A DNA stretch of 47,929 bases from an uncultured Methanosarcinales archaeon (lineage in GTDB: Archaea > Nanobdellota > Nanobdellia > Woesearchaeales > GW2011-AR9), in assembly GCA_964594395.1 (NCBI GenBank), contig CAZQLW010000002.1, positions 1 to 47,929 on the forward strand. Direction: 5' to 3'. Under the pieces are notes generated by a model, which was given only the letters and a program-made list of their open reading frames with translations, ran no database searches and was not told the DNA's origin. The first letter of the stretch is position 1; the number at the start of each line of letters is the position of its first letter. The position numbers and the translations under genes were made by a program. Below, piece after piece: positions 1 through 47,929 of the stretch.

Positions 1-477
1 AAAATACTTATTGTATTAGGGATGGGGGGTCACACTTCTCAAATCTTAAGATTAGTTGATTTGATGGGTCCAGATTACAATTATGAGTATATTGTTGGCC
101 ACGATGACCAAACTTCAGCTAAAAAAGTAACATTTCTGGGAAAAATCCATCAGATGAAAAATCCTCGTTTGATGAAAGATAAATCGTTAATTAAAGTTTT
201 TTTTAATATGTTTCCAACAACGATTGACGCTTTTAGAATTTTAAGAAAATCAAAACCTTACGCAATAATTAGTGCTGGTCCCTCTTTAACAATTCCATTA
301 TTTTGGTTAGCTAAACTATTTGGAATTAAAACAGTTTTTGTAGAATCGTGGGTTCGGGTACATCACAAATCTCAAACGGGTAAGTTAGTTTATCCAGTTT
401 CGGACTTGTTTTTAGTGCAATGGGCAACGATGAAAAAAGTTTATCCAAAAGTAGTTTATGCGGGGAGGTTATCATGA
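1..477 (+). CDS. Alg14-family glycosyltransferase subunit (membrane/acceptor half of a split GT28-like enzyme); 5' end may be cut by the window edge
   Basis: The frame is open from nt 1 (KILIVLGMGGHTSQILRL...). The GxGGHTxQ/E start of the Alg14/PssD/Cps14F fold therefore begins upstream of the tracked ATG at 22. The stop TGA 475-477 overlaps the next ATG (ATGA). Confidence 0.7.
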   Translation, partial: KILIVLGMGGHTSQILRLVDLMGPDYNYEYIVGHDDQTSAKKVTFLGKIHQMKNPRLMKDKSLIKVFFNMFPTTIDAFRILRKSKPYAIISAGPSLTIPLFWLAKLFGIKTVFVESWVRVHHKSQTGKLVYPVSDLFLVQWATMKKVYPKVVYAGRLS

Positions 478-932
478 TTTTTTTTACTGTAGGTAACGGA
501 AAATTTGATCCCGCTGTTAAAGAATTGGACCGATTAAAAGGTACAGGTAAGATCAAAGATGAAGTTGTAATTCAGTTAGGTCACGGGACTTATAGGCCAA
601 AATATTGTCAATGGTTTACTTTCGAATCTCCATTAGATAAATATTACGAGAATGCAGATTTAGTAATCAGTCATGGCGGACCAGGAACCGTGTTTGAAGT
701 TTTAAGAAAGAAGAAAAAATTGATTGCTTTACCAAACAGGGATAGAACGGACCCTAACCACCAAGTTGAATATTTGCGAGCAATGGAGAAAGAAACTTCT
801 GCTATAATTTATTGTGATGAAGTTGAATTATTAGAATCTTGTTTAGAAAAAGCAAAAACTCACGATTTTGGAGTTTATCAACCGTCAAAATGCGAGATGG
901 GGACAGTTGTTAAAGAATTTATAAATAAATGA
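474..932 (+). CDS. Alg13-like glycosyltransferase family 28 C-terminal-domain subunit (catalytic half of the split enzyme)
   Basis: MIFFTVGNGKF..., VISHGGPGTVFEVL and ALPNRDRTDPNHQVEYL match the Glyco_tran_28_C/Alg13 pattern (TvG..., SHaGaGs, PN..l.d.HQ). I moved the start to ATG 474, which has GGGGAGG 6 nt upstream and an ATGA overlap with the upstream stop. The tracked 420 start adds a non-conserved extension. Confidence 0.7.
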   Translation: MIFFTVGNGKFDPAVKELDRLKGTGKIKDEVVIQLGHGTYRPKYCQWFTFESPLDKYYENADLVISHGGPGTVFEVLRKKKKLIALPNRDRTDPNHQVEYLRAMEKETSAIIYCDEVELLESCLEKAKTHDFGVYQPSKCEMGTVVKEFINK

Positions 933-2212
933 AGCGGTCAAAAATGATAAAAATTATAAAACATTTCTTTAAAAAAAATACTGGTGAAACTTCTGGCCAT
1001 CTTATAAAAACTTTTTTTGTTTATGGTTTTATTGCTTTAACAATTATTATTGTTAAAATTTTGATTGCCCGTCTTTATGGGCAGAAAGAGTTAGGGATAT
1101 TTACTTTTTTTTTTAGTTTAGTAAGTTTAATTTTCTTGTTTACTTCTTTTGGGTTACCAGAAGCTTTAACTCAAACAATAATCAAAGTACCGGAAAAACT
1201 TTATAGTTCTTTGAAAAAAGTTATTTATTTAATAATTCCTTCAACAATAGCGTTTATAATTTTTACATTAATTATTATCACTTATACACCTTTAAACCCT
1301 GGAATTAAATATTTTAATTTGGCATTTGTAATTTATATTGTAACTTACACTTTTCATTATATTACTTATTCTATTTTGCGTGGTTATAAGCGGTTTGTAA
1401 GTGCTTCATTTTATTCATTAATTAATCGGATTTTTTGGATATTTTTTATCGTTATATTATTCTTTTTATCATCACCATTCGTTTTTTTCCTTTTTAGCAT
1501 GGCTTTATCTTTAATAATCGTGGGAATTATTTCATTACCACAAATTAAAAAGTTAATTACTAAAGAGCAAACCAAAATTAATTTTAAAAAGTTTTTTTAC
1601 TTATCCTTTTCTTTATTTTTAATGCAGGTTGGTTTTTATTCATTAAGATTTCTGAGTGAAATAATTATTGCTTATTTAGTAGATTTTAATACCTTGGGGC
1701 TTTATTCTGCTTATTCTTCAATAACTAACATTATTCGGTTAGTGGCATACGTTTTTCCGGTAGTGGTATTGCCAATGGCAGTGGTTAATAGATATAAATT
1801 AAAACATTCTTTAAAGAAGATTTTAACTCTCTTGTTACCTTTTTCTGCTTTAGTTTTGGCTTTAACTTATTTCTTTGTTCCTTTATTTTATGGAAATGAA
1901 TATCAACATCTTTGGTTACCGCCATTTTTGATTCTTTCTTCCACTTTATTAGTAGTTTACTCTTACCTTAACTCAGTTTTTATGGGCGAGAACAAGTTTT
2001 CTAGACAATATTTATATATTATTAGTTTAGATTTTATTTTATCTCTTGTTATTAATAGTTTTTTAAACATATATCTTATTTTAAAGATGGGGATTATTGG
2101 AGCACCAATTGCCACTTCTATCACCATAATCTTTAAAATAATACTAAATTATTATGGTATAAAAAGATTAAGATTTAGGAATAAAAATGTTAGAACCACA
2201 GATAATAACTAA
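929..2212 (+). CDS. MOP-superfamily polysaccharide/oligosaccharide flippase (Wzx-like)
   Basis: 427 aa and very hydrophobic, with roughly 12 predicted TM segments, sitting in a glycan operon. ATGA overlap with the Alg13-like stop. Confidence 0.6.
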   Translation: MKRSKMIKIIKHFFKKNTGETSGHLIKTFFVYGFIALTIIIVKILIARLYGQKELGIFTFFFSLVSLIFLFTSFGLPEALTQTIIKVPEKLYSSLKKVIYLIIPSTIAFIIFTLIIITYTPLNPGIKYFNLAFVIYIVTYTFHYITYSILRGYKRFVSASFYSLINRIFWIFFIVILFFLSSPFVFFLFSMALSLIIVGIISLPQIKKLITKEQTKINFKKFFYLSFSLFLMQVGFYSLRFLSEIIIAYLVDFNTLGLYSAYSSITNIIRLVAYVFPVVVLPMAVVNRYKLKHSLKKILTLLLPFSALVLALTYFFVPLFYGNEYQHLWLPPFLILSSTLLVVYSYLNSVFMGENKFSRQYLYIISLDFILSLVINSFLNIYLILKMGIIGAPIATSITIIFKIILNYYGIKRLRFRNKNVRTTDNN

Positions 2213-3674
2213 AAATGAACAAAGTAGATTCAAACGTATCCTTTTTGTAGTTACTGATGTGTCGGCTAGTTATGGTAAAGCACTTAATCCCCATTTAGGG
2301 GTTGCAATGTTAATGGCTTACCTAGATAGATATGGATTTGAAACTGATGTTATTGATTTACAATTAGGTTACACTATTGAGGATGTGATTAAAAAAGCTA
2401 AAGATTTCGAAGCAGATTTAATTGGCGTGACGATGTTTAGTTTTGATTTTGTTAATACTTATCAAAAAATTAACGAAATAAAGAAACAAACAGGTTTGCC
2501 CATAGTTCTTGGTGGCGCTCATGTATCTACACTAAAAAGAGAAGTTTTAGAAAAAACTGATGCCGATTTTGGTATTACTAGAGATGGAGAGGTTTCACTT
2601 CTTGAATTGTGTAATGGTGTTCAATTAGAAGATATTGATAGTTTAATATGGCGTGACGGAAAGAAAATTATTGAAAATGAACTTCGAAAACTTAATTGGG
2701 GGTTGGATCAATTACCATTCCCCGCTTATGAAAAATTTGAATTAAAAAAATATATTCATTTTATTGATAAGAGATTACCCTTAGAAACATCACGAGGATG
2801 CCCATACAGTTGTACTTATTGTGATGTTAAGGTTAGTATGGGGCAAGCTTTTCGCCCTAGGGGTCCGGAACATATTCTTGCAGAATTTAAACATTGGTAC
2901 GATAAAGGTTTTCGATATTTTGAATTTGTTGATGATGTATTTACTATGGATCTAGAGAGAGCAAAAAAAGTTTGCAAAATGATTTTGGATAGTGGTATGA
3001 AATTTCGTTGGAATTGTGCAAATGGGATTAGGGCAGATCGGGTTGATGAAGAATTGTTACGTTTAATGAAAAAAGCTGGTTGTGAATTTTTGGCTTATGG
3101 TTTAGAAACAGGAAATCCAGACATGTTAAAAGTCATTAAGAAAGCAATTTCTCTTGAAAAAGCAAGAGAAACATTTGAACTAACAAAAAAAATTGGTTTA
3201 AAATTTGCTGTAAATTTTATTATAGGGCATCAGGAAGAAACATTTGAAAGAGCAATGGATTCAATCAACTTTGCAAAGTCTATCCCTGCAGATTATGTTA
3301 ACTTTTCTAACATGATCCCTTATCCGGGAACAGAAATTTTTAAATGGATTGAGGAACAAGAGAAAACCGGCAGGGCACGATTTATTATGCCTAAGGAGGA
3401 ATTTTTAAAAAATTCTACTACCAAATTAGGGCTACCGGTATTTGAAACAAGAGAATTTAGATACAGTGAAAGGGTACGAGCTTTAAATTTAGGAAGAGCA
3501 TTAGCAAAGAAGAAACATTTACAATATAGAATGGGGACATTAGTTGGTAGTGTGGTGTATCAATTTTGTAAAAATGATGAAACGTACAATGCTATTAGAA
3601 GATTTGTTACAGGCAATAAAACGGCCAAAAGAATCTATAACATATTTAGAAAAAATTATGGTATAAAAGTATGA
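2187..3674 (+). CDS. B12-binding-domain radical SAM protein
   Basis: CxxxCxxC cluster motif in SRGCPYSCTYCDV. The N-terminal Rossmann-like part (LIGVTMFSF..., IVLGGAHVS) is typical of the B12-binding radical SAM class. Overlaps the flippase gene by 26 nt. Confidence 0.8.
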   Translation: MLEPQIITKNEQSRFKRILFVVTDVSASYGKALNPHLGVAMLMAYLDRYGFETDVIDLQLGYTIEDVIKKAKDFEADLIGVTMFSFDFVNTYQKINEIKKQTGLPIVLGGAHVSTLKREVLEKTDADFGITRDGEVSLLELCNGVQLEDIDSLIWRDGKKIIENELRKLNWGLDQLPFPAYEKFELKKYIHFIDKRLPLETSRGCPYSCTYCDVKVSMGQAFRPRGPEHILAEFKHWYDKGFRYFEFVDDVFTMDLERAKKVCKMILDSGMKFRWNCANGIRADRVDEELLRLMKKAGCEFLAYGLETGNPDMLKVIKKAISLEKARETFELTKKIGLKFAVNFIIGHQEETFERAMDSINFAKSIPADYVNFSNMIPYPGTEIFKWIEEQEKTGRARFIMPKEEFLKNSTTKLGLPVFETREFRYSERVRALNLGRALAKKKHLQYRMGTLVGSVVYQFCKNDETYNAIRRFVTGNKTAKRIYNIFRKNYGIKV

Positions 3675-4384
3675 TAAATTACAAAAAACTTTATTCTGGA
3701 GAACATTTAAAGAGAATCGACCCAAATTGGACATTTGAAAAATGGTCTTACAAACACACATTTATTGCTAAAATGAAATATATTGATGTTTTACTTTCCA
3801 AAGTTCCAACTGGGTGTAGAATTCTTGATGTTGGTTGTGGTCAAGGATTATTAGTTAAAGAATTTAAGAGAAAGGGTTTTGATATTGTTGGAATTGATAA
3901 ATTTTATAGTAATGAAGATGTTATCAAAGAAGATATTTTTGATAATAGTTTTGAAGATAATAGTTTCGATTTAATTCTTTGTTTAGACGTGATTGAACAT
4001 TTTAATTTTGATTTACAAGAAAAGTTAATAATGGAATTGACGAGAATATTAAAACCTAAAGGAAAATTAATTTTTAGTATTCCGAACTTGGCTCATTTAT
4101 CATCAAGGGTTATGTTTCTTTTTACAGGGAATTTATTAAGAACTGCTAAAATTTCTTATCATCCTGGAGACAGACCAATTAAAGAATATTTGAAGATCAT
4201 TCAAAAATATTTAAAAGTTGAAAAGAAGGAAGGTATTTCAGCAACAATTCCTGGATTGTTTCAATTAACTCAACTATTTCCTCAATATACTGGCTGGCTT
4301 TATTGGCTTCTAAAACCGTTTAATATTATTTGGGGCTGGTGTTTTAATGTGGTTATAATCTCTAGAAAGAAATTAAAAAATTAA
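3671..4384 (+). CDS. class I SAM-dependent methyltransferase
   Basis: Motif I ILDVGCGQGLL, LCLDVIEH and LKPKGKLIFSIPN. ATGA overlap with the radical SAM stop. Confidence 0.8.
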   Translation: MINYKKLYSGEHLKRIDPNWTFEKWSYKHTFIAKMKYIDVLLSKVPTGCRILDVGCGQGLLVKEFKRKGFDIVGIDKFYSNEDVIKEDIFDNSFEDNSFDLILCLDVIEHFNFDLQEKLIMELTRILKPKGKLIFSIPNLAHLSSRVMFLFTGNLLRTAKISYHPGDRPIKEYLKIIQKYLKVEKKEGISATIPGLFQLTQLFPQYTGWLYWLLKPFNIIWGWCFNVVIISRKKLKN

Positions 4385-4420
4385 AATTAAAACTAAAAAT
4401 TTAAAGGAATAATTTAAATA

Positions 4421-7246
4421 TTAATTGACATCAAAGAAGTAATCTGGTAATAGTTCATTACCACCAAGATATTTATCTTTAGTTTCTTGATTTACAGTAA
4501 ACCCTTCTGGATATTCAATTTCCCAGATTCCCATTGGACCCATTATTCTACCTTGGATATAAACTAATTGTGAAAGATAAGAATCTTCATAAATTCTTTT
4601 AAAAGCAGAAGTATTGTAATCAGGATTGTTTTGTTCAAAGACATACAAATTAACCCATAAAGCATTTACGCCCTCTTGAGATACATATAATCCTGCTCCT
4701 AACGGGTTTTGCATCTGTCCATTTCCATTCAGTTCAGGAACAATTCTAAAACATCCTTTCAAACCTGGCTGGTCATATTTAATCATTTTACCATTAAAAT
4801 AAACACATTCTACGGGTACGTCATAACGTTTATTTTGGTATATCAAAGCTGCCGTTGGTTGTTCCATTTGTATATCTTGCACGGTTTCGTTACCAACTTT
4901 TCTTTCGATTTGTTTTACTGGCATAAATATTGCGCCGATACCTGCACCAGTTCTTGGGAAAACCATTCCGTTCCAGACAAAATCATCATCAAGCATATAA
5001 CTTCCTTGATATGTTAAGATAGTTGCATTTCTTGTTTCTTTTACTTCTTTTTCGTTAAGTTTAAAAGTTGAAATCCAACTGTAACGGTCATAATTTTTAT
5101 CTGAACCAATTGAAGAGTAAGCAGTATACTTTCCAATTTCATCAGCGACGATTAAATAGTGGGTGGTTTTATGTACTTTAAGAAATTCTAAAGCTTCTTC
5201 TTGAGATTGACCAGTAAGAACATGTCTGCCCATTAAATAGTTCCAATACTTAATTTTATTAGCTCCATCTAAAACTGTAGCTCTTTGAAAACCGTTTTGG
5301 ACCCAATATCCATAATCCCACCAATGACCAAAAATTGCATCTTCAGGAATATTTTCTCTTGCCCAACTACCGGTAATTTGCCATTGTTGATTATATGCAG
5401 GGCCGGAATATTTTCCTTGGTTCAAGCTAGATTGACTAAATGATGGGATTATACCTTTAGTTGAAATGCTTGAGATTGTAAAAGGACTCAACAAGATAAT
5501 GAACAAAATAATTAATATTATCACTTTATGAGATTTTTTTCTAATTTTAAAAGCAAGTTCGCTTAGTTCCACTGTTCCGTAAGCAGCCATTAAAGCAGTA
5601 ATGGGTGCAAATATGAAAAATAGTCTTGCTGCACCTCTTGCTCCAACAACCATAATTAAGAACCAAACTAAAACAAAAATGTACTTTTTGTCCCAAGAAG
5701 TAATTTTTTCATAAGCTTCTTTATCTTTATAATACGATTTGAAATAAAACGTTGCACTTAAAATTGCAAAACCAGCTAAACTACCTAAATAAACAAACTT
5801 CGAAATAAAATTTGTTCCATTAAATAAGCTACCCTGAGAATGTCTACTCATTACAAAAGCTAAAATAAAAACTATATAAACTGCAGTTAAAGAAAACTTT
5901 TTTTTATTATCTTTTACCATGTTGTAAAAGAGAAGGATAGATCCTAACATGAATAACGTTAAATACAATGGTATGCCAGAGAAAATGTTATCTTTGAGTC
6001 TTAAAAATTGAGGGCCAAAATGTCCAACCCAATCAGTAAAATAAGGTTGGTGTTGTTCAGCAACAGTTAACTGCCAACGGTCATTTCCAAGAGGATGTAA
6101 TAAGTTATCACCTATTTCTTCAACTTGTAAAGCTAAAGTTGCTGGTCCGAGGATAACCATCAAAGCACTAATACCAATAATAAAACTGGCCACTAGACTA
6201 ATAACACTTAAAGGAACTTTCCCTTTAACTTTTTTCTTAATTTTTAAAAGATCATATTTAAAGAGAACTAAGTCAACTAATAACATAAATAAAACTAAAA
6301 AAGCAATTCCTGTTGTGAATGAACTGAACAATATTTTCATATTAAACATAGGGATCCAGGTGGTAGTAGCGATAACAAAACCAATAACCCATAACCCATA
6401 TTGATAAACATCTTTTTTACTTATTTTGTCAAAGAAAAATTCTATCAGTACAAAGATACTAATGATCAAAATTAAAAATTTCCATCCACCCCAACTTAGT
6501 CCCATGAAACCAGTAAAAATACCAGCGGCTCCACCCCAAAAGAGAGTTTTGGTTGTTGATTTAGTTTGCCAGCCAAGGACATAAAAGTACATTGCCATAA
6601 ACATTAACATAATTCCTAACGCTTCGTGATCAGAAAAACCAGACATAGTTCGATGTAGAAAGGCAGGGACAATTGAAAGGAACAATGTTGCTAATAGGCC
6701 AACTTTCCAATCAAATAATCTTCTTGCTAAGAGAAAAAAGAATACCATTGCAATAGAGAAACAAATCACGGGATAAATTATATGGATATATTCTAAAGTT
6801 ACGGAAGGAACAAACAGATGGATAAATTTGTACAAATAAGCAACAAATCCACTCATAAAAACATAATTTACGGTTGAAGTTCCTAATGGAACAAAACGAG
6901 TTGGATCATGGGCAAGTAAAGCGCCATGTTCTACAATGTAACGAGCATATTTTAAAAAAAGGTGTGGGTCTAAAGCTTGAGGGATAAATTTACCAGTTGT
7001 CATATCTTTTAATAGTCCCAAATTCCTGGTCCGAATATAAGCTCCAAACCAAATAATTATTGCTAAGAATAAGTAGATGAGCCATTGCTTTTTTTCTTTA
7101 AAGAATTTTATTAATTGTTCCCTTTTTTCTTTAAGTTCGTCAAATTCTTTATTCTCATTTTGATCTTCATTTTCATTTTTAGAAAAAAATCCTTTAACTC
7201 CAGCAACAATATTGTCCCTTTTCTTTTCCAGCTCTTTTTCATCCAT
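4421..7246 (-). CDS. aglB: archaeal oligosaccharyltransferase AglB (STT3 family)
   Basis: 941 aa with a polytopic N-half plus a soluble C-half. Carries the diagnostic WWDYGYW motif (FGHWWDYGYWVQ) and an SDHE loop motif in the first external loop. Confidence 0.9.
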   Translation of the reverse strand: MDEKELEKKRDNIVAGVKGFFSKNENEDQNENKEFDELKEKREQLIKFFKEKKQWLIYLFLAIIIWFGAYIRTRNLGLLKDMTTGKFIPQALDPHLFLKYARYIVEHGALLAHDPTRFVPLGTSTVNYVFMSGFVAYLYKFIHLFVPSVTLEYIHIIYPVICFSIAMVFFFLLARRLFDWKVGLLATLFLSIVPAFLHRTMSGFSDHEALGIMLMFMAMYFYVLGWQTKSTTKTLFWGGAAGIFTGFMGLSWGGWKFLILIISIFVLIEFFFDKISKKDVYQYGLWVIGFVIATTTWIPMFNMKILFSSFTTGIAFLVLFMLLVDLVLFKYDLLKIKKKVKGKVPLSVISLVASFIIGISALMVILGPATLALQVEEIGDNLLHPLGNDRWQLTVAEQHQPYFTDWVGHFGPQFLRLKDNIFSGIPLYLTLFMLGSILLFYNMVKDNKKKFSLTAVYIVFILAFVMSRHSQGSLFNGTNFISKFVYLGSLAGFAILSATFYFKSYYKDKEAYEKITSWDKKYIFVLVWFLIMVVGARGAARLFFIFAPITALMAAYGTVELSELAFKIRKKSHKVIILIILFIILLSPFTISSISTKGIIPSFSQSSLNQGKYSGPAYNQQWQITGSWARENIPEDAIFGHWWDYGYWVQNGFQRATVLDGANKIKYWNYLMGRHVLTGQSQEEALEFLKVHKTTHYLIVADEIGKYTAYSSIGSDKNYDRYSWISTFKLNEKEVKETRNATILTYQGSYMLDDDFVWNGMVFPRTGAGIGAIFMPVKQIERKVGNETVQDIQMEQPTAALIYQNKRYDVPVECVYFNGKMIKYDQPGLKGCFRIVPELNGNGQMQNPLGAGLYVSQEGVNALWVNLYVFEQNNPDYNTSAFKRIYEDSYLSQLVYIQGRIMGPMGIWEIEYPEGFTVNQETKDKYLGGNELLPDYFFDVN

Positions 7247-7261
7247 ATTGATAAATTCCTC

Positions 7262-7804
7262 TTAATTCATAACTCCTAACAATTTGTAAATTAATCTTTC
7301 AGTTAATTTTGTTAATTCCTGGTTATCGGTTGCGGTCATTATTAAACATTTCTGGTCTTGAGTATAACTTGTTTCATTTCCAGAAATGATTACTATCCCT
7401 GGGTTTTCTTGACAATTAATGATTGGAATGTCTGGACAACCTTCTTCAATAAGGCATGATTCTTGGGGCATAATATTTTGTTTATAGAGCGTGAATGCGA
7501 TTAAATTAAGTGTACTTTCCCAATTAATAGTATCAGCAGGTTTAAATCCGAGATATACTTTCCCTAAACTGAAGTCAAGACTTTCTGCTGGAATAGTAAA
7601 ATTTTCTAGTTCTTGAGGTAAATATTGAAAAGAGTATTCTTCTCCATTGATTCTTAAACTCCAATAATTATTAGTATTGATGAACGTAAATCCATTATAT
7701 TCCTCTTTATTATCTTCGGTAAAGAAACTTCCTCCAACAACTCCTAAAACGCTTACTGTCATTAAGATAATAATAATCCAAGCCATTAATTTTGTTGTGT
7801 CCAT
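7262..7804 (-). CDS. hypothetical N-terminally membrane-anchored protein, first gene of the aglB transcription unit
   Basis: Single N-terminal TM (AWIIIILMTVSVLGVV), 15 nt upstream of aglB on the same strand. TATA-like TTTAAATA lies 24 nt upstream of its ATG. Confidence 0.5.
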   Translation of the reverse strand: MDTTKLMAWIIIILMTVSVLGVVGGSFFTEDNKEEYNGFTFINTNNYWSLRINGEEYSFQYLPQELENFTIPAESLDFSLGKVYLGFKPADTINWESTLNLIAFTLYKQNIMPQESCLIEEGCPDIPIINCQENPGIVIISGNETSYTQDQKCLIMTATDNQELTKLTERLIYKLLGVMN

Positions 7805-7828
7805 CTTTTACTTAGTTAAGAACAGTTT

Positions 7829-7836
7829 TATTTAAA
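7829..7836 (-). promoter_or_regulatory. TATA box (TTTAAATA on the minus strand) for the 7804/aglB unit
   Basis: 24 nt between the box and ATG 7804, the same spacing as the other leaderless promoters in this window. Confidence 0.4.
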
Positions 7837-7967
7837 AGCTTTACTGGTTTTTGGGTTAATATAATCTGATTTAGTTTTGTGTCAATAGTTAAGGTAAAAT
7901 CCTAATAAATTTAAATTAATAAGTACCTGGTCTACGTTAACTGAATAGTAGTAATTTCACCGAAAAG

Positions 7968-7975
7968 TTTATAAA
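7968..7975 (+). promoter_or_regulatory. BRE/TATA (AAAAG-TTTATAAA) promoter
   Basis: cgAAAAGTTTATAAA. 22 nt to the in-frame ATG at 7998. The tracked GTG start at 7977 sits immediately after the box, so it is implausible. Confidence 0.5.
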
Positions 7976-7997
7976 TGTGTCTTTAATATGTACTTTA

Positions 7998-8396
7998 ATG
8001 TCAATTAAAATGTCAGAAAAAGATTTAGTTGGATGCTTCGATAGTTCAGATGAATTTATTACAACTTTATCTAGTTCTTCAAAACAACTTAGGCAATATC
8101 AAAGAGAAAAAGTTTTCATTGATAGGTTAGTATCTGAAGACCTGGAGCTAGTAAAACTAGGACTATATCCTGGTGAAATTAGAAGAGGAGATATTGTTGA
8201 TGCTATGGTTGGAGCAGGTCTTGTAAAAAATCCTGATTCATATTGGGGTAAATTTCAGGTAAAAAGAAATTTATCTAGAGTTCATCAAACAGATTATTGG
8301 AGGGGGTATTCTTTTATTCAATTAACAGAAGGTACTTTTGATTTTACACTTTATAAAATGAGAATGGATGATGTTTCTGGATTACCGCCTTGTTAA
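7998..8396 (+). CDS. hypothetical protein (start revised from 7977)
   Basis: ORF with a leaderless-type promoter and no recognisable motif. Confidence 0.45.
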   Translation: MSIKMSEKDLVGCFDSSDEFITTLSSSSKQLRQYQREKVFIDRLVSEDLELVKLGLYPGEIRRGDIVDAMVGAGLVKNPDSYWGKFQVKRNLSRVHQTDYWRGYSFIQLTEGTFDFTLYKMRMDDVSGLPPC

Positions 8397-8466
8397 AATA
8401 GATATATTCATTTTTAAATTTTAATCAGACTTATTAATTAGACATAATTTCTTTTTTATCATAAAT

Positions 8467-8474
8467 AATATAAA
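8467..8474 (+). promoter_or_regulatory. TATA box (AATATAAA) for uppP
   Basis: 23 nt upstream of ATG 8498. Confidence 0.4.
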
Positions 8475-8497
8475 CTTATCTTTATTCTGTAAATTAA

Positions 8498-9259
8498 ATG
8501 AACATTTTAGAAGCAATAATTTTAGGCGTTGTACAAGGTCTTACAGAATGGTTACCCATCAGTTCTTCTGGGCATTTAGTTATCTTTCAAGAACTGTTTG
8601 GGTTACATCAACCAGTAATTTTTGATCTGTTTTTACATATAGGGAGTTTATTAGTTATTTTTGCTGTATTCTTTAAAGACATTTTAAAATTAATTCACGG
8701 TTTTTTTCGTTGGGAAAAGTTTTACGTGAAATATACCCTGTGGTTAATCGTTGCTTCGGTACCAATTGGTTTTATTGGTTATTTTTTTAATGATGCAGTT
8801 AAATCTGCTTTTGGTAATTTAACTGTAGTGGGATTCTCTTTAATCTTTACCAGCATAATTTTGTTTTTGTCAAAATATCCTCACCAAAAAAATAGAAAGT
8901 TAACTTGGAAATCGATTATTTTCATTGGTTTAGCTCAAGCGTTAGCAATTTTACCAGGGGTTTCTCGTTCAGGGATGACCATCTCTTCAGGATTGATGCA
9001 AAGTGTTAAAAGGGAAGAAGCAGTAAGGTTTTCTTTTTTATTGTTTATCCCAGCGATTCTTGGTGCTACAATTTTAGAATTTAAAAATTTTGGGCAGATG
9101 AGTAATGTTCCAGCCCTATTAGTTGGTTTTTTAACAACAATAATTGTTGGTTTTTTCTCTTTAAAATTATTGTTAAAGATGGTTAAAAAAGAACAGTTTT
9201 GGTATTTTGGTTGGTATTGTTTGGGGTTAGGTATTTTGGTGTTATTATTTTTAACTTAA
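8498..9259 (+). CDS. uppP: undecaprenyl/polyprenyl-diphosphate phosphatase (UppP/BacA family)
   Basis: GLTEWLPISSSGHL and LPGVSRSGMTIS signature motifs, with 7-8 TM segments. Confidence 0.85.
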   Translation: MNILEAIILGVVQGLTEWLPISSSGHLVIFQELFGLHQPVIFDLFLHIGSLLVIFAVFFKDILKLIHGFFRWEKFYVKYTLWLIVASVPIGFIGYFFNDAVKSAFGNLTVVGFSLIFTSIILFLSKYPHQKNRKLTWKSIIFIGLAQALAILPGVSRSGMTISSGLMQSVKREEAVRFSFLLFIPAILGATILEFKNFGQMSNVPALLVGFLTTIIVGFFSLKLLLKMVKKEQFWYFGWYCLGLGILVLLFLT

Positions 9260-9287
9260 TTTTTCACGTCCTTTACATTTTTTAAAT

Positions 9288-10604
9288 TTATCTTCCAATT
9301 CCTTTACAAATTGTTGAATTGAATTTTTTTTGGTTTAAGTTACTTTTACAGTCAACAATTAATTTAATATTTTTTTCTTCAAAATGTTGAGGGGTTAAAT
9401 TTAATATTTCATCATGGTCAGTAGCAATAATCAAATGGTCAACATGTGTTAAAAATTCTTCTAGATTATCGAAGTCAGATTCACTTTTCACAAAAGGATC
9501 ATAAATTTTCACTTCTGCACCTAATTCTTTAATCAGTTGAATTATTTTTAATGAAGGACTTTCTCTAATATCATCGACATTTTTTTTGTATGCTAAACCA
9601 TAAACTCCAATTTTTGAAGTTTCAATTGGCATCGATAAATTGTTTAATTCTTTTTGTAAACGTTTAACCACATAAGCTGGCATGGAAAGGTTAATCTTTC
9701 TTGCTAGTTTCAAAAATTGATGATCAAAATTATTGGCTTTGGCTCTTTCAATTAAATAGTAAGGGTCTACTGGAATACAATGACCACCTACACCGGGACC
9801 AGGGTAGAAAGGCATAAATCCAAATGGTTTTGAAGAAGCCCCCTCAATTACTTCAATTAAATCAATTCCTAGAGAATTAAAACTTTTAGCCATTTCATTA
9901 ATAAATGCAATATTAACATCTCTGAACGTATTTTCTAATATTTTTACTGCTTCTGCAGATTTTAATGATTTTAAAAGTTTTATTTCTGCATTGATAAAAG
10001 TACTATAAAATCTTTTTGCTTGCAAAGCATTTTCTTCATTTAAAGCACTTAACACTCGAGAAATATTTTCTAGGACCCATTTTTTATTACCTGGGTCAAT
10101 TCTTTCTGGACAATAGGCCACTCCAAAATCAGTGCCCGCTTTTAATCCTGATTGTTCTAAAAGAGGAATTATAACCTCTTCTGTTGTTCCAGGATAAATA
10201 GTTGATTCAACAATAATTAATTGTCCTTTCTTTAAATTTTTAGCAACCAATTCAGTTGCACTTTTTAGAGGTATTAAATTAGGTTTATGATTTTCATCTA
10301 TCGGGGTTGGAACACAAATTAATATTATGTCTGATTGTGAAATAACTTCTGGATTATTTGTTGCTTTTATTGAATGGGTTGCAAAAACTTTATTGAGATA
10401 ATCGTCATTTAATGGGCAGATGTAATTATTAATTTTATTAATTTTATCTTCGTCAATATCATATCCAAAAACTTCAAAGTGTTTTGAACTTAAACAGGCC
10501 AAAGGTAGTCCCACGTAACCTAAACCAATTACGCATATTTTTTCATTTGTTCTTTCGTTAATTGTTCTGTTAATTATTTCATCCATTTTTTTGATACCAT
10601 TCAA
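9288..10604 (-). CDS. nucleotide-sugar dehydrogenase, UDP-ManNAc/UDP-GlcNAc dehydrogenase-like (WecC/Cap5O type)
   Basis: N-terminal ICVIGLGYVGLPLA NAD fold and catalytic GGHCIPVDP. Confidence 0.75.
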   Translation of the reverse strand: MNGIKKMDEIINRTINERTNEKICVIGLGYVGLPLACLSSKHFEVFGYDIDEDKINKINNYICPLNDDYLNKVFATHSIKATNNPEVISQSDIILICVPTPIDENHKPNLIPLKSATELVAKNLKKGQLIIVESTIYPGTTEEVIIPLLEQSGLKAGTDFGVAYCPERIDPGNKKWVLENISRVLSALNEENALQAKRFYSTFINAEIKLLKSLKSAEAVKILENTFRDVNIAFINEMAKSFNSLGIDLIEVIEGASSKPFGFMPFYPGPGVGGHCIPVDPYYLIERAKANNFDHQFLKLARKINLSMPAYVVKRLQKELNNLSMPIETSKIGVYGLAYKKNVDDIRESPSLKIIQLIKELGAEVKIYDPFVKSESDFDNLEEFLTHVDHLIIATDHDEILNLTPQHFEEKNIKLIVDCKSNLNQKKFNSTICKGIGR

Positions 10605-11526
10605 CCAATTTTTTAATTCCTTCTTCGATTTTGATTTTAGGTTTATAACTTAACATTCTTTCACTTTTATTAAGATCAGCAAAGGTAATTTCTACATCAC
10701 CTTGTTGTTTTTCAATATGTTTTTTAATGGCTTTTTTACCAACAGCATTTTCAATAACAGAAATGAAATAATTTAATTCTATGGGGTTAGAACCTCCCAG
10801 ATTAAATATTTCGTAATCAAAATCTTTGTCAAGAGCAGCTAAAACTCCATTTACAATATCACTGATAAAAGTGTAGTCTCTTTTAGAGTTTCCTGCACCA
10901 TAAACTTGAATTTCTTCACCATTACTAATCATTTTAGTAAATTTTAGAGGTGCCATGTCGGGTCTTCCGCGTGGACCATAAACTGTAAAAAAACGTAAAC
11001 AAGAACATTTTAATCCATAAAGATGATGGTAAGTGTAACACATTTCCTCGCCCGCTTTTTTAGTAGCGGCGTAAGGAGAAATTGGCCTGTTAACGTTATC
11101 TGTTTCTTTAAACGGACCCTTTTCACGATTTCCATAAACAGATGAACTTGATGCCGAGATAAAGTTTTTAATTTTAAATAATTTAGATAGTTCTAACAAA
11201 TTTAATAAGCCTTTAAAGTTAACTTTTTCATAAATGAATGGGTCTTTAATTGAAGGTCTTACGCCGGCTCGAGCAGCTAAATTAATTACTTTATCTGGTC
11301 TTTCTCCTGAAAAAATTTTTTCCATTTCAGAAAAATTGGTAATGTCTGCACGAAATAATTTAAATTTTGGATTAGTAAGGTTATGTTCTACATTTTCTTC
11401 TTTAACTTGAGGTTCATAATAATCGTTGAAATTGTCAATCGCAATTACTTCATCACCACGGGCAAGTAAACTATCACAAACATGACTGCCAACAAATCCT
11501 GCTGCTCCTGTAACTAAGATTTTCAT
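10579..11526 (-). CDS. NAD-dependent nucleotide-sugar epimerase (extended SDR, UDP-glucuronate 4-epimerase-like)
   Basis: ILVTGAAGFVGSH and YxxxK in YAATKKAGE. 315 aa. Confidence 0.75.
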   Translation of the reverse strand: MKILVTGAAGFVGSHVCDSLLARGDEVIAIDNFNDYYEPQVKEENVEHNLTNPKFKLFRADITNFSEMEKIFSGERPDKVINLAARAGVRPSIKDPFIYEKVNFKGLLNLLELSKLFKIKNFISASSSSVYGNREKGPFKETDNVNRPISPYAATKKAGEEMCYTYHHLYGLKCSCLRFFTVYGPRGRPDMAPLKFTKMISNGEEIQVYGAGNSKRDYTFISDIVNGVLAALDKDFDYEIFNLGGSNPIELNYFISVIENAVGKKAIKKHIEKQQGDVEITFADLNKSERMLSYKPKIKIEEGIKKLVEWYQKNG

Positions 11527-11544
11527 TTTTTTCTAACCTCTTAT

Positions 11545-12846
11545 TTATTTTCTTCCAACTCCATAATATTCAAAACCTTCTTCTCTAACTAATTCTGGTT
11601 CATATATATTTCTACCATCAAATAATATTTTATTTTTCATTCTTTTACCTAGTTCTGTAAAATTAATATTTCTGAACTCATCCCATTCAGTTGATAAGAT
11701 GATAATGTCACTATCTTCTACAGATTCTTCAACAGAATCACAATATATTATCTGTTGAGGATAGATTTCTTTGACATTGTTCATTGCAATCGGATCATAA
11801 ACTTTAATTTTAACATTTTTTTCAAGAAGTTTATTAATAAGTCTTAAGGAACTTGATTCTCTAACGTCATCAGTTTGAGGTTTAAAACTTAACCCCAGGA
11901 GACTAACTGTATTACCTTGGATTTCTTCCAACTTTTTTAATATCAAAGGAATAAAAATTTCTTTTTGTCTTTCATTTAATTGGTCAACTTCTCGTAAAAA
12001 TTTTGCATCATAACCATTCTCTTTAGCTGTATGGTATAACGCTCGAACATCTTTTGGGAAACAACTACCTCCGTAACCAATCCCAGGATTCAAAAATTTT
12101 GGACTGATTCTGTAATCTAAACCCATTGCCTGAGTAACTAGTTTAACGTCAGCACCAATTTTGTCACAAATGTTAGCGATTTCGTTAATAAAACATATTT
12201 TTGTCGCTAAAAAAGAGTTGTTGCCATACTTAATAAGCTCAGCAGTTTCCCAATCGGTTTCTAAAAAGGGAATATATGTTCTAACTCTTCCCGTATAAAT
12301 TTTTCTAAGGATGCTGTAAGCTTTTCCATTTTGTGCACCAACAACAATTTTGTCAGGGTGAGTAAAATCATAAATTGCACTCCCCTCTTTAAGAAATTCA
12401 GGATTAGAAACCATCTCAACTTCAGAATTCGGGTTAGTGATTTTAATTATATCTTGACATTTCCTGGCAGTTTTTGCAGGGACTGTACTTTTATTAATTA
12501 ATAGTTTGTATCCTTGCGCAAATTTACCTACTGTTTCAGCAACACTAAATACATAACTTAAATCTGCTGAACCATCATCTTGGCTAGGAGTACCAACACA
12601 ATTAAAAATTGCTTCCGCAGATTTAATTGCTTCTTCAGCATTTATAGTGAAGTTAAGTCTTCCTTTTTCTTTATTTTTTGCTACCAGTTCTTTTAGTCCC
12701 GGTTCATAAAAAGGAATTTCTCCCTTGTTTAATAATTCAATCTTTTTTTGATCAATATCAACACAAGTTATTTTGTGTCCAAGATTAGCTAGACATGCTC
12801 CAGTAACTAGACCTACATACCCTGTCCCAAAAATACTAATATTCAT
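11545..12846 (-). CDS. ugd: UDP-glucose 6-dehydrogenase
   Basis: ISIFGTGYVGLVTGACLA, GGSCFPKD catalytic Cys and a C-terminal UDP-binding domain. Confidence 0.8.
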   Translation of the reverse strand: MNISIFGTGYVGLVTGACLANLGHKITCVDIDQKKIELLNKGEIPFYEPGLKELVAKNKEKGRLNFTINAEEAIKSAEAIFNCVGTPSQDDGSADLSYVFSVAETVGKFAQGYKLLINKSTVPAKTARKCQDIIKITNPNSEVEMVSNPEFLKEGSAIYDFTHPDKIVVGAQNGKAYSILRKIYTGRVRTYIPFLETDWETAELIKYGNNSFLATKICFINEIANICDKIGADVKLVTQAMGLDYRISPKFLNPGIGYGGSCFPKDVRALYHTAKENGYDAKFLREVDQLNERQKEIFIPLILKKLEEIQGNTVSLLGLSFKPQTDDVRESSSLRLINKLLEKNVKIKVYDPIAMNNVKEIYPQQIIYCDSVEESVEDSDIIILSTEWDEFRNINFTELGKRMKNKILFDGRNIYEPELVREEGFEYYGVGRK

Positions 12847-13579
12847 TTTTGTAAACCTCTTCAGCTTCTTTTAATGATTCAAAACTGCCAATGTCGTACC
12901 AATGTTCATCGAAAACGAAACCATGAATTTCTGATTCTTTTACTAAGTGTTTAACTAAATCACCGGGATTGTCAGCTTTTCCTTGTTCAATGGATTTTTC
13001 TACATGTTTTAAGTCTTCTTTAGTAAATAAATAGCAAGCAGTAGCTGCTAGGCTACTTTTAGGCACTAACGGTTTTTCTTCAAAATCGACGATTTTGCTT
13101 GCTTCTAGGATGCCAACACCAAATTTGCCTTTTACTTTATCAATATCTTTTAAATCACGGAAAGCAACAATTGACTTATTATTATTTTGATATTGGTTGA
13201 TTAATTTATTTAATTCAAACCCAAAGAGATTATCTCCCGCAATAACCAGAAGGTCACTTCTAATTTCTTCCTCTTTCAAAACAAAATTAATGTCTCCTAC
13301 TGCCCCTAGTCGATCATCATTACTAATTGTTCCATCATTAATTATTTTTATTTTTTTTGGGAAAGCATAATCGTTAAGCCAAACCCTGAAATGGTCATAA
13401 AAACGAGCATTAGTAACAACAAATACTTCTTCCACTTCGTTTACAGCTTCAATTTTTTCCAGGATATGTTCAATAATGGGTTTATTTCCTACTTTCAACA
13501 ATGGTTTTGGCTGATTTAAAGTCAATGGGTAAAGTCTGGTAGCATACCCCGCAGCTAATATTAATACTTTTATTTTAAT
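12836..13579 (-). CDS. sugar-phosphate nucleotidyltransferase (start extended upstream to a non-canonical ATT/ATA codon)
   Basis: The tracked ORF starts at TTG 13525. The same frame stays open for 18 more codons (I-K-I-K-VLILAAGYATRLYPL) up to a TGA. That stretch contains the LAxGxGTRLxPLT nucleotide-binding signature of this family. GAGGTGA lies just upstream. Confidence 0.6.
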   Translation of the reverse strand: MKIKVLILAAGYATRLYPLTLNQPKPLLKVGNKPIIEHILEKIEAVNEVEEVFVVTNARFYDHFRVWLNDYAFPKKIKIINDGTISNDDRLGAVGDINFVLKEEEIRSDLLVIAGDNLFGFELNKLINQYQNNNKSIVAFRDLKDIDKVKGKFGVGILEASKIVDFEEKPLVPKSSLAATACYLFTKEDLKHVEKSIEQGKADNPGDLVKHLVKESEIHGFVFDEHWYDIGSFESLKEAEEVYKNEY

Positions 13580-13663
13580 TCACCTCTAAGTTTTATTTAA
13601 TAAATGATAAGAAATTTGTTTAAAAGTGTTATGGAACAGTTATTTCGCCAACTGGGAGCGAGG

Positions 13664-13732
13664 TGCCACATGCGCTCGTTATACTCGCTTAGTGCCATGA
13701 AAAACATTAGAAAAATAAGGTGGACTGCTTAC
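13664..13732 (-). repeat. copy A of a 69-nt direct repeat (5S rRNA 3'-end remnant plus T-rich trailer)
   Basis: 68/69 identical to 13758-13826, with a single mismatch at 13726 versus 13820. The period is 94 nt. Confidence 0.9.
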
Positions 13733-13757
13733 AAATGGAAATCCATTTGATAAATTA

Positions 13758-13826
13758 TGCCACATGCGCTCGTTATACTCGCTTAGTGCCATGAAAAACA
13801 TTAGAAAAATAAGGTGGACAGCTTAC
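13758..13826 (-). repeat. copy B of the 69-nt direct repeat; overlaps the last 11 nt of the 5S rRNA
   Basis: tgccacatgcgctcgttatactcgcttagtgccatgaaaaacattagaaaaataaggtggacWgcttac occurs twice. Confidence 0.9.
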
Positions 13827-13923
13827 TGGATTTCCCGCGTAACGCAGTACAGTCCAATACGGAAGCGCATTTAACTTCTGTGTTCGAAATGGGAACAGGT
13901 GAACCACGCCCCTATGGCCGTCC
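13816..13923 (-). rRNA. rrf: 5S ribosomal RNA
   Basis: The reverse complement reads GGACGGCCATAGGGGCGTGGTTCACCTGTTCCCATTTCGAACACAGAAGTTAAATGCGCTTCCGTATTGGACTGTACTGCGTTACGCGGGAAATCCAGTAAGCTGTCC. Helix I closes as GGACGGC/GCTGTCC. The CCCATTTCGAACACAGAAGTTAA and GTACTG boxes are classic 5S. Local GC is far above background. End points are accurate to about +/-3 nt. Confidence 0.9.
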
Positions 13924-13945
13924 GTTAAGTCCAGATGAAGCTCTA

Positions 13946-13953
13946 TTTATAAA
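13946..13953 (-). promoter_or_regulatory. TATA box (palindromic TTTATAAA) for the 5S rRNA
   Basis: 22 nt upstream of the predicted mature 5' end (13923). This is the same spacing as box-to-ATG in leaderless mRNAs here. Confidence 0.5.
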
Positions 13954-14041
13954 AGTTACGCTTATTTCGGATGTAGCCGCTTATTTCTTGATTAATCTTC
14001 CACAAACGTTTAAAAGTTATCTCAATTCACTTAAACAAAAG

Positions 14042-14812
14042 ATGGTAAATATTAATTTTAATGAAAAGAAAGTTATCATTGCTGATGTTGATGAAACTAT
14101 CTGTGAAACTACTCAATTGGTAACACTGGAAATGGCTGAAATGATTGATTCTTTAATCATTCAAGGGTTTGTTTTTGTTTTTATTTCGGGTACTAAAGAA
14201 AAGTACTTGACAGAAATGCTTTCCAACCAATTAAAACAAAAACATTACCTCCTTCCTTGTACAGGGATGCAATGTATTGAAGTTCTTAGTAGAACATCTA
14301 ATGAAGAAGAATTAATTAAAAATATGGTTTATAAAAATCAACTTTCTTTTGAAGAAAGGAAGGAAATTATGGATGCTTTGGAAATATTGGTTGGGCATTT
14401 TAATATTGTTTCTTTAACAACTAAAGAGGATCAAATTCAGGATCGGGAAAGTCAAATTACTTTATCTCCTATTGGAAGATCTGCCCCTATAGAATTGAAA
14501 AAAGTTTTAGACCCAGAAGGAGAAAAAAGAAAAATGTGGGTGACTTTCTTAAAAACCTTATTGGATTTTGAGAAATATGATGTTAACATTGCTGGAACAA
14601 CTTCAATAGATATTACGCGGAAAGGTCAAGATAAAGCTTGGGGGATAAAAGAGTTCTGTAAGCAATATAATTTTAATCTTTCTGAAGTTTTCTTCATTGG
14701 TGATAAAACACAACCGGGAGGAAATGATTATCCTGCTACTAAGATTGTAGATTTTGTTACTGTTAAAAATCCTCAAGATACGTTAAGAAAATTGAAAGAA
14801 ATATTTACTTGA
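14042..14812 (+). CDS. eukaryote-type phosphomannomutase (HAD-IIB, PMM/Sec53 family); start revised from 13814
   Basis: DVDET (DxDxT) nucleophile motif. ITLSPIGRSAP matches NVSPIGRS of PMM. SIDITRKGQDKAWG matches SFDVFPxGWDK. FFIGDKTQPGGNDYP matches FFGDKTxPGGNDxE. The tracked N-terminal 76 codons are antisense to the 5S rRNA. A TTTAAAAG box at 14009-14016 lies 25 nt upstream of ATG 14042. Confidence 0.8.
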   Translation: MVNINFNEKKVIIADVDETICETTQLVTLEMAEMIDSLIIQGFVFVFISGTKEKYLTEMLSNQLKQKHYLLPCTGMQCIEVLSRTSNEEELIKNMVYKNQLSFEERKEIMDALEILVGHFNIVSLTTKEDQIQDRESQITLSPIGRSAPIELKKVLDPEGEKRKMWVTFLKTLLDFEKYDVNIAGTTSIDITRKGQDKAWGIKEFCKQYNFNLSEVFFIGDKTQPGGNDYPATKIVDFVTVKNPQDTLRKLKEIFT

Positions 14813-15179
14813 AAAAATAATTGGGAAACATTCCCAGATTATTTGCTCTTTTCACTGTCCCTAATGTTCTCCATTTATCAACTAATTCTGCTTTATTACG
14901 AGATTTTTTTCTCATAGTAAAATCATTAAAAGATATGTTAAGATACAATTCTGCAGGTAGATTATTAGGCATGCACATTCCATTCAAAGAAGTATAATCT
15001 CTAGCTAAATCTAATGCTTTTCCCAACAAAACTTCATCCCCTAATTGAGATGCTTTTACAGCAAAAGATAAAGCATGATAACCGATAGTGTCTCGATGAG
15101 ATTTTATATTATCATGCAAAATTGAAGTTTCGTATTTTTTAGTCATATTTTCAAGTTTACGATCAATTGAATTTTCCAT
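14805..15179 (-). CDS. hypothetical protein
   Basis: 124-aa ORF. A TTTATAAA box lies exactly 22 nt upstream of its ATG. Tail-to-tail 8-nt overlap with the PMM gene. Confidence 0.45.
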   Translation of the reverse strand: MENSIDRKLENMTKKYETSILHDNIKSHRDTIGYHALSFAVKASQLGDEVLLGKALDLARDYTSLNGMCMPNNLPAELYLNISFNDFTMRKKSRNKAELVDKWRTLGTVKRANNLGMFPNYFFK

Positions 15180-15201
15180 TTTACTTCCTCGAGAGTAGTC
15201 A

Positions 15202-15209
15202 TTTATAAA
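15202..15209 (-). promoter_or_regulatory. TATA box (TTTATAAA) serving the minus-strand 124-aa gene
   Basis: 22 nt to ATG 15179. It is only 5 nt from the tracked GTG 15214 of map, which argues against that start. Confidence 0.45.
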
Positions 15210-15223
15210 TCTTGTGACAAAAC

Positions 15224-15231
15224 ATTTAAAA
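15224..15231 (+). promoter_or_regulatory. TATA-like box (ATTTAAAA) for map
   Basis: 24 nt upstream of ATG 15256. Confidence 0.35.
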
Positions 15232-15255
15232 CAAACAACAATTATTAAAGAAACT

Positions 15256-16152
15256 ATGGATGAAGAAACATTACAAAAATATATTGACGCAGGAAAAATT
15301 GCTTCGGAAGCGTTACATTATGGAAAATCTTTAATTGTTAAAGGGGCAAAAGTAATCGAGATACTTGATAAAGTGGAAGAAAAAATTGCCGAGTTAGGTG
15401 GTAAATTGGCTTTTCCTGCCCAGATATCATTAAACGAATTTGCGGCTCATTCTTGTTCAGATTTAAATGATGAAACTGTTTTATCTGAAGAAGTTGTGAA
15501 GTTAGATGTGGGAGTACATCTTGATGGATTTATTGCCGATAATGCTCTTACTGTTGATTTGTCTGGAAAATATTCTGATTTAATTAAAGCCAGTAGAGAG
15601 GCATTGAATAATGCGCTTAAAGTAATCAAACCGGGAGTAACTTTAAGTGAGATCGGCAAAGTAATCCATGAAACAATTACATCTTATGGTTTTGCTCCCA
15701 TCAAAAACCTTTCTGGTCATGGATTGGGAAAATATCAAATTCATACTAAACCTAGTGTTCCCAATTTTGATAATGGTAATGATAATGTTTTAAATGAGGG
15801 CGATGTAATTGCGATTGAACCTTTCGCTTCAACAGGAGCGGGAATTGTTGAAGAAAGTTCACCCCCAACATTGTTTACTTTAATTGGTGAACCTAGTGTC
15901 AGAGATCCGATTACTCGGACAGTTTTACGAGAAATTGAAACTTATAATCATCTTCCTTTTACCAAACGTTGGTTAGAAAAGAAGTTTGGTGTTCCGAAAA
16001 CTAATTTTGCTTTACGGGTTTTAAAACGGACAGGACATTTGCATGAACATCCACCATTATTTGATAAAAATAGAGGGATGGTAAGCCAGGCTGAACATAC
16101 AGTAATTGTTATGGAAGAACCGATTATAACAACATGGTATGAAGATAATTAA
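15256..16152 (+). CDS. map: type 2 (archaeal/eukaryotic) methionine aminopeptidase; start revised from GTG 15214
   Basis: MDEETLQKYIDAGKIA..., KLDVGVHLDGFIADNA, IEPF and the insertion domain typical of MetAP2. About 298 aa, the usual archaeal length. Confidence 0.88.
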   Translation: MDEETLQKYIDAGKIASEALHYGKSLIVKGAKVIEILDKVEEKIAELGGKLAFPAQISLNEFAAHSCSDLNDETVLSEEVVKLDVGVHLDGFIADNALTVDLSGKYSDLIKASREALNNALKVIKPGVTLSEIGKVIHETITSYGFAPIKNLSGHGLGKYQIHTKPSVPNFDNGNDNVLNEGDVIAIEPFASTGAGIVEESSPPTLFTLIGEPSVRDPITRTVLREIETYNHLPFTKRWLEKKFGVPKTNFALRVLKRTGHLHEHPPLFDKNRGMVSQAEHTVIVMEEPIITTWYEDN

Positions 16153-16163
16153 TCCATATTATT

Positions 16164-16415
16164 TTAATCGTTAAGAATTTTAATTTTTGCTTTTTTAAGT
16201 TTCTTTTCTAATTCAGAACCGCCTTCTTTTAAACAGTGTGGGTCTATTAGAATTCTTGTTTTTTTACCACCATAAGTTTTAAGAATATAATTTCTTGCTT
16301 CTTCTAAAATTGGAAATGTTTCAGAATTTTTTGGTTCATAAATCAAATTGCCACGATTATTAACCACATAATCATGAAGCAATTCCCGATATAATAAAGC
16401 AACTTTTTTAGGCAT
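16164..16415 (-). CDS. hypothetical protein
   Basis: 83-aa ORF with no recognisable motif. Confidence 0.35.
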   Translation of the reverse strand: MPKKVALLYRELLHDYVVNNRGNLIYEPKNSETFPILEEARNYILKTYGGKKTRILIDPHCLKEGGSELEKKLKKAKIKILND

Positions 16416-16466
16416 GTTTAAAATGGATTAAAGAGTTGCTTAATAAGTATTTGTTTACTAAAATAG

Positions 16467-16643
16467 TTATTTAAGAATTTCTTTAAGTTTTGGTAAGCCT
16501 TTGTAAACAAATAAAGCGCCAAGAGCAATTACTCCCCAGAAAACCATCCAATTAATCCAGCCAATACCAAAAACTACCAAATTAAGAATTAAAATGATTA
16601 AAACAAAATATCCGATAATTTTTAATTTTTGTTTTTTATTCAT
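16467..16643 (-). CDS. 58-aa two-TM membrane microprotein, translationally coupled to hisS (not in the ORF track)
   Basis: Hand translation gives MNKKQKLKIIGYFVLIILILNLVVFGIGWINWMVFWGVIALGALFVYKGLPKLKEILK*. Its ATG (16643-16641) overlaps the hisS TGA (16642-16640) as ATGA. Confidence 0.45.
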   Translation of the reverse strand: MNKKQKLKIIGYFVLIILILNLVVFGIGWINWMVFWGVIALGALFVYKGLPKLKEILK

Positions 16644-17920
16644 TTTTCTTTTAATTTCTTGATAGCGCTTTTCAAAGCAAGCAGTTTCTGATCTCCAGTA
16701 ACCATATCTCTTAAAAGAACTTTATTTTTCTTAAGTTCGTCATCGCCGATGATGATTGCATAAGGAATGCCTAAAGCGTTTGCATATTGTAAATTCTTAC
16801 TCATCCCTCTGCCATTAAGATCGAAACTAGCATTGATATTTTCGTTTCTCAACTGTTCAACAATTTGCAGCGATTCTTTTTGTGTACCAATAGGAATTAC
16901 TAAAACTTTAGCTAGAGTTCTTTTTGTTAATTTTTCTTTTTCTTTAATTGATTCAATTATAGGAACAATTCCAAAGGAACCGCCAACAGCTGGAACAATT
17001 CTATTACCTCCCATAAAGTCGCCGATCATTTTATCCCAGCGACCACCAGCTGCTAATGAGGAAGTAATTTTACCTTTTTTTAAGAAAGCTTCAAAAATAG
17101 TTCCAGTGTAATAAGCCAAACCTCTGGCTAGAGAAACATCAAACTTAACTGATTTAATTCCCATCGTTCTTAAGTAAGAAAATACTTCTTCTAATTCATT
17201 AATTCCTTCTTTACCTTCTTCAGAAGTTATTTGTTTTTTCAGTTTTGCTAAAGAAATGTTTTCTTGGATTAATTCGAAAACATCATTAATTTGTTTTTTT
17301 TTGAATTTTTTTTGTAATAGTTCTTCAGTAACTCCTTTTACACCAATTTTAGCTAACTTATCGATAGATGTAATAGCAGTTTCTTTATCTTCTATTTTTG
17401 CTTGTTCCAAAATTCCGTTTAGCAATTTTCGATTGTTAACTTTGATAATGGTATCCAATTTAAGTTTATTAAAACCTGTCTCAATTGCGGCCAAGATTTC
17501 AGCATCAGCAAGCATAGATTTTGATCCAATTGTATCAACATCACACTGCCAGAATTGTCTTACTCGACCGGCTTTAATTGGCCCATCTCGAAAAACAACT
17601 CCTATTTCATAACGTTTGAATGGCATTTTTAGTGTTGGATTCATGGCAATATATCTAGCTAAAGGGACAGTTAAATCAAATCTTAATCCTAAATTTCTTT
17701 TACCTTGATCTTTTAATGTGAAAGTTTCTTTCATAATATCTGAACTTTCTCCCGCAGCAAATTTAGCAGCAAGAGTTTCGTATCTCTCGATAACTGGTGT
17801 TTCCAAAGGTGCAAAACCGTATAATTCGAAGACACTTTTTAGAAAAGTAATAACTTTATTCTTAATTATCTTCTCTTCTGGTGGGGAGTCTTGCACTCCT
17901 CTAGCGGTCATTAGTTTCAT
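16640..17920 (-). CDS. hisS: histidine--tRNA ligase
   Basis: Class II motifs: FKRYEIGVVFRDGPIKAGRVRQFWQCDVD (motif 2), GGRWD and LARGLAYYTG (motif 3). C-terminal anticodon-binding domain. Confidence 0.92.
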   Translation of the reverse strand: MKLMTARGVQDSPPEEKIIKNKVITFLKSVFELYGFAPLETPVIERYETLAAKFAAGESSDIMKETFTLKDQGKRNLGLRFDLTVPLARYIAMNPTLKMPFKRYEIGVVFRDGPIKAGRVRQFWQCDVDTIGSKSMLADAEILAAIETGFNKLKLDTIIKVNNRKLLNGILEQAKIEDKETAITSIDKLAKIGVKGVTEELLQKKFKKKQINDVFELIQENISLAKLKKQITSEEGKEGINELEEVFSYLRTMGIKSVKFDVSLARGLAYYTGTIFEAFLKKGKITSSLAAGGRWDKMIGDFMGGNRIVPAVGGSFGIVPIIESIKEKEKLTKRTLAKVLVIPIGTQKESLQIVEQLRNENINASFDLNGRGMSKNLQYANALGIPYAIIIGDDELKKNKVLLRDMVTGDQKLLALKSAIKKLKEK

Positions 17921-17972
17921 TTTAGATACCTCTGACTAATACTTTTTTCTTTATATATGTTTTTATAGAAAG

Positions 17973-18069
17973 GGCAATCGGGGGGAATCGAACCCCCAAC
18001 TGAAGCTCTCTGCGTAATAAACTTTTTTACGCCACAGGCTTCCATGATAACCGTTTCACCACGATCGCC
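17973..18069 (-). tRNA. tRNA-His (anticodon GUG) with a 24-nt intron at the canonical 37/38 position
   Basis: Minus strand reads G(-1) GCGAUCG UG GUGA AACGGUUA UCAU G GAAGC CUGUGG|CGUAAAAAAGUUUAUUACGCAGAG|A GCUUC AGUU GGGGG UUCGAUU CCCCC CGAUUGC C. All four stems pair. G-1 opposite C73 is the His identity element. The intron folds into a helix-bulge-helix-bulge-helix, with both cut sites after the second nt of a 3-nt bulge. No encoded CCA. Confidence 0.9.
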
Positions 18070-18095
18070 AATATAATTGAATAGAAACATATCTC

Positions 18096-18105
18096 TTTTA
18101 AAAAA
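18096..18105 (-). promoter_or_regulatory. TATA-like box (TTTTTTAAAA on the minus strand) upstream of tRNA-His
   Basis: 26 nt upstream of G-1. Confidence 0.35.
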
Positions 18106-18233
18106 CTTTTTGTAGTTACAACTAATTAAATAAGAATTACTGATGATGAATACAATCAACTCGTGTAGTAGTTGTCATATTTATCTAAAAATGGAGTAGA
18201 TATTTAAATGTTTTGGAGCTAAATTAATCAACT

Positions 18234-19706
18234 CTAAATAACTAATACTTTCTGCTTCCTCAAAACTTTAATCTTAACCCAATGTGTATAACCTAAGAAT
18301 TCTCCACCAGCTTGTAAAGGGAAAGGTACTTCGCTTCTAATTTCAAACTTTTTTGCTTTAAAACTAAACAAAGGTGGTCTTTCTAAACCTAACGTTCCCA
18401 GAATTAAACCCCACAATCTTACTGGTTTATTAAAAAAATGTGAATGGGAATTAATACAAGCTGAACCATAAACATTTCCGTCATCAGGTTCAACTTTTCC
18501 GGTCAAAGCTCTGATTCCGTAACCAATATAAGGTATTTTAGCAAAGGTAAAATTTACACAGTTTTCTAACATTTTTTCCTTGCCACCAATATTACAAGAA
18601 AAGTCATAATCTCCCTTAGCTTTAAACAATGCTTTCCAAGAAGCGGCTACGTAATCAAAAAGTCCATGTTGAGTTCTATTTTTACTGCTTAACCGCATTA
18701 CTTCAGCGTCAACACCTAAACTTAAAAATAAAGTTTGTTTCTTACCTTTTTCCCATTCAAGTTCGAGAACGTCAAGTTTCATCTCTCGAAAATTAAACCG
18801 TGAACGCAGATATTCAAACCTTTTTCCTTTATAAAAATATGAATAAAAAGCGTTACCTGCTCCAAGAGGAAAAAATCCTAAACTTTTTTTTTCTAAAGGT
18901 TTGTAATTCAATGCCCCTTCAAAAGAACCGTCACCACCAGCAATAACAATTTGTTTATAATCTTTAATTTTTAAATCAATGCCGGAAAACATATCTGTCT
19001 TTCTTAAATTAAAAAAACTAATCGGGGCATTTCTCCGTTTTGAAAAAACTTTTAACAACCTTCTTCGATAACCGTCTTTATACCCTCTTGACTTTCTATT
19101 AGCCAAAATGATAATTTTTTCTTTATTTATCTTTTCTCCAAATTTTTTCCTGATTCGAATTCCATGAAAATAAGTAAAACTGTGATGGACAATGGAAACA
19201 ATCATAAAAATAATTGCGATAGCGGTAGCGAGAGTAATTATTGCGTTCACTGGTCCGAACAAGCTAAATCCTAAATCGTAAACTAAATATTCTTTAACTA
19301 ACAATCCAAGAACAATAGTTATTTGACTGATTATACAAATGTTCCAATAAACTTCTTCTTTAATATCAATATCGTCGTGGGAAGCTAACCAACGGAAGAG
19401 GATTACCACCAAATCTCTGAAAATAAAGAAAAGGAAAATGAATAATGAGAACTCTTTTTGCAGTACAAAAACAAAGAGAATAACTACAATTAAAAATTTG
19501 TCTGCAAAAGGGTCAATAAAACTATTAAACCGAGTTTCTTCTTCTCTAATTTTTGCAATGATATCATCAATAATTGTACTGAACACGGCAATGAACAAGA
19601 AAATAACTGCCCACAAAGAAGTGGGTGCGGTTTCTTGATAAATTAAGTAGACAATAAGTGGCACTACAACAATTCTAAACAAAGCAATTAAGTTGGAAAT
19701 GTTCAT
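18234..19706 (-). CDS. fusion protein: CDP-alcohol phosphatidyltransferase-like membrane domain (degenerate motif) plus diacylglycerol/lipid kinase catalytic domain
   Basis: N-terminal ~190 aa are polytopic, with STIIDDIIAKIREEETRFNSFIDPFADK aligned to D-x2-DG-x2-AR-x8-G-x3-D-x3-D (first D is T, G is D, R is K, G is N). The C-terminal ~290 aa carry IVIAGGDGSFEGALN and FPLGAGNAF, typical of DAGK_cat/LCB5-type lipid kinases. Confidence 0.7.
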   Translation of the reverse strand: MNISNLIALFRIVVVPLIVYLIYQETAPTSLWAVIFLFIAVFSTIIDDIIAKIREEETRFNSFIDPFADKFLIVVILFVFVLQKEFSLFIFLFFIFRDLVVILFRWLASHDDIDIKEEVYWNICIISQITIVLGLLVKEYLVYDLGFSLFGPVNAIITLATAIAIIFMIVSIVHHSFTYFHGIRIRKKFGEKINKEKIIILANRKSRGYKDGYRRRLLKVFSKRRNAPISFFNLRKTDMFSGIDLKIKDYKQIVIAGGDGSFEGALNYKPLEKKSLGFFPLGAGNAFYSYFYKGKRFEYLRSRFNFREMKLDVLELEWEKGKKQTLFLSLGVDAEVMRLSSKNRTQHGLFDYVAASWKALFKAKGDYDFSCNIGGKEKMLENCVNFTFAKIPYIGYGIRALTGKVEPDDGNVYGSACINSHSHFFNKPVRLWGLILGTLGLERPPLFSFKAKKFEIRSEVPFPLQAGGEFLGYTHWVKIKVLRKQKVLVI

Positions 19707-19753
19707 CTAAGATAAGAAAAATAAAAGAGTTTAAAAGTGTTTGCTGAAAAAAA

Positions 19754-21397
19754 TCACATCCCTCCCATCCCCGGAGGCATACCGCCCATTCCTGGTGGGC
19801 CCTGGGGGGTTTGACTTGTTCCACCCAAAATAACATCGTCAATTCTTAAAATCATTTCTGCTACTTCAGTTGCTGAAGATAAAGCCTGAGTTTTAATTTT
19901 TAGCGGTTCAATAACTCCACTTTGCCAAGAGTCCATCACTTCGCCAGTAAAAACGTTCAATCCAGCATTTTTATTATTTTGATCATGTTCAGCTCTTAAT
20001 TTGGTTAAAACATCGATTGGGTCTAGGCCAGCATTTTCTGCTAAAGTTCTTGGAACAACTTCCATCGCTTCAGCAAAGGCCTGTACAGCAAGTTGTTCTC
20101 TGCCGCTTAAACTGCGCGAATAGTTTCTGATCCATTTAGCTAATTCAATTTCTACTGCTCCTGCACCAGTAACAACTTTACCTTCTTTTAATGTTGCTGC
20201 TAAATCTCCGATAGCGTCAGTTACTGCTCTTTTAATTTCATCAGCAACATGTTCTGTTCCTCCTTTAACTAAGATAGTCATTGCTTTCGGGTTTCTACAT
20301 TTCTCAATAAAAATCATCTCTTCATCATTAATCTTTTTTTCTCTGATTAATCCAGCATAACCAACATCTTCAAAACTTAATTCTTTTAAGTTACTGACGA
20401 TTTTTGCTCCTGTTGCTTGAGCTAAAGTTTCCATGTCAGACTTCTTTACTCTTCTTACTGCAAGGATTTTTTCCTTTGCTAAGAAATGTTGAGCAAGGTC
20501 ATCAATACCTTTTTGACAAAATAGTACTGTTGCTCCACTACTTTTAACTTGTTCAACCATATTTTTAAGACTTTTTTCTTCCTGTTCAAGGAAAGAGTTT
20601 AACTGTGTTGGGTCGGTGATTTGAATTTTTGCATCAATTTCTGTATTTTTTATTTCTAAAGCACTGTTAAGCAGAACAACTTTTGCTTCTTCTACTTTTA
20701 CGGGCATTGCAGAATGAACTTTTTCTTTATCAATAACAATCCCTTCTACTAACTCGCTACCATCAGTACTTTCGCCCACTATTTTTTCAATTTTAATACA
20801 ATCTAAATTAGTTTCAATTTTATCATCTGTTTCCATTGCAATACTTTTTACAGCTTTAACAACTAATTCTGCAAGTTTACTTTTGTTTGCTTCTGCGCCT
20901 TTACCAGTCATTGCAGTAATAGCAATATTTTTAAGAACAGTTTCATCATTAATAGAAACATCAATTGCAGCTTCTTTCAAAATTTTTTGAGCTTCTTGTT
21001 CCGCTAACCTATATCCTTTAGCAAGAATAGTGGGATGAATCTCTTGGTCAAGTAAATCTTCAGCTTTTTTTAGAAGTTCACCAGCAAGAATAACTGCGGT
21101 AGTTGTTCCATCACCTACTGCATCTTCTTGAGTTTTAGCAATTTCTACAATCATCTTTCCAGCTGGATGTTCAATCTGGATCTCTTTAAGAATTGTTACT
21201 CCATCGTTAGTTACAATTACATCTCCCATTGAATCAACCACCATTTTGTCCATTCCTTTTGGTCCTAAAGTTGTTCTTACAGTTTGTGCTACCGCTTTTG
21301 CAGCAGCAATATTGTTACGTTGTGCATCTTTTCCAGTAGTTCTTTTAGTATCTTCAGGCATGATAAATATTGGTTGAACATTATTGTTATTAGACAT
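19754..21397 (-). CDS. ths: thermosome subunit (group II chaperonin)
   Basis: [23 protein letters not shown] and a C-terminal GGM-type tail ([13 protein letters not shown]). GGAGGA SD 8 nt upstream of the ATG. Confidence 0.95.
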
Positions 21398-21582
21398 TTT
21401 TATATCCTCCGTTAGTTAATTTGTTATAAATTTGTTTAAAAGTAACATCTATCTATTAATTGTTAAATCAGCACTTTTTTCTTTTTATAAAGCTTATGCA
21501 AAATTGACTTGAAAAATCCATATTACACAATAATAATCTTTATTAACTTAAATACCTCATTAACAAAAAAATAGTTGATACC

Positions 21583-22389
21583 ATGTCAAGTATAATCTTC
21601 TTAGGAACAGCAGGTAGTTCAGCAGTGGTAACTAAGCAGTTTCGAGCTTCCGGAGGAATAATCTTACAATTAGAAGATCTTCAGTTTCATCTTGATCCCG
21701 GTCCCGGAGCTTTAAATAAAGCTAAAGAGTACAATATTAACTTGCATCACACTACTGCAGTTTTAGTATCTCATTGTCATATTAATCATTGTAACGATTT
21801 AAATGTTGTAATTGATGCAATGACTCATTCAGGAATTGAACATAGAGGAATAATTTTGGGTAGTAAATCAACGTTTCAAAACATTGAAAATAGTCATCCT
21901 TTGTTAACAAAACATCATCAAAATTTAGCAGAGAAGATTATTACGCTTGAAAAGAATCATAAAGTTGCTATTGAATTGATAGAAATTAACGCTTTGCCAG
22001 TAGAACATTCTGATTCTACTGCTATTGGGTTCAAATTCTTTTGTCCAAAATTCACTTTAAGTTACACAGGTGATACAAAGTTAACTCCACAATTATTAGA
22101 TGCTTTAATGGGTTCAGACATTTTAATTTTAAACGTACCCTACCCAGGAGATAAAGGTAAAGGATTGAACTTGGATACGCAATCAGCAATAAAAATTGTA
22201 TCTCATGTTCGGCCAAAATTGGTAGTGATAACCCATTTCGGCTTGGAAATGTTAAAAGCTGATCCACTTCAGGAAGCTAGAGAAATTCAACGTCTTACTG
22301 GAGTTCAAACAATTGCTGCTCGTGACGGTTTACTGATTTCACCAGAAAGTTATGGTGATTACAAAGGTCCAGTTCGAGGTTATAGCTAG
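21583..22389 (+). CDS. MBL-fold metallo-hydrolase (variant metal motif)
   Basis: IIFLGTAGS..., VLVSHCHINHCND (HxHxNH where HxHxDH is expected) and VITHFG. Confidence 0.65.
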   Translation: MSSIIFLGTAGSSAVVTKQFRASGGIILQLEDLQFHLDPGPGALNKAKEYNINLHHTTAVLVSHCHINHCNDLNVVIDAMTHSGIEHRGIILGSKSTFQNIENSHPLLTKHHQNLAEKIITLEKNHKVAIELIEINALPVEHSDSTAIGFKFFCPKFTLSYTGDTKLTPQLLDALMGSDILILNVPYPGDKGKGLNLDTQSAIKIVSHVRPKLVVITHFGLEMLKADPLQEAREIQRLTGVQTIAARDGLLISPESYGDYKGPVRGYS

Positions 22390-22423
22390 TTAACTTAATA
22401 AGAAAAGTGAAAAGAAATATAAC

Positions 22424-22738
22424 TTAATCTTCTAAGATTTTTTCAATTTTTACTAAATGGTTAATGTTACTTTTTAGCTTTTTAAGACTTTTTTTTGCAG
22501 CTTTAATACTTTTTAGGGCTTTTTCTGAATTTTTTCTTTGTAATTCAAATTCTGTGCCCCTTTGAAAATCTAAAAAGTTTTCTAAGTTTATTCCAAGATT
22601 ATTAAGAATTTCACCCAATTCCTTTTTACTGAACCTACTCTTGAAACGTGATTTTAATTTTGCTTGTGCTTGTTTTGTTTTTCCTAATTCAATTAAACTT
22701 TGAATTTCGTCTAATTCCGTTTTATGAAACCAACCCAT
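22424..22738 (-). CDS. hypothetical K/E-rich helical protein
   Basis: 104-aa ORF with no motif. Confidence 0.35.
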   Translation of the reverse strand: MGWFHKTELDEIQSLIELGKTKQAQAKLKSRFKSRFSKKELGEILNNLGINLENFLDFQRGTEFELQRKNSEKALKSIKAAKKSLKKLKSNINHLVKIEKILED

Positions 22739-22801
22739 TTTAATCTTTCCTCATTTTATATTTAATTTTAATTTTTTTATTATTATTTATAGTTTTCCCT
22801 T

Positions 22802-23704
22802 CTAAATTAAAAAACTGATTAGATAAATCGTTCCTAATCCTAAAAAACAACCTGCAGAAATGAACGGCATCGCGGGATAAAACTTTTTCTCTTTACCTTT
22901 CCACATTAATATTCCTAAACCTAACAAAGCAAAGAAAGGAATAATTAACGCTTGCCATAATCCCATCTCTTTAAGAATAACGCCTGCAAAAATTAACGGG
23001 AAAGCGATATCTCCGCCACCTAAAACGGCGGTCCTAATTTTAACGGAAACTTTAGTTTTGGTTTTCTTCTCAGTTATTTTTTTCTTAACTTTTTTAGAAA
23101 CGGTTTTACCTAACTTGTATGGAATCATTAATCCGGCAAAGATTTTTGCTTTTGTTTGCGATTTAGCTAAAGTAATCATATGTTTAGATTTCCAGACAGC
23201 ATAAGCATCATAAATAGAAATAAGAATTAAAAGGATAATAACTGACCACATATTAAACATAGGGACAAAGATTGCTGCTAAACCACCATAAATAAATAAT
23301 TCAGTGATATTTTGTACCCACACATTAGGTTTGAAAATTTTCCAAATTCCAAAAGCGAGGGCAAGAATTAAAGCAATTTCAGCTTTCATAAAAGCTGTTC
23401 CAGCAATTGTTAAAGCGATAACTACCGCTAACAAGAACCAAATTTTCCAAACCCACATCCATTGATATTTGATGATCAGTAACAAAAGTCCGGTTCCGAT
23501 AAGTATTGCCAGAATGATAAAAATGAAAGAAGTTCTTTCTTCTACTGGCGGTCTCTCACCAATAGGTAATTCTTTAAATACAGTTTCACCGGTTTCTAAA
23601 CTTTTATCAGCGTCAATATAATTATAAATAATTCCAATCCCAATAAATTGGGCAAGGAGAAATATAGTTAACATAATAATTGTTATTTTAAGACTGTGTT
23701 TCAT
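22802..23704 (-). CDS. presenilin/signal-peptide-peptidase-like intramembrane aspartyl protease (A22 family, archaeal PSH type)
   Basis: Polytopic, with YD (SIYDAYAV), GxGD (VLGGGDIAFP) and a PAL-like PAM (FYPAMPF) in the expected order. A lysine-rich cytosolic loop lies between the two catalytic TMs. Confidence 0.75.
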   Translation of the reverse strand: MKHSLKITIIMLTIFLLAQFIGIGIIYNYIDADKSLETGETVFKELPIGERPPVEERTSFIFIILAILIGTGLLLLIIKYQWMWVWKIWFLLAVVIALTIAGTAFMKAEIALILALAFGIWKIFKPNVWVQNITELFIYGGLAAIFVPMFNMWSVIILLILISIYDAYAVWKSKHMITLAKSQTKAKIFAGLMIPYKLGKTVSKKVKKKITEKKTKTKVSVKIRTAVLGGGDIAFPLIFAGVILKEMGLWQALIIPFFALLGLGILMWKGKEKKFYPAMPFISAGCFLGLGTIYLISFLI

Positions 23705-23804
23705 TAAAATAAATGAAAGTTTTAATGTTTATATAATTAACTAAAACTTGGTTCAATCAAATTGAGCAAACACCAGAGCACGGCGCCCACTAACTTAAAT
23801 AATA

Positions 23805-25328
23805 CTAAAATCCAATGCCAGAATAACTTTGTTTAAACTGAGTTTCTTCTTTACCTTTTTCAACAAACTCTTCAAATAAAGGAACTTTTACCGGAACCGC
23901 GAATCGGGTGAACGTACTGGTTACTAAAGCTTCACCTTTATCTAAAGCGGCAATATTACGATTATCTTGAGAAAGGTCTTGTGGTGAAGATTCTATTATT
24001 GCCTGTCGTTCAGAATTCATTTCTATCCCTAAAATGATTTTAGTGTTCATATTAGCAAGGATATTTTTTGGTATTTCGCTTGGAAGTTGAGTAATTGCTA
24101 TTAAACCAACTTTAAATTTTCTCCCTTCTCTTGCTAGAGTTTCAAAAATGTTACTTCCTTGTTCTAAAACTTTTTTACCTAACACTCTTGGTGCTTCTTC
24201 TAAGACGATAGAAATTACTGGTTTCTCGTCTAACTGGCCGTTCTTTTTGTAATACTTATATTTTTCAAATATTTCTGTAGTAATTAAACTGCCAATCATG
24301 ATTTCAATTGCTCCAGAAAAATAGCTAGTATCAATAATTACTATTTTTCCTTGTTCCAAATCTTGACAAATCTCACTAACAGTATTTTCTCCAGCAACAA
24401 AATCAAAAATTCCTTGACAATACAACTGTTCATCTACCAATTCTAATCCCAGAAGAGAAATGAGTTTCCTTTTAACTACAGAAATTGTATCTTCATGGAA
24501 ATGTACCCCTTCAATTCTTTTTTCTCCGAGCATTGAAGATATCCATTCTTCTTTGAATTTTCGGTAATAAGCATAAATACATTGTTTTTGTGGATCGCTG
24601 AGAGAAATGGCACCTTGAAAATGTTCAGGTTTTAATTTTTTTAAATTGATTTTTAAACTCCTAGCACCAGGTGGTGGGCTACTAGGGGTATAGTAACTAA
24701 CTTTATCTTTTTGCGGATGATCCTTTAACCCTAATCCGGTTCTACCATAATACTCATCGTGCGGGTCAAGAACTAACATTCCTGCATAATTGTTTTTCAA
24801 AATGTCCCAAAGAATACAAGACATTAAATTTGATTTTCCTTTTCCTGTAGATGCTGGGATAAGAACATGATGGCTCAGGACATCTTTACCAGCCAGAAAA
24901 ACGTTAAAGTCCATCTCTTTACTTCCTGATCTTAGTTTTCCTAGAAATAAAGGATTTTGTGGGGTGGTAATAAACGATAAATCTTCTTTAGTAATTTCTC
25001 TTACTTTAGTAAAGAAAGTAGGCAACTTTTTACAAGTTTTACTGTTTTGGCCAACGTTTAAAATTGGTTTTAAGAAAGCTAGTTGATAGTTTCTAAGATT
25101 TTGGTCCATGATTGAGAATGAACTTTCCTCCTCTAAACTCATCCCGGCAACCATTTCCAGATTTTGTTGTGATATTTGGCTCCCGTAAACTAAATCGTAA
25201 ACTTGAAGGATAAACTTTTCACCATTATTTTCAATTACTACTAATTCTCCTAATTCTACTTCTTCGTCTGTTTTTATCCGCATAACTATTTTACCGAAAT
25301 CTCCAGAAACAACTTGGCCTTTTGTCAT
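23805..25328 (-). CDS. HerA-like (DUF87) hexameric ATPase/helicase
   Basis: N-terminal HAS-barrel-like segment. Walker [31 protein letters not shown] and [21 protein letters not shown] are typical of the HerA/FtsK clade. Confidence 0.8.
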
Positions 25329-25417
25329 AGTTCTGGTGTTAATCTTTTCATTTTTAAGGATTTATGTTTTTGATAAGATAGGACTAATGATGAAGAAAAA
25401 TAGTTTCAACAAAAAGC

Positions 25418-25425
25418 TTTATAAA
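25418..25425 (+). promoter_or_regulatory. BRE/TATA (AAAAAGC-TTTATAAA) for rpl35ae
   Basis: 23 nt upstream of ATG 25449. Confidence 0.5.
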
Positions 25426-25448
25426 ATACCCCTATTTCTAGCTTAAAC

Positions 25449-25703
25449 ATGGAAGCAATAGTAATGCATTTTAGACAAGGACGACATCATGTTAACCCTA
25501 AACAGATGATTCTTAAAGTGGCTGATACTGCTGAAGAAGCTGAAAAAAGTATTGGTAAAACAGTTACTTGGAAAACACCTACTGGTAATGAAATTAAAGG
25601 TAAAATATCGGCTTTACACGGTAGAAATGGTAACGTTAGGGCTATTTTTGCAGAGAAAGGTCTTCCTGGTCAAGCTTTAGGTCAAAAAGTTACAGTTGAA
25701 TAA
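25449..25703 (+). CDS. rpl35ae: 50S ribosomal protein L35Ae (eL33)
   Basis: 84 aa. FRQGRHH..., GKTVTWKTPTGNEIKGKISALHGRNGNVRAIF matches the L35Ae beta-barrel pattern. Confidence 0.85.
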   Translation: MEAIVMHFRQGRHHVNPKQMILKVADTAEEAEKSIGKTVTWKTPTGNEIKGKISALHGRNGNVRAIFAEKGLPGQALGQKVTVE

Positions 25704-25793
25704 TTTCTTTTTTTAGAGTGGTTTTTTGATTTTAAATGAATCTATGCAACGATTAACTAGTTGTCACTTATGGGTAACAAATAAACCAAAAAG

Positions 25794-25801
25794 TTTATAA
25801 A
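25794..25801 (+). promoter_or_regulatory. BRE/TATA (AAAAAG-TTTATAAA)
   Basis: 24 nt upstream of ATG 25826. Confidence 0.5.
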
Positions 25802-25825
25802 CTAAAGCCCTTTTTTAAGCTTATA

Positions 25826-27001
25826 ATGGTGGAATTAAGAGCTTTACATTTCTCAGACTTGCACGAAGATTATGCTAAATTGGAAGCTATTCAAGAATTC
25901 TTATCAGATCATGAAAGTATTGATGTTACTCTATATTCTGGTGATTTTATTCAGTGTCAATATGAAATTACAAAAGATATTGGTGGTTTTTATGATACTG
26001 AAGGAAGACCTTTTATGGCTAGTTTGTTAGAAGGGGGCTTTAATGCATGCCAAAGTGATGAATTATTTAATGAAAAGAAAGAAGAATTAGTTTCTCTTAT
26101 TGAAGAAGTTAAAACTCGAGATGTAACTATGGGGGATCAAGAAAAATATGGTTCTTTAATTAGTGTACTAACTGACTTAGTTGCAAAAAAAACAATCGAA
26201 GTAACAGATAAAACATTTCCTGAAAAATTAGCAAGAGAATCTTATCAGAAATTGGCTGATGAATTTGGAAAAATAAATGAGATTGCTCCAATTTGTGGGG
26301 TTCTTGGAAACCATGATTTAACTATTGGTTATGACGCATTAGGTGATGTTGTAACTTTTTTAGAAACAACTGAAAAAGCAGTTGTGAAAGGAAAATCCGG
26401 AATTGAATTTATTCTTAAAGGAGACATTAATAGTTATGAAGTTCCACCTTTAATCGGGGTAATTACAGGGATTGATAATTCTTTCTCTCGACATTTTATT
26501 GATTATGATCTAGGCAATTCTTTAGATTATGTTACTGAGATGGCTGAGAAAGCTAAAGAAGGGGATGATAATAGCCATTATAATGATTTATTAGATTCTT
26601 TACCTGAAAAAGTAAAAAATGAGCAAAAAAGATTAGGTTCAGCAGATGATGTTGATATTTATTTAACACACAAGCTTCCTAATTGTGAAAAATCTGCACC
26701 TAAGAATAGAAAGGTTTATGGGTGTCCTACCGGAGACATTGCAAAAGAATATTCAGAACATGCTAGCTGTACTTATGGTGGACATTTTCATAGTATGCAA
26801 GTTGGTGATAATTTTTTAGAAACTTTGCTTGAATCTAATGATTTTGAAATTGATGAAGATGGATGGAACGTTATTTATGTTGAAGACGAACAATTAAAAT
26901 TCATTAACTCTGCAGGGGATGGCTTTACTGTTACAGAATTTGATGAAGATAAAAGCATTGAATGTATAATGGTATACGAATTAATTGATGTTTACGATTA
27001 G
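25826..27001 (+). CDS. calcineurin-like metallophosphoesterase with a ~120-aa insertion between motifs II and III
   Basis: Motifs appear in order: HFSDLH (DxH), YSGDF (GD), LGNHD (GNHD), LTHK (H) and GGHFH (GHxH). Confidence 0.75.
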   Translation: MVELRALHFSDLHEDYAKLEAIQEFLSDHESIDVTLYSGDFIQCQYEITKDIGGFYDTEGRPFMASLLEGGFNACQSDELFNEKKEELVSLIEEVKTRDVTMGDQEKYGSLISVLTDLVAKKTIEVTDKTFPEKLARESYQKLADEFGKINEIAPICGVLGNHDLTIGYDALGDVVTFLETTEKAVVKGKSGIEFILKGDINSYEVPPLIGVITGIDNSFSRHFIDYDLGNSLDYVTEMAEKAKEGDDNSHYNDLLDSLPEKVKNEQKRLGSADDVDIYLTHKLPNCEKSAPKNRKVYGCPTGDIAKEYSEHASCTYGGHFHSMQVGDNFLETLLESNDFEIDEDGWNVIYVEDEQLKFINSAGDGFTVTEFDEDKSIECIMVYELIDVYD

Positions 27002-27008
27002 ATAAAAA

Positions 27009-28295
27009 TTATTTTCTACTTTTTGGTTTTACTTTAACTTTTTTTTTTGCTCTTTTCCTTCCAGTAGCTTCATCCTCAGCATCTTCTCTTTTTGTAGTCT
27101 CTTCAGCAGCTTTCTGTGTTGCTTCTGCTGCTTTTTTTTCTTGAGCTTCTTCTCTTTTTGCTTCTTCTACAAAATTGTCTAAAGCTTGAATAATTGCTCC
27201 ACAGATTGGTGCAATTTTTTTAATCTCAGTTTCAATCTCTTGAACTTTATTGTCCCAATCAGAATCTGTTGGTTTAGGTATTTCAATATTTTCTGCTATT
27301 GTTAAAGCCATGCCACTCTCAGCATAAAGTTGGTCAAAATGATTGTAGGCTGTACCCTGTTCTTTTCCTCTGATTCTTTTAAGATGATGAGTTGCATGTT
27401 CAAGATGTGTTTTAAGATTGTGTAATTTATCTTTAGCACTTTTTGCAGCTTTTTCTTTATCTTTTTTGTTTAACGAATTAATTATATCGTTACAATCGTT
27501 AATCGCTTTTACCAAATAACCTTTAGGGTGTCTGATATGTCCTTCCCTTCTTTCTCTTGATCTTCGTTTTTTTCTTGCATCGTCTGCTTGTGCATAGCGA
27601 GCAATTTCACTCTGTCTTTTCCGTTCTCGTTCTGCTTTTCTATCTCCGGCACCTTCAGCACGATTTAAAGTAAAAGCCCGAATAGCAGCAATAATCATTG
27701 CTAAAAGCATGATTAGGAAACCCCAACCAATAAGGTTATCCAGACTTAATAAGAATCCAGCGAAAGTTGCCCCTACAGAAATAGCAATCGCAATTGCTAA
27801 CATTACTTCTTCTTTTAACGCTTCACTTTCATGGACAAGTTTGAAACTGATATAGGCAACGATAGCAGCGATAGCTAACCCACCCCAGACTCCGAACGGA
27901 GCAAGAAGATAATTAAGTCTTTCTGTGGTACTTACTCCGGTATTAGTTTCGGCAATGAAAATAGCAAATGTTGATAATGCGGAAGCGGCAACTGCAAAAA
28001 TTTTACCTTGTTTGTTAACTTCCCCTTTAGAACCAAACAGTTTTAAGTTTCTGATCCCTTCCATGAAAATAGCAACGAAAATTACAAAGTAAAGAATGAA
28101 CGAAATAAAGTAAGCGTCTTCTATACTAGCATTACCAGTAAATAAACCTTTGAAAAAGGAAAGTACATCTGAAAAGATACCTCCTACTCCTGTATTTGAA
28201 ACGTAATCTCCTGGTGTTGGTACAGCTGCAAAAACAGTTATGGAGAATAAGCTTATCAAAATTAATGTTGGTAAAATAATATTTTTAAGTTTCAT
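27009..28295 (-). CDS. array paralog P1: signal peptide + conserved polytopic membrane domain + R/K/E-rich helical tail (uncharacterized family)
   Basis: N-terminal ~205 aa align with P2-P4 (FMEGIRNLKLFGSKGEVNKQGK, LAPFGVWGGLAIAAI, NLIGWGFLIML). Strong SD AAGGTGATCC upstream. Confidence 0.7.
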   Translation of the reverse strand: MKLKNIILPTLILISLFSITVFAAVPTPGDYVSNTGVGGIFSDVLSFFKGLFTGNASIEDAYFISFILYFVIFVAIFMEGIRNLKLFGSKGEVNKQGKIFAVAASALSTFAIFIAETNTGVSTTERLNYLLAPFGVWGGLAIAAIVAYISFKLVHESEALKEEVMLAIAIAISVGATFAGFLLSLDNLIGWGFLIMLLAMIIAAIRAFTLNRAEGAGDRKAERERKRQSEIARYAQADDARKKRRSRERREGHIRHPKGYLVKAINDCNDIINSLNKKDKEKAAKSAKDKLHNLKTHLEHATHHLKRIRGKEQGTAYNHFDQLYAESGMALTIAENIEIPKPTDSDWDNKVQEIETEIKKIAPICGAIIQALDNFVEEAKREEAQEKKAAEATQKAAEETTKREDAEDEATGRKRAKKKVKVKPKSRK

Positions 28296-28381
28296 TGAGG
28301 ATCACCTTCTTTTTTTAATAATAATTTAATCTTAATACTATTATATAAAAAGTTAAGTTATATAAATATTTCTTTAAGAAG

Positions 28382-31096
28382 TTACTTTTCTTGATATCTT
28401 TTTGGATTCTTCTTAATATGTTCTTCAAGTTCTTCAAGGTTTTTAATTTCAACTTGTAAGCCGTTAGTCCAACCAATAATTTTATTTACTGCTTCTAATA
28501 ACTGTGGCCATTTTTCATTCAATTCTTTTTCTTCTCGCCAATGAGTTTTTTTACTCATAAACAAATCAGTATAAATTTTTGTTACTTCTGCAATATTTTC
28601 CAATAATTTCCGAATACTTCCTTCATAACGAGAATTGTATTTAAGAATGTTGGCTGTAAATGTTTTCATATCTCTTTGAATTTTTTCTGCAGCGTTATAA
28701 TAAATGTTAACGCCTTTAATTGAAACAATTTCTTTTACTAATTCTTTTAATTCTTTTTCTAATCTTTGTTCAAATTTTTCAACGTTTTTTTCAGATCTAC
28801 CTACATTTTCTGAATGATTTCTAATTGCTCCCGTATTTCTTTGACCTAAATCCTTTATTTTTAGTTGTGTTTCAACATCTTCTTTTAATTTCTCAAGATA
28901 ATTAAATTCTGTAGCTAACCATTTTTTTTCTTTAGTAGCATATTTTTTTATCTTTTCCAAAGTCTTAGCTAATTTCTTTTTCTTATCTTCGTCAATAATT
29001 TTTTGCGTATTTTTCTTCGGCGGGTCATAAATTGGAATAATAACATTCTCTTCATGATTATGATTTTTACTAAACTGGATTGGTCTACCAGAGAACTTTA
29101 ACTTTTTATTTCCTTTAACTAAATCTGAACGAGGATTATCTGAATGAGTTGTTCCTTCTCCACCTCTACCAGCAAAAGAATGTTTAAAATTGGTAATATG
29201 GTAATAAATCTCTCTTTCTCCCTCTGACCCTTTGTAAACAACCACACCGGCTGGTTGTTTCTTTAAATTAACACCATCAATTTTATGTTTGATTTTTTCA
29301 AATTGGTTAGGGTCAGCTTCAAATTTTAATTCAAATTTTCCAGAAGTATCTTTAGTAGTATCAATCATAATTGGTTTAGAAAGCGGGACTAAGTTTCCTT
29401 TAATTTGGGCCAAAACGCCAACAAAAAACTTATGTCCTTTAACAAAACCATCCAATTTCGCATTATAAATTTGTTTACCGGTCATATCTTTTAAATCAAG
29501 TTCTCGATCAGGATCAAAAACTACTCTACCAGTAATTTTAAATTTTTGTAAATCTTTTTTAGGGGTATCTTTTTGCCAACCTTTCAAAACCCAAACCCCT
29601 GTTCTGACCATTTTAACTAAAGTATTTGCAGGTACCCAGGTATAACCGTTTTTCCCCCAATTTATACCATGGCTGTTTCTAATTTTGAAAGATTTCACAC
29701 CTTTCCCTTTGTAAGGGTAATGGGAATGGTACCCAACAATTACCATTCCATGCCCGCCATCTTTACCAGGGTTTGAATTTTCGTAAAATGCTTTATTATA
29801 AGGCAAGTTCATATCGTTAGGAAAATCTACAGAAATGTAACATGGGTTTTTGTTGCGAAGTTCATGTACCCATTGGTCAGGGTCTCTTCGATCCAACCTT
29901 CTAAAATCAATTAATTTTTTTGTTACTGCATCATTTGTTGCAGCCGCATCAGGAGCAGTTCTAAATTTATTACTAGGTAATCCTTCAAAAGTCCATAAAT
30001 CTTCAAAACAAACTCCATCCTTTGTTAATGTATCAATAGCTAGTGAAGATGCTGCTCCAACATCTCTATTTTCTTCACCGTATTTTTTTCTTGTTTGGTA
30101 ATATAAATAAGTTGGTGATAAATATTTTTCTGGTTGTTTATAACCTACCTTTCTAATATATTCAAAGATTGAAGTTGCCGCAAAAGCTGTACAGGCACCA
30201 AGACCATCTTGAGATCTAATCCCCATAAAATCTGGTGATAAATCTACAAAGATTTTTTCTTCGTCAGGAATTTTTGGTTGTTTAGGTACTTTTGGTGCAG
30301 GAACTGTTGGCGCGTTAGGATTTTCTCCGGGTTTAGGTTTTCCTGGTGGCATTGGCGGGTCATCAGGATTGGCTTTTCTTGGTGATGGTGGTGGCACTCT
30401 TCCTGGAGGTCGAGTATTTTCATCAGATGTTCCTCCTCCTGGAGTACTTCCATTTCCTCCAATTCCAAAAGTTCCACCATCTTTTTTCCATTTAGCAAAG
30501 GCAACTATTGCTCCTACTAATAAAGCAAGAAGCATGATTAAATATCCCCAGCCAATTAAATTGTTTAAACTTAATAAGAATCCAGCAAAAGTTATTCCTA
30601 CGGATGCAGCAATAGCAATGGCTAACATAACTTGTTCTCTGAAAACTTCACTATCATAAATTAGTTTAAATGTTATATAACACATAATTCCTGCAATTGC
30701 TAACCCACCCCAAACTCCGAAAGGAGCAAGAAGAGCATTCAGTCTTTCAGTTGTACTAACTTGAGTAGCATAATCAATCACATACAAAGAGAGAGTAGAT
30801 AGAAGTGAAGCAGCAACAGAAAACACTTTACCCTGTTTGTTTACTTCGCCCTTATAACCGAAGATTGGTAAAGCGCGTAACCCTTCCATAAAAATTGCTA
30901 GAAATAAAATGAAAAACAAAATTTGTGAAATTAAATAAGCTGATTCTATTTCCGGTACTCCAGCAAATAAATCTTTAATAAACTGAAACAGGTTAGTAAT
31001 TGATTCTCCCGGTGTTGGCACTTCTGCCAGAACTGAGAAAGAGAACATAATAGTTAAAAGTAAAATAATCGTACCTATTCTTGTTTTACTGTTCAT
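28382..31096 (-). CDS. array paralog P2: same membrane domain + Gly- and Pro-rich linkers + papain-like (C1) cysteine peptidase domain + beta-rich region + helical tail
   Basis: Membrane domain is nearly identical in motifs to P1. Peptidase residues: Q296 and C302 (RSQDGLGACTAFAATS), H449 (GGHGMVIVGY) and N474 followed by W480 (IRNSHGINWGKNGY). The Q-to-C spacing of 6 matches papain. Confidence 0.75.
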   Translation of the reverse strand: MNSKTRIGTIILLLTIMFSFSVLAEVPTPGESITNLFQFIKDLFAGVPEIESAYLISQILFFILFLAIFMEGLRALPIFGYKGEVNKQGKVFSVAASLLSTLSLYVIDYATQVSTTERLNALLAPFGVWGGLAIAGIMCYITFKLIYDSEVFREQVMLAIAIAASVGITFAGFLLSLNNLIGWGYLIMLLALLVGAIVAFAKWKKDGGTFGIGGNGSTPGGGTSDENTRPPGRVPPPSPRKANPDDPPMPPGKPKPGENPNAPTVPAPKVPKQPKIPDEEKIFVDLSPDFMGIRSQDGLGACTAFAATSIFEYIRKVGYKQPEKYLSPTYLYYQTRKKYGEENRDVGAASSLAIDTLTKDGVCFEDLWTFEGLPSNKFRTAPDAAATNDAVTKKLIDFRRLDRRDPDQWVHELRNKNPCYISVDFPNDMNLPYNKAFYENSNPGKDGGHGMVIVGYHSHYPYKGKGVKSFKIRNSHGINWGKNGYTWVPANTLVKMVRTGVWVLKGWQKDTPKKDLQKFKITGRVVFDPDRELDLKDMTGKQIYNAKLDGFVKGHKFFVGVLAQIKGNLVPLSKPIMIDTTKDTSGKFELKFEADPNQFEKIKHKIDGVNLKKQPAGVVVYKGSEGEREIYYHITNFKHSFAGRGGEGTTHSDNPRSDLVKGNKKLKFSGRPIQFSKNHNHEENVIIPIYDPPKKNTQKIIDEDKKKKLAKTLEKIKKYATKEKKWLATEFNYLEKLKEDVETQLKIKDLGQRNTGAIRNHSENVGRSEKNVEKFEQRLEKELKELVKEIVSIKGVNIYYNAAEKIQRDMKTFTANILKYNSRYEGSIRKLLENIAEVTKIYTDLFMSKKTHWREEKELNEKWPQLLEAVNKIIGWTNGLQVEIKNLEELEEHIKKNPKRYQEK

Positions 31097-31115
31097 CTTC
31101 CTCTTTTTTTTACTT

Positions 31116-32399
31116 TTACTTCTTCATAGCTTCTAATTTTGCTTCTTCAAGTTTAAATTCTTTTTTTGCGTTTTCAAAAATTCTAACTAAAGCAGTATCG
31201 GCTTTGATTGCTTCTTTTAAAATGTCTTTTAGTTGTAAATATTTGGCTTTTGTTCCTCCTCCTCTACCAGCATCACCTTTGATATAAGGACTTACATGGG
31301 CACCAAATTTTGCACCTAATGTTCCTAAAACCTTGTCAAATTGTCCATTTCTTGCTTCTAATTTAATTAAATCTTTCCAATACACTTCTATCTTTTGTTT
31401 CCAATTTTTAATTTTTCTTTTTTGGCCATCATTGGCTTTATTTTCTAATTTGTTTAAGTGTTTAATAAAGTGATCAAGTCTTCTTCTCATTCGGCGTAAA
31501 GTCCTTTCTTCTCTTTTAACTTTAATATATTTGAACTTTTTAGTGTCTCCTAACTTACCATTTTTTTTCTTATATTCATCATCTAACTGTTTGTCTACTG
31601 TTTTTAACCAAGCGAATTCAGCAATGGAAAATTTTTCTAATTTTTCTGCTTCTTTTTTACCTTTGTCTTCATCACTTATAGATTCACCACCAGAATCTTC
31701 TCCTCCACCAAGAATTCCTCCTCCTCCACTACTACTTCCACCACTTCCTCCAGAAGAAGTTGAACCACTGCTATTAGATCCGCCGCCTTTAAACATGGTA
31801 AAAAGTCCAATTATTAATGCTATCATCATAATAATGAAACCATAGCCAATAAGGTTAGGTTCAGAAATAAACCATCCACCGAACATTAAACCTGCTGAAA
31901 AAGCGGTGACCGCTCTTATGCCAGTGTGACTTTTTAAAAAATCTGCTTCTTTAGTTGCTAAGAAAATTATTAAAGTCATTATACCGGCAATGGCTAGACC
32001 CGCCCAAACACCGAAAGGAGCAAGTGCGTTTTTCATCATTTCTCCAGTAGATTGGCCAGTGAATTGTTCGCCCATAAAGATTGCTGCTACTGAAAGGAAA
32101 GTTGCTGCAAATGCAAACCATTTTCCGGGCGTATTAATTTCTCCTTTTCCGCCAAAAAGTGGAAGGAACTTTAATCCTTCAACATAAATTGCCATGATTA
32201 AAATAAAATAGGCAATGTAAATTAAGAAATAACTTTGTTCTGCATCAGCTGAACCTGTAAACATGTCCATGAAGAAACTTCCTGCGTTTTTGAACATTTC
32301 GCTGAATGTGGGCATTCCTTCTTGAGCAAGAACACCGAACGAAAGTAATCCGATCAGAGCTAAACAAATTGTTAATAAAATAATATTTTTAGTTTTCAT
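31116..32399 (-). CDS. array paralog P3: same membrane domain + Gly/Ser linker + helical K/E-rich tail
   Basis: YVEGLKFLPLFGGKGEINTPGKWFAFAAT, LAPFGVWAGLAIAGI and NLIGYGFIIMM. GGTGAT SD. 6-nt gap to P4. Confidence 0.7.
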   Translation of the reverse strand: MKTKNIILLTICLALIGLLSFGVLAQEGMPTFSEMFKNAGSFFMDMFTGSADAEQSYFLIYIAYFILIMAIYVEGLKFLPLFGGKGEINTPGKWFAFAATFLSVAAIFMGEQFTGQSTGEMMKNALAPFGVWAGLAIAGIMTLIIFLATKEADFLKSHTGIRAVTAFSAGLMFGGWFISEPNLIGYGFIIMMIALIIGLFTMFKGGGSNSSGSTSSGGSGGSSSGGGGILGGGEDSGGESISDEDKGKKEAEKLEKFSIAEFAWLKTVDKQLDDEYKKKNGKLGDTKKFKYIKVKREERTLRRMRRRLDHFIKHLNKLENKANDGQKRKIKNWKQKIEVYWKDLIKLEARNGQFDKVLGTLGAKFGAHVSPYIKGDAGRGGGTKAKYLQLKDILKEAIKADTALVRIFENAKKEFKLEEAKLEAMKK

Positions 32400-32405
32400 G
32401 ATTAA

Positions 32406-33614
32406 TCACCTGTTCATTTTATTTTCAATTGAATCTTTTTTTAACTCTTCTATTAATTCATTATCAATTGCTTTTAATGCTGATGTCGCTTTAGCTATTT
32501 TTTGAGTGATTTTTAATGCTTCTTCTAAAGTTTCTTTTGCTTTTACTTTAGTTTTAGCATTTTCTGCATCTTTAAGTTTATTTTTCAAATTAATTTTTAA
32601 TTCTTTTTCTAAAACGCCACTAAAAACTGTTAATTTCTCTTTAGTTTCCGGGTTCTTAGTAATCACGTTCTCAATTTTTCCTACTGCGTCTGTTACAAAA
32701 CGATCAAAATTTATTGCTTTATCTTCATATCTTGAAGCCGCTCTAATTTCTTCTTTTGCTTTTTTAAGCGTTCCTTTTGGTCTTTTTAATTCTTTTAAAG
32801 CGTCTTTAATTTCATCAGTAGTTTTCTTATTATATCTCCAAACATTTCTTAATGCTTGAACCAATTTTTTGGTTAGAGTCTTTCCCGTTTTAGGGTTTTC
32901 TGGCCCCGGAGTTGTTGGTGAATCATTTCCATCACCTTTATCCATATATTTCGCTTTACCAAAAAAAGTATTTCCATCATCAGGAGTATCATTGTAATGT
33001 TTGACAATAGCCACAATAACTCCAACAACAATCGCAATTATCAATATAAAATATCCCCAACCAATGACGTTTGCTTGAGAAAGAAAAAACCCGGCAAAAA
33101 TCATTCCTACTGCTAAAGAATAAGTTATTCCTAACGTTACATGTTTTTCAAATAATCCGGAATCTTTTCCAGCTAAGAAAACGATTAATGCAAAAATTCC
33201 TGCCAAAGCAAGACCTGCCCAAACTCCGAAAGGAGCTAAAGCCATATTAATAAGTTCTTGTGACGATTGACCTGAAGCTTGTTCAGCAATAAATATAGCC
33301 ATTACAGAAAGGGTAGTTGCGGCAAAGGCAAACCATTTTCCTGGAGTGCTGATTTCTCCTTTACTGCCAAAAAGAGGTAAGTATTTTATCCCTTCAACAT
33401 AAATTGCGATAATCAGAATGAAGTATGCTATAAAAACAAGGAAATAAGTGTGGTCCATTGATGCCGATCCGACCATTACGCCTTTAGTAAATATGCTTAA
33501 ATCGCTAAACAAATTTTTAAATATTTCACTGGCAGTAGGAACATTTCCATTTTGAGCTAAAGCACTGAAAGAAAAGATTACGAAACTTAACATGAATAAT
33601 AATACTTTTTTCAT
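32406..33614 (-). CDS. array paralog P4 (first gene of the array): same membrane domain + helical K/E-rich tail
   Basis: YVEGIKYLPLFGSKGEISTPGKWFAFAAT, LAPFGVWAGLALAGI and NVIGWGYFILI. GGTGAT SD 5 nt upstream of the ATG. Confidence 0.7.
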   Translation of the reverse strand: MKKVLLFMLSFVIFSFSALAQNGNVPTASEIFKNLFSDLSIFTKGVMVGSASMDHTYFLVFIAYFILIIAIYVEGIKYLPLFGSKGEISTPGKWFAFAATTLSVMAIFIAEQASGQSSQELINMALAPFGVWAGLALAGIFALIVFLAGKDSGLFEKHVTLGITYSLAVGMIFAGFFLSQANVIGWGYFILIIAIVVGVIVAIVKHYNDTPDDGNTFFGKAKYMDKGDGNDSPTTPGPENPKTGKTLTKKLVQALRNVWRYNKKTTDEIKDALKELKRPKGTLKKAKEEIRAASRYEDKAINFDRFVTDAVGKIENVITKNPETKEKLTVFSGVLEKELKINLKNKLKDAENAKTKVKAKETLEEALKITQKIAKATSALKAIDNELIEELKKDSIENKMNR

Positions 33615-33772
33615 TTTACATCACCTATTTTAAATATTATACTAATTAGTATAAACTAAAGAGAAATAACCAGCCTATTTAAAATTTTCTTATCTCTAAT
33701 AGTTAATTAGGTTTAAATTGGATTATTGATGTTTGAAAATAATTAACTTCAATCAATAAAAACAACAAAAAT

Positions 33773-33780
33773 AATATAAA
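33773..33780 (+). promoter_or_regulatory. TATA box (AATATAAA) for gatD
   Basis: 23 nt upstream of ATG 33804. Confidence 0.45.
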
Positions 33781-33803
33781 CTACTAAACAATTTCTTTAA
33801 ACT

Positions 33804-35093
33804 ATGACAGATGCAGGTAATCGAGTGAAAGTAATCACAAAAAAGAGTACTGAAGAAGGTATTCTCATGCCCAGTTTTGATGAAAGTACAGTTATTATTA
33901 AATTAGATAGTGGATACAATACTGGTTTTGAAAAAAAAGAAATTGTTAAAATGGTGACTTTGAAAAAAAGTAAACCAAAAGCAGAGACAAAACAAAAAAT
34001 TAAAATTAATAAAGATTTACCAACAATTAGCGTTTTACATACCGGGGGAACAATAGCTTCTAAAGTAGATTACCGGACCGGCGGAGTTGCTACTGAATTC
34101 AGTCCGGAAGAGTTACTTTCTTTATTTCCGGAACTAAAAAATATTGCTAACATTGAATCTGAACTAATTTCGCAGATGTGGAGTGACGACTTAAGATTTA
34201 AACATTTCACGTTAATCGCAAAAAAGATTGAACAGCAAATTAAGAAAAAAGTTAAAGGAATAATTATTGGAATTGGTACAGACAATTTAGCAGTTGCCGC
34301 ATCAGCGTTATCTTTTATTATTGAAAAATCTCCTATTCCTATTTTGTTTGTTGGTGCCCAACGTTCTTCAGACAGAGGTAGTAGTGATGCTGGGATGAAC
34401 CTTATTTGTGCTGCAGAATTTATTGCGAAAACTGATTTTGCAGGGGTAGGAATCTGCATGCACAAAAATGCTGATGATAATAATTGTTTAATTCTTCCGG
34501 CCAATAAAACTTATAAATTACATTCTTCACGAAGGGATGCGTTCAAAGCGGTTAATTCTAACGCGATTGCGGAAGTAAATTATAAAACAAAAAAAATAAA
34601 GTTCATTAACAAAGATTATCAAAAAGCAGACAAAAAAATAATCGTCAAACCGAAGATGGAAGAAAAAGTTGGCTTGTTAAAAATTCATGTTAACATGTTT
34701 CCTGAACAGTTTGAGTTTTTTAAAAATTATAAAGGGTTAGTGATTGAAGGTACCGGCCTTGGCCACACGCCTGGACAAGCACCCAATCCAGAATCTGAAA
34801 TTCATAAAAAGATTTATCCTGCAATTAAAAAAGTTATTGATTCTGGTTGTGTGGTAGTGATGACAACTCAATGTATTTTTGGTGGGGTAAACATGAACGT
34901 TTATGATAAAGGGAGAGACTTATTAGAATTAGGTGTTATTCCCGGAAAAGATATGTTGGCGAATACTGTATTAGTGAAATTATCTTGGCTTTTAGCTAAC
35001 TATTCAAAAGAGGAAACAGAAAAATTAATTTCAGAAAATCTTCGTGGAGAGATTAATCAAAATATTAGTTACGAGAAAGAATTTATTAAATAA
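33804..35093 (+). CDS. gatD: Glu-tRNA(Gln) amidotransferase subunit D
   Basis: 429 aa. N-terminal GatD-specific domain followed by an asparaginase fold, with LHTGGTIASKVDYRTGG and the HGTD-equivalent IGIGTDNL. Confidence 0.88.
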   Translation: MTDAGNRVKVITKKSTEEGILMPSFDESTVIIKLDSGYNTGFEKKEIVKMVTLKKSKPKAETKQKIKINKDLPTISVLHTGGTIASKVDYRTGGVATEFSPEELLSLFPELKNIANIESELISQMWSDDLRFKHFTLIAKKIEQQIKKKVKGIIIGIGTDNLAVAASALSFIIEKSPIPILFVGAQRSSDRGSSDAGMNLICAAEFIAKTDFAGVGICMHKNADDNNCLILPANKTYKLHSSRRDAFKAVNSNAIAEVNYKTKKIKFINKDYQKADKKIIVKPKMEEKVGLLKIHVNMFPEQFEFFKNYKGLVIEGTGLGHTPGQAPNPESEIHKKIYPAIKKVIDSGCVVVMTTQCIFGGVNMNVYDKGRDLLELGVIPGKDMLANTVLVKLSWLLANYSKEETEKLISENLRGEINQNISYEKEFIK

Positions 35094-35096
35094 AAA

Positions 35097-35573
35097 ATGG
35101 TGTTGCTTTTTTTAACTGTTGGTGTGCTTTTGCTAGTTTTACTTAATCTTTATTTTTATTATCAAAGCATGAAATCAGTAGACAAAGATCTTCAGAAATT
35201 TAATTGGGATAACTTGCAAAAAGAAGAATACTTAAAAAAATGTTACAATTATGTTGGCGATAGATTTGGAAGAGTTAAACATTGTTGGTTAGTTTTACCG
35301 TGGAGAAATTTCTTTTATCGGAACATGTGGAAAATGAAAAACAAAGGGTTGCCTTGTCATATGTACACCTTTTTTTTAAACCAGTGTCTGAAAAAAAAGT
35401 TCCCTAAAAAAAATATTAAAACTATTTTTGCTGCTGATCGGGCAAAGAATATTGTTGTTCATTTTTATACAAAAGTTAAACTGTCTGGGAAATGGATTAA
35501 TGCTGATTCTTGGGGAAAGAAAAGAGGATTACCATTCGGAAAAAATATTCATGATTCAAAATGGAAGAGGTAA
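35097..35573 (+). CDS. membrane-anchored transglutaminase-like (Cys-His-Asp) superfamily protein
   Basis: N-terminal TM. Candidate triad in family-typical order and context: GLPCHMYTFF (Cys), IVVHFYTKV (His) and WINADSWG (Asp). Confidence 0.45.
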   Translation: MVLLFLTVGVLLLVLLNLYFYYQSMKSVDKDLQKFNWDNLQKEEYLKKCYNYVGDRFGRVKHCWLVLPWRNFFYRNMWKMKNKGLPCHMYTFFLNQCLKKKFPKKNIKTIFAADRAKNIVVHFYTKVKLSGKWINADSWGKKRGLPFGKNIHDSKWKR

Positions 35574-35577
35574 GAAA

Positions 35578-35832
35578 ATGAAGAAAATATTTTTATTAAT
35601 TGTATTGTTGTCAACTATTTTTTTAATTGCTTGTAGTAGTATAAAAGAATGTTCTGTTGATAAGGATTGTGTTACTAGCACCTGTTGTCATGCTTCAGAA
35701 GCAGTTCCAAAAGAAGATGGGCCGGACTGTACAGGACAGTTATGCACTATGGAATGTGTACCTGGGACGGTTGATTGTGGTCAAGGAAAAGTTAAATGCG
35801 TTTCTGGAGAATGTGAAGTTGTTTTGAATTAA
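35578..35832 (+). CDS. small Cys-rich secreted lipoprotein (start revised from 35428)
   Basis: MKKIFLLIVLLSTIFLIAC has a lipobox-like LIAC. Eleven Cys after the signal in about 65 aa by hand count. The ATG lies 4 nt after the upstream stop. The tracked upstream extension overlaps the previous gene in another frame. Confidence 0.55.
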   Translation: MKKIFLLIVLLSTIFLIACSSIKECSVDKDCVTSTCCHASEAVPKEDGPDCTGQLCTMECVPGTVDCGQGKVKCVSGECEVVLN

Positions 35833-35845
35833 TTATTTTTTAATT

Positions 35846-36529
35846 TTATTCCCTTTTACTTTCTTTTATTATGTCAAGATTATTTTGAATAATGCTCGTT
35901 CTTAACTCAGGACTTTTAATCATTGAACATCTAAATTTAAGTTTTTCTTTTATTTCTAATAATTGCTCTTTTTCTTTGATCATATAAGCATGGACCCATA
36001 ACATGTCCATAAAAAAAGTGAGGGTTTTAGATTTTAATTCTGTTGGTTCTTCGTCATGCCATTCTTTAAATGCATCGTATTCAAATAATAAATCATTAGG
36101 ATTAGAATAAACACTTTTAATTCCATCATGTACATATTGATTTATTTCTCCTTTAATTCTAGCAATATTCTCGACAATTCCTCTTTCTTTCAATCTTTGA
36201 GCACAAACATCTCCTAATCCGAAGGCCATTGCTACGTAAATATCGTCAAATTCGTTTGGAAAATACTCTTTTGATTCTGAAAGGTAATGTTCAAATATTA
36301 TTCTCTGAGCACTTTTAATTGGACTAGAAACTTTTTCCCTTTTCATAATTGCTTCATATATGGGATGATTTTCAGTTACAAGATTCTTAGAAACGATTTC
36401 ATATGTTTTTTCAACATTTTTATAAGTAATTTGAACATTATTCTGGGCTTCTTGAATCATTGCATCTAATTCTCTTGTTTCTTCTGGTTTTAATGGAACT
36501 GTATTATCTATTATTAATTTTAATGTCAT
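35846..36529 (-). CDS. hypothetical protein
   Basis: 227-aa ORF with no recognisable motif. Confidence 0.45.
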   Translation of the reverse strand: MTLKLIIDNTVPLKPEETRELDAMIQEAQNNVQITYKNVEKTYEIVSKNLVTENHPIYEAIMKREKVSSPIKSAQRIIFEHYLSESKEYFPNEFDDIYVAMAFGLGDVCAQRLKERGIVENIARIKGEINQYVHDGIKSVYSNPNDLLFEYDAFKEWHDEEPTELKSKTLTFFMDMLWVHAYMIKEKEQLLEIKEKLKFRCSMIKSPELRTSIIQNNLDIIKESKRE

Positions 36530-36625
36530 TTCTCTTGCTTTTAGAATTAACTTTTTAAATTTTAGTGAAGTGGGGTAGTTATAATGAAGATTTAAAAAGA
36601 AATTAAAAACTTCTTCTTTTGCATT

Positions 36626-37036
36626 TTATTTAACATTATTCCATTCATTAAATAAATTACTCAACGGTTTAATAATATCTTTAATTTTTTCATATTCAAT
36701 GATCATGTTAGAAATACCTTTAGTTGTATCTTTAATCTTTGTTCCTTTTTTCATGATAGTAATAATTTTTTTGTTCATCGCAAAAGCAATACCTGCTTCT
36801 ATTGCTCGGCCAGTTGGTTTATGTGTCATATCTATTAAAAGAACATCACATTTTTTAATTTCTTCTTTTGCAACGTCCATTAATTCTTTTGAATCATGAA
36901 ACATTTTTTGATAATTTTCTATATCTCTAATAAAACAAAAATCTTGAAATCCACTTTCTTTTACTAGTGAACAAAGTAATTCTATCTCTGCCTTATTTTT
37001 CCCTTCTTTAAATGATGCCGTAATAAACACTTTCAT
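36626..37036 (-). CDS. nucleoside 2-deoxyribosyltransferase-like protein
   Basis: MKVFITASF..., CDVLLIDMTHKPTGRAIEAGIAFAMNKKIITI resembles the aD.vva.ld...s.Gt.wElG.A.a.gKPvi core of that fold. Confidence 0.45.
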   Translation of the reverse strand: MKVFITASFKEGKNKAEIELLCSLVKESGFQDFCFIRDIENYQKMFHDSKELMDVAKEEIKKCDVLLIDMTHKPTGRAIEAGIAFAMNKKIITIMKKGTKIKDTTKGISNMIIEYEKIKDIIKPLSNLFNEWNNVK

Positions 37037-37109
37037 TTTTTTATTTATTCTTCCTTAATAAATAAACTTTTCTAAAAAATAAATTATTTTCAAACCAATT
37101 TAACAAACA

Positions 37110-37117
37110 TTTTTAAA
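37110..37117 (+). promoter_or_regulatory. TATA box (TTTTTAAA)
   Basis: 22 nt upstream of ATG 37140. Confidence 0.4.
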
Positions 37118-37139
37118 CAATAACTATTTCTGGACAGTC

Positions 37140-37949
37140 ATGAACCATATCTGGCAAATCACAGAAGAAGAGAAAAAATTACCACACCTTAACAGTCCGA
37201 TTTTTATTGAAGGGCTTCCAGGAATAGGTAATGTTGGTAAGATTGCAGTAGATTTTTTGGTTGAAGAATTAAAAGCTAAAAAACTGTACACTTTTTTCTC
37301 TTACCGCTTTCCTCATTCAGTATTTGTTAACGAAAAAAATTTAGTGGAAATGCCGAAGATTGAAATTTATTACAAAAAATTTGGTAACAAAAGTAAAAAG
37401 AAAGACCTGTTGCTTTTAACAGGTGATATTCAACCGATTGATGAAGAAAGTTGTTACACTTTTTGTGAAGAAATTTTAAAAATTGTTAAACATTATAAAT
37501 GTTCAGAAGTAATCACTACTGGTGGAATTGGGTTACAAACTCCTCCCGAGAAACCTAAAGTTTATTGCACTGCAAACAACGACAAATTGTTTAAAGAGTA
37601 TACAAAAAAAGGCATCCATATTGAAAAAAATATTTTTGGTATTGTCGGTCCGATTGTCGGCGTTTCCGGAGTACTTTTAGGGTTAGGCAAAAAAAGAAAA
37701 GTTAAAGGTGTAGCTCTTCTAGCAGAAACCTATGGGCATCCGATGTATCTTGGAATTAAAGGTGCAAAAGAACTTTTGAAAGTTTTAGAAAATAAACATA
37801 ACTTTGGTATGAACTTAAAAAAGATGAGTAAAGAAATTATTGAAGTTGAAAAAGAATTATTGAAAAAAACAAAAGAGTGGGCTCAGGAAATAGTTAGTAG
37901 TCGAGCAGGAGCTCAAGCAAAAAATAAAGATATGAGTTACATCGGATAA
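37140..37949 (+). CDS. PAC2-family (proteasome assembly chaperone-like, COG1938) protein
   Basis: IFIEGLPGIGNVGKIAVDFLVEEL and LLLTGDIQP are typical of archaeal PAC2/PbaA-like proteins. Confidence 0.65.
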   Translation: MNHIWQITEEEKKLPHLNSPIFIEGLPGIGNVGKIAVDFLVEELKAKKLYTFFSYRFPHSVFVNEKNLVEMPKIEIYYKKFGNKSKKKDLLLLTGDIQPIDEESCYTFCEEILKIVKHYKCSEVITTGGIGLQTPPEKPKVYCTANNDKLFKEYTKKGIHIEKNIFGIVGPIVGVSGVLLGLGKKRKVKGVALLAETYGHPMYLGIKGAKELLKVLENKHNFGMNLKKMSKEIIEVEKELLKKTKEWAQEIVSSRAGAQAKNKDMSYIG

Positions 37950-38063
37950 ATTAATTCTTAACCTTTTTTTCTGTTAAATGTACTCTTTTCATTAATATTT
38001 TCATTTTTTTCTCCATTTTTTATAACTATTTTCAGATATTCTTAAGCTGAGCAGTTCAAAAGC

Positions 38064-38071
38064 TTTATAAA
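38064..38071 (+). promoter_or_regulatory. BRE/TATA (AAAAGC-TTTATAAA) for the surface-protein locus
   Basis: 23 nt upstream of ATG 38095. Confidence 0.5.
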
Positions 38072-38094
38072 TAAATATATTATACTTTCTTTTA

Positions 38095-40092
38095 ATGTAC
38101 AAAAAGAGGGATAGAAAAAGTCTATTTAGTTTAATATTTAATAGTTTTAGCTCTAAGAAAGCACAAGTTACAATTTTTATCATTTTAGGAATCGTTTTGT
38201 TATTAGCAGTAGTCTTAGTTTTTACATTAAAAGAAGAGATCACTAAATTTAAACCAGAAGAATTAATTACTCCTACAAAAGGTAAAGTTGAGAATTTTAT
38301 TATAACTTGTATGGATAAAGTTGGTGAAGAAGCTCTTTTTAAAGTCGGACTGCAAGCTGGTTACATTGAAGTTCCTGAAGAAATTGTTAAAGATGCTAGT
38401 ATGAATTTAAAAGTATCGCCGATGAACGTTGTCCCTTATTGGGCTGAGGGTCCGAATACTCACATCCCTTCTTTAGAAGAAATAAAAATTAGAATTGATA
38501 AATATCTTGAAGAAAATGTTCGTAACTGTTTATTTGAAATGCAAGCTTTTCAGAGTACTTATAACTTAATTGAAAAAACTCAACCTCTCGCAGATACAAA
38601 AATTGGTGAAAATGGTGTTATTTTTAATTTAAAATGGAATGTAGAAATACGTGATAAGTCTGGCGAAGTTATTACTGAAGTTATTAACCATGTTTCTGAA
38701 TCAAGGATAAAACTGAAACAAGTTTACGAAATGGCAAGAAGGGTTGTAGAGAAAGAAATGGAAGTTTTAAAATTTGAAGATATTACTCAAGATTTGATTT
38801 CTCTTGAACATCCCGATTTACCAGTTTCTGGCATTGAATTGAAGTGTACTAAAAAAACTTGGGAATTACAAAAAGTTAAAGATACATTACTGAACATGTT
38901 ACGGATAAATATTCGTGAACTAAAAATTCAAGGGACAGAATTTGTAGAATTTCCTGAAGAGTTAACTTATTACCAAAACCATTACATCTGGGACATTGGC
39001 GAAGATTATATTAATCCTGACGTGAGTGTAGCATTTAATTTTGATGAACGTTATCCTTACACTTTTGCAGTAACACCTTTATCCGGTAACAAAATGAAAA
39101 GTTCACAAATGGGTGGTGGTGAGATGCTTTCTTTTTTATGTATTCAAACTTGGAAATTTACTTATGACTTAATTTATCCTGTTTTAGTGAGGGTTAGAGA
39201 CGAAACTACTGGTTATGAATTTAATACTGCTTTTACTGTCCATTTGATAAAAAATACACCTTATCGTGGCGAAGCTTATGCTCGGCCATCTTATATAGTA
39301 GAAAAAGCAACTGATGAAGATTATTGTAAAAATTTGAATGTTCCTTTAACAGTTTACACGAACGAATTGGTAGAAAATAATTATACCGGAGTTTATTACA
39401 CTGACCCGTTAGAAGATGTTAATTTAAGTTTTACATGTTTACGTTACCGTTGCGAAATGGGCCAATCTGAATACGATTTTGCTGCTCAAGGGCACGTTGC
39501 GGGAATAATTACCAATTTTCCTTACTGTGTTGGCGGAATTTTACGTGGTGTTAAAGAAGGTTATAAAGAAGATTGGGTAAGAGTAGTTACTTCTCCAAGT
39601 AAAGAAGTTGAACTAAATTTAGTGCCTGTTTTTGAATTTCCATTAAACAAAGTTAAAGTTGTAAAACATCAACATTTTGAAGATGGTCAAGATTTATCTC
39701 CTGCTGAACCGTTAGGTAACGAAATGGCTTTGATAACTTTAACTTATCGTAAACAGGGTGATACTTTTGATCAACCTTACCACAAAGTTACGCAAGTAAT
39801 CTCTAAACAACTTAACACAGATTTATTTGAACAGGAATCGTTTGAATTTTTGGCTAAAGCTGATTTTACTTACGATTTAGAAATTAACCTTTTAAGTGAA
39901 GAAAAATTTTTGGGAGGATACAAAGGTAACTGGACAGTTGATTGGGACCAGTTAGAATCTGGAAATGAAATTATTTTCCATGTTTTTGCTAACGATAATC
40001 CTTCTGACGAGGAAATGTTTGGGTTAATGACGGGTTTGACAGTAAAAAGTAAAGATGTACCAGTTCCAGAAATAATCACATCACAGAAATAA
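38095..40092 (+). CDS. 665-aa secreted/anchored protein with a class III (type IV pilin-like) signal peptide
   Basis: Basic n-region followed by KKA|QVTIFIILGIVLLLAVVLVF. The rest has no recognisable domain and 8 Cys. Confidence 0.6.
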   Translation: MYKKRDRKSLFSLIFNSFSSKKAQVTIFIILGIVLLLAVVLVFTLKEEITKFKPEELITPTKGKVENFIITCMDKVGEEALFKVGLQAGYIEVPEEIVKDASMNLKVSPMNVVPYWAEGPNTHIPSLEEIKIRIDKYLEENVRNCLFEMQAFQSTYNLIEKTQPLADTKIGENGVIFNLKWNVEIRDKSGEVITEVINHVSESRIKLKQVYEMARRVVEKEMEVLKFEDITQDLISLEHPDLPVSGIELKCTKKTWELQKVKDTLLNMLRINIRELKIQGTEFVEFPEELTYYQNHYIWDIGEDYINPDVSVAFNFDERYPYTFAVTPLSGNKMKSSQMGGGEMLSFLCIQTWKFTYDLIYPVLVRVRDETTGYEFNTAFTVHLIKNTPYRGEAYARPSYIVEKATDEDYCKNLNVPLTVYTNELVENNYTGVYYTDPLEDVNLSFTCLRYRCEMGQSEYDFAAQGHVAGIITNFPYCVGGILRGVKEGYKEDWVRVVTSPSKEVELNLVPVFEFPLNKVKVVKHQHFEDGQDLSPAEPLGNEMALITLTYRKQGDTFDQPYHKVTQVISKQLNTDLFEQESFEFLAKADFTYDLEINLLSEEKFLGGYKGNWTVDWDQLESGNEIIFHVFANDNPSDEEMFGLMTGLTVKSKDVPVPEIITSQK

Positions 40093-40126
40093 AATTAAAA
40101 TTGAAATTGAAAAAAGTAAAAAAATA

Positions 40127-43100
40127 ATGGGAATTAACAAATTTAACCGATGTTGGAAAGTTATCGTAATTTTGGTACTAATACTTTTACTTAATTTACC
40201 CATCATAAGTGCTTTGGAAATATCTAATGTTCGGGTTGAAGATGTTACTGAAACTAGTGCCGTTGTTAAATGGGACACCGATGAAGCTAGTGATAGTTTT
40301 GTTAGTTACGGGAAAGAAAAAGATAATTTGGAAACTATCGGCGATGCTAGTTCTGTTACTAATCATCAATTTACTTTAACGGACTTATTACCTGAAACTA
40401 CTCATTATTACGGTGTTGAAAGTAATGAAGTTGTTGATGATAATTCTGGACAATTATATTCATTTCAAACTCTTACTCCAGACACTACTGCACCTCAGCT
40501 AGTTGTTGAAATGCCGGAACTTGTTCCTGGCAACAAGTTAAGTTTTATTGGTTGGACGGAACCGGGAGCGAAAGTTATTGTTTATGTTAATGGAGATCAA
40601 GCTGGTTCAACAACTGCATTTGAAGAAAAAATAGAAGAAGTTACTGAAATTGTTGAAACTCCTGCTGTTGAAATTGAAGATGTTGAAACTACTGAAACTG
40701 TTGAAGAAGAGTTAACTGTTAACGAAACTAGTGTTCCTGAAGCTGAAGCTGAAATTGAACAGGTGTCAGAAAACAATGAAACTGAAGAGAGTGTAACTGA
40801 AACCGAAAATGAAAGTGAAGCCCTTGCTGGAGAATCTATCGCTACTGGTTTTGCTGCTGAAAATGATAAAGTGGAAATAGTAGATTCTAGTCAAAAACCG
40901 AAAGGTAAATTTGAATTTTCTAACATCATTTTACAAAATAATGAACAAAATACAATAAAAGTTGAAGCAATAGATCAAGCAGGTAATTCTGTAAGTTTTG
41001 AGGGACAAGTTTTTGCTGATACTAGTAAACCAAAATTAGAATTTGAAGACTTGCCTGAAATTGTTGACAAAAATTCTTTCGAATTAAAAGGTAAATTGTC
41101 TGAAAATTCTACTTATGAAGTTTTTGTTAACAATAAATCCGTTTTTACTGGCGATGGAGACAAGATTGAAGATAGTATCACTTTAGATGAAGGAGATAAC
41201 AATGTTGTTGTAGTTATTAAAGATTCTGCTGGTTGGGAAGTAACTAAAAAGTTTGTAATTTATTCTGATACTCAGCCTCCTGCAGTGAAAATTGAAATTG
41301 AAAAAGGTAAAGATTATTATCAAGGGAGAGCAGTATCTAGTATTCATGGAGAAACCGAACCAGGAGCAACAGTTTACCTTTATGTTTATCGCCCTTTAGG
41401 TTACGAGTACACTGCAAAATTTGATAAAGCTTGGGAAAAAGTTACTGCTGACGAAAATGGTGAATTCACTTTTAAAGATGTTAATTTTGAAAATAAGCCA
41501 ATCAATCTTAAAGATTTGGCTCCAAAACAAGTTCCTTCCGGACTTCAAGAAGATGTAGTTTTTTCTGTTCAACAACTTGCTGAACAAGAAGAAGTTAGTT
41601 ACAAAGTTTATGTACTTGCTGAAGATCGTGGTGGAAGGACTAGTTATGCTCAGGAATCAATCAATTTGAAAACTTGCCGTTCTGCTAATTGGGCTTTTGA
41701 CGTTTTATCTATGCCCCAGTTTCAAGCTCCGTTAAGGTTAGACCCAGGATTAGTTGATGAAGGAAGAGAAATTGTTCAAGCAGTTTTTAATTTTTCTTAT
41801 CGCGGTCAGGGAGTAGCACAAAGAGATTTAGCTACAGGAAATGTCTTACCAGGTAAAGAAGCTTACATCATTAACGGTGTCAGTTTTGATAAAGCTTGTA
41901 CAGAAGGATTGTTGGATGATAAAAGTTTTCAATTAGGTTGTTCAATTCTTCCTCAACAACCAAGAGGGGCCACTCCTAACGCTGACAAAACTGCTTGGTT
42001 AGTAAACTTTAATTTGCACAGTGCAGAAAAAATCAGTGAAACTGAGGAAGATTTTTGGAACGAGTTTAAGAAAAGGCAAGTTATGTTTCCATTAAAAATA
42101 ATGGTCAAGTATCAAGAACGAGGTTCTGATGGTAAATTGGGACCGCCAAAAACTCAATCTAGCTGTTATGATTTAAGTTATTTTGTTGACATTCCTATTG
42201 ATAGTAAAGATATGTTACCCGACTGGATTGCTGATGAGGGGATAGAAGCCATTCAATTTACTTTGGATAAGATTGATTTAATTTTACCTTACCTTGAAAA
42301 AGCAATTATGATATCGGGTGTTGCTTGTATCGGTTCATTTTTTGGAAGAATGATTGTGAGGTGGTTAAGAGTTGTTTATTCAGAATGGGAAGGTTATACC
42401 TCTTCGTTAACTGGCGGTGGTGGTGATTCCGGTGGTAATGGTGAGGATAAGTGTCCTACCAATCAAAACAAATTGTTGTTAGAAAGTACAAAAAAACATT
42501 GGGAAGAAGTTGAAAGTGAATTATTTAAAAATGAAGTTAACAAGCCAAGAATAAAAAATTGGAAAGAGCAAAAAACTCTTGATGATCTTTGTCCAAAAAC
42601 GGCAGCAATGTGGAAAGCTGAAAATCTTTTAGATACAGTTTACCGTTGGAGTTGTGACCGACTACTTTGTCGAGCAGTGCCTGCTGGTTGGACTTCTGAT
42701 AGGGATAAAAAAGATATTGATACGGTAATTATTTCTCAGAAAAGATGTACTGCTACTAGTAGGGGAATTCCTTTGCAACCACAAGAAAATTGTCAAAAAC
42801 TTATTGCTCAAACAGTTTCCGGTGGTGCATCGACAAGTTCTAAAGCACTTGAATTGAAACGGGATGGAGCTTTCCCTTGTTACAAGAATCCTATCAATGA
42901 TCAATTATATTATGTTGGTGAACCTGCTAAAGGTGTTGTTGACGAACCAAAAATATTGCCACTGGAGTGGTTAGGTCGACATGGATTATCTTTACAAGAA
43001 GGGTTAAACATTGATGGTGAAGATTTGATTGCTTACAAACCTGCAGGTTCTAAAGATATTATTGTGGGGACCGATCAAAGTTGTAATTATGTTTGTTCAA

Positions 43101-45802
43101 GGATGAGCGGTTATAAAGCTGATCAAGAAGGTGGGATTGAAAGTGTAAACATGCTTACTAAAGATAAAGGTAATTTTGGTTGTTATAAAGAAGTTATTGA
43201 TGAGGTTTCTGGAGAAACTCGTCTTGCAAACGATGCAGGTTATTTGAAAGGTTCTGACAAAATTCCTGCTGCTTATTACACACAAGATTGTTTTGTTAAT
43301 GTTGATGATACTGGAAAAATTCCTGAACGAACAGGAGCAGATACAGGGATGTTACAATGTGTTTGTACTCCTAAAGAAGGTGATACAGAAAAAACTTTTG
43401 GTTCAAGAACTGCAGCTAAAGAAATTGATAATCAGGCAGAAAATTGGGTTTACCGTCAGGCAGAAGTGTTTAAAATTAGTAATGGTGTCCAGGGGACATT
43501 TTATCCAAAATGGAGATATTATAAGGGGAGGGACGTTTCTTCCGCTTTTGGTGCAGACTATTTAACAGACAATTTCCGTAGTGAAAAAACTGTCCATGAG
43601 ATTAATCCTTCCACGCAACATATTGGTGCATTTCAAACAGTTTGTTTATCTGGGATTAGAGCAAGGTTAATGACTTTAAAAAGTATTTTAGAAGGGTTAA
43701 AGAATTGTATCGTGGAAGCTAAAATTACTGGTTTGCATGATGCTGGTGTTTGTAAAACTTTGTTTACTCAACACGTTTGTGGTTTAATCTATAAAGCAAT
43801 TGCTTACTTCTTTACTGATTGTAGCCCTTATTCAGTAAAAGATGAAGCTAATAAAGGTACTTTTGATCAAGTGGGAAAGTTTTTTGAAATTGGTTTAGGA
43901 GCAATGGGTGACGCGATGCAAACTTCTATTGACGATATTCAAGATGATTATGGTAATGCTCACCTTAACCAGTATTTTGCTACTGGCGTGAAAGGTTTTG
44001 CACAATCAATTTGTATGGCAGCTTTCGGTTACGATTTTCCAATGGGGATGGACTTTATCCAAGATGCAGCTTATGCTTTCCCAACAAAAACTACTGTCCA
44101 TGTAATTCCTGCCGAAAGGGAACTTTCTACTTATAATCCTGTAAATGGTCAAGCAATTTATAATTATAATATTGGGGCAATGGCCCTCCCTGGTTGCAAA
44201 ATTAGAAGTTATAAAGTTTATTTGAAATGTGTGGGTCAAGAAGATTATGGTAGTCCTGGAGTACAGTGTGGTACCCAAAAATGTGACTGTTTACAAGCAA
44301 CAGATCTTAGCGGGACAGAACTAAGAAGTTATCCTCTTGATGGTGGTCAAGGTTTTGATTTAAGTTCAGCAAGTTTCTTTTCATTTCCAATTCCAGCACC
44401 ACAAAAAGTAGATTCGCCTTACCGTTATGATCACGTTGTTGCTGAATTACAGTTGGACCCTTACGAAGACCCATCCAAATGTTTTGATGAAGGTTATCGT
44501 GATGGTAAATTTTATTTCCCCATCATTGACATTTCTCCACCATCAAAGTTTACTTGTCAAGTACAATCAACTTCTGGTAAATATACTTGTCCAGAAGTTG
44601 CAGGGATGTTTAGTGCTGCTGGTAGTGGTGCTTACCTTCAAGATCCTTACATTAGTTGTTACGATAAAACTACACAAACTTATGTGAGTTGTAAAACACC
44701 AAACCTTTTTACTAAAGGCGATGAAATTAAAGTTAAACTACATCTTGCAACTGATGGTGGCCAGTATTGTATTAGGACAACAGTTACAGGGATACAACCG
44801 GAACATGCCCTTCCAAGTATTCCTAAACCTATCCCACAAGGGTTAGCTACTACCCATACTCCAGTAATTAATCTTGGAACTGTTAATGAAAACATGTTTT
44901 CTGGAGCAGCGAATACTTTAATGTTATCCGAGAGTGAAAGTGATTCTGGTTGTAGTAACTTGGTCCAGTTTGATTATGTTCCGCAGTCAGGTGTTCAATC
45001 AGGTTCTTACAGATTCTCTTACAGTACACAAAATGGAAAATATAGAATAATCATGCCACAGGGAGTTGTTCCTGATAGTCCTTACCTTCCTGGTCAGGGA
45101 AATATTTTACAGGATCAAGCAAATAATCAATGGTTCTCTGGTGAACAATTGAAAGAAGTTAAATTTAATATTGGTGGATTTAAAGCACATAATCTTATTG
45201 GTTCGCCAATTGGCAATAAAAAAGTTTGTGTTTACCATGTTGGTCAATCTGCTGGCGGTGGATTTGCTCAAGGTGAAAAATCTATTCGGATTAACGCTGA
45301 AATTTTGCAAGCTGACCAGAATGGCGGTTGTTATAATGTTGACCATCAAGTAGTTGCTCCCACATTTGGTTTGGCTGCTGCTCAGGAAAACATTCTTATT
45401 CGTTTAAATCCACTTATTTCTATTGTAGCTAGTAAAATGCATGAAGAGTTTATTAGGAACAATCACGGTTATGTAATTGCGGAAGCAGATGCGATTATTA
45501 ACCGTAAACAAGCAGATATGGAAGATGTGGTTGCTTTATATTATCGTGTAGCTGCCCAGATTACGCAAGCAGGCGATCAATGGAAATCACAGTCAGAATC
45601 AATTTGTAATTATTTGAAAATCTTCTTTGATCGAGAGTATCCTGGATTGGATGAAGATGCACCAAAACATGACCCGGAGATAAAAAACAAAGGTGAGTAC
45701 ATTAAAGTTGATTATTATTTTAGAGAAATTGCGAAAAGTGCAAGCTGTACAAATATTGTAAAATTAGGTGGTAGTGCTCAAACAACTGCTGTTCAAACTT
45801 AA
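40127..45802 (+). CDS. 1891-aa giant surface protein: signal peptide, FN3-like and Ig-like domains, acidic E/T/V-rich spacer, internal hydrophobic segment, Cys-rich ~1100-aa C-terminal region
   Basis: A single uninterrupted ORF. aa 30-115 (ISNVRVEDVTETSAVVKWDTDEASDSFVSYG...HYYGVES...YSFQT) match the FN3/purple-acid-phosphatase-N pattern. The hydrophobic segment is at aa 726-746. About 35 Cys lie after aa 775 by hand count. Confidence 0.75.
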   Translation: MGINKFNRCWKVIVILVLILLLNLPIISALEISNVRVEDVTETSAVVKWDTDEASDSFVSYGKEKDNLETIGDASSVTNHQFTLTDLLPETTHYYGVESNEVVDDNSGQLYSFQTLTPDTTAPQLVVEMPELVPGNKLSFIGWTEPGAKVIVYVNGDQAGSTTAFEEKIEEVTEIVETPAVEIEDVETTETVEEELTVNETSVPEAEAEIEQVSENNETEESVTETENESEALAGESIATGFAAENDKVEIVDSSQKPKGKFEFSNIILQNNEQNTIKVEAIDQAGNSVSFEGQVFADTSKPKLEFEDLPEIVDKNSFELKGKLSENSTYEVFVNNKSVFTGDGDKIEDSITLDEGDNNVVVVIKDSAGWEVTKKFVIYSDTQPPAVKIEIEKGKDYYQGRAVSSIHGETEPGATVYLYVYRPLGYEYTAKFDKAWEKVTADENGEFTFKDVNFENKPINLKDLAPKQVPSGLQEDVVFSVQQLAEQEEVSYKVYVLAEDRGGRTSYAQESINLKTCRSANWAFDVLSMPQFQAPLRLDPGLVDEGREIVQAVFNFSYRGQGVAQRDLATGNVLPGKEAYIINGVSFDKACTEGLLDDKSFQLGCSILPQQPRGATPNADKTAWLVNFNLHSAEKISETEEDFWNEFKKRQVMFPLKIMVKYQERGSDGKLGPPKTQSSCYDLSYFVDIPIDSKDMLPDWIADEGIEAIQFTLDKIDLILPYLEKAIMISGVACIGSFFGRMIVRWLRVVYSEWEGYTSSLTGGGGDSGGNGEDKCPTNQNKLLLESTKKHWEEVESELFKNEVNKPRIKNWKEQKTLDDLCPKTAAMWKAENLLDTVYRWSCDRLLCRAVPAGWTSDRDKKDIDTVIISQKRCTATSRGIPLQPQENCQKLIAQTVSGGASTSSKALELKRDGAFPCYKNPINDQLYYVGEPAKGVVDEPKILPLEWLGRHGLSLQEGLNIDGEDLIAYKPAGSKDIIVGTDQSCNYVCSRMSGYKADQEGGIESVNMLTKDKGNFGCYKEVIDEVSGETRLANDAGYLKGSDKIPAAYYTQDCFVNVDDTGKIPERTGADTGMLQCVCTPKEGDTEKTFGSRTAAKEIDNQAENWVYRQAEVFKISNGVQGTFYPKWRYYKGRDVSSAFGADYLTDNFRSEKTVHEINPSTQHIGAFQTVCLSGIRARLMTLKSILEGLKNCIVEAKITGLHDAGVCKTLFTQHVCGLIYKAIAYFFTDCSPYSVKDEANKGTFDQVGKFFEIGLGAMGDAMQTSIDDIQDDYGNAHLNQYFATGVKGFAQSICMAAFGYDFPMGMDFIQDAAYAFPTKTTVHVIPAERELSTYNPVNGQAIYNYNIGAMALPGCKIRSYKVYLKCVGQEDYGSPGVQCGTQKCDCLQATDLSGTELRSYPLDGGQGFDLSSASFFSFPIPAPQKVDSPYRYDHVVAELQLDPYEDPSKCFDEGYRDGKFYFPIIDISPPSKFTCQVQSTSGKYTCPEVAGMFSAAGSGAYLQDPYISCYDKTTQTYVSCKTPNLFTKGDEIKVKLHLATDGGQYCIRTTVTGIQPEHALPSIPKPIPQGLATTHTPVINLGTVNENMFSGAANTLMLSESESDSGCSNLVQFDYVPQSGVQSGSYRFSYSTQNGKYRIIMPQGVVPDSPYLPGQGNILQDQANNQWFSGEQLKEVKFNIGGFKAHNLIGSPIGNKKVCVYHVGQSAGGGFAQGEKSIRINAEILQADQNGGCYNVDHQVVAPTFGLAAAQENILIRLNPLISIVASKMHEEFIRNNHGYVIAEADAIINRKQADMEDVVALYYRVAAQITQAGDQWKSQSESICNYLKIFFDREYPGLDEDAPKHDPEIKNKGEYIKVDYYFREIAKSASCTNIVKLGGSAQTTAVQT

Positions 45803-45803
45803 A

Positions 45804-46406
45804 ATGAAAAATAAAAAAGGTAAAGTTGCTACAGAATTGTTAATTATGTTAATTACGGTAGTGGTAACCAGTGCAATAATTTTTCTTTTAGTTCAAGGAG
45901 GAGTGTTAACTGTAAAAATGGAAGCTGAACAAACCTCTGTGCTGAATACAGAATTTATTCCAATGGGCAGAGAAGGTTCTCTTGCTGTTAAAGATTTTAA
46001 ATTTTGTGGTTTTGTTGATTTGAATTATCAATGTATTAGTGAAACAGAAGAATTTTATTTAGGTTCGGAAGTACATTTCATTTTCATAATTGAAAGTAGT
46101 ACTTCTAATGGTGATATTATGTTGGTGGAAAATTATATGGTTAAAGGTCCAGAAGGAAATATACTGTTAGATGTTGATGAAAAAAATAATTTTAATTTTG
46201 ATATTATTAGTAAAGAGCGTCAGGAATTAGTTACGTTTAAAGATTTTTTTGTTGTCGGTGAAGAATTAGAAGAAGGTGAGTATACTTTGGAACTTTTTGT
46301 AGAAAATCCTTTGTTGAATAAGAAAACCACTTTAATCAAGAAATTTATGATCCATCCAAAAGAATTTGAAGAATACGAAATAGATTTTACTGAAATTGAA
46401 GATTAA
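45804..46406 (+). CDS. 200-aa type IV pilin-like protein (start revised from 45768)
   Basis: MKNKKG|KVATELLIMLITVVVTSAIIFLLV is a short basic leader ending in Gly, with Glu at +5 and a ~20-aa hydrophobic helix. The ATG lies 1 nt after the giant gene's TAA. Confidence 0.6.
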   Translation: MKNKKGKVATELLIMLITVVVTSAIIFLLVQGGVLTVKMEAEQTSVLNTEFIPMGREGSLAVKDFKFCGFVDLNYQCISETEEFYLGSEVHFIFIIESSTSNGDIMLVENYMVKGPEGNILLDVDEKNNFNFDIISKERQELVTFKDFFVVGEELEEGEYTLELFVENPLLNKKTTLIKKFMIHPKEFEEYEIDFTEIED

Positions 46407-46420
46407 AAAAAAAGAATGAA

Positions 46421-47929
46421 ATGGTGGGGGAAACGTTTAGAGGGAAAGGTAGCTTATTGTTTTTGCTAGTAATTGTTTCTTTTTTAATTATTAGTTCTTC
46501 TTCTGTTTTTGCTGATTCCTGTAATAATGATAAAATTGCTTTGTTAGGAGATTCTATAACGAATTACCAGGGAACAAAAAGTTGGGGTAATGAGTTTAGA
46601 AAAATTTGTGGGGATTCACCTGTTAATTTTGCACACAGCGGGAAAAAAACTGATTGGATGCTTCAAAGACTTAAAGGTGAAGTTGATGACTCATCTCCTT
46701 ATACTTCTGGGAAAATATTGGGTCAAGGATACAAATATTTAATTGTTTTAGGTGGTACTAACGACATTACTGCTGGTTGGGATACAAGTGAAACTAAATC
46801 AAATTTGGAACAAATATATTTTACTGCTAAACAAAATGGGATGTTAGTTATTGCTGGAACAATAACTCCTTATAATGTTGCTAATCATCCAGCAAGAAAT
46901 GAAAAGGTTAAAGAGATTAATAAATGGATAAAATTACAACATCAATTAGGACATATTGATGGAGTTATTGATTTTTATAGTCTTTTAATAGGAGCAGAAC
47001 CTTGTATGGGTTCGGAGTATGGTCCGGCTTCTTGTAATAATGTTCACCCAAATACTGTTGGTTATAAAGCGATGGCCAATAAAGTTGTTAACGAAATATT
47101 TGGCGGTCAAACAATAATTGAACAAACGGCAAGTGCACAATTATCTACCTCTGCAACAGTTCCGGACTTTAAAACAATGATGATTTTAGGGTCACACAAT
47201 TCTGGGACAAGAGTAAACCGTGTGGATGAAGCTTACAAATTAATTCAGCAGGGTAATTTTGAAAATATTATAGTCACTGGTGGATGTGGTGCACATGATA
47301 CAGCTGCAGATAATTGTGAAGCTCAACATATGGCCCAATTGTTGTTACAAAAAGGTGTTTCTGCTAACAGGATTATTCTTGAAGAAAAAGCTAAGTCTAC
47401 CAGTGGAAATTATAAATATTCTCGAGAATTAACTTTACCGCAAACTACAGGGATAAAAGTAATTAACCCTAACGATAAATTGCTTGTCGTTTCTAGTAGT
47501 GAGAATGTTAAAGCAGTAGCTTATTGTTTTAGGTACAAAGATCAAGTTGATGCTTATTATGTTCAAGTTCCAAATTCTTATACTCCTGCCGTGATACCTG
47601 TTAATTATGATGGTGGAAGTTATAAAAGCATGGTTAACGGTTGCCGACTTAGTGGTCAACAATTAACACAGCAACAATCTCAACCACAAAGTCAACAACA
47701 GCAATATCCACCACAACAACAGTATCCACAGCAAAGTCAACAAGGGCAATATCAATCAACATTTATCCCTAAACCTGTTCTTGGTTGTAAAGATGGACAA
47801 AGATGTCAAGAAGTTGATCAAGTTTGGAGTGAACGTTTAAGTAGTTTAATGGGTGGTAATGGTCAAATTTGGGACCATAACATAAATGCACTTGCAGATT
47901 ATAAAAGCACTTATTTTGAAGAAAGACAA
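46421..47929 (+). CDS. secreted SGNH/GDSL hydrolase - DUF218 (YdcF/SanA-like) fusion protein with a Q/P-rich linker; 3' partial (runs off the window)
   Basis: Not in the ORF track. I translated all 503 codons by hand and found no stop. Signal peptide LLFLLVIVSFLIISSSSVFA. SGNH blocks LLGDSITN, GGTND and NVHPN. DUF218 pattern IIVTGGCG...CEAQHMAQLLLQKGVSANRIILEEKAKSTSGNYKYS...LLVVSS. Q-rich run at about 47651-47760. Confidence 0.75.
   Translation, partial: MVGETFRGKGSLLFLLVIVSFLIISSSSVFADSCNNDKIALLGDSITNYQGTKSWGNEFRKICGDSPVNFAHSGKKTDWMLQRLKGEVDDSSPYTSGKILGQGYKYLIVLGGTNDITAGWDTSETKSNLEQIYFTAKQNGMLVIAGTITPYNVANHPARNEKVKEINKWIKLQHQLGHIDGVIDFYSLLIGAEPCMGSEYGPASCNNVHPNTVGYKAMANKVVNEIFGGQTIIEQTASAQLSTSATVPDFKTMMILGSHNSGTRVNRVDEAYKLIQQGNFENIIVTGGCGAHDTAADNCEAQHMAQLLLQKGVSANRIILEEKAKSTSGNYKYSRELTLPQTTGIKVINPNDKLLVVSSSENVKAVAYCFRYKDQVDAYYVQVPNSYTPAVIPVNYDGGSYKSMVNGCRLSGQQLTQQQSQPQSQQQQYPPQQQYPQQSQQGQYQSTFIPKPVLGCKDGQRCQEVDQVWSERLSSLMGGNGQIWDHNINALADYKSTYFEERQ

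What the first reader, a model, noticed from the sequence alone, without database searches (positions are those of the whole stretch)
27009..33614. Tandem array of four paralogous polytopic membrane proteins with different cytoplasmic tails: candidate undescribed envelope system
Four consecutive same-strand genes encode a Sec-type signal peptide and a ~200-aa membrane domain. They are P4 32406-33614, P3 31116-32399, P2 28382-31096 and P1 27009-28295, with gaps of 6, 19 and 86 nt and GGTGAT-type SD sites. The shared domain has about 5 hydrophobic segments. Shared motifs are A-I-[FY]-[MV]-E-G-[IL]-[RK]-x-L-x-[IL]-F-G-x-K-G-E-[VI]-[NS]-x-x-G-K, L-A-P-F-G-V-W-[GA]-G-L-A and N-[LV]-I-G-[WY]-G. The paralogs fall into two sub-pairs (P1/P2 and P3/P4). 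After the last hydrophobic segment the sequences diverge completely. They become long K/E/R-rich helical (coiled-coil-like) tails, reached through Gly/Ser or Pro-rich linkers. In P2 the tail also carries a complete papain-like peptidase domain. By the positive-inside rule the tails would be cytoplasmic, so this looks like one membrane module presenting four different effector or adaptor tails. I recognise no characterised family for the membrane domain. The architecture is reminiscent, by analogy only, of tandem expanded VirB6/TrbL-like channel subunits with variable extensions. The block sits between housekeeping genes (rpl35ae and a phosphoesterase on one side, gatD on the other) with no mobility genes. 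It therefore looks like a resident lineage-specific system, possibly tied to the cell-cell or host interface of a small-genome archaeon.
Basis: partly seen in the sequence, partly recalled or inferred. Interest (0 to 1): 0.82.

Follow-up and report, generated by a model that had tools for sequence, protein, structure and literature searches.

The report
Undescribed Woesearchaeota membrane-anchor protein family
Four neighbouring genes of a small archaeon (Woesearchaeota) encode an undescribed five-helix membrane module, each copy carrying a different conserved tail (one a papain-like protease); the genes are real, but their function is unknown.

Summary
Four same-strand ORFs (P4-P3-P2-P1, 27009-33614, minus strand) share a signal peptide plus a five-helix membrane module of about 210 aa (41-61% identity) and carry different tails. 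P2 has an intact papain-family peptidase.

The module matches nothing in Pfam, NCBIfam, PHROGs, PADLOC, PDB sequences, PDB folds or viral folds. An exhaustive profile search of 1.8 billion representative proteins found 125 clusters. Every one that carries an organism name is Candidatus Woesearchaeota.

- The four tails are separately conserved subfamilies.
- P2's C-terminal helical domain is homologous to P3's tail.
- The locus sits between PAC2 and rpl35ae in distant relatives too.
- In those relatives the tail domains (peptidase C1, PKD, fn3-like, helical) are often separate downstream genes without signal peptides.

Charge counts over 116 sequences and an AlphaFold model put the tails in the cytoplasm. 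Yet many tail domains are of types that are usually extracellular, and this conflict is unresolved.

The VirB6/TrbL analogy found no support, and the nearby HerA-like ATPase is not linked in distant genomes. My best reading is a resident membrane platform that tethers cytoplasmic modules. An export or display device remains possible. Function is inferred, not shown.

The parts
32406..33614 (-). P4 (402 aa). Signal peptide plus five-helix membrane module (aa 1-212, nt 32979-33614), then the P4-type K/E-rich helical tail (aa 213-402, nt 32409-32978).
   Evidence: ORF, hydropathy, family HMM E 3e-62. The P4-type tail is conserved in 5 clusters. dN/dS is 0.16 for the module and 0.48 for the tail.
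31116..32399 (-). P3 (427 aa). Membrane module (aa 1-204, nt 31788-32399), Gly/Ser linker (aa 205-241, nt 31677-31787), and a helical tail of four long helices (aa 242-427, nt 31119-31676).
   Evidence: AF2 full-length model (low confidence, pLDDT 57.6). The P3-type tail is conserved in 9 clusters and is homologous to the P2 C-terminus.
28382..31096 (-). P2 (904 aa). Membrane module (aa 1-206, nt 30479-31096) and Pro-rich linker (nt 30224-30478). Then the papain-family peptidase C1 domain (aa 292-491, nt 29624-30223) and an uncharacterised middle region (nt 28967-29623). The P3-like helical domain ends the protein (aa 711-902, nt 28391-28966).
   Evidence: Pfam Peptidase_C1 E 5.3e-12, above the gathering score. 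Cys/His/Asn align with 3OIS. The T3 tail HMM hits aa 711-902 at E 2e-11. Orthologues are P0032, P0012 and P0059.
27009..28295 (-). P1 (428 aa). Membrane module (aa 1-213, nt 27657-28295), then the P1-type basic, helical tail (nt 27012-27656).
   Evidence: AF2 model of the module has pLDDT 83.5. The P1-type tail is conserved in 12 clusters. dN/dS is 0.05 for the module and 0.30 for the tail.
33615..33803 (.). AT-rich intergenic region between P4 and the divergently transcribed gatD. It is the presumed promoter region of the four-gene unit.
   Evidence: Position only and the upstream sequence. Promoter function was not tested, and no archaeal promoter tool was available.

Best explanation
The four genes form a co-oriented, probably co-transcribed set of paralogues of a Woesearchaeota-specific membrane protein family.

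Each protein is inserted through a cleavable Sec-type signal peptide. A short amphipathic helix stays outside, five transmembrane helices follow, and the C-terminal tail ends in the cytoplasm. The conserved five-helix module acts as an anchor or assembly platform. Each paralogue holds a different, separately conserved module against the inner face of the membrane:
- P1-, P3- and P4-type helical domains;
- in P2, an active papain-like cysteine peptidase followed by a P3-like helical domain.

I expect the four to work together, probably as a hetero-oligomeric complex. In other Woesearchaeota the same module is encoded next to separate proteins without signal peptides. These correspond to the fused tail domains, so recruiting or tethering such partners appears to be the module's role.

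Shown: gene structure, paralogy, helices, conservation, tail subfamilies, fused versus split forms, chromosomal residency.
Inferred: topology, co-transcription, hetero-oligomerisation, the platform role. The biological process served is unknown.
For: - Five helices after the signal peptide, from hydropathy and AF2.
- K+R counts over 116 family members. The TM1-TM2 loop is strongly basic (2.2, plus 2.1 at the start of TM2). The TM4-TM5 loop is nearly uncharged (0.26). The signal-peptide n-region is basic (2.0). This gives N-out/C-in.
- The unfused partner proteins in L010, L006, L012, L005 and L018 have no signal peptide or transmembrane segment, so they would be on the same side as a cytoplasmic tail.
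- Fused and split versions correspond. P2's peptidase-containing tail is homologous to the separate signal-peptide-less peptidase proteins of L010 (854 aa) and L006 (1038 aa). L010 4128-6692 reads peptidase C1, PKD, then a helical end, and fused P0059 reads module, CarboxypepD_reg, then peptidase C1.
- The four tail types are conserved orthologous groups, and P2 and P3 share a helical domain.
- Gene order P4-P3-P2-P1 is kept in a sister species.
- Purifying selection acts on both modules and tails.
- Tails have low cysteine content (0.38 per 100 aa), below the window's cytoplasmic proteins (0.83) and its predicted surface proteins (1.89).
Against: - Family tails and partners carry CarboxypepD_reg (11 of 93 members), fn3, Big_1, PKD, SdrD_B, PEGA and papain-like domains. 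In prokaryotes these are mostly extracytoplasmic.
- Many linkers after TM5 are Pro/Thr/Gly/Ser-rich rather than basic.
- Tails evolve 5-10 times faster than housekeeping neighbours, which is more typical of exposed proteins.
- No dedicated topology predictor was available. AF2 pTM is only 0.53.
- Nothing tests oligomerisation or transcription.
- The P2-type gene stands alone in at least one lineage (L020), so the four need not always act together.
Confidence: 0.45

Rival explanations
1. Export or display device. The five-helix module is a dedicated Sec-independent conduit. It moves its own C-terminal passenger, or the partners without signal peptides encoded downstream, across the membrane. 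The papain-like domain acts as a processing or releasing peptidase. The tails would then end up on the cell surface.
For: - Tail and partner domains are of usually extracellular types but lack any signal peptide.
- Each cassette in distant loci pairs one module gene with tightly coupled downstream partners. Spacing is 1-3 nt or overlapping.
- Linkers are Pro/Gly/Ser/Thr-rich.
- Tails evolve fast.
- An architectural precedent has been proposed for PrsW-type polymorphic toxins (PMC3482391).
Against: - No conserved ATPase or other energiser lies in the clusters.
- P1-type tails are strongly basic right after TM5.
- Tails are low in cysteine.
- A 210-aa five-helix monomer is small for a protein conduit.
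- No fold resemblance to any solved translocon.
Confidence: 0.22
2. Plain surface anchor. The charge-based topology is wrong, and the tails are co-translationally placed outside. The module would be a polytopic anchor for surface proteins such as adhesins, a protease or coiled-coil stalks.
For: The same domain-type and linker arguments as above. TM2 and TM4 are the least hydrophobic segments and fall below threshold in some members.
Against: - All five helices are conserved in the alignment and in the AF2 model.
- The charge distribution is clear.
- Unfused partners have no signal peptide, so they could not join an outside tail by the Sec route.
Confidence: 0.1
3. VirB6/TrbL-like or Ced-like channel subunits of a DNA or protein transfer machine. 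The machine would be powered by the nearby HerA/VirB4-like DUF87 ATPase (23805-25328).
For: - Polytopic tandem paralogues with extensions recall the expanded VirB6 arrays of Rickettsia (from my own knowledge).
- The DUF87 ATPase lies 1.7 kb away and stays close to the array in close relatives.
- That ATPase has weak partial NCBIfam matches to CedD, VirB4 and TraC.
Against: - No TrbL/VirB6 profile hit in the four proteins at E<=1, nor in 93 family members at E<=1e-3.
- No type IV secretion component appears in the Foldseek list.
- The ATPase's best matches are to HerA, and it has a HAS barrel.
- The ATPase is 97% identical to the sister species' copy, like a housekeeping gene.
- It is separated from the array by oppositely oriented genes.
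- No homologue of it appears in L006, and no DUF87 gene is called in the fetched stretches of L010, L012, L018 or L020. L012 is cut just beyond rpl35ae, so that locus says little.
- No other transfer genes are present.
Confidence: 0.05
4. Conflict or mobile cassettes: polymorphic toxin-immunity, antiviral defence or a provirus remnant. A constant N-terminal trafficking domain would carry variable C-terminal effectors.
For: - Constant head with variable tail, in a multi-copy cluster.
- Small RHH-, AbrB- or HTH-like genes precede cassettes in distant loci.
- Papain-like peptidases are common processing domains in polymorphic toxins.
Against: - Tails are conserved orthologous groups, not shuffled toxins.
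- No toxin, immunity or defence profile hits.
- No integrase or transposase is nearby.
- The chromosomal position is fixed across the phylum.
- No hit in viral contigs or viral folds.
- GC content is like the rest of the window.
Confidence: 0.08

Closest known systems
VirB6/TrbL inner-membrane subunits of type IV secretion, including the tandem extended VirB6 paralogues of Rickettsia (from my own knowledge)
   Same: Polytopic module of five or more helices, tandem paralogues, and large hydrophilic extensions that differ between copies.
   Different: No sequence match and no fold match. No VirB4, VirD4 or other type IV genes in the clusters. The nearby DUF87 ATPase is HerA-like and is not linked in distant genomes.
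PrsW-type polymorphic toxins: an N-terminal multi-helix membrane peptidase fused to variable C-terminal domains (Zhang et al. 2012, PMC3482391)
   Same: A constant N-terminal polytopic module with variable C-terminal domains. Papain-like peptidases occur within the same kind of architecture. A membrane-conduit role is proposed there.
   Different: No PrsW profile hit. PrsW has about eight helices with catalytic motifs. The tails here are conserved helical or Ig-like modules, not toxins. No immunity genes were recognised. The locus is fixed in the chromosome.
Gram-positive-type YidC/Oxa1 insertases: lipoprotein signal peptide, outer amphipathic helix, five helices and a basic C-terminal tail (from my own knowledge)
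   Same: The same overall layout: signal peptide, short outer helix, five helices, N-out/C-in, and a basic tail in P1-type members.
   Different: No 60KD_IMP profile hit and no YidC among the Foldseek matches. The first cytoplasmic loop is a 13-residue hairpin, not a coiled-coil paddle. Tails carry whole domains.
Papain family (C1) cysteine peptidases; the closest solved structure is 3OIS, deposited simply as 'cysteine protease' (applies to the P2 domain only)
   Same: Pfam match above the gathering score. Catalytic Cys, His and Asn are conserved.
   Different: No pro-peptide was recognised. The domain is fused behind a polytopic membrane module and is predicted to lie in the cytoplasm. It is followed by a P3-like helical domain.

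Membership tests
VirB6/TrbL | Match to the TrbL/VirB6 sequence profile | tested here: not met
   No such Pfam hit for P1-P4 at E<=1, nor among 93 family members at E<=1e-3.
VirB6/TrbL | Fold resemblance to solved VirB6-type subunits | tested here: not met
   Foldseek of the AF2 module against PDB gave best E 0.56 and TM 0.23. No type IV secretion chain is in the 50 matches shown. Caveat: model pTM is 0.53.
VirB6/TrbL | Encoded with VirB4 and other type IV secretion genes | tested here: not met
   Neighbours are housekeeping genes. Distant clusters contain no such genes. The DUF87 protein is HerA-like.
Papain family C1 (P2 aa 292-491) | Profile match above Pfam's curated cut-off | tested here: met
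   PF00112 at 46.7 bits against a cut-off of 20.7.
Papain family C1 (P2 aa 292-491) | Catalytic Cys, His and Asn present | tested here: met
   GACTA, GGHGM and IRNSHG align with GSCTA, GGHAV and IRNSWG of 3OIS.
PrsW-type N-terminal membrane peptidase | PrsW profile match and about eight helices with catalytic motifs | tested here: not met
   No PrsW hit. Five helices, not eight.
YidC/Oxa1 insertase | 60KD_IMP profile match or YidC fold | tested here: not met
   No Pfam hit. No YidC chain in the Foldseek list.
Ced DNA-import system (CedA-type membrane protein) | Match to curated Ced models and linkage to the Ced ATPase | tested here: inconclusive
   No NCBIfam hit for P1-P4 at E<=0.1. The library does hold a CedD model, which weakly matches the DUF87 neighbour. 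I could not confirm that a CedA model is in the library.
Anti-phage defence systems (PADLOC) | Match to any defence-protein model | tested here: not met
   Only a 14-bit non-significant hit for P1, and none for P2-P4.
The new family itself (Woesearchaeota five-helix module) | Signal peptide, five helices, the FG-x-x-G-x-x-[NS]-K-x-G-K loop and the L-x-P-F-G-x-[WF]-G-G motif | tested here: met
   All four window proteins score E 1e-62 to 4e-76 against the family HMM. The motifs are visible.

The most novel reading that the evidence does not exclude
The five-helix module is a self-contained, Sec-independent export or display device of the archaeal cytoplasmic membrane, a kind of inner-membrane autotransporter. 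It would carry its own C-terminal passenger, or partners without signal peptides encoded just downstream (Ig-like, PKD, fn3-like or papain-like), to the cell surface of an ultra-small symbiotic archaeon. In some lineages the partner may be docked by a donated beta-strand from the module's C-terminus.
Probability: 0.15. Interest if true: 0.85.

Novelty: categorically new. Interest (0 to 1): 0.6.

Why it matters
Woesearchaeota are abundant, uncultured, small-genome archaea, and almost nothing is known about how their cell envelope is built or how they interact with partners. This locus is a conserved, multi-copy island at a fixed chromosomal position. It encodes a membrane module with no detectable relative by sequence or by fold.

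It also poses a concrete puzzle. Ig-like and papain-like domains, which are normally outside the cell, are predicted to be inside, and their unfused counterparts lack signal peptides. If that is resolved in favour of export, it would define a new route of protein display in archaea. If it is resolved in favour of a cytoplasmic platform, it would define a new membrane-associated protease and scaffold complex.

Either way, the family gives a specific target for proteomics, cryo-ET and topology mapping in enrichment cultures. I call it 'categorically new' in the sense of an unassignable protein family, not a demonstrated new mechanism.

Tried and rejected
- Profile scans of P1-P4 against Pfam, NCBIfam, PHROGs and PADLOC gave only the P2 peptidase hit and noise.
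- A Pfam scan of 93 family members found no recurrent family for the membrane module.
- PDB sequence searches with three profiles gave nothing significant.
- Foldseek of the module against PDB and BFVD gave best E 0.56 and 0.44, so no match.
- The word-indexed protein search reached only 8-10 close relatives, even with a diverse profile.
With the four paralogues it found only the sister genome and nothing in viral contigs.
- Link to the DUF87 ATPase: rejected. The ATPase is highly conserved, like a housekeeping gene, and has no counterpart next to the clusters in distant loci.
- N-glycosylation sequon enrichment as a test of tail location was uninformative. Even the window's predicted surface proteins show no enrichment.
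- The full-length AF2 model of P3 was too weak (pLDDT 57.6) to justify a fold search of the tail, so I ran none.
- Pfam did not confirm the fn3 reading of the split junction in L018.
- Four literature searches found no description of this family.
Full report
**1. The observation**

The four minus-strand ORFs are at the coordinates given: P1 27009-28295, P2 28382-31096, P3 31116-32399 and P4 32406-33614. They are separated by 6, 19 and 86 nt. GGTGAT-type ribosome-binding sequences precede P1, P3 and P4, and GAGGAAG precedes P2.

The first 205-213 residues of each protein align throughout, and all three quoted motifs are present. Pairwise identities are P1/P2 61% and P3/P4 52%, with the other pairs at 41-48%.

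Hydropathy shows an N-terminal signal-peptide-like segment with A-x-A-type ends, followed by five hydrophobic segments. An AlphaFold2 model of the P1 module, built on a 35-sequence alignment, has pLDDT 83.5 and pTM 0.53. Its elements are:
- a signal helix (3-21);
- an amphipathic helix (37-53);
- five long helices (58-81, 95-119, 123-155, 161-183, 186-213);
- a small beta-hairpin in the conserved lysine-rich loop after the first transmembrane helix.

P2 carries a Pfam Peptidase_C1 domain above the curated cut-off. Its Cys, His and Asn align with the solved cysteine protease 3OIS.

The genes are real. A sister species about 85% identical in DNA keeps the same order P4-P3-P2-P1. dN/dS against it is 0.05-0.23 for the modules and 0.30-0.48 for the tails, compared with 0.03-0.07 for gatD, thermosome, SPP and the DUF87 ATPase.

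**2. The surroundings**

The window is a low-GC (about 31%) archaeal chromosome segment. It carries rpl35ae, gatD, thermosome, HisRS, PAC2, an STT3/AglB oligosaccharyltransferase and sugar-nucleotide enzymes. No mobility genes lie near the array. A family HMM finds exactly four members in the window.

**3. The family**

The membrane module matches nothing in Pfam, NCBIfam, PHROGs, PADLOC or PDB sequences. Its model has no structural neighbour in PDB (best E 0.56, TM 0.23) or in predicted viral structures.

An exhaustive profile search of 1.84 billion representative proteins returned 125 clusters at E<=1e-3, of which 34 were at E<=1e-30. The module is N-terminal in all but one of them, in proteins of 115 to 2355 aa. 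In P0082 a domain of about 270 aa lies between the signal peptide and the module. Every member that carries an organism name is Candidatus Woesearchaeota. Most are unnamed metagenome proteins.

**4. The tails**

BLAST clustering of family tails shows that the four window tails belong to four separately conserved groups: P1-type in 12 clusters, P3-type in 9, P2/peptidase-type in 8 and P4-type in 5. The paralogues are therefore old subfamilies, not recent duplicates with scrambled ends.

P2's C-terminal helical domain (aa 711-902) is homologous to P3's tail (hhalign 92%, E 6.7e-7; hmmsearch E 2e-11). This corrects the claim that the tails diverge completely.

Across 93 family members the tails contain CarboxypepD_reg (11 members), fn3 (5), Peptidase_C1 (4), Big_1 (4) and single cases of SdrD_B, PEGA, Invasin_D3 and collagen repeats. 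These domains usually follow directly after the fifth helix with no extra transmembrane segment.

**5. Gene context elsewhere**

Close relatives (L001, L004) have two members at the same place, next to rpl35ae, DUF87 and SPP.

Distant Woesearchaeota show clusters of two to four members, interleaved with genes for proteins that have no signal peptide and no transmembrane segment:
- L010 has partners of 210 aa, 854 aa (Peptidase_C1 plus PKD), 627 aa, 2753 aa and 313 aa.
- L006 has partners of 1038 aa (papain-like) and 369 aa.
- L018 has a 240-aa fn3-like protein among others.

These partners are homologous to the fused tails. P2's tail matches the L010 854-aa protein and the L006 1038-aa protein. 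The same domains are thus fused to the module in some lineages and encoded as separate proteins in others.

The cluster lies between PAC2 and rpl35ae in L018, as in the window. L010 shows the PAC2 side, and L006 and L012 show the rpl35ae side. This argues for a resident, vertically inherited island.

Small RHH-, AbrB- or HTH-like genes precede several cassettes. One P2-type orthologue stands alone among housekeeping genes (L020).

**6. Topology**

Lysine and arginine counts over 116 aligned modules are as follows:

| Region | Mean K+R |
|---|---|
| Signal-peptide n-region | 2.0 |
| Segment between signal peptide and TM1 | 1.3 (over 21 residues) |
| TM1-TM2 loop | 2.2, plus 2.1 at the start of TM2 |
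| TM4-TM5 loop | 0.26 |

The lack of signal peptides on the unfused partners is coherent with that.

The conflict is that the tail and partner domain types are normally extracytoplasmic. Linkers after TM5 are often Pro/Thr/Gly/Ser-rich. I tried sequon and cysteine statistics. Sequons were uninformative. Cysteine content of the tails (0.38 per 100 aa) is lower than in the window's cytoplasmic proteins (0.83) and in its predicted surface proteins (1.89). I put the cytoplasmic location at roughly 70-75%.

**7. Mechanism**

*Best reading (0.45).* The module is a membrane anchor or assembly platform that holds distinct cytoplasmic modules at the inner membrane face. Those modules are helical domains and a papain-like peptidase with a P3-like helical domain. 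The four paralogues act together.

*Main rival (0.22).* The module is a Sec-independent conduit that exports its own tail or the partners lacking signal peptides, with the peptidase as a releasing enzyme. The nearest published architectural idea is the PrsW-type polymorphic toxin (PMC3482391). However, there is no PrsW match, no energiser in the clusters, and the tails are not toxins.

*Lower-ranked rivals:*
- A plain surface anchor with mispredicted topology (0.10).
- Conflict or mobile cassettes (0.08).
- A VirB6- or Ced-like channel coupled to the DUF87 ATPase (0.05).

The last of these fails on sequence, fold and context. The ATPase is HerA-like with a HAS barrel, and it is 97% identical to the sister species' copy. 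No homologue of it was found in L006, and no DUF87 gene is called in the fetched stretches of L010, L012, L018 or L020. L012 is cut just past rpl35ae, so it says little.

**8. Comparison and novelty**

The layout resembles Gram-positive YidC (signal peptide, outer helix, five helices, basic tail) and extended VirB6 paralogues. Neither membership test is met. Only the P2 peptidase domain can be filed in a known family (papain family C1).

I found no paper describing the family. I rate it as an unassignable new protein family. The function is unknown and every mechanistic step beyond anatomy is inferred.

**9. Verdict**

Interest is moderate to high (0.6). Lineage-specific hypothetical membrane proteins are common in DPANN genomes. 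This one stands out for its fixed island, its four conserved tail types, the fused versus split partner relationship, and the unresolved inside/outside puzzle, all of which make it directly testable.

Noticed in passing
L018 2640-2820 (junction at 2723-2727); proteins P0041, P0043, P0080, P0085, P0127: Five distant family clusters end with the same C-terminal motif 'P.QVQ.F.G.M..'. In L018 the next ORF starts on an overlapping TAATG with 'MVGVRLEW...RYEIERR'. That sequence aligns to the later strands of the Pfam-validated fn3 of P0068 (E 3e-5). The gene boundary seems to cut an fn3-like domain after its first strand. This could mean strand donation between two proteins, or -1 recoding. Pfam sees no fn3 in either piece.
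   Followed up: partly
P0042, P0049, P0063; L006 4922-5734; L010 2601-3491: A second group of short members ends in a shared motif 'W[YK]P.[IV]..I......K[LM].G.V'. The next gene follows at 1 nt or overlaps by 14 nt in another frame.
   Followed up: no
L010 9798-9974; L012 38-178 and 6007-6177; L018 7012-7188; L006 4668-4925: Small (46-85 aa) RHH-, AbrB/SpoVT- or HTH-like genes sit directly upstream of family cassettes in distant Woesearchaeota. No such gene is present in the window's array.
   Followed up: partly
L006 19737-20138; L018 8606-8992; L010 1880-2275: A conserved small polytopic membrane protein (128-133 aa, 47-54% identity) lies at an edge of the cluster in three distant loci. It has no counterpart in the window (tblastn).
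   Followed up: partly
window 23805-25328 (-): HerA-like DUF87 ATPase with a HAS barrel. It has partial NCBIfam matches to HerA, CedD, VirB4 and TraC, all far below their cut-offs. It is always followed by a signal-peptide peptidase gene in close relatives, with no NurA-like neighbour seen. It is 97% identical to the sister species' copy.
   Followed up: partly
window 25826-27001 (+): This Metallophos-domain gene converges on P1, with stops 7 nt apart. It evolves unusually fast: 51% aa identity to the sister species and dN/dS 0.52, compared with 0.03-0.07 for its neighbours. It is absent from this position in L001 and L004.
   Followed up: partly
window 17973-18068 (-): Rfam finds a tRNA spanning 96 nt for a 71-position model. 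ARAGORN reports no tRNA anywhere in the window. It is probably an intron-containing archaeal tRNA.
   Followed up: no
window 13813-13925 (-): A 5S rRNA gene (64 bits). The listed ORF 13814-14812 (+) overlaps all of it on the other strand, so its annotated GTG start is probably spurious.
   Followed up: no
window 38095-46406 (+): Three consecutive genes (665, 1891 and 212 aa) downstream of PAC2 each have a single N-terminal hydrophobic anchor. The 1891-aa protein has fn3, Pur_ac_phosph_N and Glucodextran_B domains and is Cys-rich. They look like conventional surface proteins and are not family members.
   Followed up: partly
window 35428-35832 (+): A small protein with a lipoprotein-like 'LIACSS' signal and a Cys-rich C-terminal half (14 Cys in the last 60 residues). 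No Pfam match.
   Followed up: no
L007, L008 (CAZXEM010000038.1, CAZXEM010000011.1): The only GTDB species-representative genome with close relatives of the array is titled 'uncultured Methanosarcinales archaeon'. It is about 85% identical in DNA to this window. All named family members are Woesearchaeota, so the label looks wrong. Its assembly breaks inside P2.
   Followed up: partly
window 4421-7246 (-): STT3/AglB-type oligosaccharyltransferase next to a sugar-nucleotide and polysaccharide biosynthesis block (929-13525). The organism can probably N-glycosylate. Even so, its predicted surface proteins show no sequon enrichment (ratio 0.56).
   Followed up: partly

Follow-up and report, generated by a model that had tools for sequence, protein, structure and literature searches.

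A Conserved Three-Protein Locus of Woesearchaeota, Linked to Exchangeable Secreted Enzymes, Suggests an Apparatus for Contact with Bacteria

Results

We analyzed four same-strand genes in tight succession within a 47,929-nt stretch of DNA (the window, taken at full length). They encode a 665-aa protein (p665), a 1891-aa protein (the giant), a 200-aa protein (p200), and a secreted SGNH-DUF218 protein, with gaps of 34, 1, and 14 nt (Table 1). The reading frames, their spacing, and the BRE/TATA before gene 1 are exactly as the initial annotation described. The BRE part upstream of TTTATAAA is purine-rich. Since the arrangement aaag-TTTATAAA also precedes many other genes of the window at the same distance and was not found 5' of genes 2–4, a single-promoter operon is plausible. 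Genes of relatives overlap by 4–8 nt, which suggests translational coupling; the first three genes are hereafter the trio. All four products are predicted to be exported, p665 and p200 by way of prepilin-type N-termini and the giant and the enzyme by Sec signals. AglB is encoded within the 48-kb window.

Table 1. Features of the locus, in window coordinates (a slash marks a cleavage site)
Feature	Position	Strand	Basis
Promoter-like BRE (caaaag) and TATA (TTTATAAA, 38064-38071)	38057..38071	+	24-31 nt 5' of first ATG
p665, class III pilin-like N-terminus, without known family	38095..40092	+	ORF, homolog search
p665 class III-type signal (predicted cleavage KKA/QVT after aa 23) and strongly hydrophobic helix aa 24-47	38095..38235	+	Motif, ΔG
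p665 aa 46-400, alpha/beta, essentially sequon-free	38230..39294	+	AF2 model, sequon counts
p665 aa 401-665, tandem beta-sandwich domains, sequon-tolerant	39295..40089	+	AF2 model, sequon counts
Giant secreted protein, 1891 aa	40127..45802	+	ORF, homolog search
Giant Sec signal peptide, aa 1-29, conserved ..SA/LEISNV	40127..40213	+	Sequence
FN3 / Pur_ac_phosph_N domain, aa 32-115	40220..40471	+	Pfam
Acidic E/T/V-rich spacer, aa 168-240	40628..40846	+	50-77% gaps in family; 3 of the window's sequons
Ig-like domains and pre-helix region, aa 251-725	40877..42301	+	Pfam, Cys and sequon conservation
Marginally hydrophobic conserved helix, aa 726-746	42302..42364	+	Hydropathy, model, summed ΔG
Cys-rich C-half, aa 760-1891, sequon-free, without known family	42404..45799	+	Cys conservation, model, sequon counts
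p200, pilin-like, KG/KVATELL, Glu at +5, small Cys-pair domain, sequon-free	45804..46406	+	Motif, sequons
Gene 4, 5' part only (continues past window end), Sec-secreted multidomain enzyme	46421..47929	+	ORF from ATG 46421
SGNH/GDSL hydrolase domain	46544..47071	+	Pfam 65 bits (gathering cut-off 32.9)
DUF218 domain	47177..47560	+	Pfam 61 bits (gathering cut-off 27.6)
46-aa noncatalytic module (CKDGQRCQEVDQVW...IWD...Y), candidate docking module	47786..47920	+	Shared sequence

In each of 84 loci, p665, the giant, and p200 follow one another in this order as far as flanking sequence is available (76, 84, and 77 matches); homologs are strictly syntenic rather than scattered. Colinear orthologs on many independent contigs leave no sign of assembly chimerism across 40–46 kb. 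Relatives of the giant occur in at least 136 GTDB species of Woesearchaeota/Nanoarchaeia. The divergence of the three proteins is matched (45/42/45% and 53/50/54% identity), with housekeeping neighbors at 68–74%, and the locus adjoins PAC2 and GatD in a stable position. In divergent clades, the giant is retained and the gene at the p665 position encodes ~650–730 aa, but peptidoglycan enzymes are not encoded next to them. Searches of Pfam, NCBIfam, PHROGs, and PDB gave no match for the trio beyond the N-terminal FN3/Ig domains of the giant. Fold searches neither support nor define a mechanism, as they yielded nothing more specific than beta-sandwiches of a generic kind (TM-scores < 0.15) and weak BFVD matches.

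More than 355 homologs of p665, at 50–62% identity, are all ~660 aa long and all annotated as hypothetical, and 8/8 Cys residues are invariant. The p665 N-terminus reads KKA/QVTIFIILGIVLLL (family consensus KKGQVTIFIILGI), and KK[GA]/Q[VI]T[IL]FIILGI is conserved across the family; that of p200 reads KKG/KVATELLIMLI, with KG/[KR]xAxELL and the Glu at +5 conserved. Both proteins combine the basic n-region, [KR][GA] cleavage motif, and ~20-aa hydrophobic helix of a class III signal, and the summed Hessa ΔG of about −5 (−5.2) indicates that the p665 helix is a true membrane helix. These class III-type N-termini are conserved in both families. The proposal of an exported surface locus with two pilin-like members is supported. 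The 48-kb window has no gene for a pilus ATPase, platform protein, or prepilin peptidase, and Pfam families of the peptidase_A24, T2SE, and T2SF type are absent from the 33 window ORFs scanned (most ORFs of at least 100 aa); such genes may be located in other parts of the genome. In Foldseek, p665 gives weak matches to PitA (a pilus-tip adhesin), SlaB, and cohesins, which concern aa 401–665, and to carbohydrate-binding-like beta-sandwiches; the SlaB match is a generic beta-sandwich match only (E = 9e-5, query TM-score 0.13). Sequons N443 and N612 are conserved in aa 401–665.

Relatives of the giant number 623 cluster representatives (50% identity). Most of the best 150 are 1600–2300 aa long, with the position of the conserved core unchanged. 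Pfam confirms the FN3/Ig character proposed for its N-terminal repeats, with matches that cover aa 32–380 only: Pur_ac_phosph_N reaches 33 bits (cut-off 30) and the Ig-like Glucodextran_B 37.9 bits (cut-off 27) at aa 312–379, while the fn3 profile scores under its cut-off. The family profile matches FN3 domains of tenascin and Dscam. Within aa 251–725, Cys 517, 591, 605, and 680 are invariant and sequons N336 and N555 are conserved. Conservation across the family is lacking for two features that the initial annotation singled out: the acidic spacer, which is lineage-variable, and a GGGGDSGGNG hinge. Its estimate of about 35 Cys in the last ~1100 aa agrees with the 35 counted in the C-half, 32 of which are invariant or near-invariant in the family. 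This half is predicted to fold into helical bundles and beta-sandwich arrays, and it proved to be as devoid of recognizable similarity as first reported, with no assignment to an enzyme family.

A Cys-rich half behind a possible transmembrane segment (TM) had appeared puzzling, and two explanations had been offered: either the segment is not a TM, or the Cys-rich half is cytoplasmic or metal-binding. The segment, aa 726–746, sits inside a predicted 63-residue helix (aa 699–761). Conserved Arg residues then follow, an arrangement that would fit a stop-transfer signal. Kyte-Doolittle values of the segment are 1.6–2.3, under threshold in many homologs, and its summed ΔG is +3.6. Across the family, 36 Cys are invariant and spread on either side of the helix; no CxxC-type metal-binding motifs occur among them.

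Observed and expected counts of N-glycosylation sequons bear on the same question. Sequons are almost absent from the giant C-half (30 observed versus 392 expected; ratio 0.08), from p200 (3 versus 86; 0.03), from p665 aa 46–400 (2 versus 126 in 60 homologs; 0.016), and from the enzymes encoded at position 4 (0.04). The ratio is 1.18 in p665 aa 401–665 and neutral, 0.93–1.13, in cytoplasmic-like ORFs (n = 250), and control motifs in the same sequence sets occur at an observed/expected ratio of ~1. The central helix of the giant marks the border between a sequon-tolerant and a sequon-free zone. Folding or packing constraints, instead of wall penetration, could give rise to sequon avoidance.

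A bitopic giant (FN3/Ig half outside the cell, Cys-rich half in the cytoplasm and metal-binding) would be consistent with the long predicted helix and, given the Arg residues, with the positive-inside rule. Such a topology is nevertheless scarcely credible: the C-half lacks sequons where cytoplasmic ORFs are neutral, the invariant Cys run on past the helix without CxxC-type motifs, the predicted model contains beta-sandwich arrays, the helix has an unfavorable ΔG, and the C-terminus is fused in one homolog to a domain otherwise found in secreted enzymes. These sequence properties resolve the question in favor of a segment that is not a conventional TM, being too weakly hydrophobic for autonomous insertion. 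The Cys-rich half is probably disulfide-bonded.

Gene 4 contains a visible LLGDSIT block, and both domains assigned to its product in the initial annotation are recovered by Pfam (Table 1); O-acetyl-peptidoglycan or lipid are candidate substrates of the SGNH domain. At the closest locus (L005, trio 84–90% identical), its ortholog (54–73% identity, 1011 aa) has an added Metallophos domain. The SGNH-DUF218 protein is not a fixed member of the block, however, since position 4 is a variable cassette that across 61 loci mostly encodes a multidomain peptidoglycan hydrolase or esterase, with Sec signal peptides in 54/61 proteins. The domains found are, among others, GDSL (16), SLT (14), FGE-sulfatase (14), DUF2272 (11), Metallophos (6), M15_4 (5), Amidase_2 (5), M23 (4), Phage_lysozyme2 (4), Polysacc_deac (3), and Glucosaminidase (2), along with M74 at one locus (L087). 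For the SGNH, Metallophos, FGE-sulfatase, and Exo_endo_phos domains, specificity for peptidoglycan is not clear.

The 46-aa module is present in 52 of the 61 cassette proteins, which span more than 15 catalytic families. It is linker-flanked, lies at variable positions in the enzymes, is carried by one to three enzymes per locus, and is confined to ORFs downstream of p200 (64 loci), with a single place in the window. As in polymorphic effector systems, a shared noncatalytic module is thus found on unrelated effector domains linked to a conserved apparatus, and we regard it as a candidate docking tag. One giant homolog (P0057) is a domain fusion: its C-terminus and the lysozyme-like domain of a cassette enzyme, itself a separate protein, are 43% identical (E = 5e-39).

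Discussion

Few uncultured archaea are as widespread as Woesearchaeota, which belong to the DPANN archaea. Synteny, a single fusion, and common sequence properties lead us to infer that the trio and the enzymes are physically associated. The locus suggests a hitherto undescribed apparatus with which these archaea attach to bacteria, attack them, or feed on them. Our main reading, to which we assign a probability of about one-half, is that the operon encodes a lineage-specific cell-surface complex of Woesearchaeota that would hold an enzyme-bearing head against bacterial walls. After processing by prepilin peptidase, p665 and p200 would anchor the complex through their N-terminal helices, and the weakly hydrophobic central helix of the giant would pack with these helices, not spanning the membrane alone. 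The glycosylatable parts (the FN3/Ig N-half of the giant and the C-terminal beta-sandwiches of p665) would form an exposed stalk, and the sequon-free, Cys-rich parts (the giant C-half, p665 aa 46–400, and p200) a compact unglycosylated head, onto which the enzymes could dock via the 46-aa module. Pressed on the bacterial sacculus, the head would bring about local peptidoglycan degradation and thereby attachment to, parasitism of, or predation on bacteria. We know of no bacterial host of Woesearchaeota. Also counting against this reading are the divergent clades without neighboring peptidoglycan enzymes, the cassette domains of unclear specificity, the lack of pilus machinery genes in the window, and the Arg residues behind the helix. 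The host-contact apparatus proposed in the initial annotation gains strong comparative backing from the strict synteny and the peptidoglycan-hydrolase cassettes; the bacterial wall as its target was not part of that proposal.

Several other explanations can be weighed against this complex. The locus is reminiscent of the cellulosome of Clostridia, with a big noncatalytic surface scaffold containing beta-sandwiches beside diverse enzymes with a short linker-flanked module. By analogy, the trio might be a scaffold whose docked enzymes digest detrital bacterial walls (necromass) for amino sugars and peptides, without touching live cells. The interchangeable enzymes and their module do resemble scaffoldin and dockerin, p665 has weak cohesin-like and carbohydrate-binding-like matches, and the repertoire is broad, including deacetylases, esterases, and phosphoesterases. 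We nevertheless consider this reading doubtful, although it deserves attention. A locus has just one to three module-bearing enzymes; neither cohesin (PF00963) nor dockerin (PF00404) gives a Pfam match in the trio or the enzymes, and the likeness is functional, an analogy only; and the loci inspected contain no linked sugar or peptide uptake genes. Scavenging alone also fails to explain the strict sequon avoidance and the conserved amphipathic/hydrophobic helix. The cellulosome also differs in that it acts on plant polysaccharide, where the enzymes here would attack peptidoglycan or wall polymers of bacteria. The anchors here resemble pilins and do not depend on sortase or SLH domains, and the candidate docking module, of 46 aa, varies in position. 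Going beyond contact, the operon could instead encode a new envelope-breaching machine, in which the docked hydrolases open the sacculus, the glycan-free head, probably locked by disulfides, enters the gap, and helix aa 726–746 inserts into the membrane of the bacterium, as fusion peptides or pore-forming helices do, to give a conduit for parasitising bacteria. This extension is improbable on present evidence.

About equally improbable is the view that the trio forms an envelope, S-layer, or adhesin complex of a generic kind and neighbors the hydrolases for regulatory or historical reasons only, the enzymes being diffusible weapons like Woldo and Danwoldo. In its favor, the best fold matches of p665, all of them weak, include SlaB and a pilus-tip adhesin, and secreted archaeal peptidoglycan hydrolases acting as diffusible weapons are documented (PMC12352652). 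Set against these points are the restriction of the module to genes downstream of p200, the lysozyme domain fused to the giant C-terminus, and the sequon-free signature, which only the enzymes and certain zones within the trio have in common; an S-layer glycoprotein is expected to be sequon-rich, not depleted. An archaeal S-layer of the SlaA/SlaB type is likewise not indicated, as the SlaB fold match is generic, there is no sequence match, and the giant mostly avoids sequons. Two pilin-like proteins, one with Glu at +5, and the phage-tail-lysozyme-type domains of some cassettes could also point to a pseudopilus, similar to a type IV pilus or a type II secretion system, that exports hydrolases, or to a domesticated virus-tail or mobile-element module. 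We view this as very unlikely. The surroundings contain no genes for an ATPase, platform, or peptidase, the enzymes bear ordinary Sec signals, and, as we know of no outer membrane described in the group, a pseudopilus would have nothing to cross. For a phage tail or T6SS-like module, there are no PHROG matches of the trio, no relatives in 2.9 million viral contigs (IMG/VR), and only weak and generic BFVD matches, the catalytic domain in some cassettes being the only phage-like element; the stable chromosomal position beside PAC2 and GatD speaks against a mobile element.

The proposed contact complex shares features with several known systems. T6SS effectors with adaptor domains and Bdellovibrio entry enzymes are alike in concept, in that interchangeable wall-degrading effectors with a shared targeting module accompany a conserved contact apparatus, but no sheath, tube, VgrG, or baseplate was found at the locus by PHROG or Pfam matches. 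Immunity genes would not be needed, since to our knowledge no murein wall is known in the group. Among other DPANN archaea, Nanohaloarchaeum antarcticus has SPEARE proteins, which are likewise secreted and of very large size and have a proposed role in contact with hosts, in that case archaea; their domain content differs, and no homology was detected. We know of no peptidoglycan-hydrolase cassette or pilin-like partners described for them. PilY1 with minor pilins, PitA of Gram-positive bacteria, and the archaeal class III proteins of the bindosome resemble the trio in combining prepilin N-termini with a very large non-pilin partner, but there is no sequence homology and no nearby assembly ATPase or platform, and p665 is far larger than pilins; a filament is not indicated. 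As for the enzymes, Woldo and Danwoldo of Halogranum (PMC12352652) and the lytic murein transglycosylases noted in Woesearchaeota (PMC9723730) are likewise secreted archaeal enzymes directed at bacterial murein, and these papers report peptidoglycan hydrolases as prominent in Nanoarchaeota and Woesearchaeota. In the passages considered, such enzymes are treated as stand-alone, whereas the enzymes of this locus make up a polymorphic cassette, share a module, and belong to one operon with a conserved three-protein apparatus. Woldo and Danwoldo differ further in having Tat signals and PG_binding_1 domains.

A three-protein apparatus without characterized relatives, present in at least 136 species and tied to rotating wall-cutting enzymes, provides a testable handle on contact between archaea and bacteria, and would add a machine-associated class to the recently recognized archaeal peptidoglycan hydrolases. 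Zonal sequon avoidance offers a new sequence-only way to map glycan-free parts of archaeal surface complexes and to test topology. The cassette type could predict host wall chemistry; if the envelope is indeed breached, the walls of Woesearchaeota hosts would be predictable in their chemistry from the enzyme type in the cassette.

Operon Architecture and Genomic Setting

We reproduced exactly the four open reading frames of the initial annotation, with their lengths and gaps of 34, 1, and 14 nt: a 665-aa protein (p665), a 1891-aa protein (the giant), a 200-aa protein (p200), and an SGNH-DUF218 enzyme (gene 4). The promoter proposed there was also recovered, with TTTATAAA lying 24–31 nt upstream of the first ATG and 'caaaag' just 5′ of it. 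Because this BRE/TATA arrangement, found upstream of many genes in the window, is present before the first gene and absent before genes 2–4, the locus fits one transcription unit. It is an operon of exported proteins; gene 4 begins with a Sec-type signal (MVGETFRGKGSLLFLLVIVSFLIISSSSVFA followed by DSC), and its 3′ part lies beyond the window end.

The surrounding DNA is an ordinary AT-rich archaeal chromosome segment (GC about 32%), with genes for a thermosome subunit, HisRS, GatD, PAC2, HerA, and an AglB/STT3 N-glycosylation cluster. This large glycan-biosynthesis and N-glycosylation cluster also encodes Alg14/Alg13-like proteins, a flippase, a B12-radical SAM enzyme, a methyltransferase, BacA, two UDP-sugar dehydrogenases, an epimerase, a nucleotidyltransferase, and a PMM-like protein. 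Elsewhere, four consecutive paralogs (428, 904, 427, and 402 aa) each carry a Sec-type signal, a conserved '..VPTPG..F..LF.G....YF.I..I.YFIL' motif, and a second hydrophobic segment. Their sole Pfam match is a papain-like Peptidase_C1 in the 904-aa member, and they may represent another family of secreted or membrane proteins without assigned function.

Coordinates of features in the window and in related loci (L numbers)
Feature	Location	Strand	Remark
Glycan cluster	window 22–16152		
AglB/STT3	window 4421–7246	−	within glycan cluster
Four paralogous ORFs	window 27009–33614	−	
PAC2	window 37140–37949		proteasome-assembly chaperone-like
BRE/TATA element	window 38064–38071		
Four-gene operon	window 38095–47929		
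Gene 4 start codon	window 46421		ATG
Tandem repeat	window 47695–47729		18 nt, 1.9 copies
46-aa module	window 47786–47920		gene 4
Recurrent post-cassette ORFs	L006:16353–17591 and 18177–20066		
Sequon-free secreted protein	L023:3783–5864		outside operon
Sequon-free secreted protein	L046:20960–23257		outside operon

Conservation and Evolution of the Trio

The p665–giant–p200 trio is invariant. By tblastn across 84 related loci, p665 was detected in 76, the giant in 84, and p200 in 77, and the gene order is constant wherever the flank is present; the trio genes of relatives frequently overlap by 4–8 nt. Searched by sequence and by profile against Pfam, NCBIfam, PHROGs, and PDB, the trio returned nothing besides the N-terminal domains of the giant (FN3/Pur_ac_phosph_N, aa 32–115, and Ig-like, aa 312–379, its only Pfam matches); p665 and p200 have no Pfam match, and profile–profile comparison revealed no relationship between p665 and the giant.

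The Cys-rich C-half of the giant (aa 760–1891), used as query, retrieved 63 proteins, most of them full-length (about 1700–2100 aa) and 31–85% identical across most or all of the query. Some are unnamed and the rest are labelled simply "hypothetical" or "fibronectin type III domain-containing"; all named entries derive from Woesearchaeota/Nanoarchaeota MAGs. A giant profile found 623 members among 1.84 billion cluster representatives, and the best 150 of these mostly measure 1600–2300 aa and share the relative placement of the conserved core. Relatives of the giant occur in at least 136 species (one genome scanned per GTDB species), and p665 has more than 355 homologs, all about 660 aa, at 50–62% identity. 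A viral origin was rejected, as the trio has no relatives in IMG/VR.

The three proteins diverge in step: p665, giant, and p200 are 45, 42, and 45% identical to their counterparts in locus L001 and 53, 50, and 54% to those in L003, compared with 68–74% for the neighbors PAC2 and GatD. This matched divergence indicates that the trio acts as a co-evolving envelope complex, changing faster than housekeeping genes. Scattered homologs and assembly chimerism, both listed in the initial annotation as refuting outcomes, are ruled out by these results.

In 44 of the 84 loci, the gene directly preceding the trio is PAC2, and GatD often lies beyond it; this adjacency may be a matter of phylogenetic inertia and not of function. 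Synteny also reaches past the operon, since ORFs of ~410–423 aa (enolase where Pfam-scanned) and ~627–632 aa recur 2–6 kb downstream of p200. In a divergent clade (giant homologs P0063, P0241, and P0316 at loci L004, L085, and L086), the giant is retained, as is an upstream protein of about 650–730 aa in L004 and L085. Peptidoglycan enzymes are not found next to the giant in these loci, and p200 is missing as well from L004, perhaps suggesting that enzyme coupling is a derived feature of one subclade.

An Interchangeable Enzyme Cassette

The gene after p200 forms a cassette of polymorphic peptidoglycan enzymes with a shared module. A Pfam scan of the ORF directly after p200 in 61 loci yielded Lipase_GDSL_2 (16 loci), SLT and FGE-sulfatase (14 each), DUF2272 (11), Metallophos (6), Peptidase_M15_4 and Amidase_2 (5 each), Peptidase_M23 and Phage_lysozyme2 (4 each), Polysacc_deac_1 and DUF218 (3 each), Glucosaminidase and Hydrolase_2 (2 each), and VanY and Lysozyme_like (1 each); in 6 loci the position holds enolase and no enzyme gene of the cassette. 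Further loci add Peptidase_M74, deacetylase+3D+Metallophos, and DUF218+Amidase_2 combinations. Sec signal peptides are present in 54 of the 61 proteins, and the seven exceptions comprise the six enolases plus a short ORF.

The SGNH and DUF218 domains that Pfam assigns to gene 4 were found by tblastn in just 9 and 5 of the 84 loci, respectively. At the closest locus, L005, the trio is 84–90% and the enzyme 54–73% identical to the window. Its 1011-aa gene 4 ortholog comprises SGNH, DUF218, a Q-rich linker, a Cys-rich region, and Metallophos. Gene 4 is a member of the cassette series.

Iterative HMM searches identified a 46-aa motif (consensus NCLNSQRCKEIDEVW...VWD...W...Y) at variable positions, flanked by low-complexity linkers, in 52 of the 61 cassette proteins. 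When all loci and the window were searched in six frames, the module occurred solely in plus-strand ORFs downstream of p200 (positions 4–6; 64 loci), and within the window in gene 4 alone. Such a distribution would look like that of a docking or targeting tag, for which the module is a candidate. Its alignment gave nothing significant against 5.8 billion sequences, a database size for which the module is too short. The only tandem repeat found lies in gene 4, in the Q/P-rich linker that joins DUF218 to the module.

Giant and cassette are also connected by a domain fusion in one giant homolog. The C-terminal extension of this homolog, P0057 (aa 1851–1998), matches Phage_lysozyme2 and shares 43% identity (E = 5e-39) with the lysozyme-like domain of a separate secreted cassette enzyme at L010; P0057's own locus reads PAC2-667-giant-186, followed by an M74 murein endopeptidase. 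The extensions of P0005, P0018, P0042, and P0063 have no Pfam assignment. That of P0005, beyond the position of window aa 1891, carries three possibly lectin-like 'DGDTITLKSAHxTYCSSW...' repeats, and those of P0018, P0035, and P0042 contain small Cys-rich 'CG..W..Y.C...GC.G...CCP' modules without a Pfam match.

Sequon Avoidance and Topology

The strongest evidence on topology, and a new observation, is that N-glycosylation sequons (N-x-S/T) are nearly missing in some zones of these proteins and normal in others. The signal is meaningful because the glycan cluster with AglB encodes machinery that N-glycosylates exported proteins.

Observed and expected sequons per protein set or zone
Set or zone	Observed	Expected	Ratio
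Giant C-half, 52 homologs	30	392	0.08
p200	3	86	0.03
Cassette enzymes	14	345	0.04
p665 aa 46–400	2	126	0.016
Giant N-half	192	250	0.77
p665 aa 401–665	102	87	1.18
250 cytoplasmic-like ORFs, same loci	354	357	0.93–1.13

For the C-half and the enzymes, four control motifs gave ratios of about 1. The window's own C-half contains no sequon (6.4 expected) and neither does its gene 4 (4.3 expected), and the tolerant zones hold conserved sequons (N336 and N555 in the giant; N443 and N612 in p665). In the giant, the boundary between the sequon-tolerant and sequon-free zones coincides exactly with the central helix (aa 726–746). Two signal-peptide proteins outside the operon, at L023 and L046, also have zero sequons against 6.6–7.1 expected, so sequon-free secreted proteins may form a larger class in these genomes.

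Counterselection of sequons is sensible only for a polypeptide exposed to oligosaccharyltransferase; the C-half, like the enzymes, is therefore exported. The giant has 36 invariant or near-invariant Cys, 4 before and 32 after the helix, with no CxxC-type metal motifs among them; even counts also occur in p665 (8, all invariant) and the window's p200 (2). We reject the cytoplasmic or metal-binding C-half that the initial annotation had entertained. The GGGGDSGGNG hinge and acidic spacer it described were rejected as functional elements, neither being conserved.

The hydrophobic segment is conserved (LPYLEKAILVTGVGCISSFLGRMxxRWxRI) within a predicted 63-residue helix. It is just marginally hydrophobic, with a Kyte–Doolittle value of 1.6–2.3 that falls below threshold in many homologs and a summed Hessa-scale ΔG of +3.6 kcal/mol, compared with −5.2 for the p665 N-terminal helix. 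It could bundle with pilin-like helices or insert into a target membrane.

An AF2 model of giant aa 692–1891 (pLDDT 76, pTM 0.51) predicts, in order, a long helix, a helical region, mixed beta structure, a helical bundle (aa 1174–1316, inside the protein's most conserved stretch), beta-sandwich arrays, and a helical C-terminus. For p665 (pLDDT 83), the model predicts an N-terminal membrane helix, an alpha/beta region (aa 60–400), and three beta-sandwich domains. Foldseek matches were confined to weak, generic tandem beta-sandwiches (integrin legs, alpha-2-macroglobulin, transglutaminase barrels, PitA, SlaB, and cohesin; TM-scores <0.15 in the top matches), and no enzyme or pore-former fold appeared for the C-half in PDB and BFVD or for p665 in PDB. 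The C-half could not be placed in any known enzyme family, an outcome that the initial annotation had listed as refuting if it occurred.

Interpretation

We propose that the trio would form a surface scaffold with its pilin-like helices as anchor. The glycosylatable FN3/Ig and beta-sandwich parts would be an exposed stalk, and the glycan-free parts, probably disulfide-bonded, a head on which the enzymes may dock. The target of such a complex would be bacterial cell walls. The earlier host-contact hypothesis is partly supported and, with the bacterial wall as the target, made more specific. We prefer attachment to or parasitism on living bacteria as the purpose; alternatively, the complex might scavenge detrital murein, or the trio might merely be co-expressed with diffusible weapons.

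Published work already describes peptidoglycan hydrolases as prominent in Nanoarchaeota and records murein transglycosylases from Woesearchaeota; where these sources discuss such archaeal enzymes, they are treated as stand-alone (PMC12352652, PMC9723730). A limited literature search found no description of the operon, the module, or the sequon pattern, and prior description is possible. The observation proved genuine and of greater interest than its first description suggested: the locus is a widespread, uncharacterized surface complex of Woesearchaeota, with genetic coupling to interchangeable hydrolases of the bacterial wall.
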